From: a virus
Reading direction: 5' to 3' (one strand)
IMG/VR virus record: IMGVR_UViG_3300017598_001140
Coordinates: 15,531-79,530 of that record
DNA length: 64,000 bases
In this document: piece by piece, positions 1 through 64,000 of the stretch
Position numbering within the stretch: position 1 is the stretch's first letter
Layout: each line of letters begins with the position of its first letter
Translations under genes and position numbers: made by a program
The notes under the pieces: model-generated
Databases searched by the model: none
Told to the model about the DNA's origin: nothing
Seen by the model: only the letters and a program-made list of their open reading frames with translations

Positions 1-2
1 GG

Positions 3-1046
3 GAAGAGGCGGAGGAAGGTACGCCGGTCGACAAGCTTGCCAACGAAGTGATTCATAGGCGGATTTATTCTGGCCGTTCACCGTATGGCTTACCGCGTTA
101 CATTGGAAATTTGCTTTCGATTTTTGGTGATAGGGCGGCGGAAGAAATTAATTTCATAACTTTTAAAAACAACAATATTCCTTCAATGGTGATAACCGTC
201 AGCAACGGGCAATTGACCGATCCGACCATCGACCGCATAAAGGAGTTTGTAGAATCTCAAATTCAGGGCTCTGATAACTACAGCAAATTTTTGATATTGG
301 AAGCCGAGGGAGTTGAAGAGGGCGAAGACGGTTCGCAAGTGAAAGTTGAAGTGAAGCCATTGGTGTCGGAGCAGCACAAAGACGCATTGTTTCAACAGTA
401 CTCAAAAAACAATCAGGACAAGATACGGCGCCTGTGGAGGTTGCCGCCGATTTTCGTGGGTCGTTCAGACGACTATACCAGGGCTACAGCGGAGAGCAGT
501 AGGCGATTGGCGGACGAGCAAATTTTTTCTCCTGAAAGAGATGAGTTTGACGCATTGATGAACAGGGTAATTTTTCCGGAGATGGGAATTCTTTACCACA
601 AGTTCAAGTCGAATAGCCCTAACACAACAGACAACACGCAATTGGTGAAAATTTTGGCGAGCGCTGAGAAGACAGGCGGCATGAACCCGAAGATTGGCCG
701 CATGATTTTGGAAGATGTCTTGAACGCCGAGTTACCGGGGTTTCCGGATGATTTCGATCCGGATGTACCGTTCAGTTTGACGATGGCCGAAGCTGTGAAA
801 AACGAGGCAGACCCAACGGAGCCGGGGCAACAGGTCACGGCATTGAAAAATTTTGGCACTGCGTTTGGTATTGGAGAGGACGAAGAGGAATTAGTTGAAG
901 CGGAGTGCACGGAGTGCGGCAACGAGGAGTTTGTTTTGAAGTCGGACAGCACTGGAGATCCTGTTGTCGACCATTTGGTTGCATTGAAAAAGAACGTTGA
1001 AAAAAAGTGGAGAACGGCCGTGCTTGAGAACAGCGAAGAAGACTAA
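3..1046 (+). CDS. Phage portal protein (PBSX/HK97-like), 5'-truncated
   Basis: Frame is open from the window edge. Motifs YGLPRYIG, TFKNNNIPSMVITV and RLPPIFVGRSDDYTRATAE are typical of PBSX-family portals. First gene of the head module. Confidence 0.88.
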   Translation, partial: EEAEEGTPVDKLANEVIHRRIYSGRSPYGLPRYIGNLLSIFGDRAAEEINFITFKNNNIPSMVITVSNGQLTDPTIDRIKEFVESQIQGSDNYSKFLILEAEGVEEGEDGSQVKVEVKPLVSEQHKDALFQQYSKNNQDKIRRLWRLPPIFVGRSDDYTRATAESSRRLADEQIFSPERDEFDALMNRVIFPEMGILYHKFKSNSPNTTDNTQLVKILASAEKTGGMNPKIGRMILEDVLNAELPGFPDDFDPDVPFSLTMAEAVKNEADPTEPGQQVTALKNFGTAFGIGEDEEELVEAECTECGNEEFVLKSDSTGDPVVDHLVALKKNVEKKWRTAVLENSEED

Positions 1047-1048
1047 AA

Positions 1049-3133
1049 ATGTGCTTAGACACCATTCATCTTGGCAGGGTCGCGGCTGACGCTCTATTGG
1101 CCAAGGCTCTAATGATTTCCGAAGTCGCCCAGATGTCTCGCGCCGAAGTTCGCATGCGAGAGTTTTTGATTGGCTCTTGGAACAAGCGAAAAGCCAAGGC
1201 CGAAAAACGCGCTGTTGAATTGGCGGAGAAGCTAAAAAGTCCAAGCGAAATAACAAAAGAGATCGATAAAATAATGGAGGGGTGGGCTGGCGAAGCTTCA
1301 GTGGTGGTTGAAGACGAGATGGATTTGATTTTTCGTCTTGGATTGAACATTGGTTACAAAAAAGCAACGCGGCAAACGAAAGCTGATTTGAATTATGTTT
1401 TGCCGAAAACAAACGACGTTGATGTGGAGAAAGCGGGTAAGAAAAAAGTTGCTGAGATTTTACCAAGCTTCACAATCGCGGACGAAAGAGCTATTGATGC
1501 TCTAAAAAAACACCAAGTGTTTTGGATTGGTGAGCATTACAAAAAAAACGTTTCAAAAACAATAGGGAAAAGAGTCAAGCAAACGATGCTCGAAGCTGGC
1601 GAGAGTCCGCTTAAAGCCGGAAAGCTTATGCGCGTGAAGGTTAGAGATGCGCTTACTCACGTAAAGGTTCCCGGCGGTTTTAATGGAACTAATTTGCAAT
1701 ATTTTGAAGGCGTGAGCGCGAACGCTGCGACAGTTGCAAGGGTCAACGGCCAGTTGAGATCCTTTGCTTCTATTGGAATTAGAAGCTATAGGATTTCTGC
1801 CGTTAATGACAGGAGAACTTGTGACCGCTGTTCGCATATGGACGGGAAGGTTTTTCAAACGTCGCAAGGGCTTTCGCAAATGAGTTCTGTATTGGATGCG
1901 AAAACGCCAAACGCGGTGAAAGCCGCGCATCCGTGGCCCAACTCTAAAGAGCTGAAAGCTATCTCCTCAAAGGCCGGGCCGCAATCAGGTAAAGCAGGCG
2001 TTGCAGATGCAAAGGCGTTGTCGTCTGCCGGATTGGCCATGCCGCCGTATCATTTTAAGTGTCGGTGCACTGTCGATATATCGGACGATATTAGGTCGTA
2101 CGATCAGCTTTTGCCGATGTCGGTTCCTGCGCCTAAGAAACCTCCGTCAGCGGCGTTCAAACCGAAGCCGAAACCGAAGCCGAAAAAGAAGCCATTGGTG
2201 CCAGAAAAAATAAGTGCTTCGGAGCTTGCAAAAGAGAAGCAGAGAATCAGCGATTTAGAAAGCGCGAAGTATGTTGAAAGCCATGCTTTGGGCGTGGGAG
2301 TGAATGACGCTCACCTTGTGACTTTTAAAGCAAAAACAGGAGAAGAAATAAAAGGCATTTACAAGTCGGCTGCTTCTGAATACGAAAATATCAGGCCCGG
2401 ATTGAAAACGGGTACTTATTACAAGCGCGAGGTGGCTTTGTACGAATTGGATAAAGCGCTAGGAGGAGCGAAGGTTGTTCCGCCAACGGTCGTTCGAGAT
2501 ATAAAAAAATTAGGAGGGAAAGGCAGTCTTCAATTTTTTGAAAAAGATGCCAAAATGATAGACCATTTTGGAGAAGATGACGTGGCTGCTTTTCTTAAAG
2601 CGAAAGGCGCAGCAGATCCGACTTTGAGAAAAACTTTTTTGCTCGATATTATCAGTGGCAATGACGACAGGCATAGCCAGAACATAATGTTTAAAATGAT
2701 AAAGGGCGGTAAAGGAACAAAGCGGATTGGAAAAGCGGTTGCGATTGATAATGGTTTGACGTTTCCGAGAGGTCATCCGATTCGCTTTATGTTTCCGGGC
2801 GATGTGTATGTTTCGACCGGAGATTACACAACTAAATTATTGGCATTGGATAAAATCAGCCACGCACAAGTGAAGAAATTGGACTTGAAAAAAGTGGCTG
2901 CGATGCTGAAGAAAAACGGGGTTGAACGTCATCCGATTAAGCAAGCTCTTGTACGCATAAGGGCTTTGCAAAAAGATCCAAAAGCAATCGCCAATATAAA
3001 AACGCAATACCACTTAGAACCCGATCAAAAAGTGGAGATGTTTTTTGAAAAGAGTGTCGATACTCCGTACCGGCTTGTTGGGAATAAAGACCATGATAAA
3101 ATTTTGAAAATTGTAGCGGAAATTTTTGATTAA
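1049..3133 (+). CDS. MuF/SPP1 gp7-like minor head protein with C-terminal PI3/PI4-kinase/HipA-like domain
   Basis: Follows the portal. MuF motifs DRRTCDRCSHMDGKVF and PPYHFKCRC, a Pro/Lys linker, then kinase motifs GIYK, KREVALYELD, VPPTVVR, GSLQFF, DIISGNDDRHSQN, AIDNGLTF. Confidence 0.85.
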   Translation: MCLDTIHLGRVAADALLAKALMISEVAQMSRAEVRMREFLIGSWNKRKAKAEKRAVELAEKLKSPSEITKEIDKIMEGWAGEASVVVEDEMDLIFRLGLNIGYKKATRQTKADLNYVLPKTNDVDVEKAGKKKVAEILPSFTIADERAIDALKKHQVFWIGEHYKKNVSKTIGKRVKQTMLEAGESPLKAGKLMRVKVRDALTHVKVPGGFNGTNLQYFEGVSANAATVARVNGQLRSFASIGIRSYRISAVNDRRTCDRCSHMDGKVFQTSQGLSQMSSVLDAKTPNAVKAAHPWPNSKELKAISSKAGPQSGKAGVADAKALSSAGLAMPPYHFKCRCTVDISDDIRSYDQLLPMSVPAPKKPPSAAFKPKPKPKPKKKPLVPEKISASELAKEKQRISDLESAKYVESHALGVGVNDAHLVTFKAKTGEEIKGIYKSAASEYENIRPGLKTGTYYKREVALYELDKALGGAKVVPPTVVRDIKKLGGKGSLQFFEKDAKMIDHFGEDDVAAFLKAKGAADPTLRKTFLLDIISGNDDRHSQNIMFKMIKGGKGTKRIGKAVAIDNGLTFPRGHPIRFMFPGDVYVSTGDYTTKLLALDKISHAQVKKLDLKKVAAMLKKNGVERHPIKQALVRIRALQKDPKAIANIKTQYHLEPDQKVEMFFEKSVDTPYRLVGNKDHDKILKIVAEIFD

Positions 3134-3171
3134 AAATCACCACGTCGGCTGCAAATCTAGTCAGGTTTAAT

Positions 3172-3468
3172 ATGGACATAAAAATAGTAAAATACGATTC
3201 GGAAACCGAAGAGCTAAAATTGCTGGCGGTATTTCGTTTGCGGAAGAAAAAAGTCAAAGCAGAATGGTACGGGAAAAGCGATTCCCTGAAGCACAACATA
3301 GAGAGGAACGGGGTGGCGACAGGCAACGGTCTTTTCTTCATGAAAGACGGAAAAGATTTCATGGACAATTTGCTTTTTGCGTACGCGCAAAGCAGTTTTG
3401 TATCTGCTGTTGAAATAAAAAAAGACCACAAGCCGAAATTGAAAACCAAATCCAAAAAAGACGATTGA
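3172..3468 (+). CDS. Small hypothetical protein, candidate immunity/partner of the MuF-kinase
   Basis: 98-aa ORF 38 bp after the MuF-kinase, in the position immunity genes occupy in MuF toxin loci. Function inferred from position only. Confidence 0.55.
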   Translation: MDIKIVKYDSETEELKLLAVFRLRKKKVKAEWYGKSDSLKHNIERNGVATGNGLFFMKDGKDFMDNLLFAYAQSSFVSAVEIKKDHKPKLKTKSKKDD

Positions 3469-3618
3469 CGAGGCTCGGCGCTCGTATGTGGCTTTCATTG
3501 GTTGCTATTTTCATAGCTTCTGAATTATCCTAGTATAAAAAAAATCCAGTATAACTTACGTTTTATTTTGCTTTTTTCACGTTTCGCGTTAGGCTTGCGT
3601 TGATACGGCATTGGAAGC

Positions 3619-4053
3619 GTGGAGATTATTTTGGAAACAGAAATTTGTGGGCAAAAAGAAGAATTCAGTATCTTTGTTCCCATAGCAAAAGCAAACAAAG
3701 AAGAGCACACCGTGACAGGCGTTGTGCTTCAACCAGAAGTAACAGACGCTCAGGGCGATATTATGTCGGCCAATGTCATCAAACAGGCCGCGCACGATTT
3801 TCTCTCAAAGTACAATAAAAAAACAGAGCTTGGCTTCATGCACAAAAGTTTTAAGCGGCGTTTCGAGCTGCTTGAATCTTACGTTGCGCCAATGGATTTT
3901 GTTTTGAAAAGTGCTGTCATAAAAGCGGGTTCATGGATTGTGACCGTCAGGGTAAAAGAGACGAAAGTTTGGAAGATGATCAAGGACGGAAACATAACGG
4001 GGTTTTCGATTGGTGGGAAAGCAAAAGTTGTCATGGTGGAAGCTAATGACTAA
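3619..4053 (+). CDS. XkdF-like prohead serine protease
   Basis: GVVLQPEVTDAQGD, AAHDF, MH, ESYVAP, GSW, WKMIKDGNITGFSIGG. Confidence 0.88.
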   Translation: MEIILETEICGQKEEFSIFVPIAKANKEEHTVTGVVLQPEVTDAQGDIMSANVIKQAAHDFLSKYNKKTELGFMHKSFKRRFELLESYVAPMDFVLKSAVIKAGSWIVTVRVKETKVWKMIKDGNITGFSIGGKAKVVMVEAND

Positions 4054-4966
4054 TAAAACTAAAAGGCGTTTTGTGGCGCTTGCAGTCGACGAACTTTCGC
4101 TGGTGGATACGCCAGCTAACGAAAAAGAATTTGCCGTTGTCAAGCGGCTACAAACGGAGGAAGAAATGGCAATCGAAAAAGATACCAAAGTAGAGAAAGG
4201 CTCTGCCGAGGAAACCGACGAAAAAAGCATTGAGAAAAAAGCCGTTGGCGACGGTGTTGAGAAGGTAGAAACAGAGGTTCCGGATACCAACGACGAAGCT
4301 GTCGAAAAAGCGATGGGGAAAGTCGTCGAAATGGTTGAAGGGATTGTCAAAAAATCCGAGAAAAAGAAGGAAGAAAAAGCCGAGGACGAGGACGAAGCCG
4401 AAGCCGAAGAAGAAGGCGGCGGAAAGAAGAAAGCGAAAGCGGAAAAGAAAGCGACTCCGCGAGAAGTTTTTGAAGAGCAGATGAAGAAAAACGGCGTGAA
4501 AGATGACGCGCTGAAAACTGCGCTTGAAGCCTTCGACGATTCGGCTGGCGTGGAGAAATCCGAAAAGCCCGAAGAAGAGGTTGAAAAGAGGAAGGACGAC
4601 GAGGTTCTTGAGGCGCTTGAAGCTTCCATTGGAAAAGCCAAGAGATTCACGCCCGGCCGCATGGACACTTTGAAAAACGCCATTGGAACTTTGCAAAAAC
4701 TTCTCGGCGAATTGACGCCTGCGGAAAAAGCAGTGGAAGAGGCCACAGAGGGAGCGCTTGAAGGCGGTTTAGGCTCGGCGGTTGCGAAGGCTCTCAAAGA
4801 ATTCAACGTCAAACTCGACGGCGTGGTAGAGACTCAGAAAAATGTCGGCGAGAGAGTCAAGGAAATAGAAGAGGCGAGGAATCCGTCAGCGTCATTGGAA
4901 GAGGATGGCGAAACAGATACGGACGTGGTTGAAACAGAAAAAAGTCTTTGGAAGGGTGTTATCTAA
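4046..4966 (+). CDS. Capsid scaffolding protein with N-terminal ELSLVDxPAN protease-fold segment
   Basis: ATG 4046 overlaps the end of the protease gene. Glu/Lys-rich low-complexity body, C-terminal KSLWKGVI. Lies between protease and capsid genes. Confidence 0.75.
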   Translation: MTNKTKRRFVALAVDELSLVDTPANEKEFAVVKRLQTEEEMAIEKDTKVEKGSAEETDEKSIEKKAVGDGVEKVETEVPDTNDEAVEKAMGKVVEMVEGIVKKSEKKKEEKAEDEDEAEAEEEGGGKKKAKAEKKATPREVFEEQMKKNGVKDDALKTALEAFDDSAGVEKSEKPEEEVEKRKDDEVLEALEASIGKAKRFTPGRMDTLKNAIGTLQKLLGELTPAEKAVEEATEGALEGGLGSAVAKALKEFNVKLDGVVETQKNVGERVKEIEEARNPSASLEEDGETDTDVVETEKSLWKGVI

Positions 4967-5016
4967 AAAAGGCCGCAAAAACAGGCCATAAGCCAAACGT
5001 TATACAGGAGGAAGAA

Positions 5017-6219
5017 ATGGCTCAGATACCAAACGAAGAATTGGTCCAGAAAGCGGTCATCACAGCAGATGCATTGGCCGCAAGTGGAAAGCTAAACACT
5101 GCGCAATCAGACAAGTTTATCGATTATGTAGTCGATGAAAGTGTTCTGAAAAACAACGCGCGAGTGGTTCGCTTCAGGAATGAAGATCTCGACATCGATA
5201 AAATCGGGATTGGAACCAGGGCAGCCGTGCCGAAATCCGAAGCAGTTGATCCGGGTGTGCGTCGCGGAGTCAACACTTCAAAGATCACGCTGACACCAAA
5301 AGAGATCATGGTGCCGTTCGAGATTGGTGACACTTTCCGCGAAGTCAATCTCGAAGGTGAGAGCGTGGAAGATCACATCATCCAGATGTTCGCCAAGCAG
5401 CTTTCAAACGACCTCGAAGATCTCTATATCAACGGCAACCTATTGGGGCCGGGCGTATTGGAGTCCGAGCTTCTCGACGGCGGTTCAAGCTCTCTGTATG
5501 TCAAGGATTCTTACTTGGCATTGCAGGACGGTTGGAACCAAGCGGCTGAGAGCGGAAACGTGGTTGATGCGGAAGGCGCGAACATTGGTCTGAGCGTTTT
5601 CAATAAAGGCTTGCTTGCAATGCCTACCAAGTTTCGCAGGAATCGCGGAGCGCTCCGGTTTTTCACAAGTCCCGACCTTGCACAGATGTACATGGAGAAG
5701 CTGAGCACTCGTGCAACAGGTGCCGGTGACGAGGCTGCGCGTGGTCGTGGTCTGATGCCTTTCGGCGTGCCAATCACAGAGGTTCCGCTTCTGCAATATC
5801 TGCCGCCGGTTACAGAGCATGTGGTTCTCGACGACGTGACTCCTGTTTCATTGCTCAACAAGAATGTTTCCAATGTCGTTGTGACTCCGATCACATTGGG
5901 TGGCGCGCCAACCGCTGCTTATCCAAACGGCGGATCGGGTGGTTATATTCTCGACGCAGCCAACGGAACGCTTCTGTCCTACGATAGTGGCTCCGGTCTT
6001 GACACCGAAACCGTGAAGGTCACGTACTCGGCGAGTCCGCAAATTCTTTTGACCCATATGAACAACTTCATCATTGGGATTGGAAGAGACATCCGGATCG
6101 AAAAAGACAGAGACATCTTCAAGGGCGTGAATCAGTATGCGATCACGGCGAAAGTGTCTGTCAATTTTGAAGAAGACAGCGCGATTGTCAAAATTCGCAA
6201 TGTCGGAACTGGCGTCTGA
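5017..6219 (+). CDS. Major capsid protein (HK97 fold, XkdG/P2-like)
   Basis: AGGAGG RBS. Motifs GKLNTAQSDKFIDYVVDES, FAKQLSNDLEDLYINGN, MPTKFR, IGRDIRIEKDRDIFKG. Follows the scaffold. Confidence 0.9.
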   Translation: MAQIPNEELVQKAVITADALAASGKLNTAQSDKFIDYVVDESVLKNNARVVRFRNEDLDIDKIGIGTRAAVPKSEAVDPGVRRGVNTSKITLTPKEIMVPFEIGDTFREVNLEGESVEDHIIQMFAKQLSNDLEDLYINGNLLGPGVLESELLDGGSSSLYVKDSYLALQDGWNQAAESGNVVDAEGANIGLSVFNKGLLAMPTKFRRNRGALRFFTSPDLAQMYMEKLSTRATGAGDEAARGRGLMPFGVPITEVPLLQYLPPVTEHVVLDDVTPVSLLNKNVSNVVVTPITLGGAPTAAYPNGGSGGYILDAANGTLLSYDSGSGLDTETVKVTYSASPQILLTHMNNFIIGIGRDIRIEKDRDIFKGVNQYAITAKVSVNFEEDSAIVKIRNVGTGV

Positions 6220-6224
6220 TAAAA

Positions 6225-6267
6225 GCGTGTTGACCGGCTGATCGTGAGCATTGGCCGGTCGGTGTGC
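6225..6267 (+). terminator. 18-bp RNA hairpin (rich in G-U pairs) after the major capsid gene; mRNA stabiliser or attenuator
   Basis: GCGTGTTGACCGGCTGAT pairs with ATTGGCCGGTCGGTGTGC around a 7-nt loop. No U-tract follows. Confidence 0.5.
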
Positions 6268-6294
6268 GCAGCCATTGCTTGGAGGTACTCAAAG

Positions 6295-6687
6295 ATGGCA
6301 AAAGCAGAAATAAAATTGATGAAGGGTCGGTCTTTGACCGTTCGAGGCAGGAAGCTACTTCCCGGCTACCCTCAAACAATAACAGACGCCGCAGATATTC
6401 AATATTTCAAAGGTGTGAGCACTGTTCAAGTTACTGTATTGGAAGACAGCCCAAAGAAAGTCAGTGCGCCTGCGCCAGAGATTGAAAAGAAAGCGTCTGT
6501 TGAACCCAAACAAGAACCTAAAAACATGGAACCCGCAAAAAAGAGATTCAGTGAAGGGACGTTGAAAGACATGAACAAAACTGATTTGATTTCTGTGGCG
6601 ACCGGAATGGGTCTTTACGTGGATAAAAGTGATAAGAAAAAAGTAATTATCACGGAGATCCTAGAGGCTCAGGACGCGGAGGAATGA
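6295..6687 (+). CDS. Head-associated protein with C-terminal Rho-N/HeH-like helical domain
   Basis: GGAGG RBS. C-terminal LKDMNKTDLISVATGMGL..DKKKVIITEIL. Such genes commonly follow the capsid gene. Confidence 0.6.
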   Translation: MAKAEIKLMKGRSLTVRGRKLLPGYPQTITDAADIQYFKGVSTVQVTVLEDSPKKVSAPAPEIEKKASVEPKQEPKNMEPAKKRFSEGTLKDMNKTDLISVATGMGLYVDKSDKKKVIITEILEAQDAEE

Positions 6688-6688
6688 C

Positions 6689-7054
6689 ATGCCGATAGTT
6701 CAGATGCCAAGAGGTGTGTCGCCTGTTCAAGTTGAGTTTGTTTTCAAGGGTAAAGACGCTGCCAAAGAAGAAGCTTCTTTCGAGCGCTCCGTGAAAGGAG
6801 CGATACATTTTAGGCCCGGTTGCACAAAGGTAATCACAAACGACGAGCTTGCTTATATCGAGAAGAATAAGAAAAAGCTTGCTGTTAAATTGCATGTAGT
6901 GCCGGGGACAAAAAATGTGTCGGTTAAAAAGGCCGAAAAAAAGGTCGAAGAAAAACCGGAAAAAGAAGAGCGGGAAACAGCGCGATCCGAGAAGCCAACA
7001 ACAGGCGACAAAGGCGATAGGAATAAGAAGGGTAAGAAGTCGTCAGGCGGATAA
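6689..7054 (+). CDS. Hypothetical protein (head module)
   Basis: ORF starts 1 bp after the upstream stop; Lys/Glu-rich tail. Confidence 0.55.
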   Translation: MPIVQMPRGVSPVQVEFVFKGKDAAKEEASFERSVKGAIHFRPGCTKVITNDELAYIEKNKKKLAVKLHVVPGTKNVSVKKAEKKVEEKPEKEERETARSEKPTTGDKGDRNKKGKKSSGG

Positions 7055-7106
7055 AACGCATGGCAGATAAATCCTTGCTAGGCTCTTAGCTCTATGAGGT
7101 AACGCC

Positions 7107-7562
7107 ATGATTAAACTTCACACCAACGACGGTCAAACAAATCGAATTGACCTCGGAGACGAACAGCAAGCTAGAGAATGGTTGAAACGCTTGAAAGATG
7201 CAGCTTTCCAGAAGACGATCACAGGTGTCTCTGTGCTGCAAAAATGCGGTGGCCATTTTCGTTGTCCGGCTTGTAGTCGATCATCAAAATTAATTTGCTC
7301 GCATTGCGGCTCTTCGGCTAACCAAGTGGAGTGCGGAACGGGCGTTCAATTTTCGCTGTCCAGACCTATTGGAATGGATGGTGTTTTCTATCTTGTCGAG
7401 AATATCGAGCCGGATAAAAAAACCAAAACAAAAGGCGGAGAAAAAGTTACTTGTTTTGCTGGCGAAAACAGGTTGACTTTAATGGTTCATCGGTGTCAAT
7501 CGGCTGCGAAAATTTCTTTGTCGAAAACAGGGAAGCAAAGGTTTAATCCCAACGAGGTTTAA
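7107..7562 (+). CDS. Hypothetical protein with double CxxC zinc ribbon
   Basis: GAGG RBS; CPAC...CSHC. Confidence 0.55.
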   Translation: MIKLHTNDGQTNRIDLGDEQQAREWLKRLKDAAFQKTITGVSVLQKCGGHFRCPACSRSSKLICSHCGSSANQVECGTGVQFSLSRPIGMDGVFYLVENIEPDKKTKTKGGEKVTCFAGENRLTLMVHRCQSAAKISLSKTGKQRFNPNEV

Positions 7563-7910
7563 ATGGCGCGGAGTCTTCAAAAATTAAAGCAGATTGATAC
7601 GCCGTTAGGGTACGACGATCAGAGGACCGGAGCCGAAGTTTCAAACACAGAAACAACGGCCGACGATTTGGAAAAAGTTTTCCACGGCATGCTGAGCCAG
7701 TTGAAGCGAATTATTCACGGTGAAGACGCCGGGAATTGGTTCGATAATATCAACTCTGTTTTTGGTGAAGACGTTTCTTTAAAAGCTCTGTTGGCAAAGA
7801 TTGGAACCGGCGGTGGTGGTGGTATTGATGAAGATAAAATCTTGGTAGAGCGAACAACAGGATTGGTTATGATTCTCCGCGCTACCGGAAATGTATTGGT
7901 GAGAAGATGA
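7563..7910 (+). CDS. Hypothetical virion protein (possible fibre anchor/adaptor)
   Basis: Abuts the upstream gene and overlaps the giant fibre start (ATGA). Poly-Gly hinge. Confidence 0.5.
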   Translation: MARSLQKLKQIDTPLGYDDQRTGAEVSNTETTADDLEKVFHGMLSQLKRIIHGEDAGNWFDNINSVFGEDVSLKALLAKIGTGGGGGIDEDKILVERTTGLVMILRATGNVLVRR

Positions 7911-10900
7911 GCTATCATGATGAGGTGCCTTTAGGGTCTGTTCATCAGCCGTGCAATTGGGAATACGCAGACGCGGCCGCAAGAACCGGCGCGAGCGGCT
8001 TTGTGTCTGGCGACATTGGAAAGTTCGCCCGGCAATTGGATGACAATTCTGTTTGGATGCTAACTGCTGTTACTCCTACTTGGGGACAAATAAACGCCGA
8101 TAATGCGCCACACGCAAGCGACCACGAAAATGGCGGTGCAGATGAAATAAATGTAGCGGGTTTAAGCGGAGTCTTGGCGGACGATCAAAATCCTGCGGCT
8201 CATGCATCGGATCACGAAAACGGAGGTGGCGACGAAGTGAGCGTGGCCGGGCTTTCAGGATTGCTTGCAGACGACCAAAATCCAACAAGCCACGGAGCTG
8301 CGGCGCATAGCGGAAGCATTGGTTCTCATTCGCAAATAACATCGGTGGGTGAAGATGATCACCACGCTAAAACCCACGCCACGACTCACGAAAATGGCGG
8401 AGCGGACGAAATAAGCGTAGCAGGTTTAAGTGGACTTTTAGCAGACGATCAAAATCCAGCAAGCCACGCAAGCGAACACGAAAACGGCGGAGTCGATGAG
8501 ATAAGTGTGGCAGGTTTAAGCGGAGAGCTTGCGGACGACCAACCACCGAAAGATCATGGCGCTGCGGAGCATAGTGGGAGCATTGGAACGCACTCTCAAA
8601 TAACATCGGTGGGTGAAGACGATCACCACGCTAAAACACACGCCACCACTCACCAAAACGGTGGTGCTGATGAAATTAATGTGGCTGGTTTAAGCGGTGA
8701 ATTAGCAGACGATCAAAATCCTGTGGCTCATGCATCGGAGCACGAGGACGGCGGCGCGGATGAAGTCAACGTGGCAGGTTTAAGTGGAGAACTTGCGGAC
8801 GATCAGCCACCAAAAGACCACGGCGCAGCCGCGCACAGCGGAAGCATAGGGACACATTCTCAGATAACATCGGTCGGAGAAGACGATCACCATGCTAAAA
8901 CCCACGCCACGACTCACCAAAATGGCGGAGCAGATGAGATAAGCGTAGCAGGTTTAAGCGGAGAACTTGCGGACGACCAACCGCCAAAAAATCACGCATC
9001 GGATCACTCTGACGGCGGCGGCGATGAAATCACAGTCGAAGATTTAGCCACCAGTGGAGGCTCAGGAACTGTCCCGATTTCGCAAGGGGATGGAAGCCTT
9101 GCGATGGGAGCGCCGACGCCTACAAGCCACGCTACGACCCACCAAAACGGTGGAGCTGACGAAATAAGTGTAGCTGGATTGAGCGGAGTTTTAGCAGACG
9201 ATCAAAATCCAACAGCGCACGCATCGGAACACGAAAACGGTGGTGTTGATGAGATGAGCGTGGCCGGTTTAAGTGGAGAATTGGCAGACGATCAACCGCC
9301 GAAAAGCCACGGAGCTGCGGAGCATAGCGGAAGCATTGGAACGCACTCTCAAATAACATCGGTGGGAGCGGACGACCACCACAACCAATCGCATGGAGCA
9401 AGCGATCACAGTGGCGACATTGGTGCGGCGTCTCAAGTGACAAATGATTCGAGCGTTTCTGGCGCGAAAGTAAAAGAAGCACTTGAAACATTGGAGACGA
9501 CAATCACGGCATTGGAAAACGGAAGGATACACCGCGACCCAGTTATCAATATAGTGGATTGCACGCAAGCGCCGCCGTCAGAAGTTTCTGGCGATAGGTT
9601 TATCATAGACAACACCATTGGAACGGTCCATGCGGATTACGACGGTGCCAGCAAAAATGACATAGTAGACTTCAACGGCTCCACATGGGATGCATTTAGC
9701 CCGGTAGAAGGCTGGCTTGCTTATGTAGATTCGCAAAATCAAGATGCGTTGTTTATCGATGATGGAACACCGCAATGGCAATTGAGGCCGGTTGCGGTTA
9801 CTGACCACGCCGATTTGTCTAACGTAACGTCAGACCAGCACCACGCTAAAGACCACGCCGCCACTCACCAAAACGGCGGAGCAGATGAAATAAGTGTGGC
9901 TGGTTTAAGCGGACTTTTAGCAGACGATCAAAATCCGGTTTCCCATGCGAGTGAGCACGAAAACGGAGGCGGAGACGAGATCAGTGTGGCGGGGTTGAAC
10001 GGGCTATTGGCGGACGACCAGAACCCAACAAGCCACGGCGCTGCCGCCCATAGTGGTTCTATTGGAACGCACTCTCAAATAACAAGCGTCGGTGAAGATG
10101 ACCATCACGCTAAAACCCACGCTACCACTCACCAAAACGGTGGAGCAGACGAAATTAGTGTAGCCGGATTGAGCGGAGAATTGGCGGATGATCAACCGCC
10201 GAAAAACCACGCGGCGGATCATTCCGATGGCGGTGGCGATGAAGTAACGGTCGAAGATTTAGCCACTAGCGGAGGGTCTGGAACCGTCCCGGTTTCACAA
10301 GGAGACGGAAGCTTGTCGATGGGAGCGCCTGCGCCTGCAACCCACGCCACGACTCACGAAAACGGTGGAGCGGATGAAGTTAGTGTAGCTGGATTGAGCG
10401 GACTTTTAGCAGACGATCAAAATCCAACGGCTCATGCGAGCGAACACGAAAACGGCGGAGTCGATGAGGTTAGCGTGGCTGGCCTAAGCGGAGAATTGGC
10501 GGACGATCAACCGCCTAAAGCACATGGTGCCGCCGCTCACAGTGGGAGTATTGGAACCCACTCTCAAATAACATCGGTTGGTGAAGACGATCACCACGCT
10601 AAAACCCACGCTACCACTCATGAAAACGGTGGCGGCGACGAAATAAGTGTAGCAGGTTTAAGCGGCTTGTTGGCGGACGATCAAAACCCAACAGCTCACG
10701 CATCGGATCACCAAAGCGGCGGCGGTGATTCAATTAAATTGGATGACCTCGCAACACCGGACGACAATACTGATTTGGACGCTACCACTGGGTTACATGG
10801 ATTGCTTCCGAAACTCGGCGGAGGTACAACAAATTTTTTGAGAGCGGACGGAACGTGGTCGGCTCCGGGCGGTGCTCCTAGCGCGCACGCTTCAAGCCAC

Positions 10901-13900
10901 GAGAACGGCGGCGGCGATGAGATAAGTGTAGCTGGTTTAAGTGGGGAATTGGCGGACGACCAGCCGCCGAAAAGTCACGGAGCTGCTGCGCACAGTGGGA
11001 GCATTGGAACGCACTCTCAAATAACATCGGTTGGAGAAGACGATCACCACGCTAAAACCCACGCCACCACTCACCAAAACGGTGGTGCTGACGAAATAAG
11101 TGTGGCTGGTTTAAGCGGACTTTTAGCAGACGATCAAAATCCGACAAGTCACGCCTCGGAGCACGAAAACACAGGCGGTGACGAAATAAGTGTGGCCGGT
11201 TTAAGCGGACTTTTAGCAGACGATCAAAATCCGGTTTCTCATGCATCGGATCACCAAAGCGGCGGTGGTGATTCAATCAAATTAGACGACCTCGCAACTC
11301 CAGACGACAACACCGATCTCGACGCTACCACTGGGTTACACGGTTTGCTGCCGAAGCTCGGCGGAGGTACAACAAATTTTTTGAGAGCGGACGGAACGTG
11401 GAGCGCGCCGCCTACTCTTGGAGGTCACGCATCGGATCACGAAAACGGTGGAGCTGACGAAATAAGTGTGGCTGGTTTAAGCGGATTATTAGCAGACGAT
11501 CAGAACCCGACAGCGCACGCATCGGAGCACGAAAACGCTGGAGTTGATGAGATAAGTGTAGCTGGTTTAAGTGGGGAATTGGCAGACGATCAACCGCCGA
11601 AATCACATGGAGCAGCAGCGCACAGCGGGAGCATTGGAACGCACTCTCAAATAACAAGTGTCGGCGAAGATGATCACCACGCTAAAACCCACGCCACGAC
11701 TCACCAAAACGGTGGAGCGGATGAGATAAGTGTAGCAGGTTTAAGCGGACTATTGGCGGACGATCAAAATCCAGCAAGCCATGCATCGGATCACGAGAAC
11801 GGCGGCGGAGACGAAATAAGCGTGGCTGGTTTAAGCGGAGAGCTGGCAGACGACCAGCCACCAAAGGCGCATGCGTCGGCTCACTCTGACGGCGGTGGTG
11901 ACGAAATCACGGTCGAAAATTTAGCCACCAGTGGAGGGTCTGGAACCGTCCCGGTTTCGCAAGGCGACGGAAGTTTGGCAATGGGAGCACCAGCGCCAGC
12001 GACACACGCCACAGCTCACGAAAACGGCGGTGGTGACGAAATAAGTGTAGCAGGTTTAAGTGGATTGTTAGCAGACGATCAAAATCCAACGGCTCATGCA
12101 TCGGAGCACGAAAACGGTGGAGCCGACGAGATAAGTGTAGCGGGATTGAGTGGAGAATTGGCGGACGACCAGCCGCCGAAATCGCATGGGGCGGCGGCAC
12201 ATAGCGGGAGCATTGGAACGCACTCTCAAATAACATCTCTCGGAGTCGACGACCACCACGCGCAATTGCACGCCGCTGCGCATCAAAACGGCGGCGGAGA
12301 CGAAATAAGCGTGGCTGGTTTAAGCGGATTATTGGCGGACGATCAAAATCCAACAAGTCACGCATCGGATCACCAAAGCGGTGGTGGCGATTCAATTAAA
12401 TTGGACGACCTCGCAACACCAGACGACAACACGGATCTCGACGCTACCACTGGGTTACACGGTTTGCTTCCGAAGCTTGGTGGAGGCACGACAAATTTTT
12501 TAAGAGCAGACGGAACGTGGGCCGCGCCGGGTGGCGGAGGTTCTCATGCTTCAACCCACGAGAACGGCGGCGGAGACGAAATAAGTGTGGCTGGTTTAAG
12601 TGGTTTGCTTGCTGACGATCAAAATCCTACCGCCCATTCGAGCGACCATGAAGACGGTGGGGCTGACGAAATTAATGTGGCAGGTTTAAGCGGAGAGCTT
12701 GCGGACGATCAGCCCCCTAAAGACCATGCAGCAAACCATACGGATGGAACGGACGATGTTCAAGACGGCACAAATTCGCAAAAGGGTTTGGTAACTGCCG
12801 CTCAAATAACTTTGTTGGAAAGGTTGGAAACGTATCAAGCCGACGTGAACAAAACGGGGTTTTTAAATTATACAGATTCCGTGCGCAGTTTTGTGAATGG
12901 AAGCATGACTTTTTCAATTCAACCGGCGGTGACTAGTTACGAATATTATATTGATGGGGTTAAGTACACAAAGACCGGAACGGATAATGTTGTCATTGAT
13001 GACACTGAAGGATTGCATTACATTTATTTTGATGGGGCCACGTTAAAAAAGACAACAACTTTTAGCGTTGATTTAGTCAAGATTTACGCCTTTGTTGCGG
13101 TCATTTATTGGGACGCAACAAATAACGTACAAATTTATTTTGGTGACGAACGCCATACTCCAATCATGGATTGGAAAACGCATATGCGTTTGCACTTTGT
13201 TGTTGGTGGTTCAATTTCTGAAGGTGGTGGGTTGGGTGGTATTTTAGCCAACGACAGTGGGGGCGATGATGAAGACGCAGAATTTTCGATTGAAGCTACA
13301 GAATTTTGGGATGAAGATATAAATATTTCCCACGGTGCAAAAAGTTCAACGGCGAATATTGGAGTGTATTCCAGAAGTGGCGTTGATGCATCGAAAATAT
13401 GGCGTGTGGATGAAACGGCCAGCTTTGGCGTTATCACTACCGGGACAGGCCGCGCTGCTTGGAATGAATTAACTGGTGGAAGTTGGCAACAAACAGAAGT
13501 TTCTAATAATGATTTTGTTTTAGCACATGTTTTTACCTATAACGACCCGGACAGAAAGTTTGGAGTTTTTCAAGGTCAAAACACATATCCAACGGCTAGC
13601 CAAGCACGCGCGGCGGCTGAAGATTTAACAGAAATCAATGCGCTTATCACAGAGGGGTTGCCATTACCTGAATGGAAGTTTTTAGGGACGTTAATTTATC
13701 AGACTTCCAATGGTTATGGTAATGCCGTTAAATCAAGGATTCGCTCAACGTCCGATGGCGGTGATTATGTTGATTTGAGAGGCGCTTTGATTTCAAGAAC
13801 CGGCACAGGCGTTGCCGGGACATTGGACATCGTAAATCTAACCACGTCAGAACTGGGAACGGCTTATTGGTTGGCACCGGACGGAACCGGCGCAACCGAA

Positions 13901-15214
13901 TGGGTTTCAAGCTTGCACGCTACCGCTCACCAAAATGGTGGAGCTGATGAAATAAGTGTGGCGGGTTTAAGCGGAGAACTTGCAGACAACCAGCCGCCAA
14001 AAACTCACGCTTCAAGTCACGAAAATACTGGTGGTGACGAGATAAGTGTGGCTGGATTGTCTGGTTTACTCGCAGACGATCAGAATCCAGTTTCTCATGC
14101 TTCAGATCATCAAAGTGGCGGCGGGGATGCGATCAAGCTAGATGACCTCGCCACACCAGACGACAATACAGATTTGGATGCTACAGTTTCGCTACATGGC
14201 CTGTTGCCGAAGTTAGGCGGCGGAACCACAAATTTTCTAAGAGCTGATGGAAGTTGGGCGGCCCCCAGTGGCGGCGGTTCTCACGCCAGTACGCACGAAA
14301 ATGGCGGTGGTGACGAAATCAGTGTGGCTGGTTTGTCAGGTTTACTCGCTGACGATCAAAACCCTACTACCCACGCAACAGATCATCAAAGTGGCGGTGG
14401 TGATTCAATCAAATTAGATGACCTTGCGGCCCCGGATGACAACACAGATCTGGACGCTTCAACCAGCTTACATGGTCTGTTACCTAAACTCGGTGGAGGC
14501 ACAACTAATTTTCTGAGAGCAGATGGTAGTTGGGCAGCTCCAAGTGGCGGCGGTTCTCATGCTTCAACCCACGAAAATGGAGGCGGGGACGAAATCAGTG
14601 TGGCTGGTTTAAGTGGTGAATTGGCCGATGATCAACCGCCTAAAGATCACGCCTCGGCGCATCAAAGCGGCGGTGGAGATGCAATTAAACTAGACGATCT
14701 TTCTGCCCCGGATGACAACACTGATTTGAACGCTACAGTTTCGGCGCATGGTCTATTGGCGAAACTTGGCGGCGGGACTACAAATTTTTTAAGAGCAGAC
14801 GGAACGTGGGCCGCGCCTGGCAGTGGACCTCCGACAATTATTCAAGGTTCGGAAGCGGCATTAGATACTTCGACAAGTGAAGAACCAACTTGGGAAAATG
14901 TGTATAGGTTTTCCCCTACATTGGAGATAGCAAAATATATATTATGGTTTAGCGGCGAGTACTCGGCGGAATCGTCAACTGCATGGGGCGCAGCGCGTTT
15001 TCAAATTCAAAGTGATTCAAATGTACTTCAGCGGTTGGCGCACGAAATCGAGTCTGTTGCTAATGATGAATGGTTCGCTTTGAGCGGGGTTTATTTTTTT
15101 AATAACGGATCTGCCAGGACGGTCAATTTTGATTTCGATCTTATGTCGGAAAATGCGTCAGATGAAGTGTACCTTAAAAATAAAAATGTCGTTTTGATAA
15201 AGGTGGTGGAGTAA
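7907..15214 (+). CDS. Giant 2435-aa His-rich modular repeat fibre (putative head/neck fibre)
   Basis: By hand count ~31 copies of HASxHENGGxDEISVAGLSGxLADDQxP plus three other repeat types. Also a DUF2793-like insert (PPSEVSGDRFII...NGSTW..PVEGWLAYV), a unique central domain and a C-terminal beta-rich domain. Confidence 0.75.
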   Translation: MSYHDEVPLGSVHQPCNWEYADAAARTGASGFVSGDIGKFARQLDDNSVWMLTAVTPTWGQINADNAPHASDHENGGADEINVAGLSGVLADDQNPAAHASDHENGGGDEVSVAGLSGLLADDQNPTSHGAAAHSGSIGSHSQITSVGEDDHHAKTHATTHENGGADEISVAGLSGLLADDQNPASHASEHENGGVDEISVAGLSGELADDQPPKDHGAAEHSGSIGTHSQITSVGEDDHHAKTHATTHQNGGADEINVAGLSGELADDQNPVAHASEHEDGGADEVNVAGLSGELADDQPPKDHGAAAHSGSIGTHSQITSVGEDDHHAKTHATTHQNGGADEISVAGLSGELADDQPPKNHASDHSDGGGDEITVEDLATSGGSGTVPISQGDGSLAMGAPTPTSHATTHQNGGADEISVAGLSGVLADDQNPTAHASEHENGGVDEMSVAGLSGELADDQPPKSHGAAEHSGSIGTHSQITSVGADDHHNQSHGASDHSGDIGAASQVTNDSSVSGAKVKEALETLETTITALENGRIHRDPVINIVDCTQAPPSEVSGDRFIIDNTIGTVHADYDGASKNDIVDFNGSTWDAFSPVEGWLAYVDSQNQDALFIDDGTPQWQLRPVAVTDHADLSNVTSDQHHAKDHAATHQNGGADEISVAGLSGLLADDQNPVSHASEHENGGGDEISVAGLNGLLADDQNPTSHGAAAHSGSIGTHSQITSVGEDDHHAKTHATTHQNGGADEISVAGLSGELADDQPPKNHAADHSDGGGDEVTVEDLATSGGSGTVPVSQGDGSLSMGAPAPATHATTHENGGADEVSVAGLSGLLADDQNPTAHASEHENGGVDEVSVAGLSGELADDQPPKAHGAAAHSGSIGTHSQITSVGEDDHHAKTHATTHENGGGDEISVAGLSGLLADDQNPTAHASDHQSGGGDSIKLDDLATPDDNTDLDATTGLHGLLPKLGGGTTNFLRADGTWSAPGGAPSAHASSHENGGGDEISVAGLSGELADDQPPKSHGAAAHSGSIGTHSQITSVGEDDHHAKTHATTHQNGGADEISVAGLSGLLADDQNPTSHASEHENTGGDEISVAGLSGLLADDQNPVSHASDHQSGGGDSIKLDDLATPDDNTDLDATTGLHGLLPKLGGGTTNFLRADGTWSAPPTLGGHASDHENGGADEISVAGLSGLLADDQNPTAHASEHENAGVDEISVAGLSGELADDQPPKSHGAAAHSGSIGTHSQITSVGEDDHHAKTHATTHQNGGADEISVAGLSGLLADDQNPASHASDHENGGGDEISVAGLSGELADDQPPKAHASAHSDGGGDEITVENLATSGGSGTVPVSQGDGSLAMGAPAPATHATAHENGGGDEISVAGLSGLLADDQNPTAHASEHENGGADEISVAGLSGELADDQPPKSHGAAAHSGSIGTHSQITSLGVDDHHAQLHAAAHQNGGGDEISVAGLSGLLADDQNPTSHASDHQSGGGDSIKLDDLATPDDNTDLDATTGLHGLLPKLGGGTTNFLRADGTWAAPGGGGSHASTHENGGGDEISVAGLSGLLADDQNPTAHSSDHEDGGADEINVAGLSGELADDQPPKDHAANHTDGTDDVQDGTNSQKGLVTAAQITLLERLETYQADVNKTGFLNYTDSVRSFVNGSMTFSIQPAVTSYEYYIDGVKYTKTGTDNVVIDDTEGLHYIYFDGATLKKTTTFSVDLVKIYAFVAVIYWDATNNVQIYFGDERHTPIMDWKTHMRLHFVVGGSISEGGGLGGILANDSGGDDEDAEFSIEATEFWDEDINISHGAKSSTANIGVYSRSGVDASKIWRVDETASFGVITTGTGRAAWNELTGGSWQQTEVSNNDFVLAHVFTYNDPDRKFGVFQGQNTYPTASQARAAAEDLTEINALITEGLPLPEWKFLGTLIYQTSNGYGNAVKSRIRSTSDGGDYVDLRGALISRTGTGVAGTLDIVNLTTSELGTAYWLAPDGTGATEWVSSLHATAHQNGGADEISVAGLSGELADNQPPKTHASSHENTGGDEISVAGLSGLLADDQNPVSHASDHQSGGGDAIKLDDLATPDDNTDLDATVSLHGLLPKLGGGTTNFLRADGSWAAPSGGGSHASTHENGGGDEISVAGLSGLLADDQNPTTHATDHQSGGGDSIKLDDLAAPDDNTDLDASTSLHGLLPKLGGGTTNFLRADGSWAAPSGGGSHASTHENGGGDEISVAGLSGELADDQPPKDHASAHQSGGGDAIKLDDLSAPDDNTDLNATVSAHGLLAKLGGGTTNFLRADGTWAAPGSGPPTIIQGSEAALDTSTSEEPTWENVYRFSPTLEIAKYILWFSGEYSAESSTAWGAARFQIQSDSNVLQRLAHEIESVANDEWFALSGVYFFNNGSARTVNFDFDLMSENASDEVYLKNKNVVLIKVVE
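8110..14820 (+). repeat. Coding repeat array (~90-bp unit plus ~84-, ~135- and ~170-bp modules) inside the giant fibre gene
   Basis: Recurring GGTTTAAGCGGA...GCAGACGATCAAAATCC with mostly synonymous variation. In frame throughout and interrupted by two unique domains. Confidence 0.9.
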
Positions 15215-15774
15215 TGACCGGGCTTTACGAATATAAACCAGCAGACTATGGCAACCAAGAAATGCATCCTGCAATGGTTCGGGCGCAAATAAAAGCCAGC
15301 AAGATTCTAACAGAAGTAAAAAGCGTAAAGTGCAAGGAAGGCGTTCACATTATTGTCAAAACAGCAGATGAATTGAGCGCCGGGGACGAAACAATTTTGG
15401 ATGAAATAATAGCGGCGTATGACGATGAAGATTATCAAAAATATTTCGTTGCAAAATTGATAAATAATGAGGAACTTCCATCGGATTATTTGGAAAAGCG
15501 CCTAACCGTTTCAAGCACAGCCAGCGGCCTTGTTATCACAACGACAATTGACGAATTGGACGTGGACGACGAAACAACCGTTGAAGCCGATTCTAGTTTG
15601 GAAAAATCTGTTTTGATTTCTCTGTGCTATAATGGTGTGGACGGTTTTTACATTGCAGCGTTTGAAAAGACAGACGGGCTTTATTCGCTTGAAGACGAGG
15701 AAGATAATTTGGCGCAAGATATTAGCGAGTGGACCGTTGAAGCAAACGGCGACACGTTGAGCGAGGTGGAATAA
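15214..15774 (+). CDS. Acidic hypothetical protein (possible fibre assembly chaperone)
   Basis: TAATG coupling to the fibre gene. Confidence 0.5.
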   Translation: MTGLYEYKPADYGNQEMHPAMVRAQIKASKILTEVKSVKCKEGVHIIVKTADELSAGDETILDEIIAAYDDEDYQKYFVAKLINNEELPSDYLEKRLTVSSTASGLVITTTIDELDVDDETTVEADSSLEKSVLISLCYNGVDGFYIAAFEKTDGLYSLEDEEDNLAQDISEWTVEANGDTLSEVE

Positions 15775-15941
15775 TGGCAACGGTAAAAATACAAAACGAA
15801 GACAAAATCAAAGCCGTCAAAGCTCAAGCGGCGGCGGCAAAGAATGTTCCTCAAATGCGCGAGGCGATAGCTACTTTGATACAGGCCAACGAGGAGTTGG
15901 TGAAGAGGATTGAAAAACTAGAAAAACGAATTGGTCGTTAA
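15774..15941 (+). CDS. Small coiled-coil protein (55 aa, not in the ORF track)
   Basis: TAATG coupling, GAGG RBS. Reads MATVKIQNEDKIKAVKAQAAAAKNVPQMREAIATLIQANEELVKRIEKLEKRIGR. Confidence 0.6.
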   Translation: MATVKIQNEDKIKAVKAQAAAAKNVPQMREAIATLIQANEELVKRIEKLEKRIGR

Positions 15942-15964
15942 GCTTGATATAGGAAGCATGAAGG

Positions 15965-16513
15965 ATGCCACCAAAAACAGATTCATCGCCACCAAAAGAA
16001 GTGTATCGATTGAAAGAAGTGCTGCGTGCAAAAGAAGAAGCGGCGCTCGAAAAAAGATTTTTTGATATAGAAAAAAATTTAAAGGAGGTACGCGAAATGG
16101 CAGAAGAACCGCACGGCTGTATTAGAGACGAAACTTTTCAGTTGATAAAGGACACTTTTGCCAGCGGCTCGGTTGAATTCGATACTATACACGCCAAATT
16201 GGACAAGGCGAGCAAGGTGAAATTTTGGTCTGTCGTGAGCGTATTGGCTGGCATTGTATTGGCCGCCCTTGCTGCGGTTTACACATACGCAAGAAACGAA
16301 ACCAATTGGGAGCACACAACGGAGAGAGTTCAGAAAGTAGAAACTGCCACAGAGAACATTGATAAAAATGTGAACGGAATAACCGTGTCGTTTAAATTAA
16401 TGGAACAATCGACAACGGCGATGAAAGAGAAGCTCGAAAGTGTTTCGCCTAAAAAGATAGAAGACGCTGTTTCTAAGGGAATAAAAAAAGCGTCAAGAAA
16501 TAGAGGAAGGTAG
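15965..16513 (+). CDS. Single-pass membrane protein with coiled coil
   Basis: Hydrophobic segment FWSVVSVLAGIVLAALAAVYTY followed by a heptad-like region. Confidence 0.55.
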   Translation: MPPKTDSSPPKEVYRLKEVLRAKEEAALEKRFFDIEKNLKEVREMAEEPHGCIRDETFQLIKDTFASGSVEFDTIHAKLDKASKVKFWSVVSVLAGIVLAALAAVYTYARNETNWEHTTERVQKVETATENIDKNVNGITVSFKLMEQSTTAMKEKLESVSPKKIEDAVSKGIKKASRNRGR

Positions 16514-16517
16514 AACT

Positions 16518-16820
16518 TTGGCTCTGTACAGTTCAGTGATAAAAAAAGTGAGCGGCGACGTTGACGGCGTGAATAAAATTTTCACTACTGATTCGGTTTT
16601 TGTTGCGGGAACTTTTAGACTGATAGTGAACGGTCAGGTTTACGAATCTGATGAGGACGAATACGGGTGGGTTGAAGTGGATTCCGAAACGATTGAAACA
16701 AACGAAGCTCCGCTGGCCGGAGACATAGTTCAGGCTTTTTATCAGGACGGCAGCGAATCGGCGAGCAGCGTGATTGGTGTCGTTGGAAGCCCGTTCGATC
16801 CGTCCGGAGCTTTACCGTAA
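16518..16820 (+). CDS. Small beta-rich virion domain protein
   Basis: GDVDGVNKIFT...LIVNGQ...APLAGDIVQAFY resembles small beta-sandwich modules of phage virion proteins. Confidence 0.5.
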   Translation: MALYSSVIKKVSGDVDGVNKIFTTDSVFVAGTFRLIVNGQVYESDEDEYGWVEVDSETIETNEAPLAGDIVQAFYQDGSESASSVIGVVGSPFDPSGALP

Positions 16821-16857
16821 AAATAAAGGCTGAAAGCCGATAGAAAGAGAGAAGACA

Positions 16858-17268
16858 ATGGCCAAAATGATTGTAGCAGTTCACAAAGCAAGTATCACGA
16901 TGTTGAAGGGCGAGACATTGGACCAATTTACCAACGCGATTGGTGATGCTGGCCGCGAACATGTTTTTAAGAAGCTGAATTTGTCGCGAGACAGCGGCAG
17001 CGCTTGGATGGCCGAAACGTTCGGAGACAGCGTGGTTTTCAGAGCTTATAAAAAAGAAGGTCCGGCTTCGTACCACGCCTTCACTTATAAGCGTGATGAG
17101 AAAGGCGTGTTTGCTTTTGGCGACTTGGTAGAGGTCCAGAGGATGACTGTTTTCGAGCCGAAAGAAAGCTTGTCTGTGACCAAGGCAAAAGACGTGAACG
17201 AATTGTGCTTCAAGAAGTTCGGTGATTGGATTCAAATTTCAAAAAGTTTTTGGAACGGAGTGGTGTGA
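16858..17268 (+). CDS. Hypothetical protein ending in a scaffold-like KSFWNGVV motif (candidate internal head protein)
   Basis: C-terminus matches the scaffold C-terminus KSLWKGVI. Confidence 0.6.
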   Translation: MAKMIVAVHKASITMLKGETLDQFTNAIGDAGREHVFKKLNLSRDSGSAWMAETFGDSVVFRAYKKEGPASYHAFTYKRDEKGVFAFGDLVEVQRMTVFEPKESLSVTKAKDVNELCFKKFGDWIQISKSFWNGVV

Positions 17269-17269
17269 A

Positions 17270-18379
17270 ATGCCCGCGCTATCGAGAGGACAGGAAAACA
17301 CGGAATCGATTGTCAATTGGTTCATAACGGTTAACGGTGTTTCGACGGATGCGTACGAGGTTGGTTTTCGGATTTTCGATATTGTCGGTGGAGTGCCAGG
17401 AACACAAATTTACCCCGTCACGCCAGGGGAATACGAGGACGTTACCAATGCGCCTGGTAAATTTGCGGTCGGTGCATACTACGCTTACAACAACGGAGAC
17501 GGAAACGGTTGGACGCCGGAGCTGACGGCGCAGATTGGAACGCATCGAATTGAGTGGCGTTGGAAAATAAGCAGCGGGGCGCCATACCAAGCAGGTCAAG
17601 AAGATTTTGAGGTATTGGTTCAGTCCGGAGGTTCAAGCGTTGACACTTACATAACCGTTCAGGAAGTAAAAAACGCTGGTATTCCAGACGAAGGAAGCGG
17701 AGGGCCAACGGATCTTGAAATTTTGGCGCAGATTGAAGTGTGGCAGGCTTTTTTGGATAGGGCGTGTCGCCAGTGGTTCAATCCGAGGTCGGCTACTTTT
17801 AGCGTGGACGGCAACGATTCAAACTTCATGCCTTTTGGAGTGCCGATCATTTCGATAGAATATGTCAGGTTGAACGGTGCCGAAACGAATTTGAGCACGG
17901 ATTTCTACAGGGTGTATTCTGCGAGACAATTGCCGGACGACAGAAGGAATCCGCGAATCAAATTGATTGAGCACCAGCACGACAGAAGGCGCGATATTTT
18001 TTCGATGACATATGACGGCAGGTTGGTGTTTAGAAGAGGGGTTCAAAACCAAGAGATCAAGGGCGTGTTTGGTTTCACTGAGTTGGACGGAAGCGTTCCG
18101 AAGCTCATCAAAAGAGCTTTGTTGAAGCTGGTCGTCGAAAAGCTTACCACGCCTATAGTTCCTGGCTCCGGTGGGTCTGGGATGCCGTCGCCGCCGCCGC
18201 TTGTGTCGGCTGTCATTGAAGAGTGGACGGACGGACACAAAAAGAAGTACGGCCAAATGACCACGCCGAATAAATCTGGTATTAGCGGGATAACGGCGGA
18301 TCAAGAAGTTCTGGACATCATAAAACTTTACAAAGCGCCGATTGGAATCGCAACCCCGGCGCATCCGAGTATAGGATAA
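17270..18379 (+). CDS. Head-tail adaptor/connector with N-terminal extra domain
   Basis: YITVQEV...QAFLDRACRQWF...GVFGFTE..VPKLIKRALLKLV...EVLDIIKLYK. Lies at the start of the neck module. Confidence 0.7.
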   Translation: MPALSRGQENTESIVNWFITVNGVSTDAYEVGFRIFDIVGGVPGTQIYPVTPGEYEDVTNAPGKFAVGAYYAYNNGDGNGWTPELTAQIGTHRIEWRWKISSGAPYQAGQEDFEVLVQSGGSSVDTYITVQEVKNAGIPDEGSGGPTDLEILAQIEVWQAFLDRACRQWFNPRSATFSVDGNDSNFMPFGVPIISIEYVRLNGAETNLSTDFYRVYSARQLPDDRRNPRIKLIEHQHDRRRDIFSMTYDGRLVFRRGVQNQEIKGVFGFTELDGSVPKLIKRALLKLVVEKLTTPIVPGSGGSGMPSPPPLVSAVIEEWTDGHKKKYGQMTTPNKSGISGITADQEVLDIIKLYKAPIGIATPAHPSIG

Positions 18380-18789
18380 TGCCAGTACCTAATCTTTTAC
18401 ATCCAGTACCGATACAGGTTCAGCAATTGGACACGTCGGAGACGTACCAAGACGACGACTACAGAGAGCCCGTCCAGCAGGCCGCTCACGGGGAAACAAA
18501 AACGGTCCAAGGGCAAGTCCTCTGGTCGATGAAAGAGGCGCTGTCGGTTCGCTTGGGTGGCGTGGAGATGCAGGCGACCGGATACGTTCTGTTTAGGTAT
18601 GTTGATTTGAGCGATCAAAGCATTGTATTGGCCGTGAACGACAGGCTTATAAAATTAGGCACGCTTGAAGTGGATGTGTACGTGATAAAGCTGCAACCTA
18701 TGGGCCATTACTCAGATGTAGGAGGTCCGACATTGGTTAGGGCGTATTTCGCTGATAGAGAACCAGCCCGGCAAAGATTGGATCTTTAA
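18379..18789 (+). CDS. Head closure/stopper protein
   Basis: Size, beta-rich pattern and position after the adaptor. Confidence 0.6.
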   Translation: MPVPNLLHPVPIQVQQLDTSETYQDDDYREPVQQAAHGETKTVQGQVLWSMKEALSVRLGGVEMQATGYVLFRYVDLSDQSIVLAVNDRLIKLGTLEVDVYVIKLQPMGHYSDVGGPTLVRAYFADREPARQRLDL

Positions 18790-19433
18790 TGGCCGCGACG
18801 TTCAAAATAAAAGGCATGAAGGCGCTTCAATTTGCAACAAGTCCGGCGAAGATGACTCCGCTTGTAAAAAAGCATATCGAGAGAGCGAATCAGCTAAACG
18901 GAACGATTGCAGTTTCTGAAATACGCAGGGGAATAAACGCGGGCGGTTTTGAGAAAAACAAACCTTTGACTGTGGCGATAAAAAAAGATGACAAGCCTCT
19001 TATTGGAAGGACTCAAGGGGGTGCCGGAGGTCAATTGTTTCAAGCGGTGACTTGGAAGCAGCTCAACAGGTCTACGATTTTTGTTGGTGTTCTGAAAGTC
19101 AGCAGGTTTTACAACATTGCATATTTTTTGCATGAAGGCGGTCAGATTGGTGTCACCGAAAGAATGAGGGCTTTGTTTTTTTACTTGTGGCTTGCGAGCA
19201 TTGGTTCTTTGGAACCTAGCAAGTTGACGGGGCGCGCAAAAGCTTTGTGGAAAATGATGCCCGGAGATTGGAAGCCGTTGAAGCCCGGAACGAAAGCGAT
19301 CACTGTTCCGAAAAGACCTTTTATCAGCAGGGTTTTTGGTTCGCGTACTTTTGTTGCTGGTGTTAAAAAAAATTGGGAGTTAGCTTTGGCCGCCGCTATT
19401 AAAGAAGGCAGCAAAAAAGGTGGCAAATCATGA
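18789..19433 (+). CDS. Neck/tail completion protein (virion morphogenesis, HK97 gp10/Mu gpG-like)
   Basis: Basic protein with IAYFLHEGG and ITVPKRPFI motifs. Confidence 0.7.
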   Translation: MAATFKIKGMKALQFATSPAKMTPLVKKHIERANQLNGTIAVSEIRRGINAGGFEKNKPLTVAIKKDDKPLIGRTQGGAGGQLFQAVTWKQLNRSTIFVGVLKVSRFYNIAYFLHEGGQIGVTERMRALFFYLWLASIGSLEPSKLTGRAKALWKMMPGDWKPLKPGTKAITVPKRPFISRVFGSRTFVAGVKKNWELALAAAIKEGSKKGGKS

Positions 19434-20674
19434 GAGTCAAAAGGCTGATAAAAAAGTTTGTGTTTATCGAAACCAACAGGCAGAGAATCACATTGGACAA
19501 CGACGTTCGCTTGAACCCGACCGAAAACAGAGTGCAATTGAAATTGCAAAGCGGAGTTTATCCGGCGTCTGGAATTGTTAAAACGTGGGTGTCAAATCCT
19601 AGCTCGGTGAAACAGTGGGTTGGTTTCGAGGCGGTAGCGATACACCAGGAAGATTTTCTTGGCGCGGAAATCACAAGTTTATCTTTTCGATTGGGGGACG
19701 GGGCGAACGAGTATTGGTGGAACGGAGCGACGTGGGAAATAAACGTTGTTGATTGGAATACAGAAGCAGAGATTTCGATGAACATAGGTACGTTTCCGGT
19801 AGCGGAAAAAAGTATCCAAGTCGTGACAAGATTGGAGACGACCGACGAAACAAAAACGCCGGAACTTTTAGAGGTTAAAATTCTTTTCGCTTCGGATATT
19901 GAGTTTCAAGAAGATTTGGTTGTCAGGTCTTTAATTCCCTTGCTCAGAGAGCAGATAAGACCAATAAGTGAATACCCGGCGAAGCTATTGGTGGAAACCG
20001 ACACGGTTGATATGACCGATCCAGATGTGTCTGCTGATTTCCCATTGAAAACGCCTTACAATTTGGTTGGTGTCGATAGCGTTTTCAATCATACGGATGA
20101 CCCGAAACATTTAGTCGATTTGCTTTCTTCCTTTGTTCCTTCAACTCGTGTTATCACTTTGTCTTCGGCCGTTGCTGTAGACAAGGTTTTGTGGATTAGA
20201 TTTTTGTGGGAGCCAGAGGTGGCTTTATCCACTGGTCAGGAATACGACGAAGTTGAAAAAGTGCCTATGCTCCTATTGGCCGACGTGGACGGAACAAACG
20301 AGATGACATCGGCCACTTCTGATTCCGTAAAGAACAAAGCGGCTGGAACTGCGGTCAAGATTGGCTCTCCGAGACAGCGTGATTTAAACATCACATTGAG
20401 ATTGCTAACGAACAAGCAAGCCGATTTGCAAAAGTTCGCAGATCAAGTGAGAGATTTTTTCGATAACAATCCGCAAATTATTTCGGTCGGGCTTGATGAA
20501 AAGTACGGCTTTTTACAGGTTTCTGATTTCAATGGAAGCACAACTATAAACCAAAAAGAAATTTTTGGAGGAATGTTTGGCTGTAGAATACTTTCGGCGT
20601 TATTCTATACGAAGCCGGAACAAGATGTGTATCTTGTTCAAAATTTAGGATTGCAACTGAGCAAGCAAACATAG
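19430..20674 (+). CDS. Tail terminator-like protein with N-terminal extension
   Basis: Immediately precedes the sheath. C-terminal part PMLLL...RDLNITLRLLT..DLQKFADQVRDFF resembles terminator folds. Confidence 0.5.
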   Translation: MRVKRLIKKFVFIETNRQRITLDNDVRLNPTENRVQLKLQSGVYPASGIVKTWVSNPSSVKQWVGFEAVAIHQEDFLGAEITSLSFRLGDGANEYWWNGATWEINVVDWNTEAEISMNIGTFPVAEKSIQVVTRLETTDETKTPELLEVKILFASDIEFQEDLVVRSLIPLLREQIRPISEYPAKLLVETDTVDMTDPDVSADFPLKTPYNLVGVDSVFNHTDDPKHLVDLLSSFVPSTRVITLSSAVAVDKVLWIRFLWEPEVALSTGQEYDEVEKVPMLLLADVDGTNEMTSATSDSVKNKAAGTAVKIGSPRQRDLNITLRLLTNKQADLQKFADQVRDFFDNNPQIISVGLDEKYGFLQVSDFNGSTTINQKEIFGGMFGCRILSALFYTKPEQDVYLVQNLGLQLSKQT

Positions 20675-20683
20675 GAGGATAAA

Positions 20684-22993
20684 ATGGTTCAAAGAAGATA
20701 CGGCCCGGTAAGAGGCGCAGGCGTTGGCGTAATTGAAGAAGACGGCGGAAAATCAATTGAGCCCGGCGCGCTTGGTTGGGCCTGCTACGCTGGTGTTCTG
20801 GAAAGAGGGCCAGAAGGCGAAATGATAGAGGCTCAAAACTCGAAAGCTTACGCAGCAAAATGCGGTGGCATAATCGACGATTCTCTTTTGCCGGATTGTT
20901 GTTTGGATTATTACAAATTGGCGAACGGTGCTGGAGGACTTTTGCTTCGTCGTATTTTGGATGGCAACCAAGCTCCGGGCTCAAAAACCGTTTACGGTCG
21001 ATATGGCGATCTTCTTACTCCTATGGGCACTATATCTGCTCACAACGGCGGTCGGTGGAGCGGCAAAAAAGACAAAACTATTAACGCCGCGACTGGCAAA
21101 ACGGACACCACGATCACAACCGGCGTCGCCACTTGGAAAACAGATCAATGGAAAGGTGCCACGATCACGCATCCAGAGATCACGAATAAGACTTACACGG
21201 TGGTTGGTAACACCGATGCCGGGATCATTACTCTTGAAGCTGACTCCACATACTTGGCGGATTGGACGGCTGCGTCTGCTACGCATGAATATTTTTACAT
21301 GTCGCTTGAAAACGAAACGAAGTCTTTGTCGTATCTGATTGGAGACGGAGAGGAAAAACCGGACACAGAATTTTCTCTTTCGTTTTTCATTGACGGAGCG
21401 TTTTGGAAAAAATATCCAAACCTGTCAACCAATCCAACAGACGCACGGTATTGGATCAACATCATAAACAACGACACTTCAAATTTCGTTGTCACGGTGG
21501 CGGATCTTTGGACCGGTGGACACACGGCGGCGGTTAGACCGGCGAACCATTACGGTAAGATCGCCACGGTCACAGCTACAGTGCTTACCGCTGTGATTAA
21601 CGACTTCACGATCAACTCGCCAGTTGGCGCAGGAAATCCGACTTTTGCATTGGGGACCACAGACGATCTGCAAATTGCGCAGAAACTAACAATCACTATG
21701 GTTGATCCAACTACCGGCAACGTAGTGAGTGACAAATTCGGCGCGCTTGGTTTGATGACGTTGGGAAGCGAGTTCAACCCTCCGGCAAACACTGGTGGAA
21801 CAACTAATGTGAACAAGTGGGTTCCTCCTTTCACAGTGACCGCCGGGGTTACTCCGCTTGTGGCTCTTGATACATTGGTCATAAACTACAAGCCGCTTGT
21901 AGCCGATTCGCTTATTGGTGGACGGGTTTATCCGGATAAGCCAAACGCTAAAAGAACGTTTTTCAGAATCGTTGACAACGACCACAAAACGATCACGGCG
22001 GCTGACGGCTCCGACATGACTGTGGACGGCGCGACGGACGATTATTTTCTGGTTGAAGCGCCATTGGAACTCGAAGGCGGCAGAGATGGGATCGCGGATC
22101 TGGTGGACGCCGATTACAACCAGCAGGCGTGGGACACTGGAACGAGTGTTTTCAATCGCGTTATCAATCGAAACATGGGCTTGTTGAAGTGCGCAACCCC
22201 CGGAGTCACTTCGACCTCCGTTCAAAAAGCCGGTGTCGCTTATGCAGATGCAAAAAACCACCAATACAGGTACGAAGCACCAGCCAACGTGCTAACAGAA
22301 TCGGCGGCGATTGAACTTGTGAACGATACGCTTGGACGTTCTGATTTTGCCGTGATTTCTTTTCCGAGTTATTCGTACGTGACAGACCCAAACGATACCG
22401 GCGAGGGCCGATTGAAATTGGTTTCGAGTACAGGAATGATTCACGGTGCAGAAGCAGCGGTGGCAAAGGCTTATGGCGGATACCACAAAGCAGAGGCAGG
22501 AATCGACGTAAAGCTTCCGGCGATTTTGAAACTGCCGTCCGGCGAAACTGTTTTCGACGAAGAGCAATTGAACCCGGTTGGAATCGGTGTGATAAAGAAA
22601 ATCAAGGGCAATTTTGTTCTTTGGGGAGATCGCATGTTGCACCTTGATCCGAATTGGAAGTGGAAGCACCAGCGAGAGCAAATGAGCTATTACGAGCATG
22701 TGCTTCAAGAAAATTTCGATTGGATCGTTTATGCAATTAACGACGCGATTGAAAGGCCGAAAGCAATCACGGCGCTGTTGGGTTTCTTTTTACCGGAATG
22801 GGCCGAGAAACGAGCCATTAGAGGAACCACGCTTCAAGATGCGGTGATAATCAAAATCGATTCCGAGAACAACACCGATGCAACGATGGCGGCCGGTGAC
22901 ATGTGGGCTGAAATAAAACCACGGCTTGCTGATACCGTGGAGCGGTTCATAATGAAGATTGGAAAACAAGGAATTTTTGAATCTGTAGGATAG
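20684..22993 (+). CDS. Contractile tail sheath protein
   Basis: GVLERGP at the N-terminus; C-terminal GYHKAEAG, LNPVGIGVIK, LWGDRML, DSENNT, ADTVERFIMKI. Confidence 0.9.
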   Translation: MVQRRYGPVRGAGVGVIEEDGGKSIEPGALGWACYAGVLERGPEGEMIEAQNSKAYAAKCGGIIDDSLLPDCCLDYYKLANGAGGLLLRRILDGNQAPGSKTVYGRYGDLLTPMGTISAHNGGRWSGKKDKTINAATGKTDTTITTGVATWKTDQWKGATITHPEITNKTYTVVGNTDAGIITLEADSTYLADWTAASATHEYFYMSLENETKSLSYLIGDGEEKPDTEFSLSFFIDGAFWKKYPNLSTNPTDARYWINIINNDTSNFVVTVADLWTGGHTAAVRPANHYGKIATVTATVLTAVINDFTINSPVGAGNPTFALGTTDDLQIAQKLTITMVDPTTGNVVSDKFGALGLMTLGSEFNPPANTGGTTNVNKWVPPFTVTAGVTPLVALDTLVINYKPLVADSLIGGRVYPDKPNAKRTFFRIVDNDHKTITAADGSDMTVDGATDDYFLVEAPLELEGGRDGIADLVDADYNQQAWDTGTSVFNRVINRNMGLLKCATPGVTSTSVQKAGVAYADAKNHQYRYEAPANVLTESAAIELVNDTLGRSDFAVISFPSYSYVTDPNDTGEGRLKLVSSTGMIHGAEAAVAKAYGGYHKAEAGIDVKLPAILKLPSGETVFDEEQLNPVGIGVIKKIKGNFVLWGDRMLHLDPNWKWKHQREQMSYYEHVLQENFDWIVYAINDAIERPKAITALLGFFLPEWAEKRAIRGTTLQDAVIIKIDSENNTDATMAAGDMWAEIKPRLADTVERFIMKIGKQGIFESVG

Positions 22994-23011
22994 GTTCTAA
23001 ACGTTTGAAAA

Positions 23012-23020
23012 AACACGGTT
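23012..23020 (+). promoter_or_regulatory. Intergenic motif AACACGGTT, copy 1 of 3
   Basis: Identical 9-mer also at 24060-24068 and 42140-42148, each intergenic and 30-40 bp before a start codon. Confidence 0.4.
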
Positions 23021-23049
23021 GAAGCCGTTAAAAAAAGAAAGGTAAGAAA

Positions 23050-23562
23050 ATGACTGATATTGCACAACTAACTTCTGATGAACTGTCAGGAATAGGGATT
23101 GGACCGGAGCACGGTGCGGCGATGGCTCGCATTAATTCCGTGATTGCAAGATTGGCCGATGGGACTCTGAAATTGGTCAACGTAGTGCTTACAGCGGTTG
23201 GCGGCGCGGGTGGTGCAACTGCTGGCACAATCAGCGCTCAAGTAAACGACTTGGACGGAAACCCAGTCACCAGAGCTGTGACTTTGCGGCTTGATATTTC
23301 CGACACAGAAGGAGCCGGTCAAATAGACCCGGCAACGACCTGTCAGTTTGGTTCCGCAACTGTCGGAACATTGAACGCTGGCAGCGGTGGGCCTGCTGCG
23401 TCAGTCACAACCAATGCGGCCGGTCTTTATGAAGGTGCGCTTGCGAATTCGGCGGACGAAACAAACTATTTCAGCGCGTCGTCTCCGGACGGTGGTGCAG
23501 CACTTGCGAATAGCTGTGCTGTAGTTGGATGCGCTACTGCAAGCGCCGCTTGGGCTGCATAA
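23050..23562 (+). CDS. Ala/Gly-rich virion protein between sheath and tube genes
   Basis: Clean ORF with a purine-rich leader; composition typical of a structural or decoration protein. Confidence 0.55.
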   Translation: MTDIAQLTSDELSGIGIGPEHGAAMARINSVIARLADGTLKLVNVVLTAVGGAGGATAGTISAQVNDLDGNPVTRAVTLRLDISDTEGAGQIDPATTCQFGSATVGTLNAGSGGPAASVTTNAAGLYEGALANSADETNYFSASSPDGGAALANSCAVVGCATASAAWAA

Positions 23563-23612
23563 CAAATAAAGTCAAGGCCAAAAAAATTTGGCACTTTGCT
23601 TGGAGGTAAAAA

Positions 23613-24050
23613 ATGAAAGGTGTTATCCAACCAGATCACATCCCGACCAACAATTATGAGTTGTTGATTCTGACTTTGCCGAAAATTACCGCTGTAACGA
23701 TGAGCGGCATTGAAGACGAGTTGGAAACAACAGAGCTGCCTGATAGGACGGTGGCTTCTGGCGGGAATCGTAAAGCGACGGAAGTTACCCTTGGCGTTCC
23801 TATGCACCACTTGGTTGAGCAGGCTGCATTGGAAGTGTGGTTCACAGAAGCACAGGGACCGGTTTCGCCGAGTTACAAAAAAGCAGGCACATTGCTTTAC
23901 ACTTCTGCAAGCGGCGAAGTTGTTCGCTCGTATACTGTTATTGGAGTGTTTCCAAAGAAACGATCTTTGCCAGAGGGCGAGATGAAAAACGAAGGAGAGC
24001 AAGCGAACGTCGAATGGGTATTTTCCATTGACGATCTGCTTCCTATCTAA
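23613..24050 (+). CDS. Tail tube protein (T4 gp19-like)
   Basis: GGAGG RBS, 145 aa, motif ALEVWF...YKKAGTL...YTVIGVFPKK...EWVFSID. Near the sheath gene. Confidence 0.82.
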   Translation: MKGVIQPDHIPTNNYELLILTLPKITAVTMSGIEDELETTELPDRTVASGGNRKATEVTLGVPMHHLVEQAALEVWFTEAQGPVSPSYKKAGTLLYTSASGEVVRSYTVIGVFPKKRSLPEGEMKNEGEQANVEWVFSIDDLLPI

Positions 24051-24059
24051 ATCAAAACC

Positions 24060-24068
24060 AACACGGTT
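24060..24068 (+). promoter_or_regulatory. Intergenic motif AACACGGTT, copy 2 of 3
   Basis: See copy 1. Confidence 0.4.
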
Positions 24069-24106
24069 GGGCTTAACATTAGCTCATTGCAAAATGGAGG
24101 TGAACC

Positions 24107-24952
24107 GTGAACGATTCAAAAAAAAATAGTGTCGAAGAAAGTCTCGTGAAGACCACAACGCTTGGTGAATTGGGTTTCAATTTGCCGCTTGGAATACCTG
24201 ACGGTGGCGGAGGGCTTGTGAGGAGCTTTGCGCTTCGCCCTTGGCGTTTCAAGGAAGAGAAAGAACTTGCCGAATTGATAGAGCAAAATCCGGACGCTAC
24301 GCTGGCTCAATATGTTAGCATGGTCGTGGCGACGTTGTGCTCTTCGATTGGGCCGCATGATTTTTCTCAAATGAAGTGGGAAGAGAAATTGATAGTGATT
24401 GGTCAAATGTGGATGGGAGATGTTTTTTTCATCTATATTACTTTGAGAAAAGAGGCCATTGGAAACGTCATTTCATTGGCTCCTAAATGTCCCGGATGCG
24501 GAAGAAATTTCAATTTCGATGGACATCTTGATTCGATCAATGTTTTGACCACCGAAAGCGTTTCAAATGCTCAGTGGGAATACAAGCTGAACACTCCAAT
24601 TGAAATGAGAGGCAAAACCGTTGGTTCGTTCACGCTTGGACCGCCTCGGTGGAACACGCTTGAAATGATGACGGATGACAATTCAGTTTTAAACGTCGGC
24701 GCAAAGCTAGATATGATTCGTGGTTCTATTCATGCGGTTGATTCATTTGACCAGCAAATTGTCGTTATAGAAAGCGACCTCGACGAGCTGACAAAAAAGG
24801 ACATGGAAACAATTTCGGCGGAGATAGACGAAAAGGTCGTTGGCCCGGATATGTTTGTCGAAACTAAGTGCCCGAACATAAGGTGCAGAAACGAAATTAA
24901 ACAGTTGATAGATTGGAGGTATCAACATTTTTTCGGCGTTTCTTCCCGTTAA
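24107..24952 (+). CDS. Tail assembly chaperone (T4 gp26-like, two Cys pairs)
   Basis: Between tube and tape measure genes; CPGC and CPNIRC; ends YQHFFGVSSR. Confidence 0.7.
   Translation: MNDSKKNSVEESLVKTTTLGELGFNLPLGIPDGGGGLVRSFALRPWRFKEEKELAELIEQNPDATLAQYVSMVVATLCSSIGPHDFSQMKWEEKLIVIGQMWMGDVFFIYITLRKEAIGNVISLAPKCPGCGRNFNFDGHLDSINVLTTESVSNAQWEYKLNTPIEMRGKTVGSFTLGPPRWNTLEMMTDDNSVLNVGAKLDMIRGSIHAVDSFDQQIVVIESDLDELTKKDMETISAEIDEKVVGPDMFVETKCPNIRCRNEIKQLIDWRYQHFFGVSSR
24928..24934 (+). other. Programmed -1 ribosomal frameshift site T TTT TTC
   Basis: Heptamer is in the X XXY YYZ register of the chaperone frame (CAT TTT TTC). The -1 frame continues FRRFFPLTDLDDLREQ to the stop at 25116. Confidence 0.75.
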
Positions 24953-25116
24953 CTGATTTAGACGACTTACGGGAACAGATTTTTGCTCTTACTTATTGCG
25001 TTGCGGGTATGAATTACAACGAGGTTGTTTCTATGAATTCGCAAGATCGCTTGTGGTTTTTGAAGCGATTGGAAAAGCAAAAAGAAAAAGAGAAAAAAGA
25101 AATGGAGAACGCATAA
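24928..25116 (+). CDS. Frameshift extension of the tail assembly chaperone (gpGT-like)
   Basis: LREQIFALTYC..GMNYNEVVSM...RLWFLKRL, directly before the tape measure gene. Confidence 0.7.
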   Translation, partial: FFRRFFPLTDLDDLREQIFALTYCVAGMNYNEVVSMNSQDRLWFLKRLEKQKEKEKKEMENA

Positions 25117-25119
25117 CAA

Positions 25120-27693
25120 ATGGCTTTTGAACGCTTAGGTATTGGTGCGGTTTTAACTGTCGATGAGAAGCAATATACCGCTGGCATGGGGCGTGCGGAA
25201 ACCGCAACGACCAAGTTCAATCAGAAGGTCAGCGTAGCTCCGACAAAAGTTCAGAGATTCGGCCGGGCAATCACAGCAATGGCGGCGAAAGTTAAAGCCT
25301 CTGCTATGGCAATGGCGGGCGGTTTTAAAAGAATGGGGGCGGGGATACAGAGCCTCGCTTTTGCTGCTTTGCCAATGGGTGTCGGATTGGGTTTCGCTAC
25401 CAATTCGGCGGCGTCTTTTCAGCACCAGATGAGCGCGGTCGGCGCTGTCTCAAGAGCTAACGCTCAAGAGATGGCGATGCTTGGCACAGAAGCCGAGAGA
25501 ATGGGCATCCTGAGTGCGTTCAGTGCAACTCAGTCCGCAGAAGGCATGGAGTTGATGGCCAGAGCGGGTGCCAAACCAAAACAAATTATAGCCGGGCTCA
25601 GTGGCGTTATGAACGCAGCGGCGGCCGATCAAATAGAGATGGCGACCGCTGCCGATGTAGTCGCTCAGTCGGTGAAAATAAACGAGCTTGGATGGGAGAG
25701 GGCTTCGCATGTCGCCGATACATTTGCATTGGCTTCGGCTTCGGCGAATACAGATATTGTTGCTTTAGGAGAGGCGATGAAAATGGGCGGCATGAAAGCC
25801 CATTCTATGGGTATGTCGTTTGACGAAATCACTGGAGTTTTGGCGAAATTTGCGGACGCTGGATTGAAAGGCACGATGGGCGGCACGGCATTGCAAAACA
25901 TGCTTGTTAAATTGACAAGGCCAACCTCAAAATCAGCAAAGATGTTTGAAGAATTTGGTATCAAGTTGACGGACGGCGCGGGCAAGATGAGAAAAGTTCC
26001 GGCTATTCTTGGCGACGTGAATTTGATGCTGTCGAAAATACCGGACGACGCGGAAAGAGCAGCGGCGGCGGCTGAAGTTTTCGGTATCAGAGGCGAGCGT
26101 GGATACAACGCTTTTGCTACGGCCGGAAAAGATTCGCTTGAAGAGTACATAAAAACATTGGAAGCGTCGAGCGACGTGACAGACAAAAACGGTAAAAAAA
26201 TAGGAGCCGCTCAGCAAATGGCCGAGCGGCGATTGGACAACGTGAAGGGCCAACTTACTTTGTTGAAGTCGTCGTTCGAGGGATTGGCTATCAAAATGTT
26301 CGGGCCGCTTATGGAACCGTTTCAAGGGGTTATTGAAACGTTGAAAACCGGTTTGAATACTGTTCTGGAAGCGTACACGGATTTGTCAAAAGCGATGACA
26401 TCGCAAGACATTGAAGCGGCCGAAAAAAAATACGGTAAAACCGCCGTGGCGATTGCGACCGGTTTGGGCCAAGCTGTCACTTGGTTGAAGGAAGCTTTTA
26501 CCAGCGTGATTGACAAGGTAAGAGAGTTTTCCCAAATGTTCAAAGAGTCCGTTGGCGAAGACGGTTTAACCAAGTTCGTCAAGATTGCAGTGATAGCCGG
26601 AGTGGTTGCTGGTGCGGTTGCTCCGTTGCTGATGAGCTTTATTATGCTCAAGTTTCTTATTGGTGGGATTGTTTCTCTTTTCGCTGGTGCCGGGACCGTT
26701 TTGGCTGCTGCTTTTTGGCCGGTCGTTCTTGTGCTCGGAGCTATTGGATTGGCTTATTCGTTTTTGAGAAAAGAAAACGAAACTTTATTGGAAACAGCGA
26801 CCCGTGTTTTCGGCGGGATCAAAGCGTGGGTGGTGGACGTTTATCAAAATGCAGTTTTGCCATTCATTGAAGGCATAAGAAGTTTTTGGGTTCCTGTCAT
26901 AGAAGATTTAGGCAGGTCTTGGAATTTTGTTATCACAAGCATCAAAACATTGTTTTCCGAATTGTTTGAAAGCTTCAGCTCGGTTGCTGGCGGAATTTCA
27001 GTTAATTGGAAAATGGTGGGCCAGATTTTCATGGCTGTGTTTTCGTCAATTTTGAAAATAGCAATGTTCGTTATCGAGGGGCTCGTGAGAGGTTTTAAAA
27101 TCTTGATGTTCCCGATAAGAATAGTGCTTCAAGCTGTTAAAAATATCGCGACGGGATTCGCTGCGCTGTTCAGCGGAAATATATTGGAAGGGTTCAAGCG
27201 AATGGGGCTTGGTCTTCTTGACTTTGTGTTGTCTCCGCTCAGGTGGATTTTGAAAGGCGTCGGTGAATTGGCTGAATTTTTGGGGTTCGGCCAAGCAGCT
27301 AAAGACCTCGCGACTTTTGTGGAAAAAGGTTCAACTGCAATTCACTTTCCAGAGCCAACCGAAGCAGGGGTGAAAGTGGCTCCAAAAAAACCGACAGCGC
27401 CGGGGGCGGCTGGAACAACCGCCGCGAAAAAAGCGACTAGCGATGTGGCGAAAAAAGCAAAAGAAGGAATGTCGAAAGACGATTTGAAAAACGCGGTTAA
27501 AGACGGCGTAAAAGAAGGCCAAGAAGACGGGCCGTGTGTCGAGGCAAACGTCAACACCGCTGTATCTATAGATGGAGAAGCGGTTGCGAAAGCAACTGGA
27601 AAAAGTCAGGCGAGAGTGAAGGAGCGAAGTGGCGGGAAAGTAACGCCTTGGCAGTACAGACAGATATTGGAAAACGGTTCAACAGGAGTGTGA
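25120..27693 (+). CDS. Tail tape measure protein (TP901-family core)
   Basis: FQHQMSAVGAV, FSATQSAEGMELMARAG, GLKGTMGGTALQNML, RLDNVKGQLTLLKS, followed by hydrophobic repeats. Confidence 0.92.
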   Translation: MAFERLGIGAVLTVDEKQYTAGMGRAETATTKFNQKVSVAPTKVQRFGRAITAMAAKVKASAMAMAGGFKRMGAGIQSLAFAALPMGVGLGFATNSAASFQHQMSAVGAVSRANAQEMAMLGTEAERMGILSAFSATQSAEGMELMARAGAKPKQIIAGLSGVMNAAAADQIEMATAADVVAQSVKINELGWERASHVADTFALASASANTDIVALGEAMKMGGMKAHSMGMSFDEITGVLAKFADAGLKGTMGGTALQNMLVKLTRPTSKSAKMFEEFGIKLTDGAGKMRKVPAILGDVNLMLSKIPDDAERAAAAAEVFGIRGERGYNAFATAGKDSLEEYIKTLEASSDVTDKNGKKIGAAQQMAERRLDNVKGQLTLLKSSFEGLAIKMFGPLMEPFQGVIETLKTGLNTVLEAYTDLSKAMTSQDIEAAEKKYGKTAVAIATGLGQAVTWLKEAFTSVIDKVREFSQMFKESVGEDGLTKFVKIAVIAGVVAGAVAPLLMSFIMLKFLIGGIVSLFAGAGTVLAAAFWPVVLVLGAIGLAYSFLRKENETLLETATRVFGGIKAWVVDVYQNAVLPFIEGIRSFWVPVIEDLGRSWNFVITSIKTLFSELFESFSSVAGGISVNWKMVGQIFMAVFSSILKIAMFVIEGLVRGFKILMFPIRIVLQAVKNIATGFAALFSGNILEGFKRMGLGLLDFVLSPLRWILKGVGELAEFLGFGQAAKDLATFVEKGSTAIHFPEPTEAGVKVAPKKPTAPGAAGTTAAKKATSDVAKKAKEGMSKDDLKNAVKDGVKEGQEDGPCVEANVNTAVSIDGEAVAKATGKSQARVKERSGGKVTPWQYRQILENGSTGV

Positions 27694-27697
27694 CGAA

Positions 27698-28474
27698 ATG
27701 GGATTATTTGCACAGCTTTCGCCGCTAGACAATTGGCTATTGGTTAGCTTAGATCAACCGACCCAAATGGTGATGGGTCAATTCCCCGTCGAAGTGAACG
27801 AAAATGTTTCGTCTGAATATGCACAATTCAAGGCGTTGAACAGGGAGAATCCGGTCATTCAGTTTTTGAGCGGGAACGCTGACACGCTAAGTTTTCAGGC
27901 CAGATTTTTTGCTCGTGATATGGTTTTCAGCGGAGTCAACGAAAGCATAACGCAATTAAAAAAATGGAGCGTGAGAGATAGCAAATTGCAACGGCCGCAC
28001 ATTTTGTCTTTTAGAGTCGGCGATGGCTATGTGTCCGTTGGTTCATGCGTGATCACTGGCTTGTCTCCAATCGTTTGGAAAAAACCGACCATGCTTGGTG
28101 CCGTCAAAGACGCCACCGTGACAATAAACTTATTGAAGTACAAAGAATTTAGCATGGAGGATTCTGGTAGCTACGAAACCAGATACCACAGGACAAGGTT
28201 TCAAGATTATTACGAGTTCGTTTGTTGGAACGAATACGGGAACCCTAACTTCGGAGATGTCATAAGAAAAAGGCATCCGAAAAAGCCTATAACCAAACCG
28301 GGTGACGTTGTGAAATTGCCATCGGTTGAAGCGATACAAACGAAGCGATTGGAGCCGACAAGTTTGGTTTTAAAAACAGCGTACAAAAGGAAGGAAACGC
28401 CGCAGAGAACTGCAAGGATAAATATCTTTGACAGGAACAACAAAACTTATGTTTCACATGTGGCTGTTGAATAA
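27698..28474 (+). CDS. Tail tube initiator with degenerate LysM-like domain
   Basis: NRENPVIQFLSGNADTLSF N-terminal domain and EYGNP...KPGDVVKLP; follows the tape measure. Confidence 0.7.
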   Translation: MGLFAQLSPLDNWLLVSLDQPTQMVMGQFPVEVNENVSSEYAQFKALNRENPVIQFLSGNADTLSFQARFFARDMVFSGVNESITQLKKWSVRDSKLQRPHILSFRVGDGYVSVGSCVITGLSPIVWKKPTMLGAVKDATVTINLLKYKEFSMEDSGSYETRYHRTRFQDYYEFVCWNEYGNPNFGDVIRKRHPKKPITKPGDVVKLPSVEAIQTKRLEPTSLVLKTAYKRKETPQRTARINIFDRNNKTYVSHVAVE

Positions 28475-29631
28475 TGAGTTTATTGGACAAACCGGGAGAT
28501 GCGACATTAGCTCCGAAGTTTTCTTTGAACGTTGGTCCCGGCGAAGGCGAACCGCTTAAATCGGGTATTGCTGAAATGATTGGAACGGCTAAATACGAGA
28601 GCTACGATGGAATGGCGGACATGATGCGCCTTCAAATGAAAAATCCCGGCGGCGAAATTTCAAACGCAAAAGTGTTTCAACCCGGCAACGAGGTTTCTCT
28701 TTATGGCGGGTACGGCAAAAGCAATCTTGGGTACATTGGAAGGACGATAATTGTCCGGCAAACACCGAACTTCCCAGAGAACGGCGTGCCTACATTGGAA
28801 GTCATTGGATACACAAAAGATTCTAAGATGATGGACAACGAGCCTGAAGGCTCAACCGCTAGGACGTATGCGGTAACAGAATACAGCGGTGTTTTGGACA
28901 TTGTTTGCGGAGCATACGGCTTCGAGCTTGACGCAGACCCGTACACTGTTGGAGGGCCAAAAGATCTGTTGCAAAAAGTGGGCGTTTCGGATTACGAATT
29001 TGTAAAAGGTTTGGCGAATATTACTGGATATATTTTCTGGGTTGATGCGGATGAAAAAGGCGTTTGGACTTTGCACTTTAAAGACCCGGAAAAAATGGTC
29101 GAGCAAGAAAAAAAGTACACGTTCAAATATAATTTCGGAGACGGCGGAACATTGTTGTCTTTCAAGCCAGAGGTTTTGATAAAAGGCGCGAAAACAAAAA
29201 TCGTTGCAAAAACAATGGACCCGTTTACCGGAAAAGTTTTGGCGGCAGAAATCGAAGAGACAGACGCTAAAAAATCGCCGGAATTAGAGGCGACAGGAGA
29301 TCAAGACGGGCCGGTTGAAAAAAGCTATCCGTCCGGAAGCGCGGTCAAATTATATTTGAACGATTTTGCTTTTGAAGTTGTATCGACAAAAGATTTCAAA
29401 ACAGAAGTGGAATTGGCGCATTGGGCGAAGCAATGGTTTAAAAGGATGCGCGATAACTTCGTGCTTGCTCAGGGCAAGTTGGTTGGCGTCGAAAATATGC
29501 GAGCGAGACAAACGCACGCATTGGAAGGAACAAGCCCGGCTTATGACGGCGATTATTACTTCACGAAAATAGAACATGTGTTTATTGAATCCGGATACAC
29601 ATTGACCTTCGGCGGAAGGAAAGTGGTTTAA
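28474..29631 (+). CDS. Baseplate hub (P2 gpD/T4 gp27-like)
   Basis: LYGGYG, QKVGVSDYEFVKGLA...GYIFWV, YDGDYYFTKIEHVF. Confidence 0.82.
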   Translation: MSLLDKPGDATLAPKFSLNVGPGEGEPLKSGIAEMIGTAKYESYDGMADMMRLQMKNPGGEISNAKVFQPGNEVSLYGGYGKSNLGYIGRTIIVRQTPNFPENGVPTLEVIGYTKDSKMMDNEPEGSTARTYAVTEYSGVLDIVCGAYGFELDADPYTVGGPKDLLQKVGVSDYEFVKGLANITGYIFWVDADEKGVWTLHFKDPEKMVEQEKKYTFKYNFGDGGTLLSFKPEVLIKGAKTKIVAKTMDPFTGKVLAAEIEETDAKKSPELEATGDQDGPVEKSYPSGSAVKLYLNDFAFEVVSTKDFKTEVELAHWAKQWFKRMRDNFVLAQGKLVGVENMRARQTHALEGTSPAYDGDYYFTKIEHVFIESGYTLTFGGRKVV

Positions 29632-30491
29632 TGAAATTGGAAGTCCACGACGCGGTGGTTGCCGCCAATAATGACGAAGAGAAAAAAGGCTTTATAAAAG
29701 TGACGTGTGTTGGTTTGTTAGGCGATGAAAAAACGGTCTTGCCGATGTGGATTCCGCCGCGTTTTGATTGGGGTTGGTTTTCTGTTCCGGACATTGGAGA
29801 AGTGGTTCAGATTGAAGTGAATGTCGATGAAGAAAAAGACGAATTTTTTGGGCAGTCGTCTATTGATAATTTGAACCCGCATTACAGGGGGAAAAGAAGC
29901 TACACAACAGACGCCACGGAAGAGAACGTGGAGGTCAGAGAAATTCATGAAGATTTTGTCGGCGACACTTATCCGAAAAGAAGAGGCTTTGCGACTCCGG
30001 AAGGTCACATAATTTATTTTGACGACACAGAAGGAAAAAAGAAAGTCCAAATCACTTGGAAAGACGGTGAAAAATTTCAATTTATTTCTTTTGAAAAAAC
30101 TGGTGCGTTGATTTCAAATCAGAGCGGTTCCTTTATCCATCTGGATGCTGAAAATGAAGAAGTGAAAGTGATCGATCAGCATGGGAATATTTACACTTCA
30201 AATAAAGATGGAATCAAGATGATGGACAAGTTCAGCAACATCATTGAAATGAAGGACGGCGCGGTTCAGATAATTAGTCAAGCCGGAATAGTGGCCACGG
30301 GAACGGATTTCACGGCGGCGACAGGAACGGTGAATTTGGTCGACGGCGCGGATGATTTCGCGGTTAGAGGAGCGGACTTGATCGCATGGTTGGCAGCGCA
30401 TACTCATCCTACTGGAATGGGGCCGAGTGGGCCGCCTGCAATACCACCGTTGCCCGTAGATTTTTTAAGTTCGGTGTGTAAATTAAAATGA
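29631..30491 (+). CDS. Baseplate central spike (gpV/gp5 OB fold + beta helix)
   Basis: N-terminal VVAANNDEEKKGFIKV..WFSVPDIGEVV; C-terminal apex motif HTHPTGMGPSGPP. Confidence 0.82.
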   Translation: MKLEVHDAVVAANNDEEKKGFIKVTCVGLLGDEKTVLPMWIPPRFDWGWFSVPDIGEVVQIEVNVDEEKDEFFGQSSIDNLNPHYRGKRSYTTDATEENVEVREIHEDFVGDTYPKRRGFATPEGHIIYFDDTEGKKKVQITWKDGEKFQFISFEKTGALISNQSGSFIHLDAENEEVKVIDQHGNIYTSNKDGIKMMDKFSNIIEMKDGAVQIISQAGIVATGTDFTAATGTVNLVDGADDFAVRGADLIAWLAAHTHPTGMGPSGPPAIPPLPVDFLSSVCKLK

Positions 30492-30814
30492 CGAAATGCA
30501 ATTTCCCAACGTTGCCAGCTTTAGCGCTTCCAATACCGGTGCCCGGATTGCCTGTGGTGCCGTCTTTGCCAAGCTTGCCACAAATGCCAATGGGTTTACC
30601 AAAGGTTCCGACCTTGCCGACATTGGCGCTTCCAATACCAGTGCCCGGAGTGCCCGTCATTCCGTCTTTGCCGTCGTTGCCACAAATACCTACGGGCTTG
30701 CCTAAAACGCCGACACTGCCAGCCCTAGCGCTTCCTATACCGTTGCCCGGAGTACCAGTGATTCCGGCTTTGCCCGGCTTGCCGCAACTACCGGCTTGCC
30801 CATTGGATAATTGA
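30488..30814 (+). CDS. Proline-rich triple-repeat protein bracketed by Cys
   Basis: ATGA coupling to the spike gene. Three 34-aa (102-bp) repeats starting at 30506, 30608 and 30710. Confidence 0.6.
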   Translation: MTKCNFPTLPALALPIPVPGLPVVPSLPSLPQMPMGLPKVPTLPTLALPIPVPGVPVIPSLPSLPQIPTGLPKTPTLPALALPIPLPGVPVIPALPGLPQLPACPLDN

Positions 30815-30815
30815 C

Positions 30816-31307
30816 ATGGTGATGTTAGCAGCAACATTGGCGAGCGAGCTTGAAGATATGCCGCTAGAGGCAGAAGAAGAAGACGCGATAGACAATTTCG
30901 TGGCGGCGTGGGAAGCGTTTTTCATGGAGTCGTCAGTGGCAGGGCTTTCGCCTTTGGAAGCTGTGCTATTGGAACCGGCTTTATTGGCGATGAAAGACGA
31001 AATGGAAGGGCTTTCCGAAGACGGTGCCGAAGCATTGAAAAAAGGGATTGTTAAATTTTGGGACACGGTGATTCTTACTGCTCCCTTGGTTTGGGTAACT
31101 GTGCCGCCTGTTTTGTCTGCTACCGGGCCGCTGTTATTAGATACGCTTCCAACAGAACTAGAAGCCGTGTTTCTTTCCAACACAGAAGGAAAGCTGGACA
31201 AAGGACCGGCGGCATTGGCTATTGCTGGCAAAATATATCCGTTGCAGCTTGGAGGATTGGCCACGATGACGCCGCCGCCACCAGAAACGAAACTTCCGAT
31301 TTTGTGA
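30816..31307 (+). CDS. Baseplate-associated hypothetical protein
   Basis: ORF abutting neighbours within the baseplate operon. Confidence 0.5.
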   Translation: MVMLAATLASELEDMPLEAEEEDAIDNFVAAWEAFFMESSVAGLSPLEAVLLEPALLAMKDEMEGLSEDGAEALKKGIVKFWDTVILTAPLVWVTVPPVLSATGPLLLDTLPTELEAVFLSNTEGKLDKGPAALAIAGKIYPLQLGGLATMTPPPPETKLPIL

Positions 31308-31314
31308 GGTAAAA

Positions 31315-31695
31315 ATGCCAAAAGGATTAAAAGTACCAATGGAGGCAAACGCAAGTGGCGGAATGGCTATGGTTGAAGGGGACGAAAACAACCACAAAAT
31401 AATAAGCCTTGGATTGTCAGACACGGATAACCAAAACGCCTATCAACAGGACGAAGGCATTGGTCGAGATATGATTTTTGAGTTGAATGACGAGGTTCTC
31501 AGAGGTTTGCTTGGCGGAAGGGTTGATTTGTTGTTTCAAAGATTTGAATTGCAGAAACGTTTCAAGCTGCTTCCTGATACTGTACAATGGACCGACAAGC
31601 CAAAAGAACAGGAGCTAAAATTGGAGTTTCGTTATGTGGATTTGGAGTCAGAAGAAGAGAAATCGTATTCAAGAAATTTTAAGGCAGGAGAATAA
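31315..31695 (+). CDS. Baseplate wedge/sheath initiator (gp25/gpW-like)
   Basis: 126 aa, GIGRDMIFELND, directly upstream of the gpJ-like gene. Confidence 0.65.
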   Translation: MPKGLKVPMEANASGGMAMVEGDENNHKIISLGLSDTDNQNAYQQDEGIGRDMIFELNDEVLRGLLGGRVDLLFQRFELQKRFKLLPDTVQWTDKPKEQELKLEFRYVDLESEEEKSYSRNFKAGE

Positions 31696-31698
31696 AAA

Positions 31699-33852
31699 AT
31701 GTCAGTCAATATAACGATTCCTCATTTTGATTTTTCTGCTTTTTATTACGGCGAAATATTGGAAGCGCTGTTGGAGTACAAAAGAAGGTATGTTCCAGAG
31801 CTTACCGATGAGTCGGAATTCGAGCCGTCTATACAATTCCTGAGAGCGTTTTCCCTTGTCGGCCACTTGAACAATACGCTAGTGGATTTAGTCGCAAACA
31901 ACAGCACTCTGCCGACCTCTGAAGTTCCTGAAGTAGTTAGGACAATGTTGCGGTTGATAGATTATGAAATGCTACCTGCTTCGCCAGCTCAAGCAGATGT
32001 TGTTTATGAACTTTCAAAAGTGTTCGCGTCGTCTTTTGAATTGGTGTCGGAAAACGCACAAGTTGCGACGAAAAAACAAGGCGATGTTGAAGCGGTTCCG
32101 TTTGAAGCACTGGAAGCGCTGACCATAGAACCAACCGACGAGTTTAGCTACGTGCTCGGCGAAGAGGATTCTGTTTTCACGGACTACACAACAGAAGCAA
32201 ACAATCAAATTTTAGGAAACGACTTTCAACCCGTTGTTACATTGGCCATGAAGGATGCGATTTATTTTGGCCACAAAAATATAATGTGGGATAAATTGGA
32301 TTTTGTTTTCGATACCGCCGCGCAATTTGGAACCAAAAGAGTTTTGGAATTTTACGATGGCGATTGGAGCAAAGGCGCGCCGACTTCTGTTGCAACCGTG
32401 TCGTCCACATTGGAATTTGATTTGTCTAGTATTTTAGGCTCTGAAAACCGGCAAGGAACGCAAATAAAAGTTCTGTTGAACGCGAGCATAACTTCCGAAA
32501 CCGTAGAGAGCACTTGGAACGGTTCTAAAAATATCGTAACGACTTCTTTTTTGGGTCAGGTTTCGCCGTCTGTTGACGCTGCCGATTACACTGTTGGTTC
32601 TGATTGGTCAGAAGTCACTGTAGATTCCGACGAGACTATTGGTTTAACAGTGGACGGAGAAATTGCCCTTACACTACCGCAAACACTAACTCAAAATTGG
32701 ATCGCGACAGAGATAGATACGAAAACAGCTTATTGGCTCAGGCTTAGAGTGATAGAAGGGACAGGGAGCGGCCCGGCGATAGAGTATGTCAGATTGGATA
32801 CAGGAAAGCAGTATGCTCTTAGAACCGTGACGCAAGGAAAGGTAATAACCGACCCGGTTAGCTCTTCAACCGGAGTCGCAGATCAGGTTCACGAATTGGC
32901 GCAAGAGAATTTTGTATGGGGGAGCGAAGAGATTGCGGTTGGTGGCGAAGATTGGTCGAGAGTATCTAACTTTTTGAGTAGCGAACCGACTGCAAAACAT
33001 TACGTCGTGAAACTGACCGACAACGATAAAGGAACGATTGTTTTTGGTTCCGGAGACAAAGGAAAAGTGCCACCGGCCGGAGCTGGTAATATTGCAAAAT
33101 CTTATAGGTACGGCGCGAATTTTGACGGCAATGTCGGCGCGGAAACAATCGTTGTTGATAAGACCGGTTTGACGTTTGTTAACAAGGTCTGGAATCCGCG
33201 CCAAGCGGCGGGCTGGAGAGAGGCGCAAGGAGCATCGGAAGAAAGTCTCGAACAAACTAAATTGGAAGCGCCTGCGACGGTGAGAATAAAAACCGTTGCA
33301 GTTGGTCCGGATGACGTTGTTGATTTGACGATTGCCTATGTGGATGAAAACGGTTCAAGGCCGTTTGTTAGAGCGGCTGTTTTTGAAGAAGGGTTTGGCC
33401 CGAAAACGATGGAGCTTGTTGTGGTGGCCGCTGGTGGTGGATTGGCTGTTATTTCTCAGCTAACTGTATTGGATCAATATTTCAACGGCGACAAATACGC
33501 TTCGCCGCCAGTAGTCAAGCATTTGATAGCTAACCAAGAAGTGACCTCTGTTAATTACGCGCAAAAAGTGATTGATGTCACCGCTACTGTTTACGGCAAT
33601 ACAACTATTGAAGCTGTTGAAACTCAATTGGCGAAATACATTCAACCCGAAGCGAAAAAACCTGACGGAATTTCTTGGTTGTGGAGTATGGGTGGAGAGG
33701 TTCCTGTTGCGAAAATAAACAACATAATTTTTGAAACAGATGAGTCGATAACAGACGTTCAAATATCGGTTCCGGCGAGCGCGACGAATTTACAGACAAG
33801 AGAGCTGCCGGTGATAGGAACTATGGCGATAACCATTGTTTTGCCATCATAA
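31699..33852 (+). CDS. Baseplate wedge J-like protein
   Basis: PELTDESEFEP, RLIDYEMLPASPA, IVFGSGDKGKVP, YRYG..GNVGA, AVGPDD. Confidence 0.85.
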   Translation: MSVNITIPHFDFSAFYYGEILEALLEYKRRYVPELTDESEFEPSIQFLRAFSLVGHLNNTLVDLVANNSTLPTSEVPEVVRTMLRLIDYEMLPASPAQADVVYELSKVFASSFELVSENAQVATKKQGDVEAVPFEALEALTIEPTDEFSYVLGEEDSVFTDYTTEANNQILGNDFQPVVTLAMKDAIYFGHKNIMWDKLDFVFDTAAQFGTKRVLEFYDGDWSKGAPTSVATVSSTLEFDLSSILGSENRQGTQIKVLLNASITSETVESTWNGSKNIVTTSFLGQVSPSVDAADYTVGSDWSEVTVDSDETIGLTVDGEIALTLPQTLTQNWIATEIDTKTAYWLRLRVIEGTGSGPAIEYVRLDTGKQYALRTVTQGKVITDPVSSSTGVADQVHELAQENFVWGSEEIAVGGEDWSRVSNFLSSEPTAKHYVVKLTDNDKGTIVFGSGDKGKVPPAGAGNIAKSYRYGANFDGNVGAETIVVDKTGLTFVNKVWNPRQAAGWREAQGASEESLEQTKLEAPATVRIKTVAVGPDDVVDLTIAYVDENGSRPFVRAAVFEEGFGPKTMELVVVAAGGGLAVISQLTVLDQYFNGDKYASPPVVKHLIANQEVTSVNYAQKVIDVTATVYGNTTIEAVETQLAKYIQPEAKKPDGISWLWSMGGEVPVAKINNIIFETDESITDVQISVPASATNLQTRELPVIGTMAITIVLPS

Positions 33853-33864
33853 AAAGGAAGCAAA

Positions 33865-34281
33865 ATGAGTTTTTCAGATTGGACAGAAAACGAAGTTTTA
33901 AACGCTTTACTCGGTTCGTCTCAAGTGCTGTTGCCAAGCACAGTGCATATTGGATTGAGCACCACTTCAATAGACGACGACGGAACCGGGTACACTGAGC
34001 CAGTAGGCGGAAGCTATGCAAGGGTTTCAGTGGCGAACACAAACGCAAGTTTCACCGTGTCTGTTGCGGGCCAAAAAACAAACGCAATTGACTTCGATTT
34101 TCCGCAAGCAAGTGGTGATTGGGGAGAGGTCGTGGAATGGTTTATTTGCGATGTCAGCTTGTCTCAAATTTATTTGAGTGGAATTCTTGACGATGGCGCA
34201 GGCTCGCCCGTTCCAAGAACCGTTTTGAACGGCGATGACTTCAAATTTTTAGCAGGTGATTTGAGAATTGTATTGGATTAA
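33865..34281 (+). CDS. Tail/fibre-base structural protein
   Basis: MSFSDWTENEVLN..HIGLST...EPVGGSYARV..FPQASGDWG, a widespread phage tail protein pattern. Confidence 0.7.
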   Translation: MSFSDWTENEVLNALLGSSQVLLPSTVHIGLSTTSIDDDGTGYTEPVGGSYARVSVANTNASFTVSVAGQKTNAIDFDFPQASGDWGEVVEWFICDVSLSQIYLSGILDDGAGSPVPRTVLNGDDFKFLAGDLRIVLD

Positions 34282-34284
34282 AAA

Positions 34285-34956
34285 ATGACTGTTCACGAAG
34301 CAAAAGGATTGGCTTTATGTTCGGCGAGTGCCAACTTCAAAGCCACAATGGTATTGAACAATCAGGGCTTGTGTTCTGTCGTTGCAACTCCGCTCGGAAA
34401 ATTTGTAAACCCAATACAAATCGTGAGCATTGAAGCTTATTCGCTAACAAAAGTAAGGGTGACTTTCGATAGGCCGATGCTGAAAGATTCCAGATTGGTT
34501 GATGTTGATAATTATTTGTTAACTCCGTCTTCGTTAACCGCTGCGGTAGTTCTTTACAGCGAGATCAGAACAGAGGGTGTTTCTTTTCCTAGCTACGTTG
34601 ATATTGTATTGGATTCCGAAATGACAGACGGTGAATCGTACGACATAGAAATAGAAACAAGCAACGGGCCGGAAAGTCCGGACGGTATGCCGTTTTCTGT
34701 GGATACGAACAAAGGTTCGTTTTTAGGGCTTGGAGAACTGCCGCAAATACTGTCGGTTGAAGCGGTTGGAATAAACAGAGTGGATGTGACTTTTACCGAA
34801 ACGATGACGGACAACGAAGCGATAAGAAACGCGGCGAATTATTCGTTCAACAATGGCTTGTCTGTTTTAAGTGTTCTTTCCATGTCGGATGACGTGGTTA
34901 AATTGGCAACGTCAGACCAAGTGCCGGGAACACTTTACACGCTGACGATTGGTTGA
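34285..34956 (+). CDS. Virion protein with two Ig-like domains
   Basis: Duplicated IxSxEA..xVxVTF..M...xNY...Y.L.I pattern. Confidence 0.65.
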   Translation: MTVHEAKGLALCSASANFKATMVLNNQGLCSVVATPLGKFVNPIQIVSIEAYSLTKVRVTFDRPMLKDSRLVDVDNYLLTPSSLTAAVVLYSEIRTEGVSFPSYVDIVLDSEMTDGESYDIEIETSNGPESPDGMPFSVDTNKGSFLGLGELPQILSVEAVGINRVDVTFTETMTDNEAIRNAANYSFNNGLSVLSVLSMSDDVVKLATSDQVPGTLYTLTIG

Positions 34957-34971
34957 AAAAGGAGTGGCTCA

Positions 34972-36924
34972 ATGAGCGTACCAACAACGAATAGAAACTA
35001 TCCATTTCCAGACGAATGGATGAATCCTTATTACGATGATTTTTGGGACATGTTTGAGGCGATTGATCAGGACGTTCAAGACGCTTGGGATTCTATTGCT
35101 GGTAACGCCACTATGGATGCTGCGTACGATAATTTTGGCGCGCTACCGGCTCTTGTAGAAATCGACGGCGCAGAAGGCCAAGGCGATCTTGTTTTTGAAG
35201 TAGCCGACACAGCTTCTTTTGTTGTTGATTTGGAAAATGTTCTTGGCGCAGATGTCGATGGATTTTTTATTGAAAACAACACAGATTATTTTCGCTTTTA
35301 TCAAGGTGGAACTGATTTTCTAAATATCAGCGCAATGATACACGACTACGATCTGCAAGGTTCTGGCTCGTGGGGAGTTGATGTCGCAGGCGATGTTTCT
35401 GTTAGTGCAGCAACCGCAATAGAAATGGGTTGCGATGATTACATGGAGCTGTATTCCGAACAAGATGTCACAATAGAATGGGGTGATGCGAGCACTTGGA
35501 CAGGGTTGGATGCTTCTTTAATAATTCAAACAGATACGTCAGGAAACATAGAACTTGTTGCTGCTCAAGAGTTAAATTTTACATGGGACGCGGATAGCGT
35601 TTGGAGCGGCAATGGCGCGAGCTTGGAAATAGAGACAGATATTTCTGGAGATATAGAGATTGGATCTGCGGAAACGTTGTCGCTTGATTGGTCGGCAACG
35701 AGTATCTGGACCGGCAATGATGCGGGTTTAACTATTCAAACGCTCACTGGCGGCGACATCGACGTGCTTTCCATATGGGATCTTACCTTACAAGCCACTG
35801 AAGATTTGAGCTTGGCTTCGGTAAATAGCTCAACAATTATTGAATCTGGCGACTACATGGAGCTTTTGGCCGATGATTATATTACTATAGATTCTAATGC
35901 CGGGGATATAGGTTTGGGCACTAATAGCGGTGATATTACTTTTGAGGCAAGTGGCGGCGGGATAGGTTTCGCCTGGGATGGTTGGAATGATGTAATTTTT
36001 GATCTGGTTAACTGCGACGACCCAGAAGGAGAAGGGCCAGGCTTGGCTACTTGGCGTGTTCAAAACGGTGCTGATTATTTAGAACTTTCGCGTCAAAACA
36101 CAGACTTGTTGAATTTGGATGCCGAATTTTATGGGATAGACATAGATGCGTCAAGTTCGTTTTATCTTGATGCGCCAGGAATATACCTGGATGGAAGTAA
36201 CGCAATACATCTTGATGCTTGGGGCACAAGTGATTCGTGGTTTCGTGTTCGTGATGCTGATTTAGAAATAAGAGTAGTGACTGGCGGAGATCTTTGGGTT
36301 TCCGCTGATGCTGGCGATGTAACTATGCTCGGACAAGAAGTGTATTTTTACGATCAATGGCTGACAGTTTCAAACAAAATCACGTTGTCTGAAAGTGGCG
36401 AAACGGCATTGGACACAACGAGTCAATCTATTGTTGGTTCAACAAATGAATTGGTTGCGACTATTGGCGCTCTTACGTTTGACGATATGTACAACAACGA
36501 TTCTGGCGAGCGCATTGTGATAGTGGATGATGGCGACATGATTTTCCGTATTGCTGATACTGAAATTTTTTCGCTTCAACCCTCGCTTGGATCGGACGAT
36601 GACAATATTTCAATAACAGGTGTAAGCACTACTGGTTTGTCTGTGAGAATGGAGATAGCGGATCTGGACATTGATATGTCTTCGACATTGGAATTGGACA
36701 GCGTTGGAAATTCCTATTTAGCGGTTGATAGCGGCGACCTTGATTTTTCAACAACTACAAGCGGCGATATGAATCTGGCTTCTGTTGGCGACGTGACATT
36801 TGTTGATCAATGGCTGGTAGGAGTTGGCGCAATTAGTTTGTCCGAAAGTGGCGGAACAAAATTAGACACAACGAGCCAATCTATAGTTGGTGCGATAAAT
36901 GAAATTTTTGGCTTGTTACCATGA
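34972..36924 (+). CDS. Highly acidic beta-repeat tail fibre/spike protein
   Basis: AGGAG RBS. Repeats W..xSxWxGxxAxLxIxTxxxGxI (x3) and LSESGxTxLDTTSQSIVGxxNE (x2). Confidence 0.6.
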   Translation: MSVPTTNRNYPFPDEWMNPYYDDFWDMFEAIDQDVQDAWDSIAGNATMDAAYDNFGALPALVEIDGAEGQGDLVFEVADTASFVVDLENVLGADVDGFFIENNTDYFRFYQGGTDFLNISAMIHDYDLQGSGSWGVDVAGDVSVSAATAIEMGCDDYMELYSEQDVTIEWGDASTWTGLDASLIIQTDTSGNIELVAAQELNFTWDADSVWSGNGASLEIETDISGDIEIGSAETLSLDWSATSIWTGNDAGLTIQTLTGGDIDVLSIWDLTLQATEDLSLASVNSSTIIESGDYMELLADDYITIDSNAGDIGLGTNSGDITFEASGGGIGFAWDGWNDVIFDLVNCDDPEGEGPGLATWRVQNGADYLELSRQNTDLLNLDAEFYGIDIDASSSFYLDAPGIYLDGSNAIHLDAWGTSDSWFRVRDADLEIRVVTGGDLWVSADAGDVTMLGQEVYFYDQWLTVSNKITLSESGETALDTTSQSIVGSTNELVATIGALTFDDMYNNDSGERIVIVDDGDMIFRIADTEIFSLQPSLGSDDDNISITGVSTTGLSVRMEIADLDIDMSSTLELDSVGNSYLAVDSGDLDFSTTTSGDMNLASVGDVTFVDQWLVGVGAISLSESGGTKLDTTSQSIVGAINEIFGLLP

Positions 36925-37562
36925 TTGAAAAAAATTCAAAGGCAACTGTCCTTGTAATGCTTTCCGGTGGATTGGATTCTACCGCAATGCTCTACAGGAT
37001 GCTGTCTGAAACTCACAAGCATGAACGCTTGCATGTGTTGTTTCTCGAATTGGCTGGATGGGAAAGCGGTACGAAAGGTGTGGCAGAGCGCCAAGCGGTT
37101 CAGAACATATTGAGTTATTTGCAACGCGATTTCAAATTCGACAAGAGTATAGATTTTCATTTTTATAATTCTTTTGCTTTAGATCAAATGCTTTATTACA
37201 CGGCGGCAGCTCTTACTGCTAAGTCAATGAAGAATGTTCATAGCGTTGCAATTGGAAGAACCAAAGAGGATGTGGGTTTTTTCAATAAAACTATTGAGAG
37301 AAGAAGTGTAATAGAAACCGCCGAAAATATATTTCACAATATTGTAAAAGGCAGCTCTGTTATGTCGTTTACAAAAGGAAAAAAAGATCGAAATATTGAA
37401 TTGATTTTTCCGGTTGAAGATTTCACAAAAAAAGAATTATTTTATTTATTGCCGCCGCCGTTGAAAAATTCTTTTTGTTCTTGTAGAAAACCGGACATTA
37501 ATTTTCAACCGTGCGGCAAATGTAGTAAATGCAAAAGTATTGAAAAGCTAAAAAATAAATAG
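36921..37562 (+). CDS. Divergent QueC-like PP-loop ATPase
   Basis: VLVMLSGGLDST, PVEDFTKKEL, C-terminal SCRKP...PCGKCSKC zinc site. Confidence 0.75.
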   Translation: MIEKNSKATVLVMLSGGLDSTAMLYRMLSETHKHERLHVLFLELAGWESGTKGVAERQAVQNILSYLQRDFKFDKSIDFHFYNSFALDQMLYYTAAALTAKSMKNVHSVAIGRTKEDVGFFNKTIERRSVIETAENIFHNIVKGSSVMSFTKGKKDRNIELIFPVEDFTKKELFYLLPPPLKNSFCSCRKPDINFQPCGKCSKCKSIEKLKNK

Positions 37563-37582
37563 CAAAAAAAAGGAGAAAGCTA

Positions 37583-37912
37583 ATGGCTACCGAAAAAACA
37601 GAAGAAAAGAAATCGCCTGAAGAAAGACGAGCCACAAGAGAAGAAAAAAAAGAAGCAAAAGTTAGAGCGCGTTTGCCAGAGGAATTGGTGGATAAAGACG
37701 TTGCGGCTTTAAAGGTCCAATTAAAAAAAGAGATTGGTGAATTTGAAGCTCTGAAAGAACAAATGGTGGAAAAGAAATCGAGAAGCAACGCGATAAGAGA
37801 GGCATTGGCGGTTATCGACGAACCGTGCGATCATGAGAACGTCACCAAACAAGGAAAGAAGCGCTACAAGTGCGATGATTGCGGAGAAGTAATGAAATTT
37901 TTTGGCGGCTGA
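37583..37912 (+). CDS. Coiled-coil protein with C-terminal zinc ribbon
   Basis: AGGAG RBS; CDH...CDDCG. Confidence 0.55.
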   Translation: MATEKTEEKKSPEERRATREEKKEAKVRARLPEELVDKDVAALKVQLKKEIGEFEALKEQMVEKKSRSNAIREALAVIDEPCDHENVTKQGKKRYKCDDCGEVMKFFGG

Positions 37913-37973
37913 AAATTTCAATCGAGCATCAACCAAGGCGAAAGTTATTTGGCAAATGCAAGGAGAAAAAAAG

Positions 37974-38519
37974 ATGGAATTTGGAGTAACAAAAAACGGA
38001 ATCAAAGAGATGCAAAAGGCCATTGCTTATATGAGCGCGTCGGGTAAGCCGGGGGTGGCTCGGCCTGTTGTTTCTCGAAGTTTTGCGAGAACGGTTTCCG
38101 AGAACGAAGACGCCATTGCGCCGAAAATAAAATCGATCAAGGCGGAGGAAGAAACGGAGACAAAATTTCTCGAATACAAGGACGAAATTAGCGAGCTGTC
38201 TTTGTCTCTGGCGGACGACGTGAACGGAAAGCGACCGCGCCCCGGAACCAAGCTCACGATCTCGAAAGAAAACCAAGCTGTTTTCGATCAGGGTATTTCG
38301 GAGCTAGGTGAAAAATACAAAAAGGCGATTGAAGCGCATAATGAGTGGATGCAAGAAGAAGTTTCTGTCAAATTGATGACGGTTGATTTCGATGACGTTC
38401 CGCAGCAAATTGAACCTTGGGTTTACAAGGCGTTGAAGGTCTTTTTTGTTTACGAAAAATCCAAGTCGACAAAGCAGAAAACAAAAACGAAAAAAAAGAA
38501 AAAGAGAAGAGATAAATAA
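37974..38519 (+). CDS. Hypothetical helical protein (possible fibre chaperone)
   Basis: AGGAG RBS before ATG 37974; TAATG coupling to the next gene. Confidence 0.5.
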   Translation: MEFGVTKNGIKEMQKAIAYMSASGKPGVARPVVSRSFARTVSENEDAIAPKIKSIKAEEETETKFLEYKDEISELSLSLADDVNGKRPRPGTKLTISKENQAVFDQGISELGEKYKKAIEAHNEWMQEEVSVKLMTVDFDDVPQQIEPWVYKALKVFFVYEKSKSTKQKTKTKKKKKRRDK

Positions 38520-39850
38520 TGGCGACAGGTTTTGGACAATACCCGTTTGGGCATATGCCGTTTGGTCATCCTTTTAGTGCTTCCAACATCATTGATCTAG
38601 CGTACAACCCGCTTGCCAGCCCGTCTACCGGCCAAATGATTGGTTACATCGAGACGGAAGCGGTGGACGAAACTTTTGGTCTTGAGATATATAAATTTAT
38701 AATAAAAGAGATCAGAAACAAAGATGTTGAAAAAGGCTTGTTTCTGAAACGGTATTTGGAAGGCCCGCAACAGGTTTGGAATTCGATTCAATTGAAGGCA
38801 TTGGATTTGAAAACGTTGTGGGATGCGACAGCTATCCATGAAGATTGGTTGCCTTTTTTAAAGCCGATTGTAGGGTGGACCGCAAACCTAGACCACATAA
38901 CCGATCAACTCGACACAGACCATCTCAGGAGGCTTGTGGCTTCGTCTGTGGCTCTTTGGAAAGCAAGGGGGAATGAAGACTCCACAATGGACCTGCTAAC
39001 CCTTGCAACGGGCGTCAGGATGCGAATCTGGAATTGGTTTGATTTCAGGTGGCTTTCGGATGAAACGGTTTTAGGTGAAGAGCACGAAGGTTTTGACTCT
39101 TGGGTGATAGCATTGCCAGAGGGTGACGAAAAAGAAGAGTATTGGTCAAATCTCAGGATAGTTGACGACGGCGAATTGAACAGGAAATTGATTAGAGATA
39201 TTGTGAGGTTGATGCGCGGTGTTAGCGAGCGGTATCAAATAACATACCTCGCTTTTCTGGACATGTTTGAAGTAGACGGCGACGACTCGCAATGGTACGA
39301 CACGTATCAGGCCGCCACAACAGGGGCTCCGCTGTCCGTAAGCGATGGCGAAGCTTCATTGGTTGATGACTCTGTGGCTGAAGCCGCAATAGTAAAAAGC
39401 GATGAAGCGCAAGGGTGGGACAATTACGTTTGTTATTGGAAGGTAAAAGTGAGCCAAGTCGGCGGTTCTGCTGGCGTTGCTTCTTTGCGGTTTTATTCCG
39501 ATGATTTTGACAATGGATTTATTGTTGCATTGGATGTCCCGAACAATCGTTTTCGGTTGGGCGTTATTACAGCGGGCACGCCAGTTTACACTTGGAACGC
39601 TTCAATCATTCCGGGTTTTGTTGCAGATCTATATTACGGTGTCAGAGTCGTTGCGACTACGATTCCGGCAACTGGTCAGGTCAATATTATTTTGTATGTC
39701 GATAATGTCGAATTGATAAACGTCGATACAACGCCAGCGTTCAAGGGCGCTGTAGGATTTGGCCACGAAATAGATCAAACGATAACAATAGGCGAGATCG
39801 AAGTAATGAGGTTGCCTGTTGCTGAAGATTTAATTGAAATAAACACCTAG
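38519..39850 (+). CDS. Baseplate wedge protein (P2 gpI-like) with C-terminal lectin-like domain
   Basis: FLKRYL, WLPFLKPIVGW, LRRLVASSVALWKARG; beta-sandwich C-terminus. Confidence 0.72.
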   Translation: MATGFGQYPFGHMPFGHPFSASNIIDLAYNPLASPSTGQMIGYIETEAVDETFGLEIYKFIIKEIRNKDVEKGLFLKRYLEGPQQVWNSIQLKALDLKTLWDATAIHEDWLPFLKPIVGWTANLDHITDQLDTDHLRRLVASSVALWKARGNEDSTMDLLTLATGVRMRIWNWFDFRWLSDETVLGEEHEGFDSWVIALPEGDEKEEYWSNLRIVDDGELNRKLIRDIVRLMRGVSERYQITYLAFLDMFEVDGDDSQWYDTYQAATTGAPLSVSDGEASLVDDSVAEAAIVKSDEAQGWDNYVCYWKVKVSQVGGSAGVASLRFYSDDFDNGFIVALDVPNNRFRLGVITAGTPVYTWNASIIPGFVADLYYGVRVVATTIPATGQVNIILYVDNVELINVDTTPAFKGAVGFGHEIDQTITIGEIEVMRLPVAEDLIEINT

Positions 39851-39872
39851 CAAGTTTCATAGGAGAAAAAAA

Positions 39873-42122
39873 ATGGGAACCGGATTAACCAAATTAAATT
39901 TTTCAACAAGGCGCTTGCTTGGTAGGGAAGATTTTGAAACTCGTTTTTTTGGATATTTAAAAGAAATAAACAAGAGAACAAATCAGGCGTTTGCCGTTGG
40001 CGATTTAGTGTTGAACGGTACATTGACGTTTGATGGCGATGGAAACGATAAATTTAAAATAGAAAAAAGCGTTGCGACCGCAAAGTGTGTTGATTCCAAC
40101 GGAGAAACAATCGATCCGATTTTGAGCCCCGCTGCTGCGTATGTAGAGGGTGTTGATTTTCCAAATGCAAACACTATTCCGTATTATGTTGGAATACAGC
40201 ATGCAGATTTACCAAGTGCATTGACGATCAACCCTAGAACTGGCGAGCCAGAGTGGACAGAGCAAACGGACACTATTGGCGTAACAGACGAGCCCGATTC
40301 TGTTGTGGATAACGGCAATGGCACTTTGACTGCGAACCTAGATGCCATCTGTGGTGGATTGGATTGCAGCGGAAGAACGGCGGTAATTTTCCAAAACGAT
40401 TTAGCTAGTGGCGCTTTGAATCTTTCAATTGCATTGGAGACGCTGATTGTTTCGTGGAGTGGAAGTGCAAACACAATAACAACCGCAGGAGCGCTCGGTC
40501 AGCCGGTTATCTCTACAACAGCAGCCGATTATACAATTATTTTGTTGGGGCCGATTGTAAGAGGAACTACCACGATCAAAACGCAAGACGGCGTTGTGTA
40601 TGTCGGCAAGATAACAGGCAATGGCCCCGCAGCAACCCCTATTGCATTCGACTACACAGATCAACAAAACGCGAACAGTCTTGCGACTATTTTTTCAACT
40701 GGATTTAGCACGGATTTGTTTCCCGACACTGACAACATTTACGACATAGGCCAGCCAGGTTTGCGTTGGCGCAATATGTATATTGCAAATCTAAATTTAG
40801 GTGGTGATTTGCTACCAGCGTTGCACGACACATATCACATTGGCGCAAACGCTACTCGCTGGAAGGATGTATTTATATCTGGAACATTGGATTTGGTTGG
40901 CAACGTAAAAGGTCATTTTTACCCAGTGAGTGACGCCACATATGACCTTGGTATCACAGGGACGAACCGATGGAGAAGTATTTATGCGTATGGAGATTGT
41001 TTTTTGGGCGATTTGTATCCTACAGCTCATGGTAGTCGCGATTTAGGGTCAACCGGATTTAGATGGAGAAGTTTGTATTTGACAGGTGGAATAGCTAGTG
41101 GGGGCAGTTTGAATTGTGTTGGAGTTGAAGCTGCATACGCGACCATTGAAGGAGCGATTACTTCGACATTAGGAAACATATCAGCTAGCAGTGGTGACGT
41201 GTCGGCGTCGGGCAAATTGGCTGCGCCGAAAACATGGTTTGGTGGTTCTACCGATTTAATGATTGGAATAAACACGACAAATAATGATTACATTGGAGTT
41301 GATAACAGCGTCTTGCGATTGAACTTGTGTCGTGCGGCGGATTACAATGACGATTTTGAATCGTGGGTCGATCACACTTCGGACGATCCGGAATTAGTTT
41401 TTTGGGCCGCCAACCCTGCGGCAGATGAATATATGTCGATTAGACAGACTGGTTCTAATTATGGCGAGATCGTATCAAGGAGCGGGCCGGTAAGGTTTGC
41501 CCGAACAAATACAACCGGAACAAAAAGGCCGTCTTATTGGAGAGAACAAACAACAACGGCCAAGCAATTTTTGCAAAATCGTTGGACCGGCGGAGGCGCT
41601 TACGACGTAGAAGATGTCTATCCGTTAATTTACGCAAGGGGAGGAGACTCTGGCGTTGGCTGGGGGTGGGGTGCTCTTATAGATCAAGAAGAAAAGCATC
41701 TTACAGGGATGATGCATCTTGACGAAGAGTTTAATGATTACAGCGGCGAAGGAGGACTGTGGGTTGAAATTCTTTTTGAGCCGCATGTGTACTCTTTAAC
41801 CACAGATGACATGCGCCCTTATGTTTCAATTTCAGAAGGGCTTCAAGCAAACAATGACGAGGAGTTTACATACGACCTTGCAACCAGCGCAGGCACTATC
41901 GAAGTCGGAACCAGCGGCCACAAAGTAATGTCGGTTGAAATAGACATATCGTATTTGAGCACAGTTTTTTCAGGGGACGACTGGTTCAGGTGGGAGGTCT
42001 ATTTCGACAACTTAGGTGACAGCGGTTATGTCGATGAAGTAATTGTTTACGCCGTAATAGTAAAATACAGAACTTATCATCCAGCGCGTATTTTGCCGGT
42101 TTCTGTTGTCAATCAACTCTGA
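39873..42122 (+). CDS. Tail fibre protein
   Basis: Follows the gpI-like gene. Four copies of the P..d.tYDlG....RW..ly fibre shaft repeat. Confidence 0.75.
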   Translation: MGTGLTKLNFSTRRLLGREDFETRFFGYLKEINKRTNQAFAVGDLVLNGTLTFDGDGNDKFKIEKSVATAKCVDSNGETIDPILSPAAAYVEGVDFPNANTIPYYVGIQHADLPSALTINPRTGEPEWTEQTDTIGVTDEPDSVVDNGNGTLTANLDAICGGLDCSGRTAVIFQNDLASGALNLSIALETLIVSWSGSANTITTAGALGQPVISTTAADYTIILLGPIVRGTTTIKTQDGVVYVGKITGNGPAATPIAFDYTDQQNANSLATIFSTGFSTDLFPDTDNIYDIGQPGLRWRNMYIANLNLGGDLLPALHDTYHIGANATRWKDVFISGTLDLVGNVKGHFYPVSDATYDLGITGTNRWRSIYAYGDCFLGDLYPTAHGSRDLGSTGFRWRSLYLTGGIASGGSLNCVGVEAAYATIEGAITSTLGNISASSGDVSASGKLAAPKTWFGGSTDLMIGINTTNNDYIGVDNSVLRLNLCRAADYNDDFESWVDHTSDDPELVFWAANPAADEYMSIRQTGSNYGEIVSRSGPVRFARTNTTGTKRPSYWREQTTTAKQFLQNRWTGGGAYDVEDVYPLIYARGGDSGVGWGWGALIDQEEKHLTGMMHLDEEFNDYSGEGGLWVEILFEPHVYSLTTDDMRPYVSISEGLQANNDEEFTYDLATSAGTIEVGTSGHKVMSVEIDISYLSTVFSGDDWFRWEVYFDNLGDSGYVDEVIVYAVIVKYRTYHPARILPVSVVNQL

Positions 42123-42139
42123 TTTTTGATTTAAAAACA

Positions 42140-42148
42140 AACACGGTT
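42140..42148 (+). promoter_or_regulatory. Intergenic motif AACACGGTT, copy 3 of 3
   Basis: See copy 1. Confidence 0.4.
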
Positions 42149-42182
42149 TATTGCAAAAGCAAACAACCAAAGGAGAAAGAAA

Positions 42183-42560
42183 ATGTCCGACACGGAAAAA
42201 AGCGTTTCAACAGAAAAAAAAGAGCAGCTTCAGTTGCAGCCGCCTCGCCCCGGTTTCAAGGTGATGACCGATCAAGATATAAACGAATACATGACAGGGT
42301 TAGGGCGCAGCGACGGCGGAAAATTCGAAGGCTCAGAGGCGACGGCTGAAGCAGAGCTTCGACTTGTAGCTGAAAAAAGAAATCAAATTTTTCAACAGAT
42401 TCAAAATGTCGAAGTTCAATTGGAAAATATGAAAAAAGAAGCGGAGAGAGTTACTGGCGAAATGGATGCTTTCGGATTGATTTTACAACGCGCTGAAGAC
42501 GAAAGGCGCTTCAATCGAATACAAGAAATAAAAATTACTAAAATAAAAAAAGAAGAATGA
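42183..42560 (+). CDS. Coiled-coil hypothetical protein
   Basis: AGGAG RBS; heptad region. Confidence 0.55.
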   Translation: MSDTEKSVSTEKKEQLQLQPPRPGFKVMTDQDINEYMTGLGRSDGGKFEGSEATAEAELRLVAEKRNQIFQQIQNVEVQLENMKKEAERVTGEMDAFGLILQRAEDERRFNRIQEIKITKIKKEE

Positions 42561-42573
42561 TGGAGGGAACAAG

Positions 42574-42957
42574 ATGGCGAAATTTCCAATCAAAGAAATT
42601 GAAATGAATGATAGAGCAAACATGGTCAAAATTTTCGAGAAGCATTTTTTGAAGTCAAAAAAGTTTCTTGCTTTTTTGCTGTTGCTGGCCTTGCTCAGTG
42701 CGTTTGTGATTTGTTTTTTGAAATGGCGTTTTGATTTCGGCTGGCCTGCGGCGTCTGTGATGATTGCGATCATCTTTACAATGGGTTTTGTCACTCTGGC
42801 CTTCAACGGCAAGCAAGCCGCATTGGATCAATACACAAGGGGAATCGCGCTTACCGGAAAGATGCCCGGAGCCGTAGTAAAAGGTGTTCAGCAAGCAATT
42901 CAACCGCCGCCGAAAGACGCCAAACCATACAGCGATGAAGAAAGCGACGAATTGTGA
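42574..42957 (+). CDS. Holin-like membrane protein (2 TM)
   Basis: LKSKKFLAFLLLL... followed by a second hydrophobic helix; at the end of the structural operon. Confidence 0.6.
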   Translation: MAKFPIKEIEMNDRANMVKIFEKHFLKSKKFLAFLLLLALLSAFVICFLKWRFDFGWPAASVMIAIIFTMGFVTLAFNGKQAALDQYTRGIALTGKMPGAVVKGVQQAIQPPPKDAKPYSDEESDEL

Positions 42958-43406
42958 TGAAGCCCGTTTCAAAAGTTTGGAATTGGTGGAAGAAGAAACC
43001 GGCTTTTTTAAAGTGGGTTCTTTTTCTTTTCATGGTCGTCGCGGTTGTTGGTTCTGTCGTGGTCGCATTTTGCCAAACGGCTTACAGAAAAGGAGCGTTC
43101 GGAGTTGACCCAGTTAAAACCGCAAAAGAAGAAGCGGAGAAATTTTTTGCTAGTGAATTCCAAGACGCAAAGGACGAAGACGAAAAACTTCTCGAAAAAA
43201 TAGATGAAGAAAAAGATGTCAGAAAAGACTTGGATGAAAAGAGGGCGGTCGATGTTAAAGAAGCAGAAAGCAAACGCGATAAAATTAAAAACGCTGGTTC
43301 TTTTGATGACATTACTTCTGCCATTCATGGCGCTCAGTCAGACCCAGATGAAGACACTCGAAAAACCTCCGTCCCTCCGAAAGCCTCCGGTCGGCCAAAA
43401 GGTTGA
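42954..43406 (+). CDS. i-spanin-like protein (N-terminal TM + coiled coil)
   Basis: Follows the holin-like gene; one TM segment then a charged helix. Confidence 0.5.
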   Translation: MMKPVSKVWNWWKKKPAFLKWVLFLFMVVAVVGSVVVAFCQTAYRKGAFGVDPVKTAKEEAEKFFASEFQDAKDEDEKLLEKIDEEKDVRKDLDEKRAVDVKEAESKRDKIKNAGSFDDITSAIHGAQSDPDEDTRKTSVPPKASGRPKG

Positions 43407-43770
43407 AAAAAGCAACCAAGAATATTGGTGCTATTCGTTCGGAGAATATCAGGAACTTGGCTTGGTATTGGTCGACTACGAAGACCTTTGGAAATACGCG
43501 CTTTTCATCGAAGAAAAAAACGCATCGTTGAAGAGAGATTTCGTGTCACAGCAGCAACGCGCTCAGAATTGGAGAGACGCCGCCGAGACGCAAAAAAAGC
43601 GCGGTGATTTTCTTGGAAAGATGTGGGACGAAGAGCACAAGTTTCGTTTGCAGCTCGAAGCGAAAAATAAGTGGCATTGGGTTCCGTGGGCGCTTGTAGT
43701 GGTCGAATCTGTAGTGTTTGCGGGCATAGGTGCCTACGCTTTTGCTACCGCTCCAGACCCGTCAAAATAA
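43252..43770 (+). CDS. Spanin-like partner (signal peptide, coiled coil, C-terminal TM), overlapping the previous gene
   Basis: KLKTLVLLMTLLLPFMALSQ signal; C-terminal WALVVVESVVFAGIGAYAF. Start codon uncertain. Confidence 0.5.
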   Translation: MLKKQKANAIKLKTLVLLMTLLLPFMALSQTQMKTLEKPPSLRKPPVGQKVEKSNQEYWCYSFGEYQELGLVLVDYEDLWKYALFIEEKNASLKRDFVSQQQRAQNWRDAAETQKKRGDFLGKMWDEEHKFRLQLEAKNKWHWVPWALVVVESVVFAGIGAYAFATAPDPSK

Positions 43771-43808
43771 AAATCACCTTCAGAATAGTTTTTCCAGTAT
43801 TATAAAGC

Positions 43809-45269
43809 ATGGCTGTAAAAATTTTTATCGACAATCAATTTGTGCGAATAAGGAGCGCTACGCCTTCGGTTATTCGCAAGCTTGAGAAGGTTACGAGTTA
43901 TTATGTTCAAGGCTATTTTTTTTCTCCGGCTTTCCGAAGCAAAAGGTGGGACGGGAAAGAGCACCTTCTAAAGTATTCTAAAACAAAGGGCTACAGAGCG
44001 CCGGTCGGTTTGCTTGTTGATATTTTGAAGGAGTTGAAGCGAATTGAGATTGGCTACAAGCTTGTGGACCAAAGGCGAAAGCCGAACAAATTTTTTAAGT
44101 TTGGTTGGAACGAAGATTTTGTTCTGAGAGATTATCAAAACGATTGCGTTGAAGTGATCTCAGGAAAGCCGCTGCCGGGCAGGGGAATAGTTCAAACGCC
44201 AATTAGATCCGGAAAGACTTTGATAGCTGCGGCGATAATCAAAAAGCTTGGTGTCTCTACTCTTTTCGTGGTGCCTTCCAGAATGTTGCTTTATCAGACG
44301 AAAGAAGTTTTTGAAAACGTGCTTTGTGAGAACGTTGGAATTATTGGCGACGGGCATTGGAACGTCAAACCGATCACCGTGGCGACCGCTCAGAGCCTTC
44401 ACAGAGCGCACGGAGGTTGGCGCAAGGGTAAGGACAAGAAAAGGTTCAAACTGCCCACAGAACCGCGTTTCAAGGCATTGGCCAAAGAGATAGACTTGGC
44501 TTTCTTCGATGAGGCGCATCATTTGACAGCAGACGGGTGGCACGAGGTCATGCAAAGCTTCAATTCTTTTTACAAGATTGGATTGAGCGCGACTGTTTTT
44601 TTGGAGCACGAGAAGCAGTGTGAAAAGGGTGTGATTTGGTTGAAGGCGTGTTGCGGCGATGTTCAGTTTTCCGTCACTCCTACGGAGCTGATTGAAAAGG
44701 GGTTTTTGATGAGGCCCAAAATACAGATTTACAAAGTGCTTGAACCGAGTCACGTTTTCGAGAGAAGGTGGAGCGCCGAGCTAAAAAATTTGTGCATTAA
44801 TTGCAACCCCGTCAGGAACGCTTTGATCTGCGAGCTTGTCGAAAAACATGTGGGAAATAAAAAGAAGGTTTTGGTGATTTCAAATCGCTTGAACCAAATC
44901 GAAATATTGGACGAACTTTTTCACGATGCGGGCCTGATGTATGCGGTCATTGTTGGCAAAACTTCAACAGAGAAAAGGAAAGAAATTCTTTCGGATTACA
45001 AAGAAGGAATTTATGACGTTTTGTTAGGGACCGTTTTCGGAGAAGGTGTGGATCTGCCAAGCGTCGAGTGCGTGATAAACGCAGAAGGCGGAAAAGACGT
45101 GAAAGCAACGATCCAAAGAATGAGAAACTTGACGCCGAGTGAAGGAAAAAAAGAGGCGATTTATATCGACTTTGCAGACTTGATGAATCCTTATTTTTCA
45201 GGTCACAGCTTGGAGCGTTTAAAAGTGTACAGAGCGGAAGAGGGCTTCGGGGTCAAGCTGCTCAATTAA
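43809..45269 (+). CDS. Superfamily 2 DEAH helicase (UvsW-like)
   Basis: LRDYQ, PIRSGKT, DEAHH, GLSAT, EGVDLP, QRMR. Confidence 0.9.
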   Translation: MAVKIFIDNQFVRIRSATPSVIRKLEKVTSYYVQGYFFSPAFRSKRWDGKEHLLKYSKTKGYRAPVGLLVDILKELKRIEIGYKLVDQRRKPNKFFKFGWNEDFVLRDYQNDCVEVISGKPLPGRGIVQTPIRSGKTLIAAAIIKKLGVSTLFVVPSRMLLYQTKEVFENVLCENVGIIGDGHWNVKPITVATAQSLHRAHGGWRKGKDKKRFKLPTEPRFKALAKEIDLAFFDEAHHLTADGWHEVMQSFNSFYKIGLSATVFLEHEKQCEKGVIWLKACCGDVQFSVTPTELIEKGFLMRPKIQIYKVLEPSHVFERRWSAELKNLCINCNPVRNALICELVEKHVGNKKKVLVISNRLNQIEILDELFHDAGLMYAVIVGKTSTEKRKEILSDYKEGIYDVLLGTVFGEGVDLPSVECVINAEGGKDVKATIQRMRNLTPSEGKKEAIYIDFADLMNPYFSGHSLERLKVYRAEEGFGVKLLN

Positions 45270-45349
45270 AAATTTTTTGGACTTCTTTTTTTTAAGAAGT
45301 TATTGTGGAACCGCCACGTTGAGATCGGCAATCTTTGAAAGGCACGAAA

Positions 45350-46771
45350 ATGGATGGACAAACGACGGCTATTCAAGAGGCTTATGACGAGCTTTCACAG
45401 CGCGCTTTTGCTGTTTGGGTTCGGCTGATGATGTGCAGCGAGGAAGAGCTTTTGGGGCGCGAGTGTGTGGCTAAACTTCTTCGTTATTCAACGTCTCAAT
45501 CAAATGCGATTTTGAAAGAATTGAAAAGGCAAAAATACATCCGGTTTGACCGCTCAGGAAACCCCGGAACAAAAACCAGAATTATTGTGTTGAAGCGCGC
45601 TCTTATTTCCGGGCCTAATCACTTTGTTAAATTAACGAGCATTATTTCTCAATCTTTTGAAAAAGCTAGGGAGGCGGATCGTATTCTGTCCATGACTTGT
45701 TCGCCGTCTGTCGACAAAAGGGAAGAGCAAAAAAAGTCGATAGATATCGAAGAAAATTGTGGTGCTTCCGAACCTTTGAAAAAGAAAAAAAGAGGAAAGA
45801 AAAAAACAGATTCTTCTAAGTCGTCGGAATCGCAACGCAAACTTGATGAAAACGGTAAACCAAAGAAGAAGAAAAAATCCAAGAAAACGGCTGGCGATGA
45901 CTTAAAAACAGTTCATGGATTGAAGGGTAAAAACATTCCAAAAAGTCGAAAGAAAGTGAAAATTTCTGGGGAACTTTCCGAACTTCCTAATACCAAAAAA
46001 AATAAGGGTGCTGTTTCTTCTATATCTAATAATATTAGTTCTATTGATCTGGGAAAGATCAAGAAGAAAGTAAGTAAAAGAAAGAACGAACAAAACAAGA
46101 AGCGTTTCCGTAGGAAACGTATGACAATAGAGCAATTGGATTGGAAACGAATAGAAAAATATAAGTCGGTTATTGACTTTGAGCCTTCAGAAAAACAAAG
46201 AAGAAAATTGATAAGGCTTCTCGACAAAGATGCGAAAAACAAAAAGAGAAAAGAGTTGAGTGAAAACCTTGGATGTGAATTCGCCGCGATATACATGCGT
46301 TACAGGAGATTGGTTCAGGAAGCGAGCGGATTGGCCAGAAGTTTTCGGGTTTACAAAGAAGAGCACAAGCACGCTAGGAAAGCCGGAGAGTGGTGCATAC
46401 GAAAAGAGATAACGCCGCTTGAATTGGTTCGCTATTGGCACGAGCATGTGAAAGATTTTGCAAACAGCAAGATGAAGGTTCCGCCGCTTGCTTTCTTGGC
46501 GTCTCCTGTGAACATTGACACGGCGATTTGTTGTCTTGGTGAACCGGCAAAAGAAGAAGGACAAAAGAAGCACGGCTTCAGCGATGTCGGAGAGCTTGAA
46601 CGTGGTTTGAGAGCAGGATTGGAAGGGGCTGGTTTCTCAGTGAAGAAGTACGATGACCGGTTTCTGTTGACCATTCAAAAAACAGCCGCCGCCGTGGCAA
46701 GTGGTTCTAACATCTATGTGTCGAGCGAGATGAAGCCATTGGTGGATTGGACTGTCAAAAATTTATATTGA
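45350..46771 (+). CDS. Putative replication initiator (N-terminal wHTH, Lys-rich linker)
   Basis: LSQRAFAVW...VAKLLRYS..QSNAILKELKRQKYI wHTH pattern; directly upstream of the DnaC-like gene. Confidence 0.6.
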   Translation: MDGQTTAIQEAYDELSQRAFAVWVRLMMCSEEELLGRECVAKLLRYSTSQSNAILKELKRQKYIRFDRSGNPGTKTRIIVLKRALISGPNHFVKLTSIISQSFEKAREADRILSMTCSPSVDKREEQKKSIDIEENCGASEPLKKKKRGKKKTDSSKSSESQRKLDENGKPKKKKKSKKTAGDDLKTVHGLKGKNIPKSRKKVKISGELSELPNTKKNKGAVSSISNNISSIDLGKIKKKVSKRKNEQNKKRFRRKRMTIEQLDWKRIEKYKSVIDFEPSEKQRRKLIRLLDKDAKNKKRKELSENLGCEFAAIYMRYRRLVQEASGLARSFRVYKEEHKHARKAGEWCIRKEITPLELVRYWHEHVKDFANSKMKVPPLAFLASPVNIDTAICCLGEPAKEEGQKKHGFSDVGELERGLRAGLEGAGFSVKKYDDRFLLTIQKTAAAVASGSNIYVSSEMKPLVDWTVKNLY

Positions 46772-46784
46772 AAGTTGGCGTGAC

Positions 46785-47504
46785 ATGAAGACAAAAATCG
46801 AGGTTGAAGCGTATTCGGAAACGTTGCGGCATTTTGTTTTGGCGAAGTGTAAAAAGTGCAGGGGATTGGATGTGAATTGTGATTGCAGAGAAAAATATTA
46901 TTTCAACGTGGCGGCTTATGAAGCCTGCGTGCCGAAAGATTTTTGGAGTGTCGCTTCAAGCGATGTCAGCCACAACAAAGAAGTTTTTAACGGCGTGATT
47001 GAAAAATATGTTTCCGGATTGGATAAAGCGCTGAGACACGGGTATGGATTGGTTTTACTCGGCGACAACGGGGTGGGCAAAACATTTTTTATCAGCTACG
47101 TGCTAACAAAAGCAATCAGGTTAAGAAGGACGGTTTATTATACGACCTTGCCACAGCTTGAGCATGACATGATGGCAGGGATGGACGACAAGGAAGCGAA
47201 GAGAAGATTGGATTGGCTTTTGACTTCTGATTTTTTAGCGATAGACGAGATGGGAAAAGAGAAGAGAAAAACAAAAAACGGTTCCTTGTTTGTCAACGTT
47301 CAAATGGAGCGGATTTTGAAACAGCGGTACGACGATAGCATGCCTGTTTTATTAGCCACAAACATGGACCACGGAGCGCTTGCTGGTTCATACGGTTCAA
47401 CGGTCATGTCGATTATTGATGGGAAGTACCAAACCGTAGCAATGGAACCCGGCGATTGTCGAAAAAAAATGGCTGAAAAAATGACAAAGGATATGAAGTA
47501 TTGA
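46785..47504 (+). CDS. DnaC/IstB-like helicase loader ATPase
   Basis: N-terminal Cys cluster, GDNGVGKT, LAIDEMGKE, LLATN. Confidence 0.88.
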   Translation: MKTKIEVEAYSETLRHFVLAKCKKCRGLDVNCDCREKYYFNVAAYEACVPKDFWSVASSDVSHNKEVFNGVIEKYVSGLDKALRHGYGLVLLGDNGVGKTFFISYVLTKAIRLRRTVYYTTLPQLEHDMMAGMDDKEAKRRLDWLLTSDFLAIDEMGKEKRKTKNGSLFVNVQMERILKQRYDDSMPVLLATNMDHGALAGSYGSTVMSIIDGKYQTVAMEPGDCRKKMAEKMTKDMKY

Positions 47505-47506
47505 AA

Positions 47507-47518
47507 GGGGGGGGGGGG
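47507..47518 (+). repeat. G12 homopolymer
   Basis: Twelve consecutive G between the DnaC-like stop and ATG 47525. Confidence 0.9.
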
Positions 47519-47524
47519 AAGTCG

Positions 47525-48079
47525 ATGGACTTTGAAAGAACTTTGTTCAACAGAAAATACGAACTATTGGTTAAAGAAATGCTGCGTCTGAAAAGATTAA
47601 TTATCAAAAGCACAAAAGAGGTAAATCGACTTTTAGAAACAAGCAAAAAGGAGAGAGCAATGAGAGAGCAGTATAAACCAGATAAGCCCGGCCATTACTG
47701 GTATCTACCGGTCGGTGGAAACGTCGACGACGATTGGATCGTTTTGAAAGTGATTCAGTTCGAGGAAAGAGAAATGTGGACTTCAGTTGAAGGGTACGGC
47801 AAAAAAGTTTCCGGGCTAGAGGGTCGTTGGCTGGAAGGTTCATTGGAAGATTCGAGGGGGCTACATTATTTTTACCAAACGTTGAAGATGTCTGATGAAA
47901 GCCCTGCGGAATTGGAAGCGAATGTCGAGCAGCTTTTCGAGGATATGGGTGGTGAATTCAAAGGCAAAGAATTGAACGATTGGTTCAACAAACACACAAA
48001 CGCCACCGGGTCGGGGCCGGTAAAGCCTCCGCCGTCTTTGGTGTCTGTTGATTCTAAAAATGTGAAGCTAGGCAAGTAG
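47525..48079 (+). CDS. Hypothetical protein
   Basis: KPDKPGHYWY motif; alternative TTG start at 47501. Confidence 0.55.
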   Translation: MDFERTLFNRKYELLVKEMLRLKRLIIKSTKEVNRLLETSKKERAMREQYKPDKPGHYWYLPVGGNVDDDWIVLKVIQFEEREMWTSVEGYGKKVSGLEGRWLEGSLEDSRGLHYFYQTLKMSDESPAELEANVEQLFEDMGGEFKGKELNDWFNKHTNATGSGPVKPPPSLVSVDSKNVKLGK

Positions 48080-48089
48080 AAAGAAGCCC

Positions 48090-49436
48090 ATGAAATTTGA
48101 CCGCGAATTTGAAGAAGAAATTTTGGCGAAAGCTTTGGCGGATACGAGCTATTTGAAATTGGCTTCGAGAATCCTAGAATCGCATCATCTCAGCACAAAA
48201 CAGCACTCGTGGGTTTGGGATACGGCGAGCGGTATTTGGCGCAAGTACAGGGAACGAGCAACGCCGCGTTTAATGCTTGCTAGGATACGCTCAGACTTTC
48301 CGAAAGACGAAGATAGAGAACCGTATGTGAGATTGGTTCAGAAGCTCTACAGGCGTTCTCCCGGCGCTGCTATGGCTACGCTTGATGAGCTTAGCGAATT
48401 TGTGAGGACGACGGACGCTCAAATCGTAATGGAGGCGGCAGCAGACAAACTCGAAAGAGGCAAGGTCGACGACGTTTACGAAGAGCTGAAAAAGCTTTCA
48501 AAAAAAGATATTAGGCAGAGAGAATACACAGAAATCAAGTGGGTTGAAGAGTTCGGCGAAAGACAGGGAGAAAGGAAGAGAGCGAAGGAGCATCCGGAAG
48601 AGGTCGTCGTGATGCCGACCGGGTTCAAGCGATTGGACGGAATAGTAAAAGGGCTTCAGCTCGGCGAGCTTGGATTGGTTCTGGCCACGACGGGAAAAGG
48701 CAAGTCGATAATGTTGAGTAATATCGCTTTCCATGCCGTCAAGCTTGGGTTTACCGTTCTTTACCTCGCTTTAGAAATGCCAGCCAGACAGGTCGCAGCG
48801 AGGCAAGATGCGCTTTGGTTAAAAATGAGCTATAGCAAGTTTCGAGATTATGATTTTTCTCCTAGTGAATTGCGGACAATAAAAGCGCGCTTGAAGAAGG
48901 TCCGAAAAAAATGGACGGATAAATTCCGGATCGTTTCGATGCCGCTGCGGCGATGTGACATAAATAAAATTCAGGGGTGTCTTGAAGATTTAAAAGAAGA
49001 CGGTTTCGAGCCGAATTTGATATTGGTGGATTCAGGCGACCATATGAACGCGGTCGGCCGTTTTGAATCGCACAGGCTCTCTCAGGCTTCTGTTTACTGG
49101 GATTTAAAGACAATGGCAGAGGAAGACGGCTACGGGATTTGGAGTTCCTGCCACGCCGGGCGAGAGTGGGCGAAAGCGATAGCGACAGCAGAGGCGACAG
49201 GCGAGAGCTACGACAAGGCTAGGATTGCAGATATAGTTTGCAGTTTGAACACGCCGGAGAGCAAAACTAGATCAACAAAAATCGTGCTTGAAGAAGAGGA
49301 CGAAGAGGAAGAAATAAAAGCGACCGTGGGCGAATACGTCGAGCTTTATTTGGCAAAATATCGCGATGGTCCGAGCCACGTAACGATTCCGATGGATGCG
49401 GTTTTTTCAAAAATGTGGATCAAGGAATTGGAATGA
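48090..49436 (+). CDS. dnaB: DnaB-like replicative helicase
   Basis: PTGFKRLD, ATTGKGKS, LALEM, ILVDSGD, LAKYRDG. Confidence 0.88.
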   Translation: MKFDREFEEEILAKALADTSYLKLASRILESHHLSTKQHSWVWDTASGIWRKYRERATPRLMLARIRSDFPKDEDREPYVRLVQKLYRRSPGAAMATLDELSEFVRTTDAQIVMEAAADKLERGKVDDVYEELKKLSKKDIRQREYTEIKWVEEFGERQGERKRAKEHPEEVVVMPTGFKRLDGIVKGLQLGELGLVLATTGKGKSIMLSNIAFHAVKLGFTVLYLALEMPARQVAARQDALWLKMSYSKFRDYDFSPSELRTIKARLKKVRKKWTDKFRIVSMPLRRCDINKIQGCLEDLKEDGFEPNLILVDSGDHMNAVGRFESHRLSQASVYWDLKTMAEEDGYGIWSSCHAGREWAKAIATAEATGESYDKARIADIVCSLNTPESKTRSTKIVLEEEDEEEEIKATVGEYVELYLAKYRDGPSHVTIPMDAVFSKMWIKELE

Positions 49437-49684
49437 TGATTGCAATACAAGAATTGCTGGATGAATTGGCCGACAAGGAGCTTGAAAGTGAAGTTTTGAT
49501 CTGCGGTCAGCCAATGAAAATAAAAACTTCAAACATATTAAAACCAGGCGAGTTTTTGCTGGTCAGCGGCAACTGCGCGGTAAAGGCGATCAACATAGGG
49601 AAGAAAAAGGAGAAGGAAAATGAAAGCGGCGAACAATCGCAAACGATTGCGAACCAATCGCAAACGATTGAGCGAGAAAAATAA
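49433..49684 (+). CDS. Small hypothetical protein
   Basis: ATGA overlap with the helicase stop. Confidence 0.45.
   Translation: MMIAIQELLDELADKELESEVLICGQPMKIKTSNILKPGEFLLVSGNCAVKAINIGKKKEKENESGEQSQTIANQSQTIEREK
49634..49670. repeat. Tandem pair of palindromes CAATCG-CAAA-CGATTG (21-bp period)
   Basis: Copies at 49634-49649 and 49655-49670. Confidence 0.75.
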
Positions 49685-49702
49685 AAACGAGCATGTTGAA
49701 GC

Positions 49703-50713
49703 GTGGCTGTTTTGAAATTTGATGTCGAAGAGTATTGCGAAACCAATCTGAGCCGGGTCAAAGTAACTTCGTCAAATCAGGTGACAGCGGTTTGCCCTTG
49801 GTGCGAGAAGCACGGAGGGTTTTATGTGGACATTGCAACGGGGAATTACATTTGCTTCAAGTGCGAAGAAAGAGGGCTCCGTTTCGTCGGCGTCGTGGCG
49901 CAAGTAAGCGGACTCACTAGGCAGGAAGCGAAGCGGTTTATTTTCAAAGGCGCTGTTAGTTTTCGCAGGAAAGAAACGCCGAAAAGTTTGCTCGCTAGAT
50001 TGAGAGCGATGAGAGGGAAAGAAGAAGTCGAAATCGAGGACGTTGATTTTCCTTTGCCGGATGAATTTATTCCGGTTTACAAAAACGGAAAGTGGCGGAT
50101 GCCTGTGTACTTGAAAAAGCGAGGCGTGAAGAAAAAAACGGCAAGAGAGTGGGGGCTTGGATATTGCAACAAAGGGAGGTACGCCGGGCGGATCATAATC
50201 CCGTCAGAATGTCCAAACGGAAGGTCGTTTGAAGCGAGGGCAATTGATGGAGAGCAGGTGCCCAAAACGTTGGGGCCAAAAGGTGCGGACAAGTCGAGAC
50301 TTTTGTTCGGCTGGAACCAAGCAAAAGAGGTCGGAGATTTGGTGATAGTTGAAGGGCCGTTCGATGCTTTGAAAGTGTGGCAGTGTGGCTTTTCTGTTGT
50401 GGCGTTGCACGGCAAAAATTTGAGCTTGGCGCAGTTCGTTTTGTTGTGCAAAAGGCATGCGGATTCGTCAGTGATTATCATGCTAGATCCGGAGGAGGTT
50501 GAAGCGCCGTTTTCGGTGGCGGCTCAGTTGCTTTGTTACTTTGCATCTGTGTACATTGCGAGGCTTCCGCTAGGCACAGATCCGGGTTCGGCTTCGAGGC
50601 GTCAAATAGAGAAAGCGTACAACGATGCGAAACGGTTTTCTGGTGATCGCTCAATGTCACTCACTGCAAAGGTTTCCGCAAGCAGGAGAAAGATAAGCCA
50701 GCTATACCAATAG
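49703..50713 (+). CDS. DNA primase (zinc finger + TOPRIM)
   Basis: CPWC...CFKC, GRIIIP, IVEGPFDAL, MLDPE, DPG. Confidence 0.88.
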   Translation: MAVLKFDVEEYCETNLSRVKVTSSNQVTAVCPWCEKHGGFYVDIATGNYICFKCEERGLRFVGVVAQVSGLTRQEAKRFIFKGAVSFRRKETPKSLLARLRAMRGKEEVEIEDVDFPLPDEFIPVYKNGKWRMPVYLKKRGVKKKTAREWGLGYCNKGRYAGRIIIPSECPNGRSFEARAIDGEQVPKTLGPKGADKSRLLFGWNQAKEVGDLVIVEGPFDALKVWQCGFSVVALHGKNLSLAQFVLLCKRHADSSVIIMLDPEEVEAPFSVAAQLLCYFASVYIARLPLGTDPGSASRRQIEKAYNDAKRFSGDRSMSLTAKVSASRRKISQLYQ

Positions 50714-50888
50714 TTTCCAGATGAGAGAAAAAATCAAAACAGCTTGAAAAATTTTGCGTGATTTTCTAAGGTAGTGAAAATAAAAAACGTCTTTACTATA
50801 TATAAACGACTACCTATTAAAAACGGACAAAGCCAACTTGCTCAACAATTCCAACAGCTTACGGAGAGTAAAAAAAAAGCGAAAAATA

Positions 50889-50976
50889 ATGTCGAATTTT
50901 GTTGACTTCTGAATCCGAAAAGTGTGTAATCAGGGGGTAAGATAATTTGCGGTTAACAAAAAAGGAGAACGGCCAA
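50889..50976 (+). promoter_or_regulatory. Sigma70-type promoter/leader cassette 1
   Basis: TTGACT (50902) - 17 bp - TGTAAT (50925); RBS AAAAAAGGAGAACGGCCAAA. Confidence 0.78.
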
Positions 50977-52161
50977 ATGGGAAGCTCAAAAGATAAACTG
51001 GACGCAAAGGGAAGATTAAAAGTAGAGTGCAAGATCTGTTCGTGTTGGTTTCACAGGTTGGATGTGCACTTAACAAAAAAACATTCTATGACTGTAGAGT
51101 CATATCAAAAAACATATCCCGGTTCTGAGATACTAAGCGCCACGGCAAAAGAGCTTGGCCACAAAGACAAAGCGGTCAACAAAACGTCGAAGAAAAAGCA
51201 GGCCGAAAAAGCAGAGAAGCCTGCGCCTGTAGATTCCGATTCTTTTAGCATCGGCGTTGCTAATCTCAAAATGAGAAAAGATCTAACAGAGCTAGACAAA
51301 ATCGATGTGCCAGAGCACGACGATAATTGGTGTGTGGATCAAGTTGGTTTGGAGATGTGGGAAGACATTGCTGTTGGCGTCGAAGACAACGAGCCGATTT
51401 ATATCGGCGGCCCAACGGGATGTGGCAAAACGGCTTCCGCCGAGGCGCTGGCTACAGTGATAAATCAGCCGGTAAAAAGAATCCAATTGACCAGAGATTT
51501 CAAAGTGGCTCAGTTTGTCGGTCGCCCGGAGTTGAAAATTGATGCGGACGGCAACCAATACACAGAGTTTAAGTACGGCGTTTTGCCAACGGCTATCAAA
51601 AACGGTCACTGGCTAATTTTGGACGAAATCGATCAAGCACATCCGGACGTTTTGATGGCGATTCAAGCAGTGCTCGAAGGCAAGCCGCTTGTACTGACCG
51701 AAAATTTCGGCGAAGTTATTTCCACGAAAGAATCCGAGCGGTCAAAAAATTTCAGGATTATCGCTACGGCGAACACGCTTGGAAAAGGCGACGATACAGG
51801 TCTTTATGTTGGCGCAAAAATCATGAACGAAGCGACCTTGGATCGGTTCGGCGTGACTATCAAAGCGAAGTACCCAACGAAGGACAGCGAAGTTAAAATA
51901 CTTGTGAAAAAATCAGGTGTTGAAGAGGAGGTCGCTTTAAGGATGGTAACAATAGCTCACAAGGTTCGCGAGGCGTTTGACAAAGAAGAGTGCGGATGTA
52001 CTTTTTCAACTCGTAGATTAATCATGTGGGCGAAGAAAACAGTCAGGTACGGAGACATCCGGCGGGCTTCTAAAACTTCCGTTTTGAACAAGCTCGACAC
52101 GGACGACGGCCGTTTCGTAAACGACTTAATTCAAAGGCATTTTGGCGGCGAAGTATCATAA
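50977..52161 (+). CDS. MoxR-family (CobS/CbbQ-like) AAA+ ATPase with N-terminal Ros/MucR-like zinc finger
   Basis: CKIC...HLTKKHSMTVESYQKTYP; GPTGCGKT; LILDEID; IATANT; NEATLDRF; FSTRRL. Confidence 0.88.
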   Translation: MGSSKDKLDAKGRLKVECKICSCWFHRLDVHLTKKHSMTVESYQKTYPGSEILSATAKELGHKDKAVNKTSKKKQAEKAEKPAPVDSDSFSIGVANLKMRKDLTELDKIDVPEHDDNWCVDQVGLEMWEDIAVGVEDNEPIYIGGPTGCGKTASAEALATVINQPVKRIQLTRDFKVAQFVGRPELKIDADGNQYTEFKYGVLPTAIKNGHWLILDEIDQAHPDVLMAIQAVLEGKPLVLTENFGEVISTKESERSKNFRIIATANTLGKGDDTGLYVGAKIMNEATLDRFGVTIKAKYPTKDSEVKILVKKSGVEEEVALRMVTIAHKVREAFDKEECGCTFSTRRLIMWAKKTVRYGDIRRASKTSVLNKLDTDDGRFVNDLIQRHFGGEVS

Positions 52162-52182
52162 ACCAAGAAAAAAACGCAGGCC

Positions 52183-52258
52183 ATGTCGTTTTTTCTTGAC
52201 TACTGAAAGTAAAAAGACTTTAATCAGTAAGTAAGATAAAAAAAGGAGAACGGCCAAA
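52183..52258 (+). promoter_or_regulatory. Sigma70-type promoter/leader cassette 2
   Basis: TTGACT (52196) - 17 bp - TTTAAT (52219); same RBS block as cassette 1. Confidence 0.78.
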
Positions 52259-54337
52259 ATGAAAAAGAACGCGCAACAAAACAAACTGATAGGTCACTTT
52301 GAAAAACTCGGAAAAGTGATGGCGAGCCGCTACGATATAAAAGTCGTTGCATCAGACAAATGTGCTACGGACGGCAGGACGATTTTTTTTCCTGCGAACG
52401 CGGATCGTTTCAAAGAAGCATCGAAAAAAGTTCTTCATGGCATGTTTGATCATGAGCTTGGTCACATCGAAGAAGAAGACAGGCACGAGCTTGCCGGGCG
52501 AGAGACACCGTTTGAGATTTTAAAGGGGCTTACCACGAAGAAAGAAAAAATGTTCCTGAACGTTTTCGAGGACATCCGAATGGAGCGCAGGAAGAGCCAA
52601 GAGCTTGTCGGAGTCGCCGAGAACATCAAAGAAAATACGCTTTTCTCAATCGGCCAGCACATAAAGAAATTTCAGGAAACCGGAAAGCTGAATTTCTGGC
52701 ATGCAATCGGCTGTGCAATCATTTTTAAATCGGAAGGCTTGGACGTAAGCTGGATGCCGGAAGAATACGACGAATATTTGGACGCGGTTGAAGAAGAAAT
52801 CGAAGAAAGCACAAAAACAAACTGGGGCGAAGATTCGATGCGGCTGGCCAGAAGTGTTATCGAAAAAATCGGAGACGTAGCGGAAGAAATCAAAGAAGAA
52901 TTCGAAGGCATGAAAGAAGGAAGCAAAGCAGACGAGAGCGACGGCGAAGAGCAGGACGATTCCGGTGATTCCGAAAGCGGTTCTGAGAGCGGCGAGGACA
53001 GCGACGAAGAAGGCGACGAAGACGGTTCTGGAAGCAGCGACGAAGAAGGCGACGAAGAAGGCGACGGAAGCGGCTCCGGAAGCAGCGACGAAGAAGGCGA
53101 CGAAGAAGGCGACGAAAACGGTTCCGGAAGTGGCGACGAAGAAGGCGACGAGGACGGTTCCGAAAGTGGCGGCGAAGGCGAAGACAGCGACGACGGAAGC
53201 GGCGGCGAAGAAGGCGGAGAAGGCGACGACGGAAGCGACGAAGAAAGCGACGGCGAACCGAGCGGCAACAACGAGAAAAAAGAAGGTGCCAATATCACGA
53301 GAAGAAACGACCTTGCAAATGAAGCAGACAAGGACGCAGAAGAAGAAGATTTGTCGGATAGTGTCAAAGAGCATCTGACAGATGAAGGCGAAAAAACTAC
53401 TCGTGATTCCAACGAGTACGACGTGCCGCAGGTCGTGAAAGATTCCGATAAGTGGGAGACTCCGAGAGAAAATCCAGAAGGTTTTTTCAGCGCGAAAGCA
53501 GATGTGGCGACGCAGTTGAAGGGGATGAAATCGAAGCTTGTTAATTTGGTCAAAGCGAGAGAGCTTTCAACAATGATTTTCGACAGAGACGAAGGCGACG
53601 GAATCGACGAAGACGCTCTGGCTACCGTCCCGACAGGGAATAGAAGAATTTATACGCAGTTTGTTAGAGGCGAGACACTTGACACGGCGATTGAAATTTT
53701 GGTGGACGAGAGCGGTTCGATGGGAAGCGGACACCGCTTGGGAAACGGCGCTTACTTCGCAAGAAGGACAGTGATTGGATTGTGTGAAACTTTTAGCTCG
53801 TTGAACGTTCCTTTTGAAGTGATTGGATTCACGAATTTTGGCTGCGAAGCGTGGGAGAACAAAAACAGCGGCAAGCGCTGGTCAGCAAACGAGAGAAAAG
53901 AAAATTTTCTTTTCAACGTCTACAAATCTTTTGGAGAGAAATACAAAAAAGTAAAAACGAGACTCGGTTCAATTACTGGACGTTACAACAACGTCGACGG
54001 CGAAGCAGTGCTGGAAGCCGCTAAAAGACTGGCTCAGCGGCCTGAGCCCAGAAAAATACTCGTGGTTGTTTCTGACGGTCTGCCAGCAGGCGGCGGCGTA
54101 GAAACCAGAATATTAAATCAAGATTTGAAAGACACAATTCAGCTTGTTTCTTCTACAGGGATCGAGATTCTTGGGATTGGCGCTGGCTCGGAAGACGTGA
54201 AAGATTATTACAACAAAGAGAACGGCGCGAGCTGGATTTATGTTGAAGATTTAAGCAAGTTGGCGGTTGAAGTTTACAAGGGCATGAAAGAAATGCTGCT
54301 CAGCAGTGGCAAGAAGAAAGTCAGGAGGTCGGCTTGA
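52259..54337 (+). CDS. CobT-like protein: HExxH metallopeptidase-like domain, acidic linker, VWA domain
   Basis: ATDG, DHELGH, NVFEDIRME; Asp/Glu/Gly/Ser linker; MIDAS motif LVDESGSM, NVDGEA, VVSDGLP. Confidence 0.88.
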   Translation: MKKNAQQNKLIGHFEKLGKVMASRYDIKVVASDKCATDGRTIFFPANADRFKEASKKVLHGMFDHELGHIEEEDRHELAGRETPFEILKGLTTKKEKMFLNVFEDIRMERRKSQELVGVAENIKENTLFSIGQHIKKFQETGKLNFWHAIGCAIIFKSEGLDVSWMPEEYDEYLDAVEEEIEESTKTNWGEDSMRLARSVIEKIGDVAEEIKEEFEGMKEGSKADESDGEEQDDSGDSESGSESGEDSDEEGDEDGSGSSDEEGDEEGDGSGSGSSDEEGDEEGDENGSGSGDEEGDEDGSESGGEGEDSDDGSGGEEGGEGDDGSDEESDGEPSGNNEKKEGANITRRNDLANEADKDAEEEDLSDSVKEHLTDEGEKTTRDSNEYDVPQVVKDSDKWETPRENPEGFFSAKADVATQLKGMKSKLVNLVKARELSTMIFDRDEGDGIDEDALATVPTGNRRIYTQFVRGETLDTAIEILVDESGSMGSGHRLGNGAYFARRTVIGLCETFSSLNVPFEVIGFTNFGCEAWENKNSGKRWSANERKENFLFNVYKSFGEKYKKVKTRLGSITGRYNNVDGEAVLEAAKRLAQRPEPRKILVVVSDGLPAGGGVETRILNQDLKDTIQLVSSTGIEILGIGAGSEDVKDYYNKENGASWIYVEDLSKLAVEVYKGMKEMLLSSGKKKVRRSA

Positions 54338-55386
54338 TGTATACCAATTTTCCAGAGGGGTTTATTTGCCCGGACGATTTGAGAAATCAGTGGCCGCTTA
54401 TAGAGGCCGAAATGCTGCCGATAATCGAAGCGAAAGCGAGGCGCATTGAGAGGTTTATTCCCGGCAGTTATTTTGATTTCGAGGACGCGGTTCAAGAGGG
54501 CCGAATGACGTTGCTGAAAGCGATGCTCCGATACGACGAGGTTGAAGGCGAGCTGTCGAGGTATGTTAGCTCAGCGATCAATAATTCATACAAAACGATG
54601 CTCTATAAAATGCTGACCCAACGAAGAACGCCCAGAGCTTTTGTGAAGGAGTCGGGCGGGTGGACAGAAGTGATGTATTCGCCAGTGCCAGTTTTCGACT
54701 TCGAGACGGTGAAAGGCGAAAGCGAAAATCCGGAAACGAGTTCGAGAAATGCTGAGGTCGAGGAGCAGTTGAGAATTTTCAATCTGAAAATGTTGAACAC
54801 GTTGAAGGGGAAAACCAAGCAGGTTTTTGAGTGCATGGTAAACCCGGATTGTGCTTTTCTCAGTATGATAAAATCGGAGGAGGACGGGGACATTGACAAC
54901 CCGACAAGAAAGCAGATCGCAAGCTATCTTGGCTTGGATCATAACGCCGTTTCTTGGTGCGTGAAAAAAATCAAAATACAGTTTACAAAGATGGTCAGAA
55001 AAAAAAGTTTCAACGAATTGTTTGGAAATCTAGTCAATACAAGTGGGTGGTCGATGCTGCACATAAGCGAGAAGAAAGACGACTCGAAATTCGTTGTTGA
55101 TGTGATGAAAAAACGGAGGCTTGAAAATCGAGCGGTGAAAGGGTTCCGTCAGTATGCGGATTTTGAGCAGGCGACGAAAGACGGAAAGTGTTATCGGAGA
55201 ATAAAACGTTATTCGTGGGGAGCGGTTTTGGTTTTTGGAATCGGCGGCGAGTGGCGGACGGTGGTGGTTGAAGGCGAGCTGAATTCTAGGAGCGGAATCG
55301 TGACAGGTCGGAACGGCTCGAAAGAAGTTTTGCCGGTTGCTTGGTATAAGGACATTGTGAAAACGCTTCAAGGAGAAAAAATATGA
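54337..55386 (+). CDS. Sigma70-family-like factor with extra C-terminal domain
   Basis: Region 2-like DFEDAVQEGRMTLLKAMLRYD...YVSSAINN; HTH PTRKQIASYLGL..NAVS. Coupled to the VWA gene. Confidence 0.7.
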   Translation: MYTNFPEGFICPDDLRNQWPLIEAEMLPIIEAKARRIERFIPGSYFDFEDAVQEGRMTLLKAMLRYDEVEGELSRYVSSAINNSYKTMLYKMLTQRRTPRAFVKESGGWTEVMYSPVPVFDFETVKGESENPETSSRNAEVEEQLRIFNLKMLNTLKGKTKQVFECMVNPDCAFLSMIKSEEDGDIDNPTRKQIASYLGLDHNAVSWCVKKIKIQFTKMVRKKSFNELFGNLVNTSGWSMLHISEKKDDSKFVVDVMKKRRLENRAVKGFRQYADFEQATKDGKCYRRIKRYSWGAVLVFGIGGEWRTVVVEGELNSRSGIVTGRNGSKEVLPVAWYKDIVKTLQGEKI

Positions 55387-56216
55387 CAAGGGCAAAAGGA
55401 AAAATCAATTCGCATTGCATCGGCAAGTGGGAGCTTAAAGACGACACTTGCAACGGCGATGCCGAGGCCGAAACAGAAGAAGAGCGAAAGGCGTGCAAGT
55501 GGAAAAAGAGGTGTCGTGCTTTCACGAAGTATCTGGCCGGTGCGAATAGAAAGCCGGAGGACTTTCTTGATTACGGAAACGACGGAGAGGAAGAATTTTA
55601 TGTTGTTCCAAAAGACGGCGTTTTGCAATTCAAAAAGTTTTGCGATGCATTGATCAAAAGAAACAGGAAGAGAAGCAAAAGCAGAGGCGAAAGAAAAAGG
55701 CCGGGCGGCTTCGATGCTCGAAAGCTTGGGCCTTGCACCGCTACAAAGAAGGCGGCGGCAAAAGCGCTGACCGCTAGGTCGAGAATCAGGAAGAGAGAAT
55801 TGCTTTCTTCGTTGAACGATTTCAAGGTGGCGCTTGTGGAGAACACGGAAGGAAGAGCTTTTGCGAAAGCCGGAAAGATAATAAAGCCCGGCCAGTTTTT
55901 TCTCGTTAGCAAGATAGAAACGAGCAGTTATATTTCGGTGCTTTGCAAGGTGGCAAACAAAAGAGACGCGGCTGTGATTTCGTTCAAGTTGAAGACGGCT
56001 ACGTTGTCTTTTGATGTGAAAATTCCACTGACGCCAAAAGAATTTATGAAGGGCTGTACCGGAGAAGCGAAGAAGGCTTTCAAGCCTGAGCCACTGGACG
56101 ACGGCGGCAGGTACAAAACGTTATTCAAAAAAGTTGAAAGGAAAAAAATTGTGTTGCTCGGCGAAACGGTTGCAAAACTTATTTCTGACGATAAAATAGT
56201 CTTACCATCGGCGTAG
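55383..56216 (+). CDS. Basic hypothetical protein with N-terminal Cys cluster
   Basis: AGGAG RBS; CIG..C..CxxxxxC. Confidence 0.55.
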   Translation: MTRAKGKINSHCIGKWELKDDTCNGDAEAETEEERKACKWKKRCRAFTKYLAGANRKPEDFLDYGNDGEEEFYVVPKDGVLQFKKFCDALIKRNRKRSKSRGERKRPGGFDARKLGPCTATKKAAAKALTARSRIRKRELLSSLNDFKVALVENTEGRAFAKAGKIIKPGQFFLVSKIETSSYISVLCKVANKRDAAVISFKLKTATLSFDVKIPLTPKEFMKGCTGEAKKAFKPEPLDDGGRYKTLFKKVERKKIVLLGETVAKLISDDKIVLPSA

Positions 56217-56243
56217 GGTGTTCGCTCTTTTAAACCGATGCCA

Positions 56244-56315
56244 ACCGGCACCGCTCGCAAAGTTTGATCTTGGCCGATCTCCAGCTTTGCACCAAGAGCG
56301 GTGCCGGTCCTTTTT
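56244..56315 (+). ncRNA. Long bulged stem-loop with U-tract (terminator or cis-regulatory RNA)
   Basis: ACCGGCACCGCTC/GAGCGGTGCCGGT perfect 13-bp stem, inner GCAAAG/CTTTGC and GATC/GATC stems, then CCTTTTT. Confidence 0.55.
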
Positions 56316-56318
56316 ATC

Positions 56319-57275
56319 ATGAAAAAAGTAGTTGTAATCGGCGGAGACATGACGGCGCTTTTGTGTTCGTATATTTTCAAGAAGTACGGCGTCGAAGTTT
56401 TGCTGGTTTGTCCGGAGTCGGTTGAAGACGGTTTGCTTGATGGGTGCTTGCAATATATCTACCGCACAAAAGCGATGGCGACAATCTTTGAAGAGCTTGG
56501 ATTAGTGTACAGCGATTTTGCGGTTAAGGGCGGCGTTCTTTTAAGAGGCAAGGTGGAAAAGTATCCTGAGTTTTTCAAAAAGAGAAGCAGGAAAAAAGAA
56601 GTCGCCAGAATCAAATATGACTACTACAAAAAAACGAGACTCGTTGAAGCGGCGGGGAGTGAAAAAAAAGTAGTGCCCGACTTGTCGGAAAAGAAGAGGC
56701 CACGCAGAGCGATAAGAACGGATTTTAAGTGGCTTGCTTCTGAGCTGATTAGCCGGGCGGAAATGGTTAAAGCCAAGGTGATTTTTGTGCACGAAAATAG
56801 TGTGCTGACAACGGCCGGAAGATTCGAGTTTGACAGCTTGGTTTTAACAGCTCCGCTTTGGGAGTTTCGAGGTTGCGTCGATTGGTATGTTCCACATGGA
56901 ATCGCTATGAAGTTGAACGTCGTTTCTGTGGCTGTAAAAAAAGAGAGCTATGCAAAGTGGGATTATGTTTTGACGCCATATACGCCAGCCGATCACGTTC
57001 ACCGATTTTTTTCAAACGGGTTTGAGTACGTTGCTGAAGTCAACGGCGCGCTGGATGAAGATCGGCTCAGGTCTGATTTGAATTTTCTTTTCAAAGAGGG
57101 CTGGTATGTCAAGAAAATTTCGGAGGGGTTGAGCGGGTATTTGTTGCCGTTAGATTCCGAGCCACAGTGGCCCAGAAATATTGCTCCGCTTGGCAGGTTT
57201 GCAAAGTGGGATCACGATGCGACTCTTGATGTCGTATTGAACGAGATTATTTATTTGGCAAGAAGGTGGTTTTAA
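56319..57275 (+). CDS. Flavin-dependent oxidoreductase-like protein (degenerate Rossmann motif)
   Basis: KKVVVIGGDMTALL, FDSLVLTAPL, PLGRFAKW. Confidence 0.65.
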   Translation: MKKVVVIGGDMTALLCSYIFKKYGVEVLLVCPESVEDGLLDGCLQYIYRTKAMATIFEELGLVYSDFAVKGGVLLRGKVEKYPEFFKKRSRKKEVARIKYDYYKKTRLVEAAGSEKKVVPDLSEKKRPRRAIRTDFKWLASELISRAEMVKAKVIFVHENSVLTTAGRFEFDSLVLTAPLWEFRGCVDWYVPHGIAMKLNVVSVAVKKESYAKWDYVLTPYTPADHVHRFFSNGFEYVAEVNGALDEDRLRSDLNFLFKEGWYVKKISEGLSGYLLPLDSEPQWPRNIAPLGRFAKWDHDATLDVVLNEIIYLARRWF

Positions 57276-57276
57276 A

Positions 57277-58359
57277 ATGCCTACTTTAGAAGAAATGCGA
57301 CAGTGGATGAGGGGTAAAAAAATCGACGGGTTTCCGGACAAAGAAAAATACGATTCGAGGCACGCCGAGAGAAAGAACCGGGCCAAAGAGAAGAAGAGAA
57401 AAATCAAAGGCGGTGTGTCTGTTGAAGCGATGAAGAGAGGGCGTTCAAAGCGAACTGGAAAATTTGTCATAAGCGAGAGCGGCGAGGACGCTTTGATTTT
57501 ATTCGGTAAGCATAGCGGGAAGAATTTGTCGGAGATAAAAGTGCTCGCTCCGGGCTATTTGGAATGGATGTTGAAGGACGGTAATTTTCCCGCTTATTTG
57601 ATCGATGTGGTCAAGTACCAGTTGGGGCGGGCTCCAGCTCCGACGAAAGAAGAAGACGAAGGCGATTTTGAAGATGGCTATGGATTGACATTGGCGGATC
57701 TCGAAGCTAGCACTGCTCTTGTTGCTTTTGTTGCTCACGAAAAAATTCGTCACATTGAGCCCAAAGCGGTGAACAAATTTCATAGAGATTGGGATACAAA
57801 ATGCAGTTACGGTTCTGAAAGAGATCCGGAAAGGGCTGTGCGAATATTTGCAGAAGTTTTTGTCGGCGACCACATTGAAGGCGTGAATCCGGTTGGCACG
57901 GTGAAATGTGTTGCGGAAAAAATTTTAGAGCGACTTCAAGAGAAAGTAGATTACGCTAACCGAAAAGGTAGTGGTGTTGGACCGGATTTGTCCAGGCCAT
58001 ACCGGCACTGTGGCGAGGGGAGTACGCTTGTCAATGTTGATTGTGATAGTGTCGAGCTGGCTCTGGATGCTCATTCGAAAATAAGAATTCCTAGCGCTTC
58101 TGTTGTGAAGGCATTTCGCAGAGATTGGGCGGGTAAAAAAACAGCGACCGGAAGAAGAATTTTGTTGGGTGCATATGTCAAAGATTGTCACCTTGAAGGA
58201 CCGTGGCCACATGGCACGTTGGAGAAAACGAAGGGCGAAGTTTTCAACAGGCTTCAAGAAGAAATCGAGTACATGAACGGCGAAAGGATGCAGCCGGATT
58301 TGCTGAGAGCTTACGAAGAAGAAGAGGAAGACGACGGGGATTATGAAATCCCGTTTTAA
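57277..58359 (+). CDS. Hypothetical protein with FGKHxG..YLxW (DUF3820-like) domain and a duplicated C-terminal domain
   Basis: LFGKHSGKNLSEI...PGYLEWML; two AHxKIR...RDW...EG..PxGT...RLQE..xYxN units. Confidence 0.6.
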   Translation: MPTLEEMRQWMRGKKIDGFPDKEKYDSRHAERKNRAKEKKRKIKGGVSVEAMKRGRSKRTGKFVISESGEDALILFGKHSGKNLSEIKVLAPGYLEWMLKDGNFPAYLIDVVKYQLGRAPAPTKEEDEGDFEDGYGLTLADLEASTALVAFVAHEKIRHIEPKAVNKFHRDWDTKCSYGSERDPERAVRIFAEVFVGDHIEGVNPVGTVKCVAEKILERLQEKVDYANRKGSGVGPDLSRPYRHCGEGSTLVNVDCDSVELALDAHSKIRIPSASVVKAFRRDWAGKKTATGRRILLGAYVKDCHLEGPWPHGTLEKTKGEVFNRLQEEIEYMNGERMQPDLLRAYEEEEEDDGDYEIPF

Positions 58360-58368
58360 GGAAGCTAG

Positions 58369-61300
58369 ATGAAAAAGAAAAAAGAAGATTTTGTTCACTT
58401 GCATGTGCACTCTGATTTTTCGCAGTTGGACGGCTGCGGGAAAGTTTCCAAGTACGTCGAAGAGGCGGCGAGAAGAGGTTCTCCGGCGATAGCTTTCACG
58501 GAGCACGGAAGCATGAGAGGCTACTACCAGGAACATAAAGAATGCGAAGAGCACGACGTGAAGCCGATTTACGGAATTGAATTTTATGTGGCCAACGACA
58601 TGAAAAGGAAGGGGCTCACGGATGTCGAGAGAGATTTTTTAACTCAGGGGTTGAAGCGAAGCGAGCATAAAGCCGCTGTGAAAAAATACGAAGAAAAAGA
58701 AGGTATCAGAGATAGGTGGCATTTGACGGCGTGGGCTAGAAACAACAAAGGCTTGAAAAATCTTTTCAGACTTTCAACGTTGGCGTACACGGATGGTTTT
58801 TATTACAAGCCGAGAATTGATGTCGAGACGTTGATGAGGTACAGCAAAGGTGTTTCGATAGCGACCGGTTGTGCTTCAAGTGTTATGCACGATAGATTTT
58901 TTAACGGTCAAAAAAAGAAGGCGTTTGAGATAGCCGAGCAGCTTCGTGAAAAGTTTGGCGAAAACATGTGGCTCGAAGTTCAGCCTCACGATCTAGATAT
59001 TCAGGTTTCTGCAAACGAGTTTAATTTGGAGTTGAAGCGGAGGTGGGGAAAGAAGGCGAAGCTGTTAGCAACTCAGGACGCTCATTATGTTAAACGTGGA
59101 GACTCTGAGCACCACGACGTAATGCTGTGCATAGGGACAGGGAATACTTTGTCGAATCCTAATCGTTTCAGTTTTGGTTCAGATCAATTTTGGATGAAGA
59201 CTAGGAAAGAAATGCGCGAGGCTTTCATTGTCAATCATCCGCACATGTCAAAAGAGCAAGTGAAAGAGGCGCTGGACAGTACTGTTCTTTTTTCCGAGCA
59301 AGTTAAAGCGAAAGTGAAGATCGATTATCATGCTGCTTTGCTGCCACACGTAGAGGTTCCGAAGCCGTTTGAAAACGAGTGGCATTATTTGAAACAGCTT
59401 TGTGTTCGCGGTTGGAGCTGGCGAGATATGACCAGCAGAATAACAGCGGTGGCAAAAAAAGAAGGCAGAACTTTTTCGGACATGCAAGCGGTTTACAAAA
59501 AACGTTTGTTGATGGAATTGTCCGCGCTGAAAAAGCAAAATTTTATTTCGTACTTTTTGATCGTCCACGATTTGTACGATTGGGTCAGAGAACAGAAAAT
59601 AATGTGCGGGCCGGGTCGTGGTTCTGTGGCTGGAAGTCTTGTTTCTTTTCTGCTTGGGTTTACTTGTGTCGACCCGGTAGAGCACGGTTTGATTTTCGAG
59701 CGGTTTATAAACCCAGAGAGAATCGATTTGCCGGACATTGATATGGATTTTGAGGACGACAGGCGTTTGGAAATCATGGGCTACTTGAGAGAGAAGTACG
59801 GGCATAAAAATGTGGCTCAGATAGCAACGGTCGGAAGGCTGTCAGGAAAGCAGTGTGTCAAAGATGTTTCGAGAGTTCTTGACGTTCCTTATTTGGAGGC
59901 GCAGGAGGTCACGGGTAGCATAGTGGAAACGGACAAAGCAGAAGACGAAGGCATGTTGGAAACTGCTTTTTCAGAAATAAAAGTTTGTCGAGATTTTGAC
60001 AAAAAATATCCCGACGTTTTGAGGCACGCCGTTGTCCTTGAAGGCATGGCGAAAACGCTTGGAATCCATGCGGCCGGTTGCGTGGTTGCTCCGGACAGGC
60101 TTGTCAAATATTTGCCGCTTGAAGTGAGAAAGTACAAAGGGCAAGACGTGGTTGTGACAGCTCTTGACATGAGAGGAGTCGCCGCAATGGGTTTGGTCAA
60201 GCTCGATGTTTTAGGCTTGCGGGTTTTAACCGTTTTGAGGGAGTGCGTTGAAGCGATAAAAGAAAGCAAGGGCGTCGACGTTGAACTTGAAAAAATCGAC
60301 ATGAATGACAAAGAAGTTTTGCAGCTTTTTACGGAGCAAGATTTCAGCGGAGTTTTTCAGTATGATACGCCTTCAATGCAAAAAGTTTCTGACGGTGTGG
60401 TATACGATTCTTTTAGTGACATCGTTGCTTTGAACGCGCTGAATAGGCCGGGGACAACAAGAAGCGGTTTGGCGGATCAATTTGTTCAGAGAAAGAAAAA
60501 TCCGAAGCTTGTAAAAAAGGATTTGTTTCATCCTAAAGTGACAGAGATAACGTCGGACACTTTAGGGATCATAGTTTATCAGGAACATGTGATTAAAATA
60601 TTTACGGATGTGGCTGGCTACTCACTAGCGAAAGCCGACAAGCTCAGAAGCGCAATCGGAAAAAGCAAAGGCGACAAGGTGATCGAAAAAGAGAGGCGCA
60701 AGTTTACCAAAGGGGCGATAAAATATTCCGGTTTGCTAGAAGAAGAAGCGACGAAAGTATTCAACGCGATTATCAGGTTTGGATCTTACGGCTTTAATAA
60801 AAGCCACGCCACGGCGTACGGTTTAAATGCATACTGGTGCCAGTGGATGAAGCATTATTATCCGTTGGAATTTTACTGGGCGATGATGAAAAACGAGCCG
60901 CAGCTTGTGAAGATTCAATCTTTAGCCAGGGACGCAAAGGCGAGGGGGATAAAAATTTTGTCTCCGGATGTTTCTGTTAGTTCTAAAAATTTTACAATTG
61001 ATAAAAAAGAGAACGCGATTCGAGGGAGCCTTTTGGACATTAAAAACGTCGGCGAGTCGGCTGCTCAGGAAATCGAAAACAACAGGCCGTTCAAAAATTT
61101 TATTGATTTTTTGAGCAGAGTGAATCGGCGAAAATGCCACAAGGGAGTCGTGCTTGCTTTGGCGAAATCAGGCGCGCTTGATTCGCTGCTTCCTAACTCG
61201 AAGTGGTTTATAGAAAACATGGAAGAATTTTGGAGGAAGTTGAACAAGGAAGGTCTTGAGTCTAAAAGTATCCGCGTCGATTTGATAAAGTCGTTTGATG

Positions 61301-62169
61301 AGGATGATTACGAGAAGGAAGATAAACAGCTTGTGGCTTTGTCTGTAAACCCGGTTGCTTTTGGTGAGCATCCGCTTGACGCTTATAAGAAATTTATCGA
61401 GAAAAATATCACTGTGAAAATCGCTTCAACAAGTGAGGAAAATTTTTACAAGAAAAACGACGGGAAGACGGTTTTTATTTTCGGGAGTATCCAGAAGAAA
61501 AAAATAGGTCGTGTGGGTGATTTTCATACAGGTGAGCTGCCAGACGAAACAAAGAGGAAAAAGATGTTTTGGGGCTCTCAATTTGCGAACGTTCATTTGG
61601 AAGACGCCAAAGGGGTCCAGAACCGCGTCAAATTCGATTACGACGTATTTGACAACCTGTACCACGTTATAGATTCGGGCGACTCCACGCCTATCCTAGC
61701 CTGTGTCAACGTGGATGATGAATATAAGGCTTTGAGAGTCAATTTTGCTGTCAATATCGAAGAGATTCGGGTCAAGTTAAAAAGAGGGGATGAGCTTGAC
61801 TTTTGGGAGCGCGTGGTTTGCGGAGGACATCCGGCTTTGAGCTATCCGTGGAAATCGAAAAAGCTGAAGCGCAAATTTTTAAGCGATGTTGAAGCGAAGA
61901 AATCTAAGGTCGAATTTTGCGGGGTCGTTACGCATGCAAAATTGCGTTACGATAAGCGCGGAAACCAGATGTGCTTTTTTGGTTTGCTTGGTGTCAAGAA
62001 GCATGTTGAAGTGGTTTGCTTTTCGGCGGCGTGGGCTAGAGTCCGAAAAGTAGTGAAACCACAGAGCTTGATGATTCTGGAATTGAAGAGAGCGCGGAAG
62101 GTTGGAAAACCGGCTTCTTATTTTTTTGACGGTGGCGAAGTTAGGGTGCTGAAAAAATCACCTTCCTGA
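58369..62169 (+). CDS. dnaE: DNA polymerase III alpha subunit (family C)
   Basis: PHP domain FVHLHVHS, GFYYKPRID, TQDAHY; GPGRGSVAGS; PDIDMDF; GIHAAG; KLDVLGL; YGFNKSHA; C-terminal OB fold. Confidence 0.96.
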   Translation: MKKKKEDFVHLHVHSDFSQLDGCGKVSKYVEEAARRGSPAIAFTEHGSMRGYYQEHKECEEHDVKPIYGIEFYVANDMKRKGLTDVERDFLTQGLKRSEHKAAVKKYEEKEGIRDRWHLTAWARNNKGLKNLFRLSTLAYTDGFYYKPRIDVETLMRYSKGVSIATGCASSVMHDRFFNGQKKKAFEIAEQLREKFGENMWLEVQPHDLDIQVSANEFNLELKRRWGKKAKLLATQDAHYVKRGDSEHHDVMLCIGTGNTLSNPNRFSFGSDQFWMKTRKEMREAFIVNHPHMSKEQVKEALDSTVLFSEQVKAKVKIDYHAALLPHVEVPKPFENEWHYLKQLCVRGWSWRDMTSRITAVAKKEGRTFSDMQAVYKKRLLMELSALKKQNFISYFLIVHDLYDWVREQKIMCGPGRGSVAGSLVSFLLGFTCVDPVEHGLIFERFINPERIDLPDIDMDFEDDRRLEIMGYLREKYGHKNVAQIATVGRLSGKQCVKDVSRVLDVPYLEAQEVTGSIVETDKAEDEGMLETAFSEIKVCRDFDKKYPDVLRHAVVLEGMAKTLGIHAAGCVVAPDRLVKYLPLEVRKYKGQDVVVTALDMRGVAAMGLVKLDVLGLRVLTVLRECVEAIKESKGVDVELEKIDMNDKEVLQLFTEQDFSGVFQYDTPSMQKVSDGVVYDSFSDIVALNALNRPGTTRSGLADQFVQRKKNPKLVKKDLFHPKVTEITSDTLGIIVYQEHVIKIFTDVAGYSLAKADKLRSAIGKSKGDKVIEKERRKFTKGAIKYSGLLEEEATKVFNAIIRFGSYGFNKSHATAYGLNAYWCQWMKHYYPLEFYWAMMKNEPQLVKIQSLARDAKARGIKILSPDVSVSSKNFTIDKKENAIRGSLLDIKNVGESAAQEIENNRPFKNFIDFLSRVNRRKCHKGVVLALAKSGALDSLLPNSKWFIENMEEFWRKLNKEGLESKSIRVDLIKSFDEDDYEKEDKQLVALSVNPVAFGEHPLDAYKKFIEKNITVKIASTSEENFYKKNDGKTVFIFGSIQKKKIGRVGDFHTGELPDETKRKKMFWGSQFANVHLEDAKGVQNRVKFDYDVFDNLYHVIDSGDSTPILACVNVDDEYKALRVNFAVNIEEIRVKLKRGDELDFWERVVCGGHPALSYPWKSKKLKRKFLSDVEAKKSKVEFCGVVTHAKLRYDKRGNQMCFFGLLGVKKHVEVVCFSAAWARVRKVVKPQSLMILELKRARKVGKPASYFFDGGEVRVLKKSPS

Positions 62170-62209
62170 GAGCAAAACCAGAAATGAATAGTGGTGGCAC
62201 GGAGGATGC

Positions 62210-62527
62210 ATGCCGGAAGGCAAAGGAACCAAAAATATTTGGGACTTGGCGCAAGAAGTTGGGTTGAATCCCGTCGTGTGTTCTTGTGGTGAGAAACTCG
62301 ACGGGGCTTCTGCGTTAGAAGATTTTTTCCAAATGATAATTTCGTCGTGCAAAGACGGAAGCGAAGTGAGAATAAAAAACTTTGGAACGTTCAGCGCGAA
62401 AGTGCTCAAAGGCAGAAAAGTGAAGTCGTCGGCTTTGCATGCTGGCGAGGTCGATTTTGACGACGCCCTTGTTCTACGTTTCAGGCAATCGGCGGTTTGT
62501 AAAAAAGAGCTAAACAAAAAGAGGTGA
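62210..62527 (+). CDS. HU/IHF-like DNA-binding protein
   Basis: EVRIKNFGTF...LRFRQS...KKELN. Confidence 0.75.
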   Translation: MPEGKGTKNIWDLAQEVGLNPVVCSCGEKLDGASALEDFFQMIISSCKDGSEVRIKNFGTFSAKVLKGRKVKSSALHAGEVDFDDALVLRFRQSAVCKKELNKKR

Positions 62528-62530
62528 AGA

Positions 62531-63061
62531 ATGGCTAATGTGGTGAAGATAAAAGTCAACGGCGTCGACATAGAAACGGACCTTGATGAAGATCTTGTTA
62601 TCAATGATGTGGGAGAGGAGCAAAGAGACATTGCTTCTAAAATGGGTTACTGGGGAGCGCTTGCTGCTGCGGCTGATTCGGAGAAGATAAAAACCGATGC
62701 TTATTACAGAGCGTGGAGGGCAAAAATCGGCACGAGTATTTTGCTCAAAGATCCGAAGTCGGCGGAGTGGAAAGTCAAACAAAAAATCGAGGCGCATGAA
62801 GACTTTGAAAAATTGAAAGCGGCCATAGCAATGGCGGCACACAACGTGACTTTGTGCCGTAACAATTTTGAGTCTTTCAAAACGAAAGCGGCTCAGCTTC
62901 AAAGCAAAGGTGCGATGATGAGATCTGAGCTAGATGCGACCGGGATGACAACAAAAGAAAAGAGGCCACCAAAGACGGCCAAGGCGAAAAGAAAAAAGAA
63001 AGAAAAAGAGTCAGAGAAAACTGAGAAAACTAAACACATGAAAAACGTTTTCGGAAAGTAA
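62531..63061 (+). CDS. UvsY-like helical recombination mediator
   Basis: DLVIND...YWGALAA...KSAEWKVKQKIE...FKTKAAQLQSKGA; adjacent to the SSB gene. Confidence 0.55.
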   Translation: MANVVKIKVNGVDIETDLDEDLVINDVGEEQRDIASKMGYWGALAAAADSEKIKTDAYYRAWRAKIGTSILLKDPKSAEWKVKQKIEAHEDFEKLKAAIAMAAHNVTLCRNNFESFKTKAAQLQSKGAMMRSELDATGMTTKEKRPPKTAKAKRKKKEKESEKTEKTKHMKNVFGK

Positions 63062-63088
63062 CGAAAGGCGAAAGCCAAGGAGAAAAAA

Positions 63089-64000
63089 ATGTCAGTAAAC
63101 ATGAGCAAGATGAAGAAGGGTTTCGAGAAGCAGCAAAAAGGAACGGACTTTTTGCAAGTGCAAGAAGGCGACACGATTTTCTATGTGCATCCGCCTTGCA
63201 GAGAAGACGACAGCCACGAGCCAACGGCCGGAACAAATTACATTGCGGCCGGGGTTCATTACGGTGTTGGTTCTAAGAAAAATATGGTTGTCTGTTTGGA
63301 CAAAAAAATAAACGATTGGCTGCCACATCCGTTTATTAAAAAGCTGCTCAAAAAGAACAGAGTCAACCCCGGCAAAAGTTGCCCAGTGTGCAACGCTATC
63401 GAAGACGGAACGCTTGAAGATGTTGAAGCCGACGAGTCGAGGTTGACGACGAGATATGTGTGGGGTTTAACGCCTTTGATGTATCGAAAAAAGAAGACTG
63501 CGAATTGGCAGAAGCTTGAGGCGTCTCCAACGGTCGGCATGTTGTCAAAAACTATCTATGACGGAATTATGGATGCGTTTTTTGAGTACAACGACATAAC
63601 AGATCCGGACGCTGCTATTTTCATCAGAATAAGCAGGACAGGCTCCGGTAAAAATGACACGAGATACAAGGTTGTTGTTCATGGCGATACGGCGTCGAAA
63701 CCAAAGAAGCTTCAAAAGAAATTAAAAGCTACTTTGAAAGAGGCAATGGCCGAAGGTGGTTCTTGTGATCTCTTCGCTATAGTTTCAGCAATGGTGCGTG
63801 ACCAAAAAGAGGTCAAGGCTTTGCTTGCCGGAGTGCCCGTTGAAGAGGTGGACGAAGACGAGGACGACGAGGACGACGACGAAGAAGAAGACCTCGGCAC
63901 TGAGCGGGAAGATTTGGACGAAGACGACGACGACGACGACGACGACGAGGACGATTTAGACGACGACGAGGACGACGACGACGAGGACGAGGACGAGGAC
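63089..64000 (+). CDS. gp32-like single-stranded DNA-binding protein, 3'-truncated
   Basis: Not in the ORF track (no stop in window). AGGAG RBS; reads MSVNMSKMKK...VHYG..VVCL..CPVC..DITDP..RTGSGKNDTRYKV, then a long Asp/Glu tract. Confidence 0.75.
   Translation, partial: MSVNMSKMKKGFEKQQKGTDFLQVQEGDTIFYVHPPCREDDSHEPTAGTNYIAAGVHYGVGSKKNMVVCLDKKINDWLPHPFIKKLLKKNRVNPGKSCPVCNAIEDGTLEDVEADESRLTTRYVWGLTPLMYRKKKTANWQKLEASPTVGMLSKTIYDGIMDAFFEYNDITDPDAAIFIRISRTGSGKNDTRYKVVVHGDTASKPKKLQKKLKATLKEAMAEGGSCDLFAIVSAMVRDQKEVKALLAGVPVEEVDEDEDDEDDDEEEDLGTEREDLDEDDDDDDDDEDDLDDDEDDDDEDEDED

Follow-up and report, generated by a model that had tools for sequence, protein, structure and literature searches.

Within a 64,000-nucleotide window from an uncultured tailed phage of ~100 kb, a single plus-strand ORF with an ATG start (1049..3133) encodes a MuF head protein fused to a domain that is predicted, on the basis of structural modelling, to be a catalytically competent kinase. 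The kinase gene and a small gene located directly downstream (3172..3468, plus strand) form a two-gene module. By analogy with known MuF-fused enzymes, the MuF-kinase is probably a polymorphic effector that is delivered by the virion.

Architecture and genomic setting of the MuF-kinase

The 694-residue fusion protein (P0001) consists of a MuF/SPP1 gp7-like minor head (head morphogenesis) domain (residues 1-345, 1049..2083), a Pro/Lys-rich linker (residues 346-395, 2084..2233) and an atypical, type II PI4K-like kinase domain of ~300 residues (residues 396-694, 2234..3130), all on the plus strand. An identical protein is also on record from an 87.7-kb contig. By curated cut-offs, P0001 can be assigned to the MuF/SPP1 gp7 family: PF04233 (Phage_Mu_F) matches residues 240-342 with 32.8 bits (cut-off 29.6), and TIGR01641 scores 43.1 bits (cut-off 39.65). 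The N-terminal part also matches PHROG minor head protein families, and tblastn searches match it to MuF genes of Vibrio, Rhizobium and Stenotrophomonas phages. Two Cys pairs are found in the MuF domain (C258/C261 and C338/C340), and the motif PPYHFKCRC corresponds to residues 332-340 (nt 2042-2068). A V-x-K-A motif at approximately residues 126-129 is conserved and may be a processing site. A preliminary description of this DNA had placed the MuF domain up to PPYHFKCRC, followed by a Pro/Lys linker, and these matches support that layout. The linker holds KPKPKPKPKKKP (residues 371-382), and is gap-rich and variable in an alignment of P0001 homologues, with relatives having a Pro-rich linker instead or inserts of ~240 residues (loci L007 and L008).

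Each of the kinase motifs named previously for the ORF could be located by position, upholding the claim of a single MuF-kinase reading frame. These are the Gly loop LGVGVN (residues 414-419), GIYK (residues 436-439, with K439 at nt 2363-2365), KREVA (residues 459-463, containing E461), the catalytic loop DRHSQN (D540-N545, nt 2666-2683) and DNG (D567-G569, nt 2747-2755). While the kinase domain itself was correctly recognised, the start proposed at nt 2260 is not retained, as the structured part opens with an N-terminal helix at approximately residue 390 (~nt 2215) in the AF2 model.

The gene was previously described as a kinase fused to a MuF head protein, and it is located between portal and prohead protease genes. 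Upstream, the C-terminal 347 residues of a portal protein (phrog_12, E 2.4e-30) are encoded by a plus-strand gene that is truncated by the window start (3..1046) and ends at 1046, immediately preceding the MuF start at 1049. This portal is 67-70% identical to those encoded upstream of MuF-kinase genes in loci L001-L008. The protease and capsid genes follow, both on the plus strand: a prohead (head maturation) protease-like ORF (3619..4053; phrog_3017, E 9e-36), syntenic in L001-L012, and a major capsid protein-like ORF (4948..6219; phrog_1623, E 4e-74) that matches annotated major capsid proteins of Streptomyces phages (tblastn). Portal, MuF-kinase, small gene, protease, scaffold and capsid protein follow one another here, and do so likewise in L001-L008 and in L012.

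Fold and active site of the kinase domain

The AF2 model of the kinase domain (pLDDT 95, pTM 0.93) has a bilobal kinase fold in which the Lys, the catalytic DRHxxN loop and the DxG metal-binding motif are all present. Comparison of the model with known structures using VIA-align identified PI4K2B (Z 20.6) and PI4K2A (Z 20.3) as the closest, with 252-256 residues aligned, and the top Foldseek matches are likewise PI4K2A/B. The check by structure search and modelling that had been proposed earlier therefore confirms the kinase fold. A profile of the kinase family matches PI4K2A (4hnd) with an E-value of 7e-18, covering the whole domain. More distant similarities are observed to Fam20 (Z about 15), CtkA (Z 13.6), HipT/HipA (Z about 11-12), and VPS34, PI3K-gamma, mTOR, ATM and PI4KIIIbeta (Z 10-12). 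These models place the kinase in the PI3/PI4K-HipA-Fam20 superfamily, with the type II PI 4-kinases as its nearest members, and support the view that the C-terminal domain of P0001 adopts a kinase fold and retains all of its active-site residues. Of the initial label "PI3/PI4-kinase/HipA-like", the PI4K side is retained in its type II form, in contrast to the HipA-like part. HipA as the closest family was rejected, given a Z-score of about 12 versus about 20 for PI4KII and no match in P0001 to the Pfam families HipA_C or HipA_2 at E <= 1. Only 5/156 kinase relatives match HipA_2 or HipA_C, and these only weakly.

The Pfam family PI3_PI4_kinase (PF00454) scores 26.5 bits on P0001, slightly below the cut-off of 27.1, and is matched by all 11 close relatives as well as by 132 of 156 family representatives (E <= 1e-3; best 3e-20). 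Conservation of individual residues was judged over alignments of 59-78 homologues. D533, D540, R541, H542, N545 and D567 are invariant across 78 sequences, and K439, E461 and G569 are near-invariant. In view of the family matches and this conservation, the motifs are not chance occurrences. The actinobacterial, PI3/PI4K-like SCO1664 family (TIGR03843) also resembles the domain weakly over 164 residues (E 2.6e-9). With 36.8 bits, far under the cut-off of 172.4, P0001 nevertheless falls outside that family.

A swappable C-terminal slot in related phages

A survey of related phages was anchored on the capsid protein, and yielded 177 IMG/VR relatives, 80 of which were examined, providing 60 MuF genes. 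No C-terminal cargo is present in 35 of these, 11 carry the kinase, and the remaining 14 have another C-terminal extension, including ADP-ribosyltransferase (ART; L052, L056, L070 and L102), GNAT (L092) and unknown domains. The MuF C-terminal slot is thus polymorphic among sister phages, which answers the earlier suggestion to survey MuF homologues for swapped C-termini. It also indicates that the kinase domain is dispensable for assembly and represents a swappable cargo, because the majority of MuF proteins are short and others have ART or GNAT in its place.

This bears on whether the kinase might act in the producing cell or prohead, on the scaffold, portal or capsid or by regulating assembly or late host physiology, as opposed to being injected. 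The gene does reside in the late head operon, and MuF/gp7 proteins are morphogenetic according to their Pfam and PHROG names. However, a role of this kind sits poorly with the empty or differently filled slots of the sister MuF proteins, and with the occurrence of the same kinase as a standalone protein or on non-MuF carriers. We therefore consider it very unlikely.

MuF-fused enzymes have been predicted to be packaged in the head and injected (PMC3482391, PMC5512222, PMC9503650), and the kinase slot fits this established concept. The earlier interpretation of the fusion as a virion-delivered kinase effector is thereby partly supported. Similarities with the MuF polymorphic toxins and effectors (Zhang et al. 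2012, PMC3482391; Jamet 2017; Iyer 2017; Apk/IapK, PMC12226406) include a conserved MuF N-terminus in the head module, a variable C-terminal enzyme (in this case within one phage clade), and a small ORF directly downstream that co-varies with the cargo. The difference lies in the nature of the cargo, here a type II PI4K-like kinase. The word "kinase" appears nowhere in the text of Jamet 2017 (PMC5576092), while Iyer et al. 2017 deal with another group of Ser/Thr/Tyr kinases, which lack the C-lobe, and with P-loop kinases of the MuF-zeta-toxin type (PMC5512222). A literature search for MuF or phage proteins with a PI3_PI4_kinase or type II PI4K domain returned nothing relevant, in line with the earlier remark that no characterised MuF-kinase was known.

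A small partner gene accompanies the kinase

The small gene, which the preliminary description did not take into account, encodes a 98-residue protein (P0157) with a conserved core of approximately residues 1-82 and a Lys-rich tail. Among 41 IMG/VR loci anchored on the kinase, homologues directly adjoin the kinase gene in 31, whatever the N-terminus of the kinase, and no partner is seen in the other 10. The partner is usually downstream, with many kinase/partner gene pairs overlapping by 4 bp, and is once fused to the kinase C-terminus (L020, ORF 5566-7353). Among the surveyed MuF genes, it is found beside 9/11 that bear the kinase versus 1/49 others (Fisher p 3.6e-8, with loci taken as independent despite shared ancestry and some being near-duplicates).

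Little could be gleaned from sequence comparison of P0157, with no Pfam family and no PDB sequence match detected, and a profile search of 5.8 billion proteins returning only 10 small unnamed proteins. The P0157 model (AF2, pLDDT 84.7) had no Foldseek match in the PDB at E <= 1e-3. When compared with 48,161 chains, the top neighbours are HipS and HipA N-subdomain-1, which make up four of the top five at a Z-score of 4.6, under the stated reliability range of the tool. The top structural row in the Atlas is a cluster of HIRAN proteins, with an architecture like HipN. The models thus suggest a weak resemblance of the P0157 family to HipS/HipA N-subdomain-1, and by analogy P0157 is a candidate immunity protein, inhibitor or regulator of the kinase.

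The arrangement can be compared with HipBST, hipJS, hipIN and HipL (PMC6581861, PMC10627512, PMC9325769, PMC8262856), where a kinase of the same superfamily is similarly combined with a partner of ~80-100 residues. The partner gene adjoins that of the kinase, in most cases on its downstream side and with a 4-bp overlap, or the partner is fused behind the kinase core. Indeed, Hip kinases include both cases in which the kinase gene is followed by a HipS-like gene (hipJS, hipIN) and one in which kinase and HipS-like part are fused (HipL; PMC8262856). In addition to the preference of the phage kinase for PI4KII over HipT/HipA in structural comparisons, several features distinguish the phage module. 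Its Gly-rich loop, ALGVGVNDAHLV, has a Gly motif without Ser or Thr (family consensus GxGxN), so that the autophosphorylated Gly-loop Ser of the Hip kinases is absent; no HipB/HTH gene accompanies the kinase; and the module is located on a head protein, as opposed to in a chromosomal toxin-antitoxin operon. P0157 also lacks detectable sequence similarity to Couple_hipA, with an hhalign probability of 0.2% against an alignment built from 26 genome matches.

Rather than restraining the kinase, the partner could be an obligate subunit or activator that completes it, as N-subdomain-1 does within HipA, and that is packaged along with the kinase or required for its folding or its choice of substrate. 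The natural fusion in L020 equally suits a regulatory or structural subunit, HipA has the equivalent domain in cis, HipL has it after the kinase core (PMC8262856), and the 4-bp overlaps suggest stoichiometric co-translation of kinase and partner. In contrast, HipS is an antitoxin in the only characterised split systems (PMC10627512, PMC9325769), AF2 models the kinase completely and with high confidence without the partner, and the quarter of kinase loci that have no detectable partner are awkward for this reading. We regard an obligate subunit as rather unlikely, and favour an immunity-like partner by analogy with the systems above.

A further possibility is that the pair constitutes a classical MuF polymorphic toxin, with the kinase arresting the growth of non-immune cells and the small gene providing immunity to lysogens or kin. 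The architecture, in which a small ORF follows a MuF protein with a variable C-terminus, is that of Jamet 2017 (PMC5576092), and the MuF Apk toxins have characterised immunity proteins (PMC12226406). However, the Jamet 2017 set consists exclusively of temperate phages (PMC5576092), while no match to Phage_integrase or Resolvase, and hence no lysogeny gene of this type, was found in the 79.5-kb record (77% complete). The "kill the non-lysogen" rationale (Jamet 2017) is not obviously applicable as a consequence. Genomes of the clade are ~100 kb in size with their own replication genes and look virulent, and killing a cell under infection would harm a lytic phage. Taken together, this makes a classical toxin distinctly unlikely. 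That a lytic phage would require an immunity gene at all is a matter of reasoning, not of observation.

Scans for sigma-70 promoters and terminators across ~2900-3700 gave counts no higher than those of shuffled sequences. A promoter-like AAAAATCACC box precedes the small gene (3172) and also the gene at 43809.

Proposed role and substrate of the kinase

We propose that the MuF part carries a few copies of the kinase into the prohead, and that these would exit with the DNA when the next host is infected. Once inside, the kinase would phosphorylate a host target, more likely a protein than phosphatidylinositol, and thereby aid takeover or blunt defence. The partner would bind the kinase and keep it inactive where its activity would hurt the phage, be it in the cell that makes the virions or, following early expression, in the newly infected one. 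The restraining role is proposed by analogy, as immunity proteins follow MuF toxins and HipS restrains HipT. We consider this explanation as a whole, an injected MuF-borne kinase effector with a restraining partner, to be reasonably probable.

A similar strategy is represented by the T4 Alt ADP-ribosyltransferase (PMC5512222, PMC9503650), which is packaged in the head and injected, and modifies the host when phage genes begin to be expressed or even earlier. While fold and chemistry of Alt differ from those of the phage kinase, an ART cargo fills the same MuF slot in sister phages. The T7 protein kinase, on the other hand, is expressed early and not packaged (discussed in PMC5512222 and PMC9503650).

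The similarity to PI4KII raises the question of whether the substrate could be a lipid or small molecule, such as a membrane lipid, cell-envelope precursor, sugar or nucleotide signal. Possible roles would be to aid DNA entry, to remodel the membrane, or to destroy or mimic a defence messenger. The lipid kinases PI4K2A/B are the closest structures by a wide margin (PDB codes 4hnd, 4pla, 4wtv and 9hhm; Z 19-20.6 over ~250 residues with 18-20% identity). The Gly loop, the Lys, the catalytic-loop Asp/Asn and IDNGL are common to both, as is a subsequent FP-x-x-HP segment that, in PI4KII, is membrane-facing. A sugar kinase is found among the Fam20 matches (Z about 15), and a role in cell-wall-precursor modification has been proposed for MuF-fused zeta-toxin kinases (Iyer et al., PMC5512222).

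Other features of the domain depart from PI4KII. Its catalytic loop is DRHSQN, a form shared with PI3K and type III PI4K, where PI4KII has DRGNDN. The palmitoylated, membrane-anchoring CCPCC insert of PI4KII is missing, with no Cys in residues 385-694, and the phage kinase falls about 100 residues short of the PI4K2A range to which it aligns (~96 fewer residues align). Relatives of the kinase occur on contigs binned with Planctomycetota, Myxococcota, Acidobacteriota, Patescibacteria and Chlamydiota, although these stem from a pattern-limited scan of 8 loci only and carry little weight for host range. Most of these phyla are not known to make phosphatidylinositol, which argues against a lipid kinase. 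Likewise, the partner-gene logic parallels that of protein-kinase toxins such as HipT/HipS, and the alternative cargoes in the slot (ART, GNAT) are typically protein modifiers (PMC5512222). A lipid or small-molecule substrate thus appears unlikely, and phosphorylation of a host protein is preferred.

Enzymes injected by phages are prime candidates for takeover or counter-defence functions, because they are active before any phage gene is expressed, and very few have been characterised. The present kinase family is large and recurs on head-packaging carriers; within one phage clade, ADP-ribosyltransferase or GNAT cargo can take its place. The dedicated small partner of the kinase offers an experimental handle, and the two may make up a novel pair of kinase and inhibitor. 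MuF-fused effectors with accompanying immunity genes are a known principle, and the advance would lie in a new class and mechanism of effector within that kind of system.

Size, carriers and distribution of the kinase family

The kinase family comprises 750 representative clusters at E <= 1e-3. An N-terminal MuF domain combined with a C-terminal kinase is found in at least 51 of 156 family representatives, so that the MuF-kinase architecture is common, not rare. Other fusions among the representatives involve portal, ART, PT-HINT and Zeta-toxin domains, and some phage proteins bear the automatic UniProt label "PI3K/PI4K domain-containing". Among the matches seen, the family is the closest relative of the type II PI 4-kinases in the prokaryotic world, which bears on the origin of the eukaryotic family.

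More tentatively, and with a rather modest chance of being correct, members of this large PI4KII-like family may reside in capsids on MuF, portal and polyvalent carriers, be injected and phosphorylate a host protein within seconds of the onset of infection, with a co-evolving HipS-like partner as the off-switch. The partner would shield the producing cell, and its early transcription from the promoter-like site before 3172 would limit the kinase to a short pulse. If true, this would represent a timed, virion-delivered kinase/anti-kinase module. The family would then also be a prokaryotic sister group of the eukaryotic type II PI 4-kinases, and could shed light on how these arose.

A tblastn search of 50,697 phage records with the kinase domain alone gave no match at E <= 0.1, and the matches of the whole protein to cultivated phages are confined to the MuF part. 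Distant candidates in cultivated phages were identified by BFVD structure matches only, and consist of Mycobacterium phage Onyinye, the Gordonia phages GodonK and Sixama, HSTV-2 and HHTV-1. A quick tree of the kinase is at odds with the capsid clade, with L006 pairing with L013 (SH-aLRT 98), for example. Kinase identity is 37-44% irrespective of whether the corresponding capsid protein is ~30% or ~70% identical.

A MuF head protein fused to a kinase within the head module

P0001, the MuF–kinase fusion, was confirmed as a single ATG-started open reading frame of 694 aa (window 1049-3133, + strand), as the preliminary description had it. The motifs by which that description recognised its two halves were all located: PPYHFKCRC at the MuF end (aa 332-340), a KP-repeat linker (aa 371-382) and the kinase motifs LGVGVN (aa 414-419), GIYK (aa 436-439), KREVA (aa 459-463), DRHSQN (aa 540-545) and DNG (aa 567-569). 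Family models support both halves, with Phage_Mu_F scoring 32.8 bits (cut-off 29.6), TIGR01641 (SPP1 gp7 minor capsid) 43.1 (cut-off 39.65) and PI3_PI4_kinase falling slightly below its cut-off (26.5 versus 27.1 bits). The N-terminal part belongs to the minor head and head morphogenesis families of PHROGs.

Every long ORF of the window lies on the + strand. The head module reads portal (3-1046), MuF-kinase (1049-3133), a 98-aa ORF termed P0157 or the partner (3172-3468), prohead protease-like (3619-4053), scaffold-like (4010-4966) and major capsid protein (4948-6219), and is followed by sheath, tape-measure and baseplate genes, which identifies a contractile-tailed phage. No integrase or resolvase was found in the 79.5-kb IMG/VR source record, which is 77% complete according to CheckV and from which the window takes bases 15531-79530. 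A 2,435-aa ORF (7907-15214, +) in the head-to-neck region has a GC content of 0.52-0.55, above its surroundings, and gave short, repeat-like PHROG matches only.

The protease-like ORF encodes just 144 aa before the stop at 4053. The 318-aa ORF at 4010-4966 overlaps it by 44 nt in another frame, and its N-terminus weakly matches the same protease PHROG; protease and scaffold (3619-4966) may be split, or joined via a frameshift. A hydrophobic-x-Lys-Ala motif is repeated near the N-termini of MuF (VEKA, aa 126-129, window 1424-1435, +), the capsid protein (LVQKA, ~5044, +) and the protease (IAKA, ~3685, +). MuF K128 is invariant across 11 relatives, as are capsid protein K35 and A36 across 7. The motif is a possible candidate for a prohead-protease cleavage site, in which case MuF would be processed within the prohead.

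Fold and active site of the kinase domain

A search with aa 385-694 of P0001 against 1.84 billion cluster representatives returned 750 proteins at E ≤ 1e-3, of which 181 reached E ≤ 1e-10, revealing a large and uncharacterised kinase family. The AlphaFold2 model, based on an alignment of 59 homologues, reached a mean pLDDT of 95 and a pTM of 0.93. Human PI4K type II alpha and beta were the top Foldseek matches in the PDB; using VIA-align, PI4K2B and PI4K2A gave Z scores of 20.6 and 20.3 (252-256 residues, rmsd ~3.7-4.1), compared with ~15 for Fam20 kinases, 13.6 for CtkA and ~11-12 for HipT, HipA, CotH, PI4KIII-beta, VPS34, mTOR and ATM. The family profile matches PI4K2A from sequence alone (E 7e-18), over a span covering the Gly loop, Lys, catalytic loop and IDNGL motif and then an FP..HP segment. 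Across 78 homologues, D533, D540, R541, H542, N545 and D567 are invariant and K439, E461, I566 and G569 almost so, a conservation of catalytic residues that supports an active enzyme. The C-terminus of P0001 is thus a genuine and probably active kinase of the PI3/PI4K superfamily, closest to the type II PI 4-kinases. The earlier assignment to a PI3/PI4/HipA-like kinase holds for the kinase fold; HipA itself is more distant than the type II PI 4-kinases.

The domain is not a type II PI4K sensu stricto: it is ~100 residues shorter, contains no Cys and hence no CCPCC palmitoylation insert, and has DRH in its catalytic loop, whereas the type II enzymes possess both the insert and a DRG loop. Neither its sequence nor its best structural match makes it a Hip kinase, and the Gly loop lacks the autophosphorylation Ser found in Hip kinases.

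Carriers of the kinase

Across 156 collected family proteins, the kinase is preceded by a MuF domain in at least 51 and by another long N-terminal region in 56, and stands alone or almost alone in 49. Pfam also identified portal, ADP-ribosyltransferase, PT-HINT, intein and Zeta-toxin domains in some members. Among the BFVD structure matches to the kinase are 'phage head morphogenesis' proteins from uncultured phages, along with large proteins encoded by Mycobacterium phage Onyinye, Gordonia phages GodonK and Sixama, and haloviruses HSTV-2 and HHTV-1. Taken with the MuF, portal and other carriers, these matches establish the kinase as a recurring module on head-associated and polyvalent phage proteins.

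Some MuF-kinase relatives among the IMG/VR loci contain an extra ~240-aa segment, located between MuF and kinase in L007 (5953-8559) and L008 (6001-8676), and after the kinase in L006 (5950-8766, plus 8767-9249) and L012. The partner domain forms the end of a longer ORF in L006, L012 and L008. These layouts look like steps towards polyvalent proteins. One further contig, L023, carries two large kinase-ending genes in tandem (24-3593 and 3847-6756). A partner-family domain comes after each of them, and the second of these domains lies at the beginning of a 515-aa ORF.

A swappable cargo slot and a kinase-partner unit

An alignment of the capsid protein was used to fetch 80 of 177 matching IMG/VR loci (capsid protein 47-75% identical to that of the window), 60 of which contain a MuF gene. 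The variable MuF C-termini anticipated by the preliminary description were indeed observed: 35 of the 60 lack an extension, 14 carry a non-kinase extension of 200-400 aa and 11 the kinase. Ten of the non-kinase extensions were analysed with Pfam, yielding ADP-ribosyltransferase in four and GNAT acetyltransferase in one, with the others left without an assignment. The partner lies beside 9/11 kinase-bearing MuF genes versus 1/49 others (Fisher's exact p = 3.6e-8, uncorrected for relatedness). In close relatives, identity to the window is 66-70% for portal and capsid protein, 44-53% for the MuF domain, 37-44% for the kinase and ~35-40% for the partner; in L009 and L010, the kinase is still 37-39% identical though the capsid protein is only ~30%. 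A quick maximum-likelihood tree with long branches did not recover the kinases of the capsid clade as monophyletic (L006 and L013, for example, pair with SH-aLRT 98). These data together establish the C-terminus of MuF as a slot for swappable cargo, with the kinase and its partner behaving as one unit.

In L001-L005, L007 and L008, loci syntenic with the window, the gene immediately 3' of MuF-kinase is a P0157 homologue. An iterated profile search of 3,139 mechanically called ORFs located the partner family in 31 of 41 kinase-anchored loci (the locus sets include some near-duplicates) and solely beside kinase genes, mostly directly downstream with a frequent 4-bp overlap. It accompanies the kinase on MuF, on other carriers and as a standalone protein (e.g. 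L033, L039, L040); in L020 the two form a single fusion protein with the partner at the C-terminal end. A rival reading of the partner, set against the restraining role that we favour, is an obligate subunit; the pairing of kinase and partner lends itself well to experiment.

In three loci the partner is convergent, directly beside the kinase on the opposite strand (L009:8103-8357, L018:7265-7525 and L035:4810-5340, all -); in both length and offset, the L009 copy matches the co-directional one of its relative L010. L110 is the sole capsid-clade phage with a partner gene (3566-3832) behind a MuF gene (2263-3573) with no detectable kinase, and this partner may be what is left of a kinase cassette that was lost or has diverged.

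A possible likeness of the partner to HipS

The partner family has no Pfam model and no named homologues in a large protein collection. AlphaFold2 predicts a small beta-rich alpha/beta domain (pLDDT 84.7), for which Foldseek returned no significant match. Exhaustive VIA-align against 48,161 PDB representatives ranked Legionella HipS (7vkb_B, from the HipT-HipS complex; PMC9325769) first and E. coli HipS (7ab3_B) second, both with a Z of 4.6, below the reliable range of the tool; HipS and HipA N-subdomain-1 account for four of the five best matches. The ESM Atlas placed a cluster of HIRAN-domain proteins (219 aa) in its top structural row, in agreement with the architecture of HipN, which combines a HipS-like domain with HIRAN (PMC8262856). 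Comparing the partner profile with one of Couple_hipA, aligned from 26 genome hits, produced no signal (probability 0.2%). Because of the weak Z score and this comparison, we treat 'HipS-like' as a context-backed lead rather than a settled homology.

The genomic context of the partner is suggestive: known Hip kinases occur with HipS encoded downstream (hipJS), with a HipS-HIRAN protein encoded downstream (hipIN), or with a HipS-like domain following the kinase core in the same protein (HipL; PMC8262856). In HipBST, HipS is the antitoxin, blocking the kinase via a Trp inserted near the active site (PMC10627512).

Proposed role of the MuF-kinase

MuF has been proposed as a phage-head trafficking domain of polymorphic toxins (PMC3482391), MuF-fused enzymes are predicted to be packaged and injected (PMC5512222; PMC9503650), and a small putative immunity ORF follows 89% of MuF toxin genes (PMC5576092). 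P0001 and its partner fit this established template and differ in cargo type. The concept is already known, and the kinase cargo is what is added here: this kinase type was not described as MuF cargo in the literature that could be searched. The word 'kinase' is absent from Jamet 2017 (PMC5576092), Iyer 2017 describes another kinase group lacking the C-lobe as well as MuF-zeta-toxin fusions (PMC5512222), and the kinases called 'Apk' in MuF toxins are pyrophosphokinases of the RelA/SpoT type (PMC12226406).

The explanation we favour, and consider moderately probable as a whole, is that P0001 would enter the prohead through MuF and leave into the next host, where the kinase would phosphorylate a host target, with the small partner binding and restraining it whenever its activity would hurt the phage. 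A classical competition toxin is the rival suggested by the same template of toxin and immunity ORF, and a kinase acting in assembly alone is the rival suggested by its place on a head protein. As to the target of such a delivered kinase, a lipid or small molecule is the alternative in keeping with the nearest structural neighbours. A protein appears likelier, since the cargoes with which the kinase is exchanged modify proteins and most candidate hosts are not known to make phosphatidylinositol.

Elements flanking the partner gene

A sigma-70 scan near the partner gene yielded nothing over shuffled sequences. A box, AAAAATCACC, occurs ~30-40 nt 5' of both the partner gene (3134-3171) and the gene at 43809 (43768-43808). 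A 'CCAGTATAA'-like element also precedes 43809, and is found again in the 3469-3618 spacer ahead of the protease.
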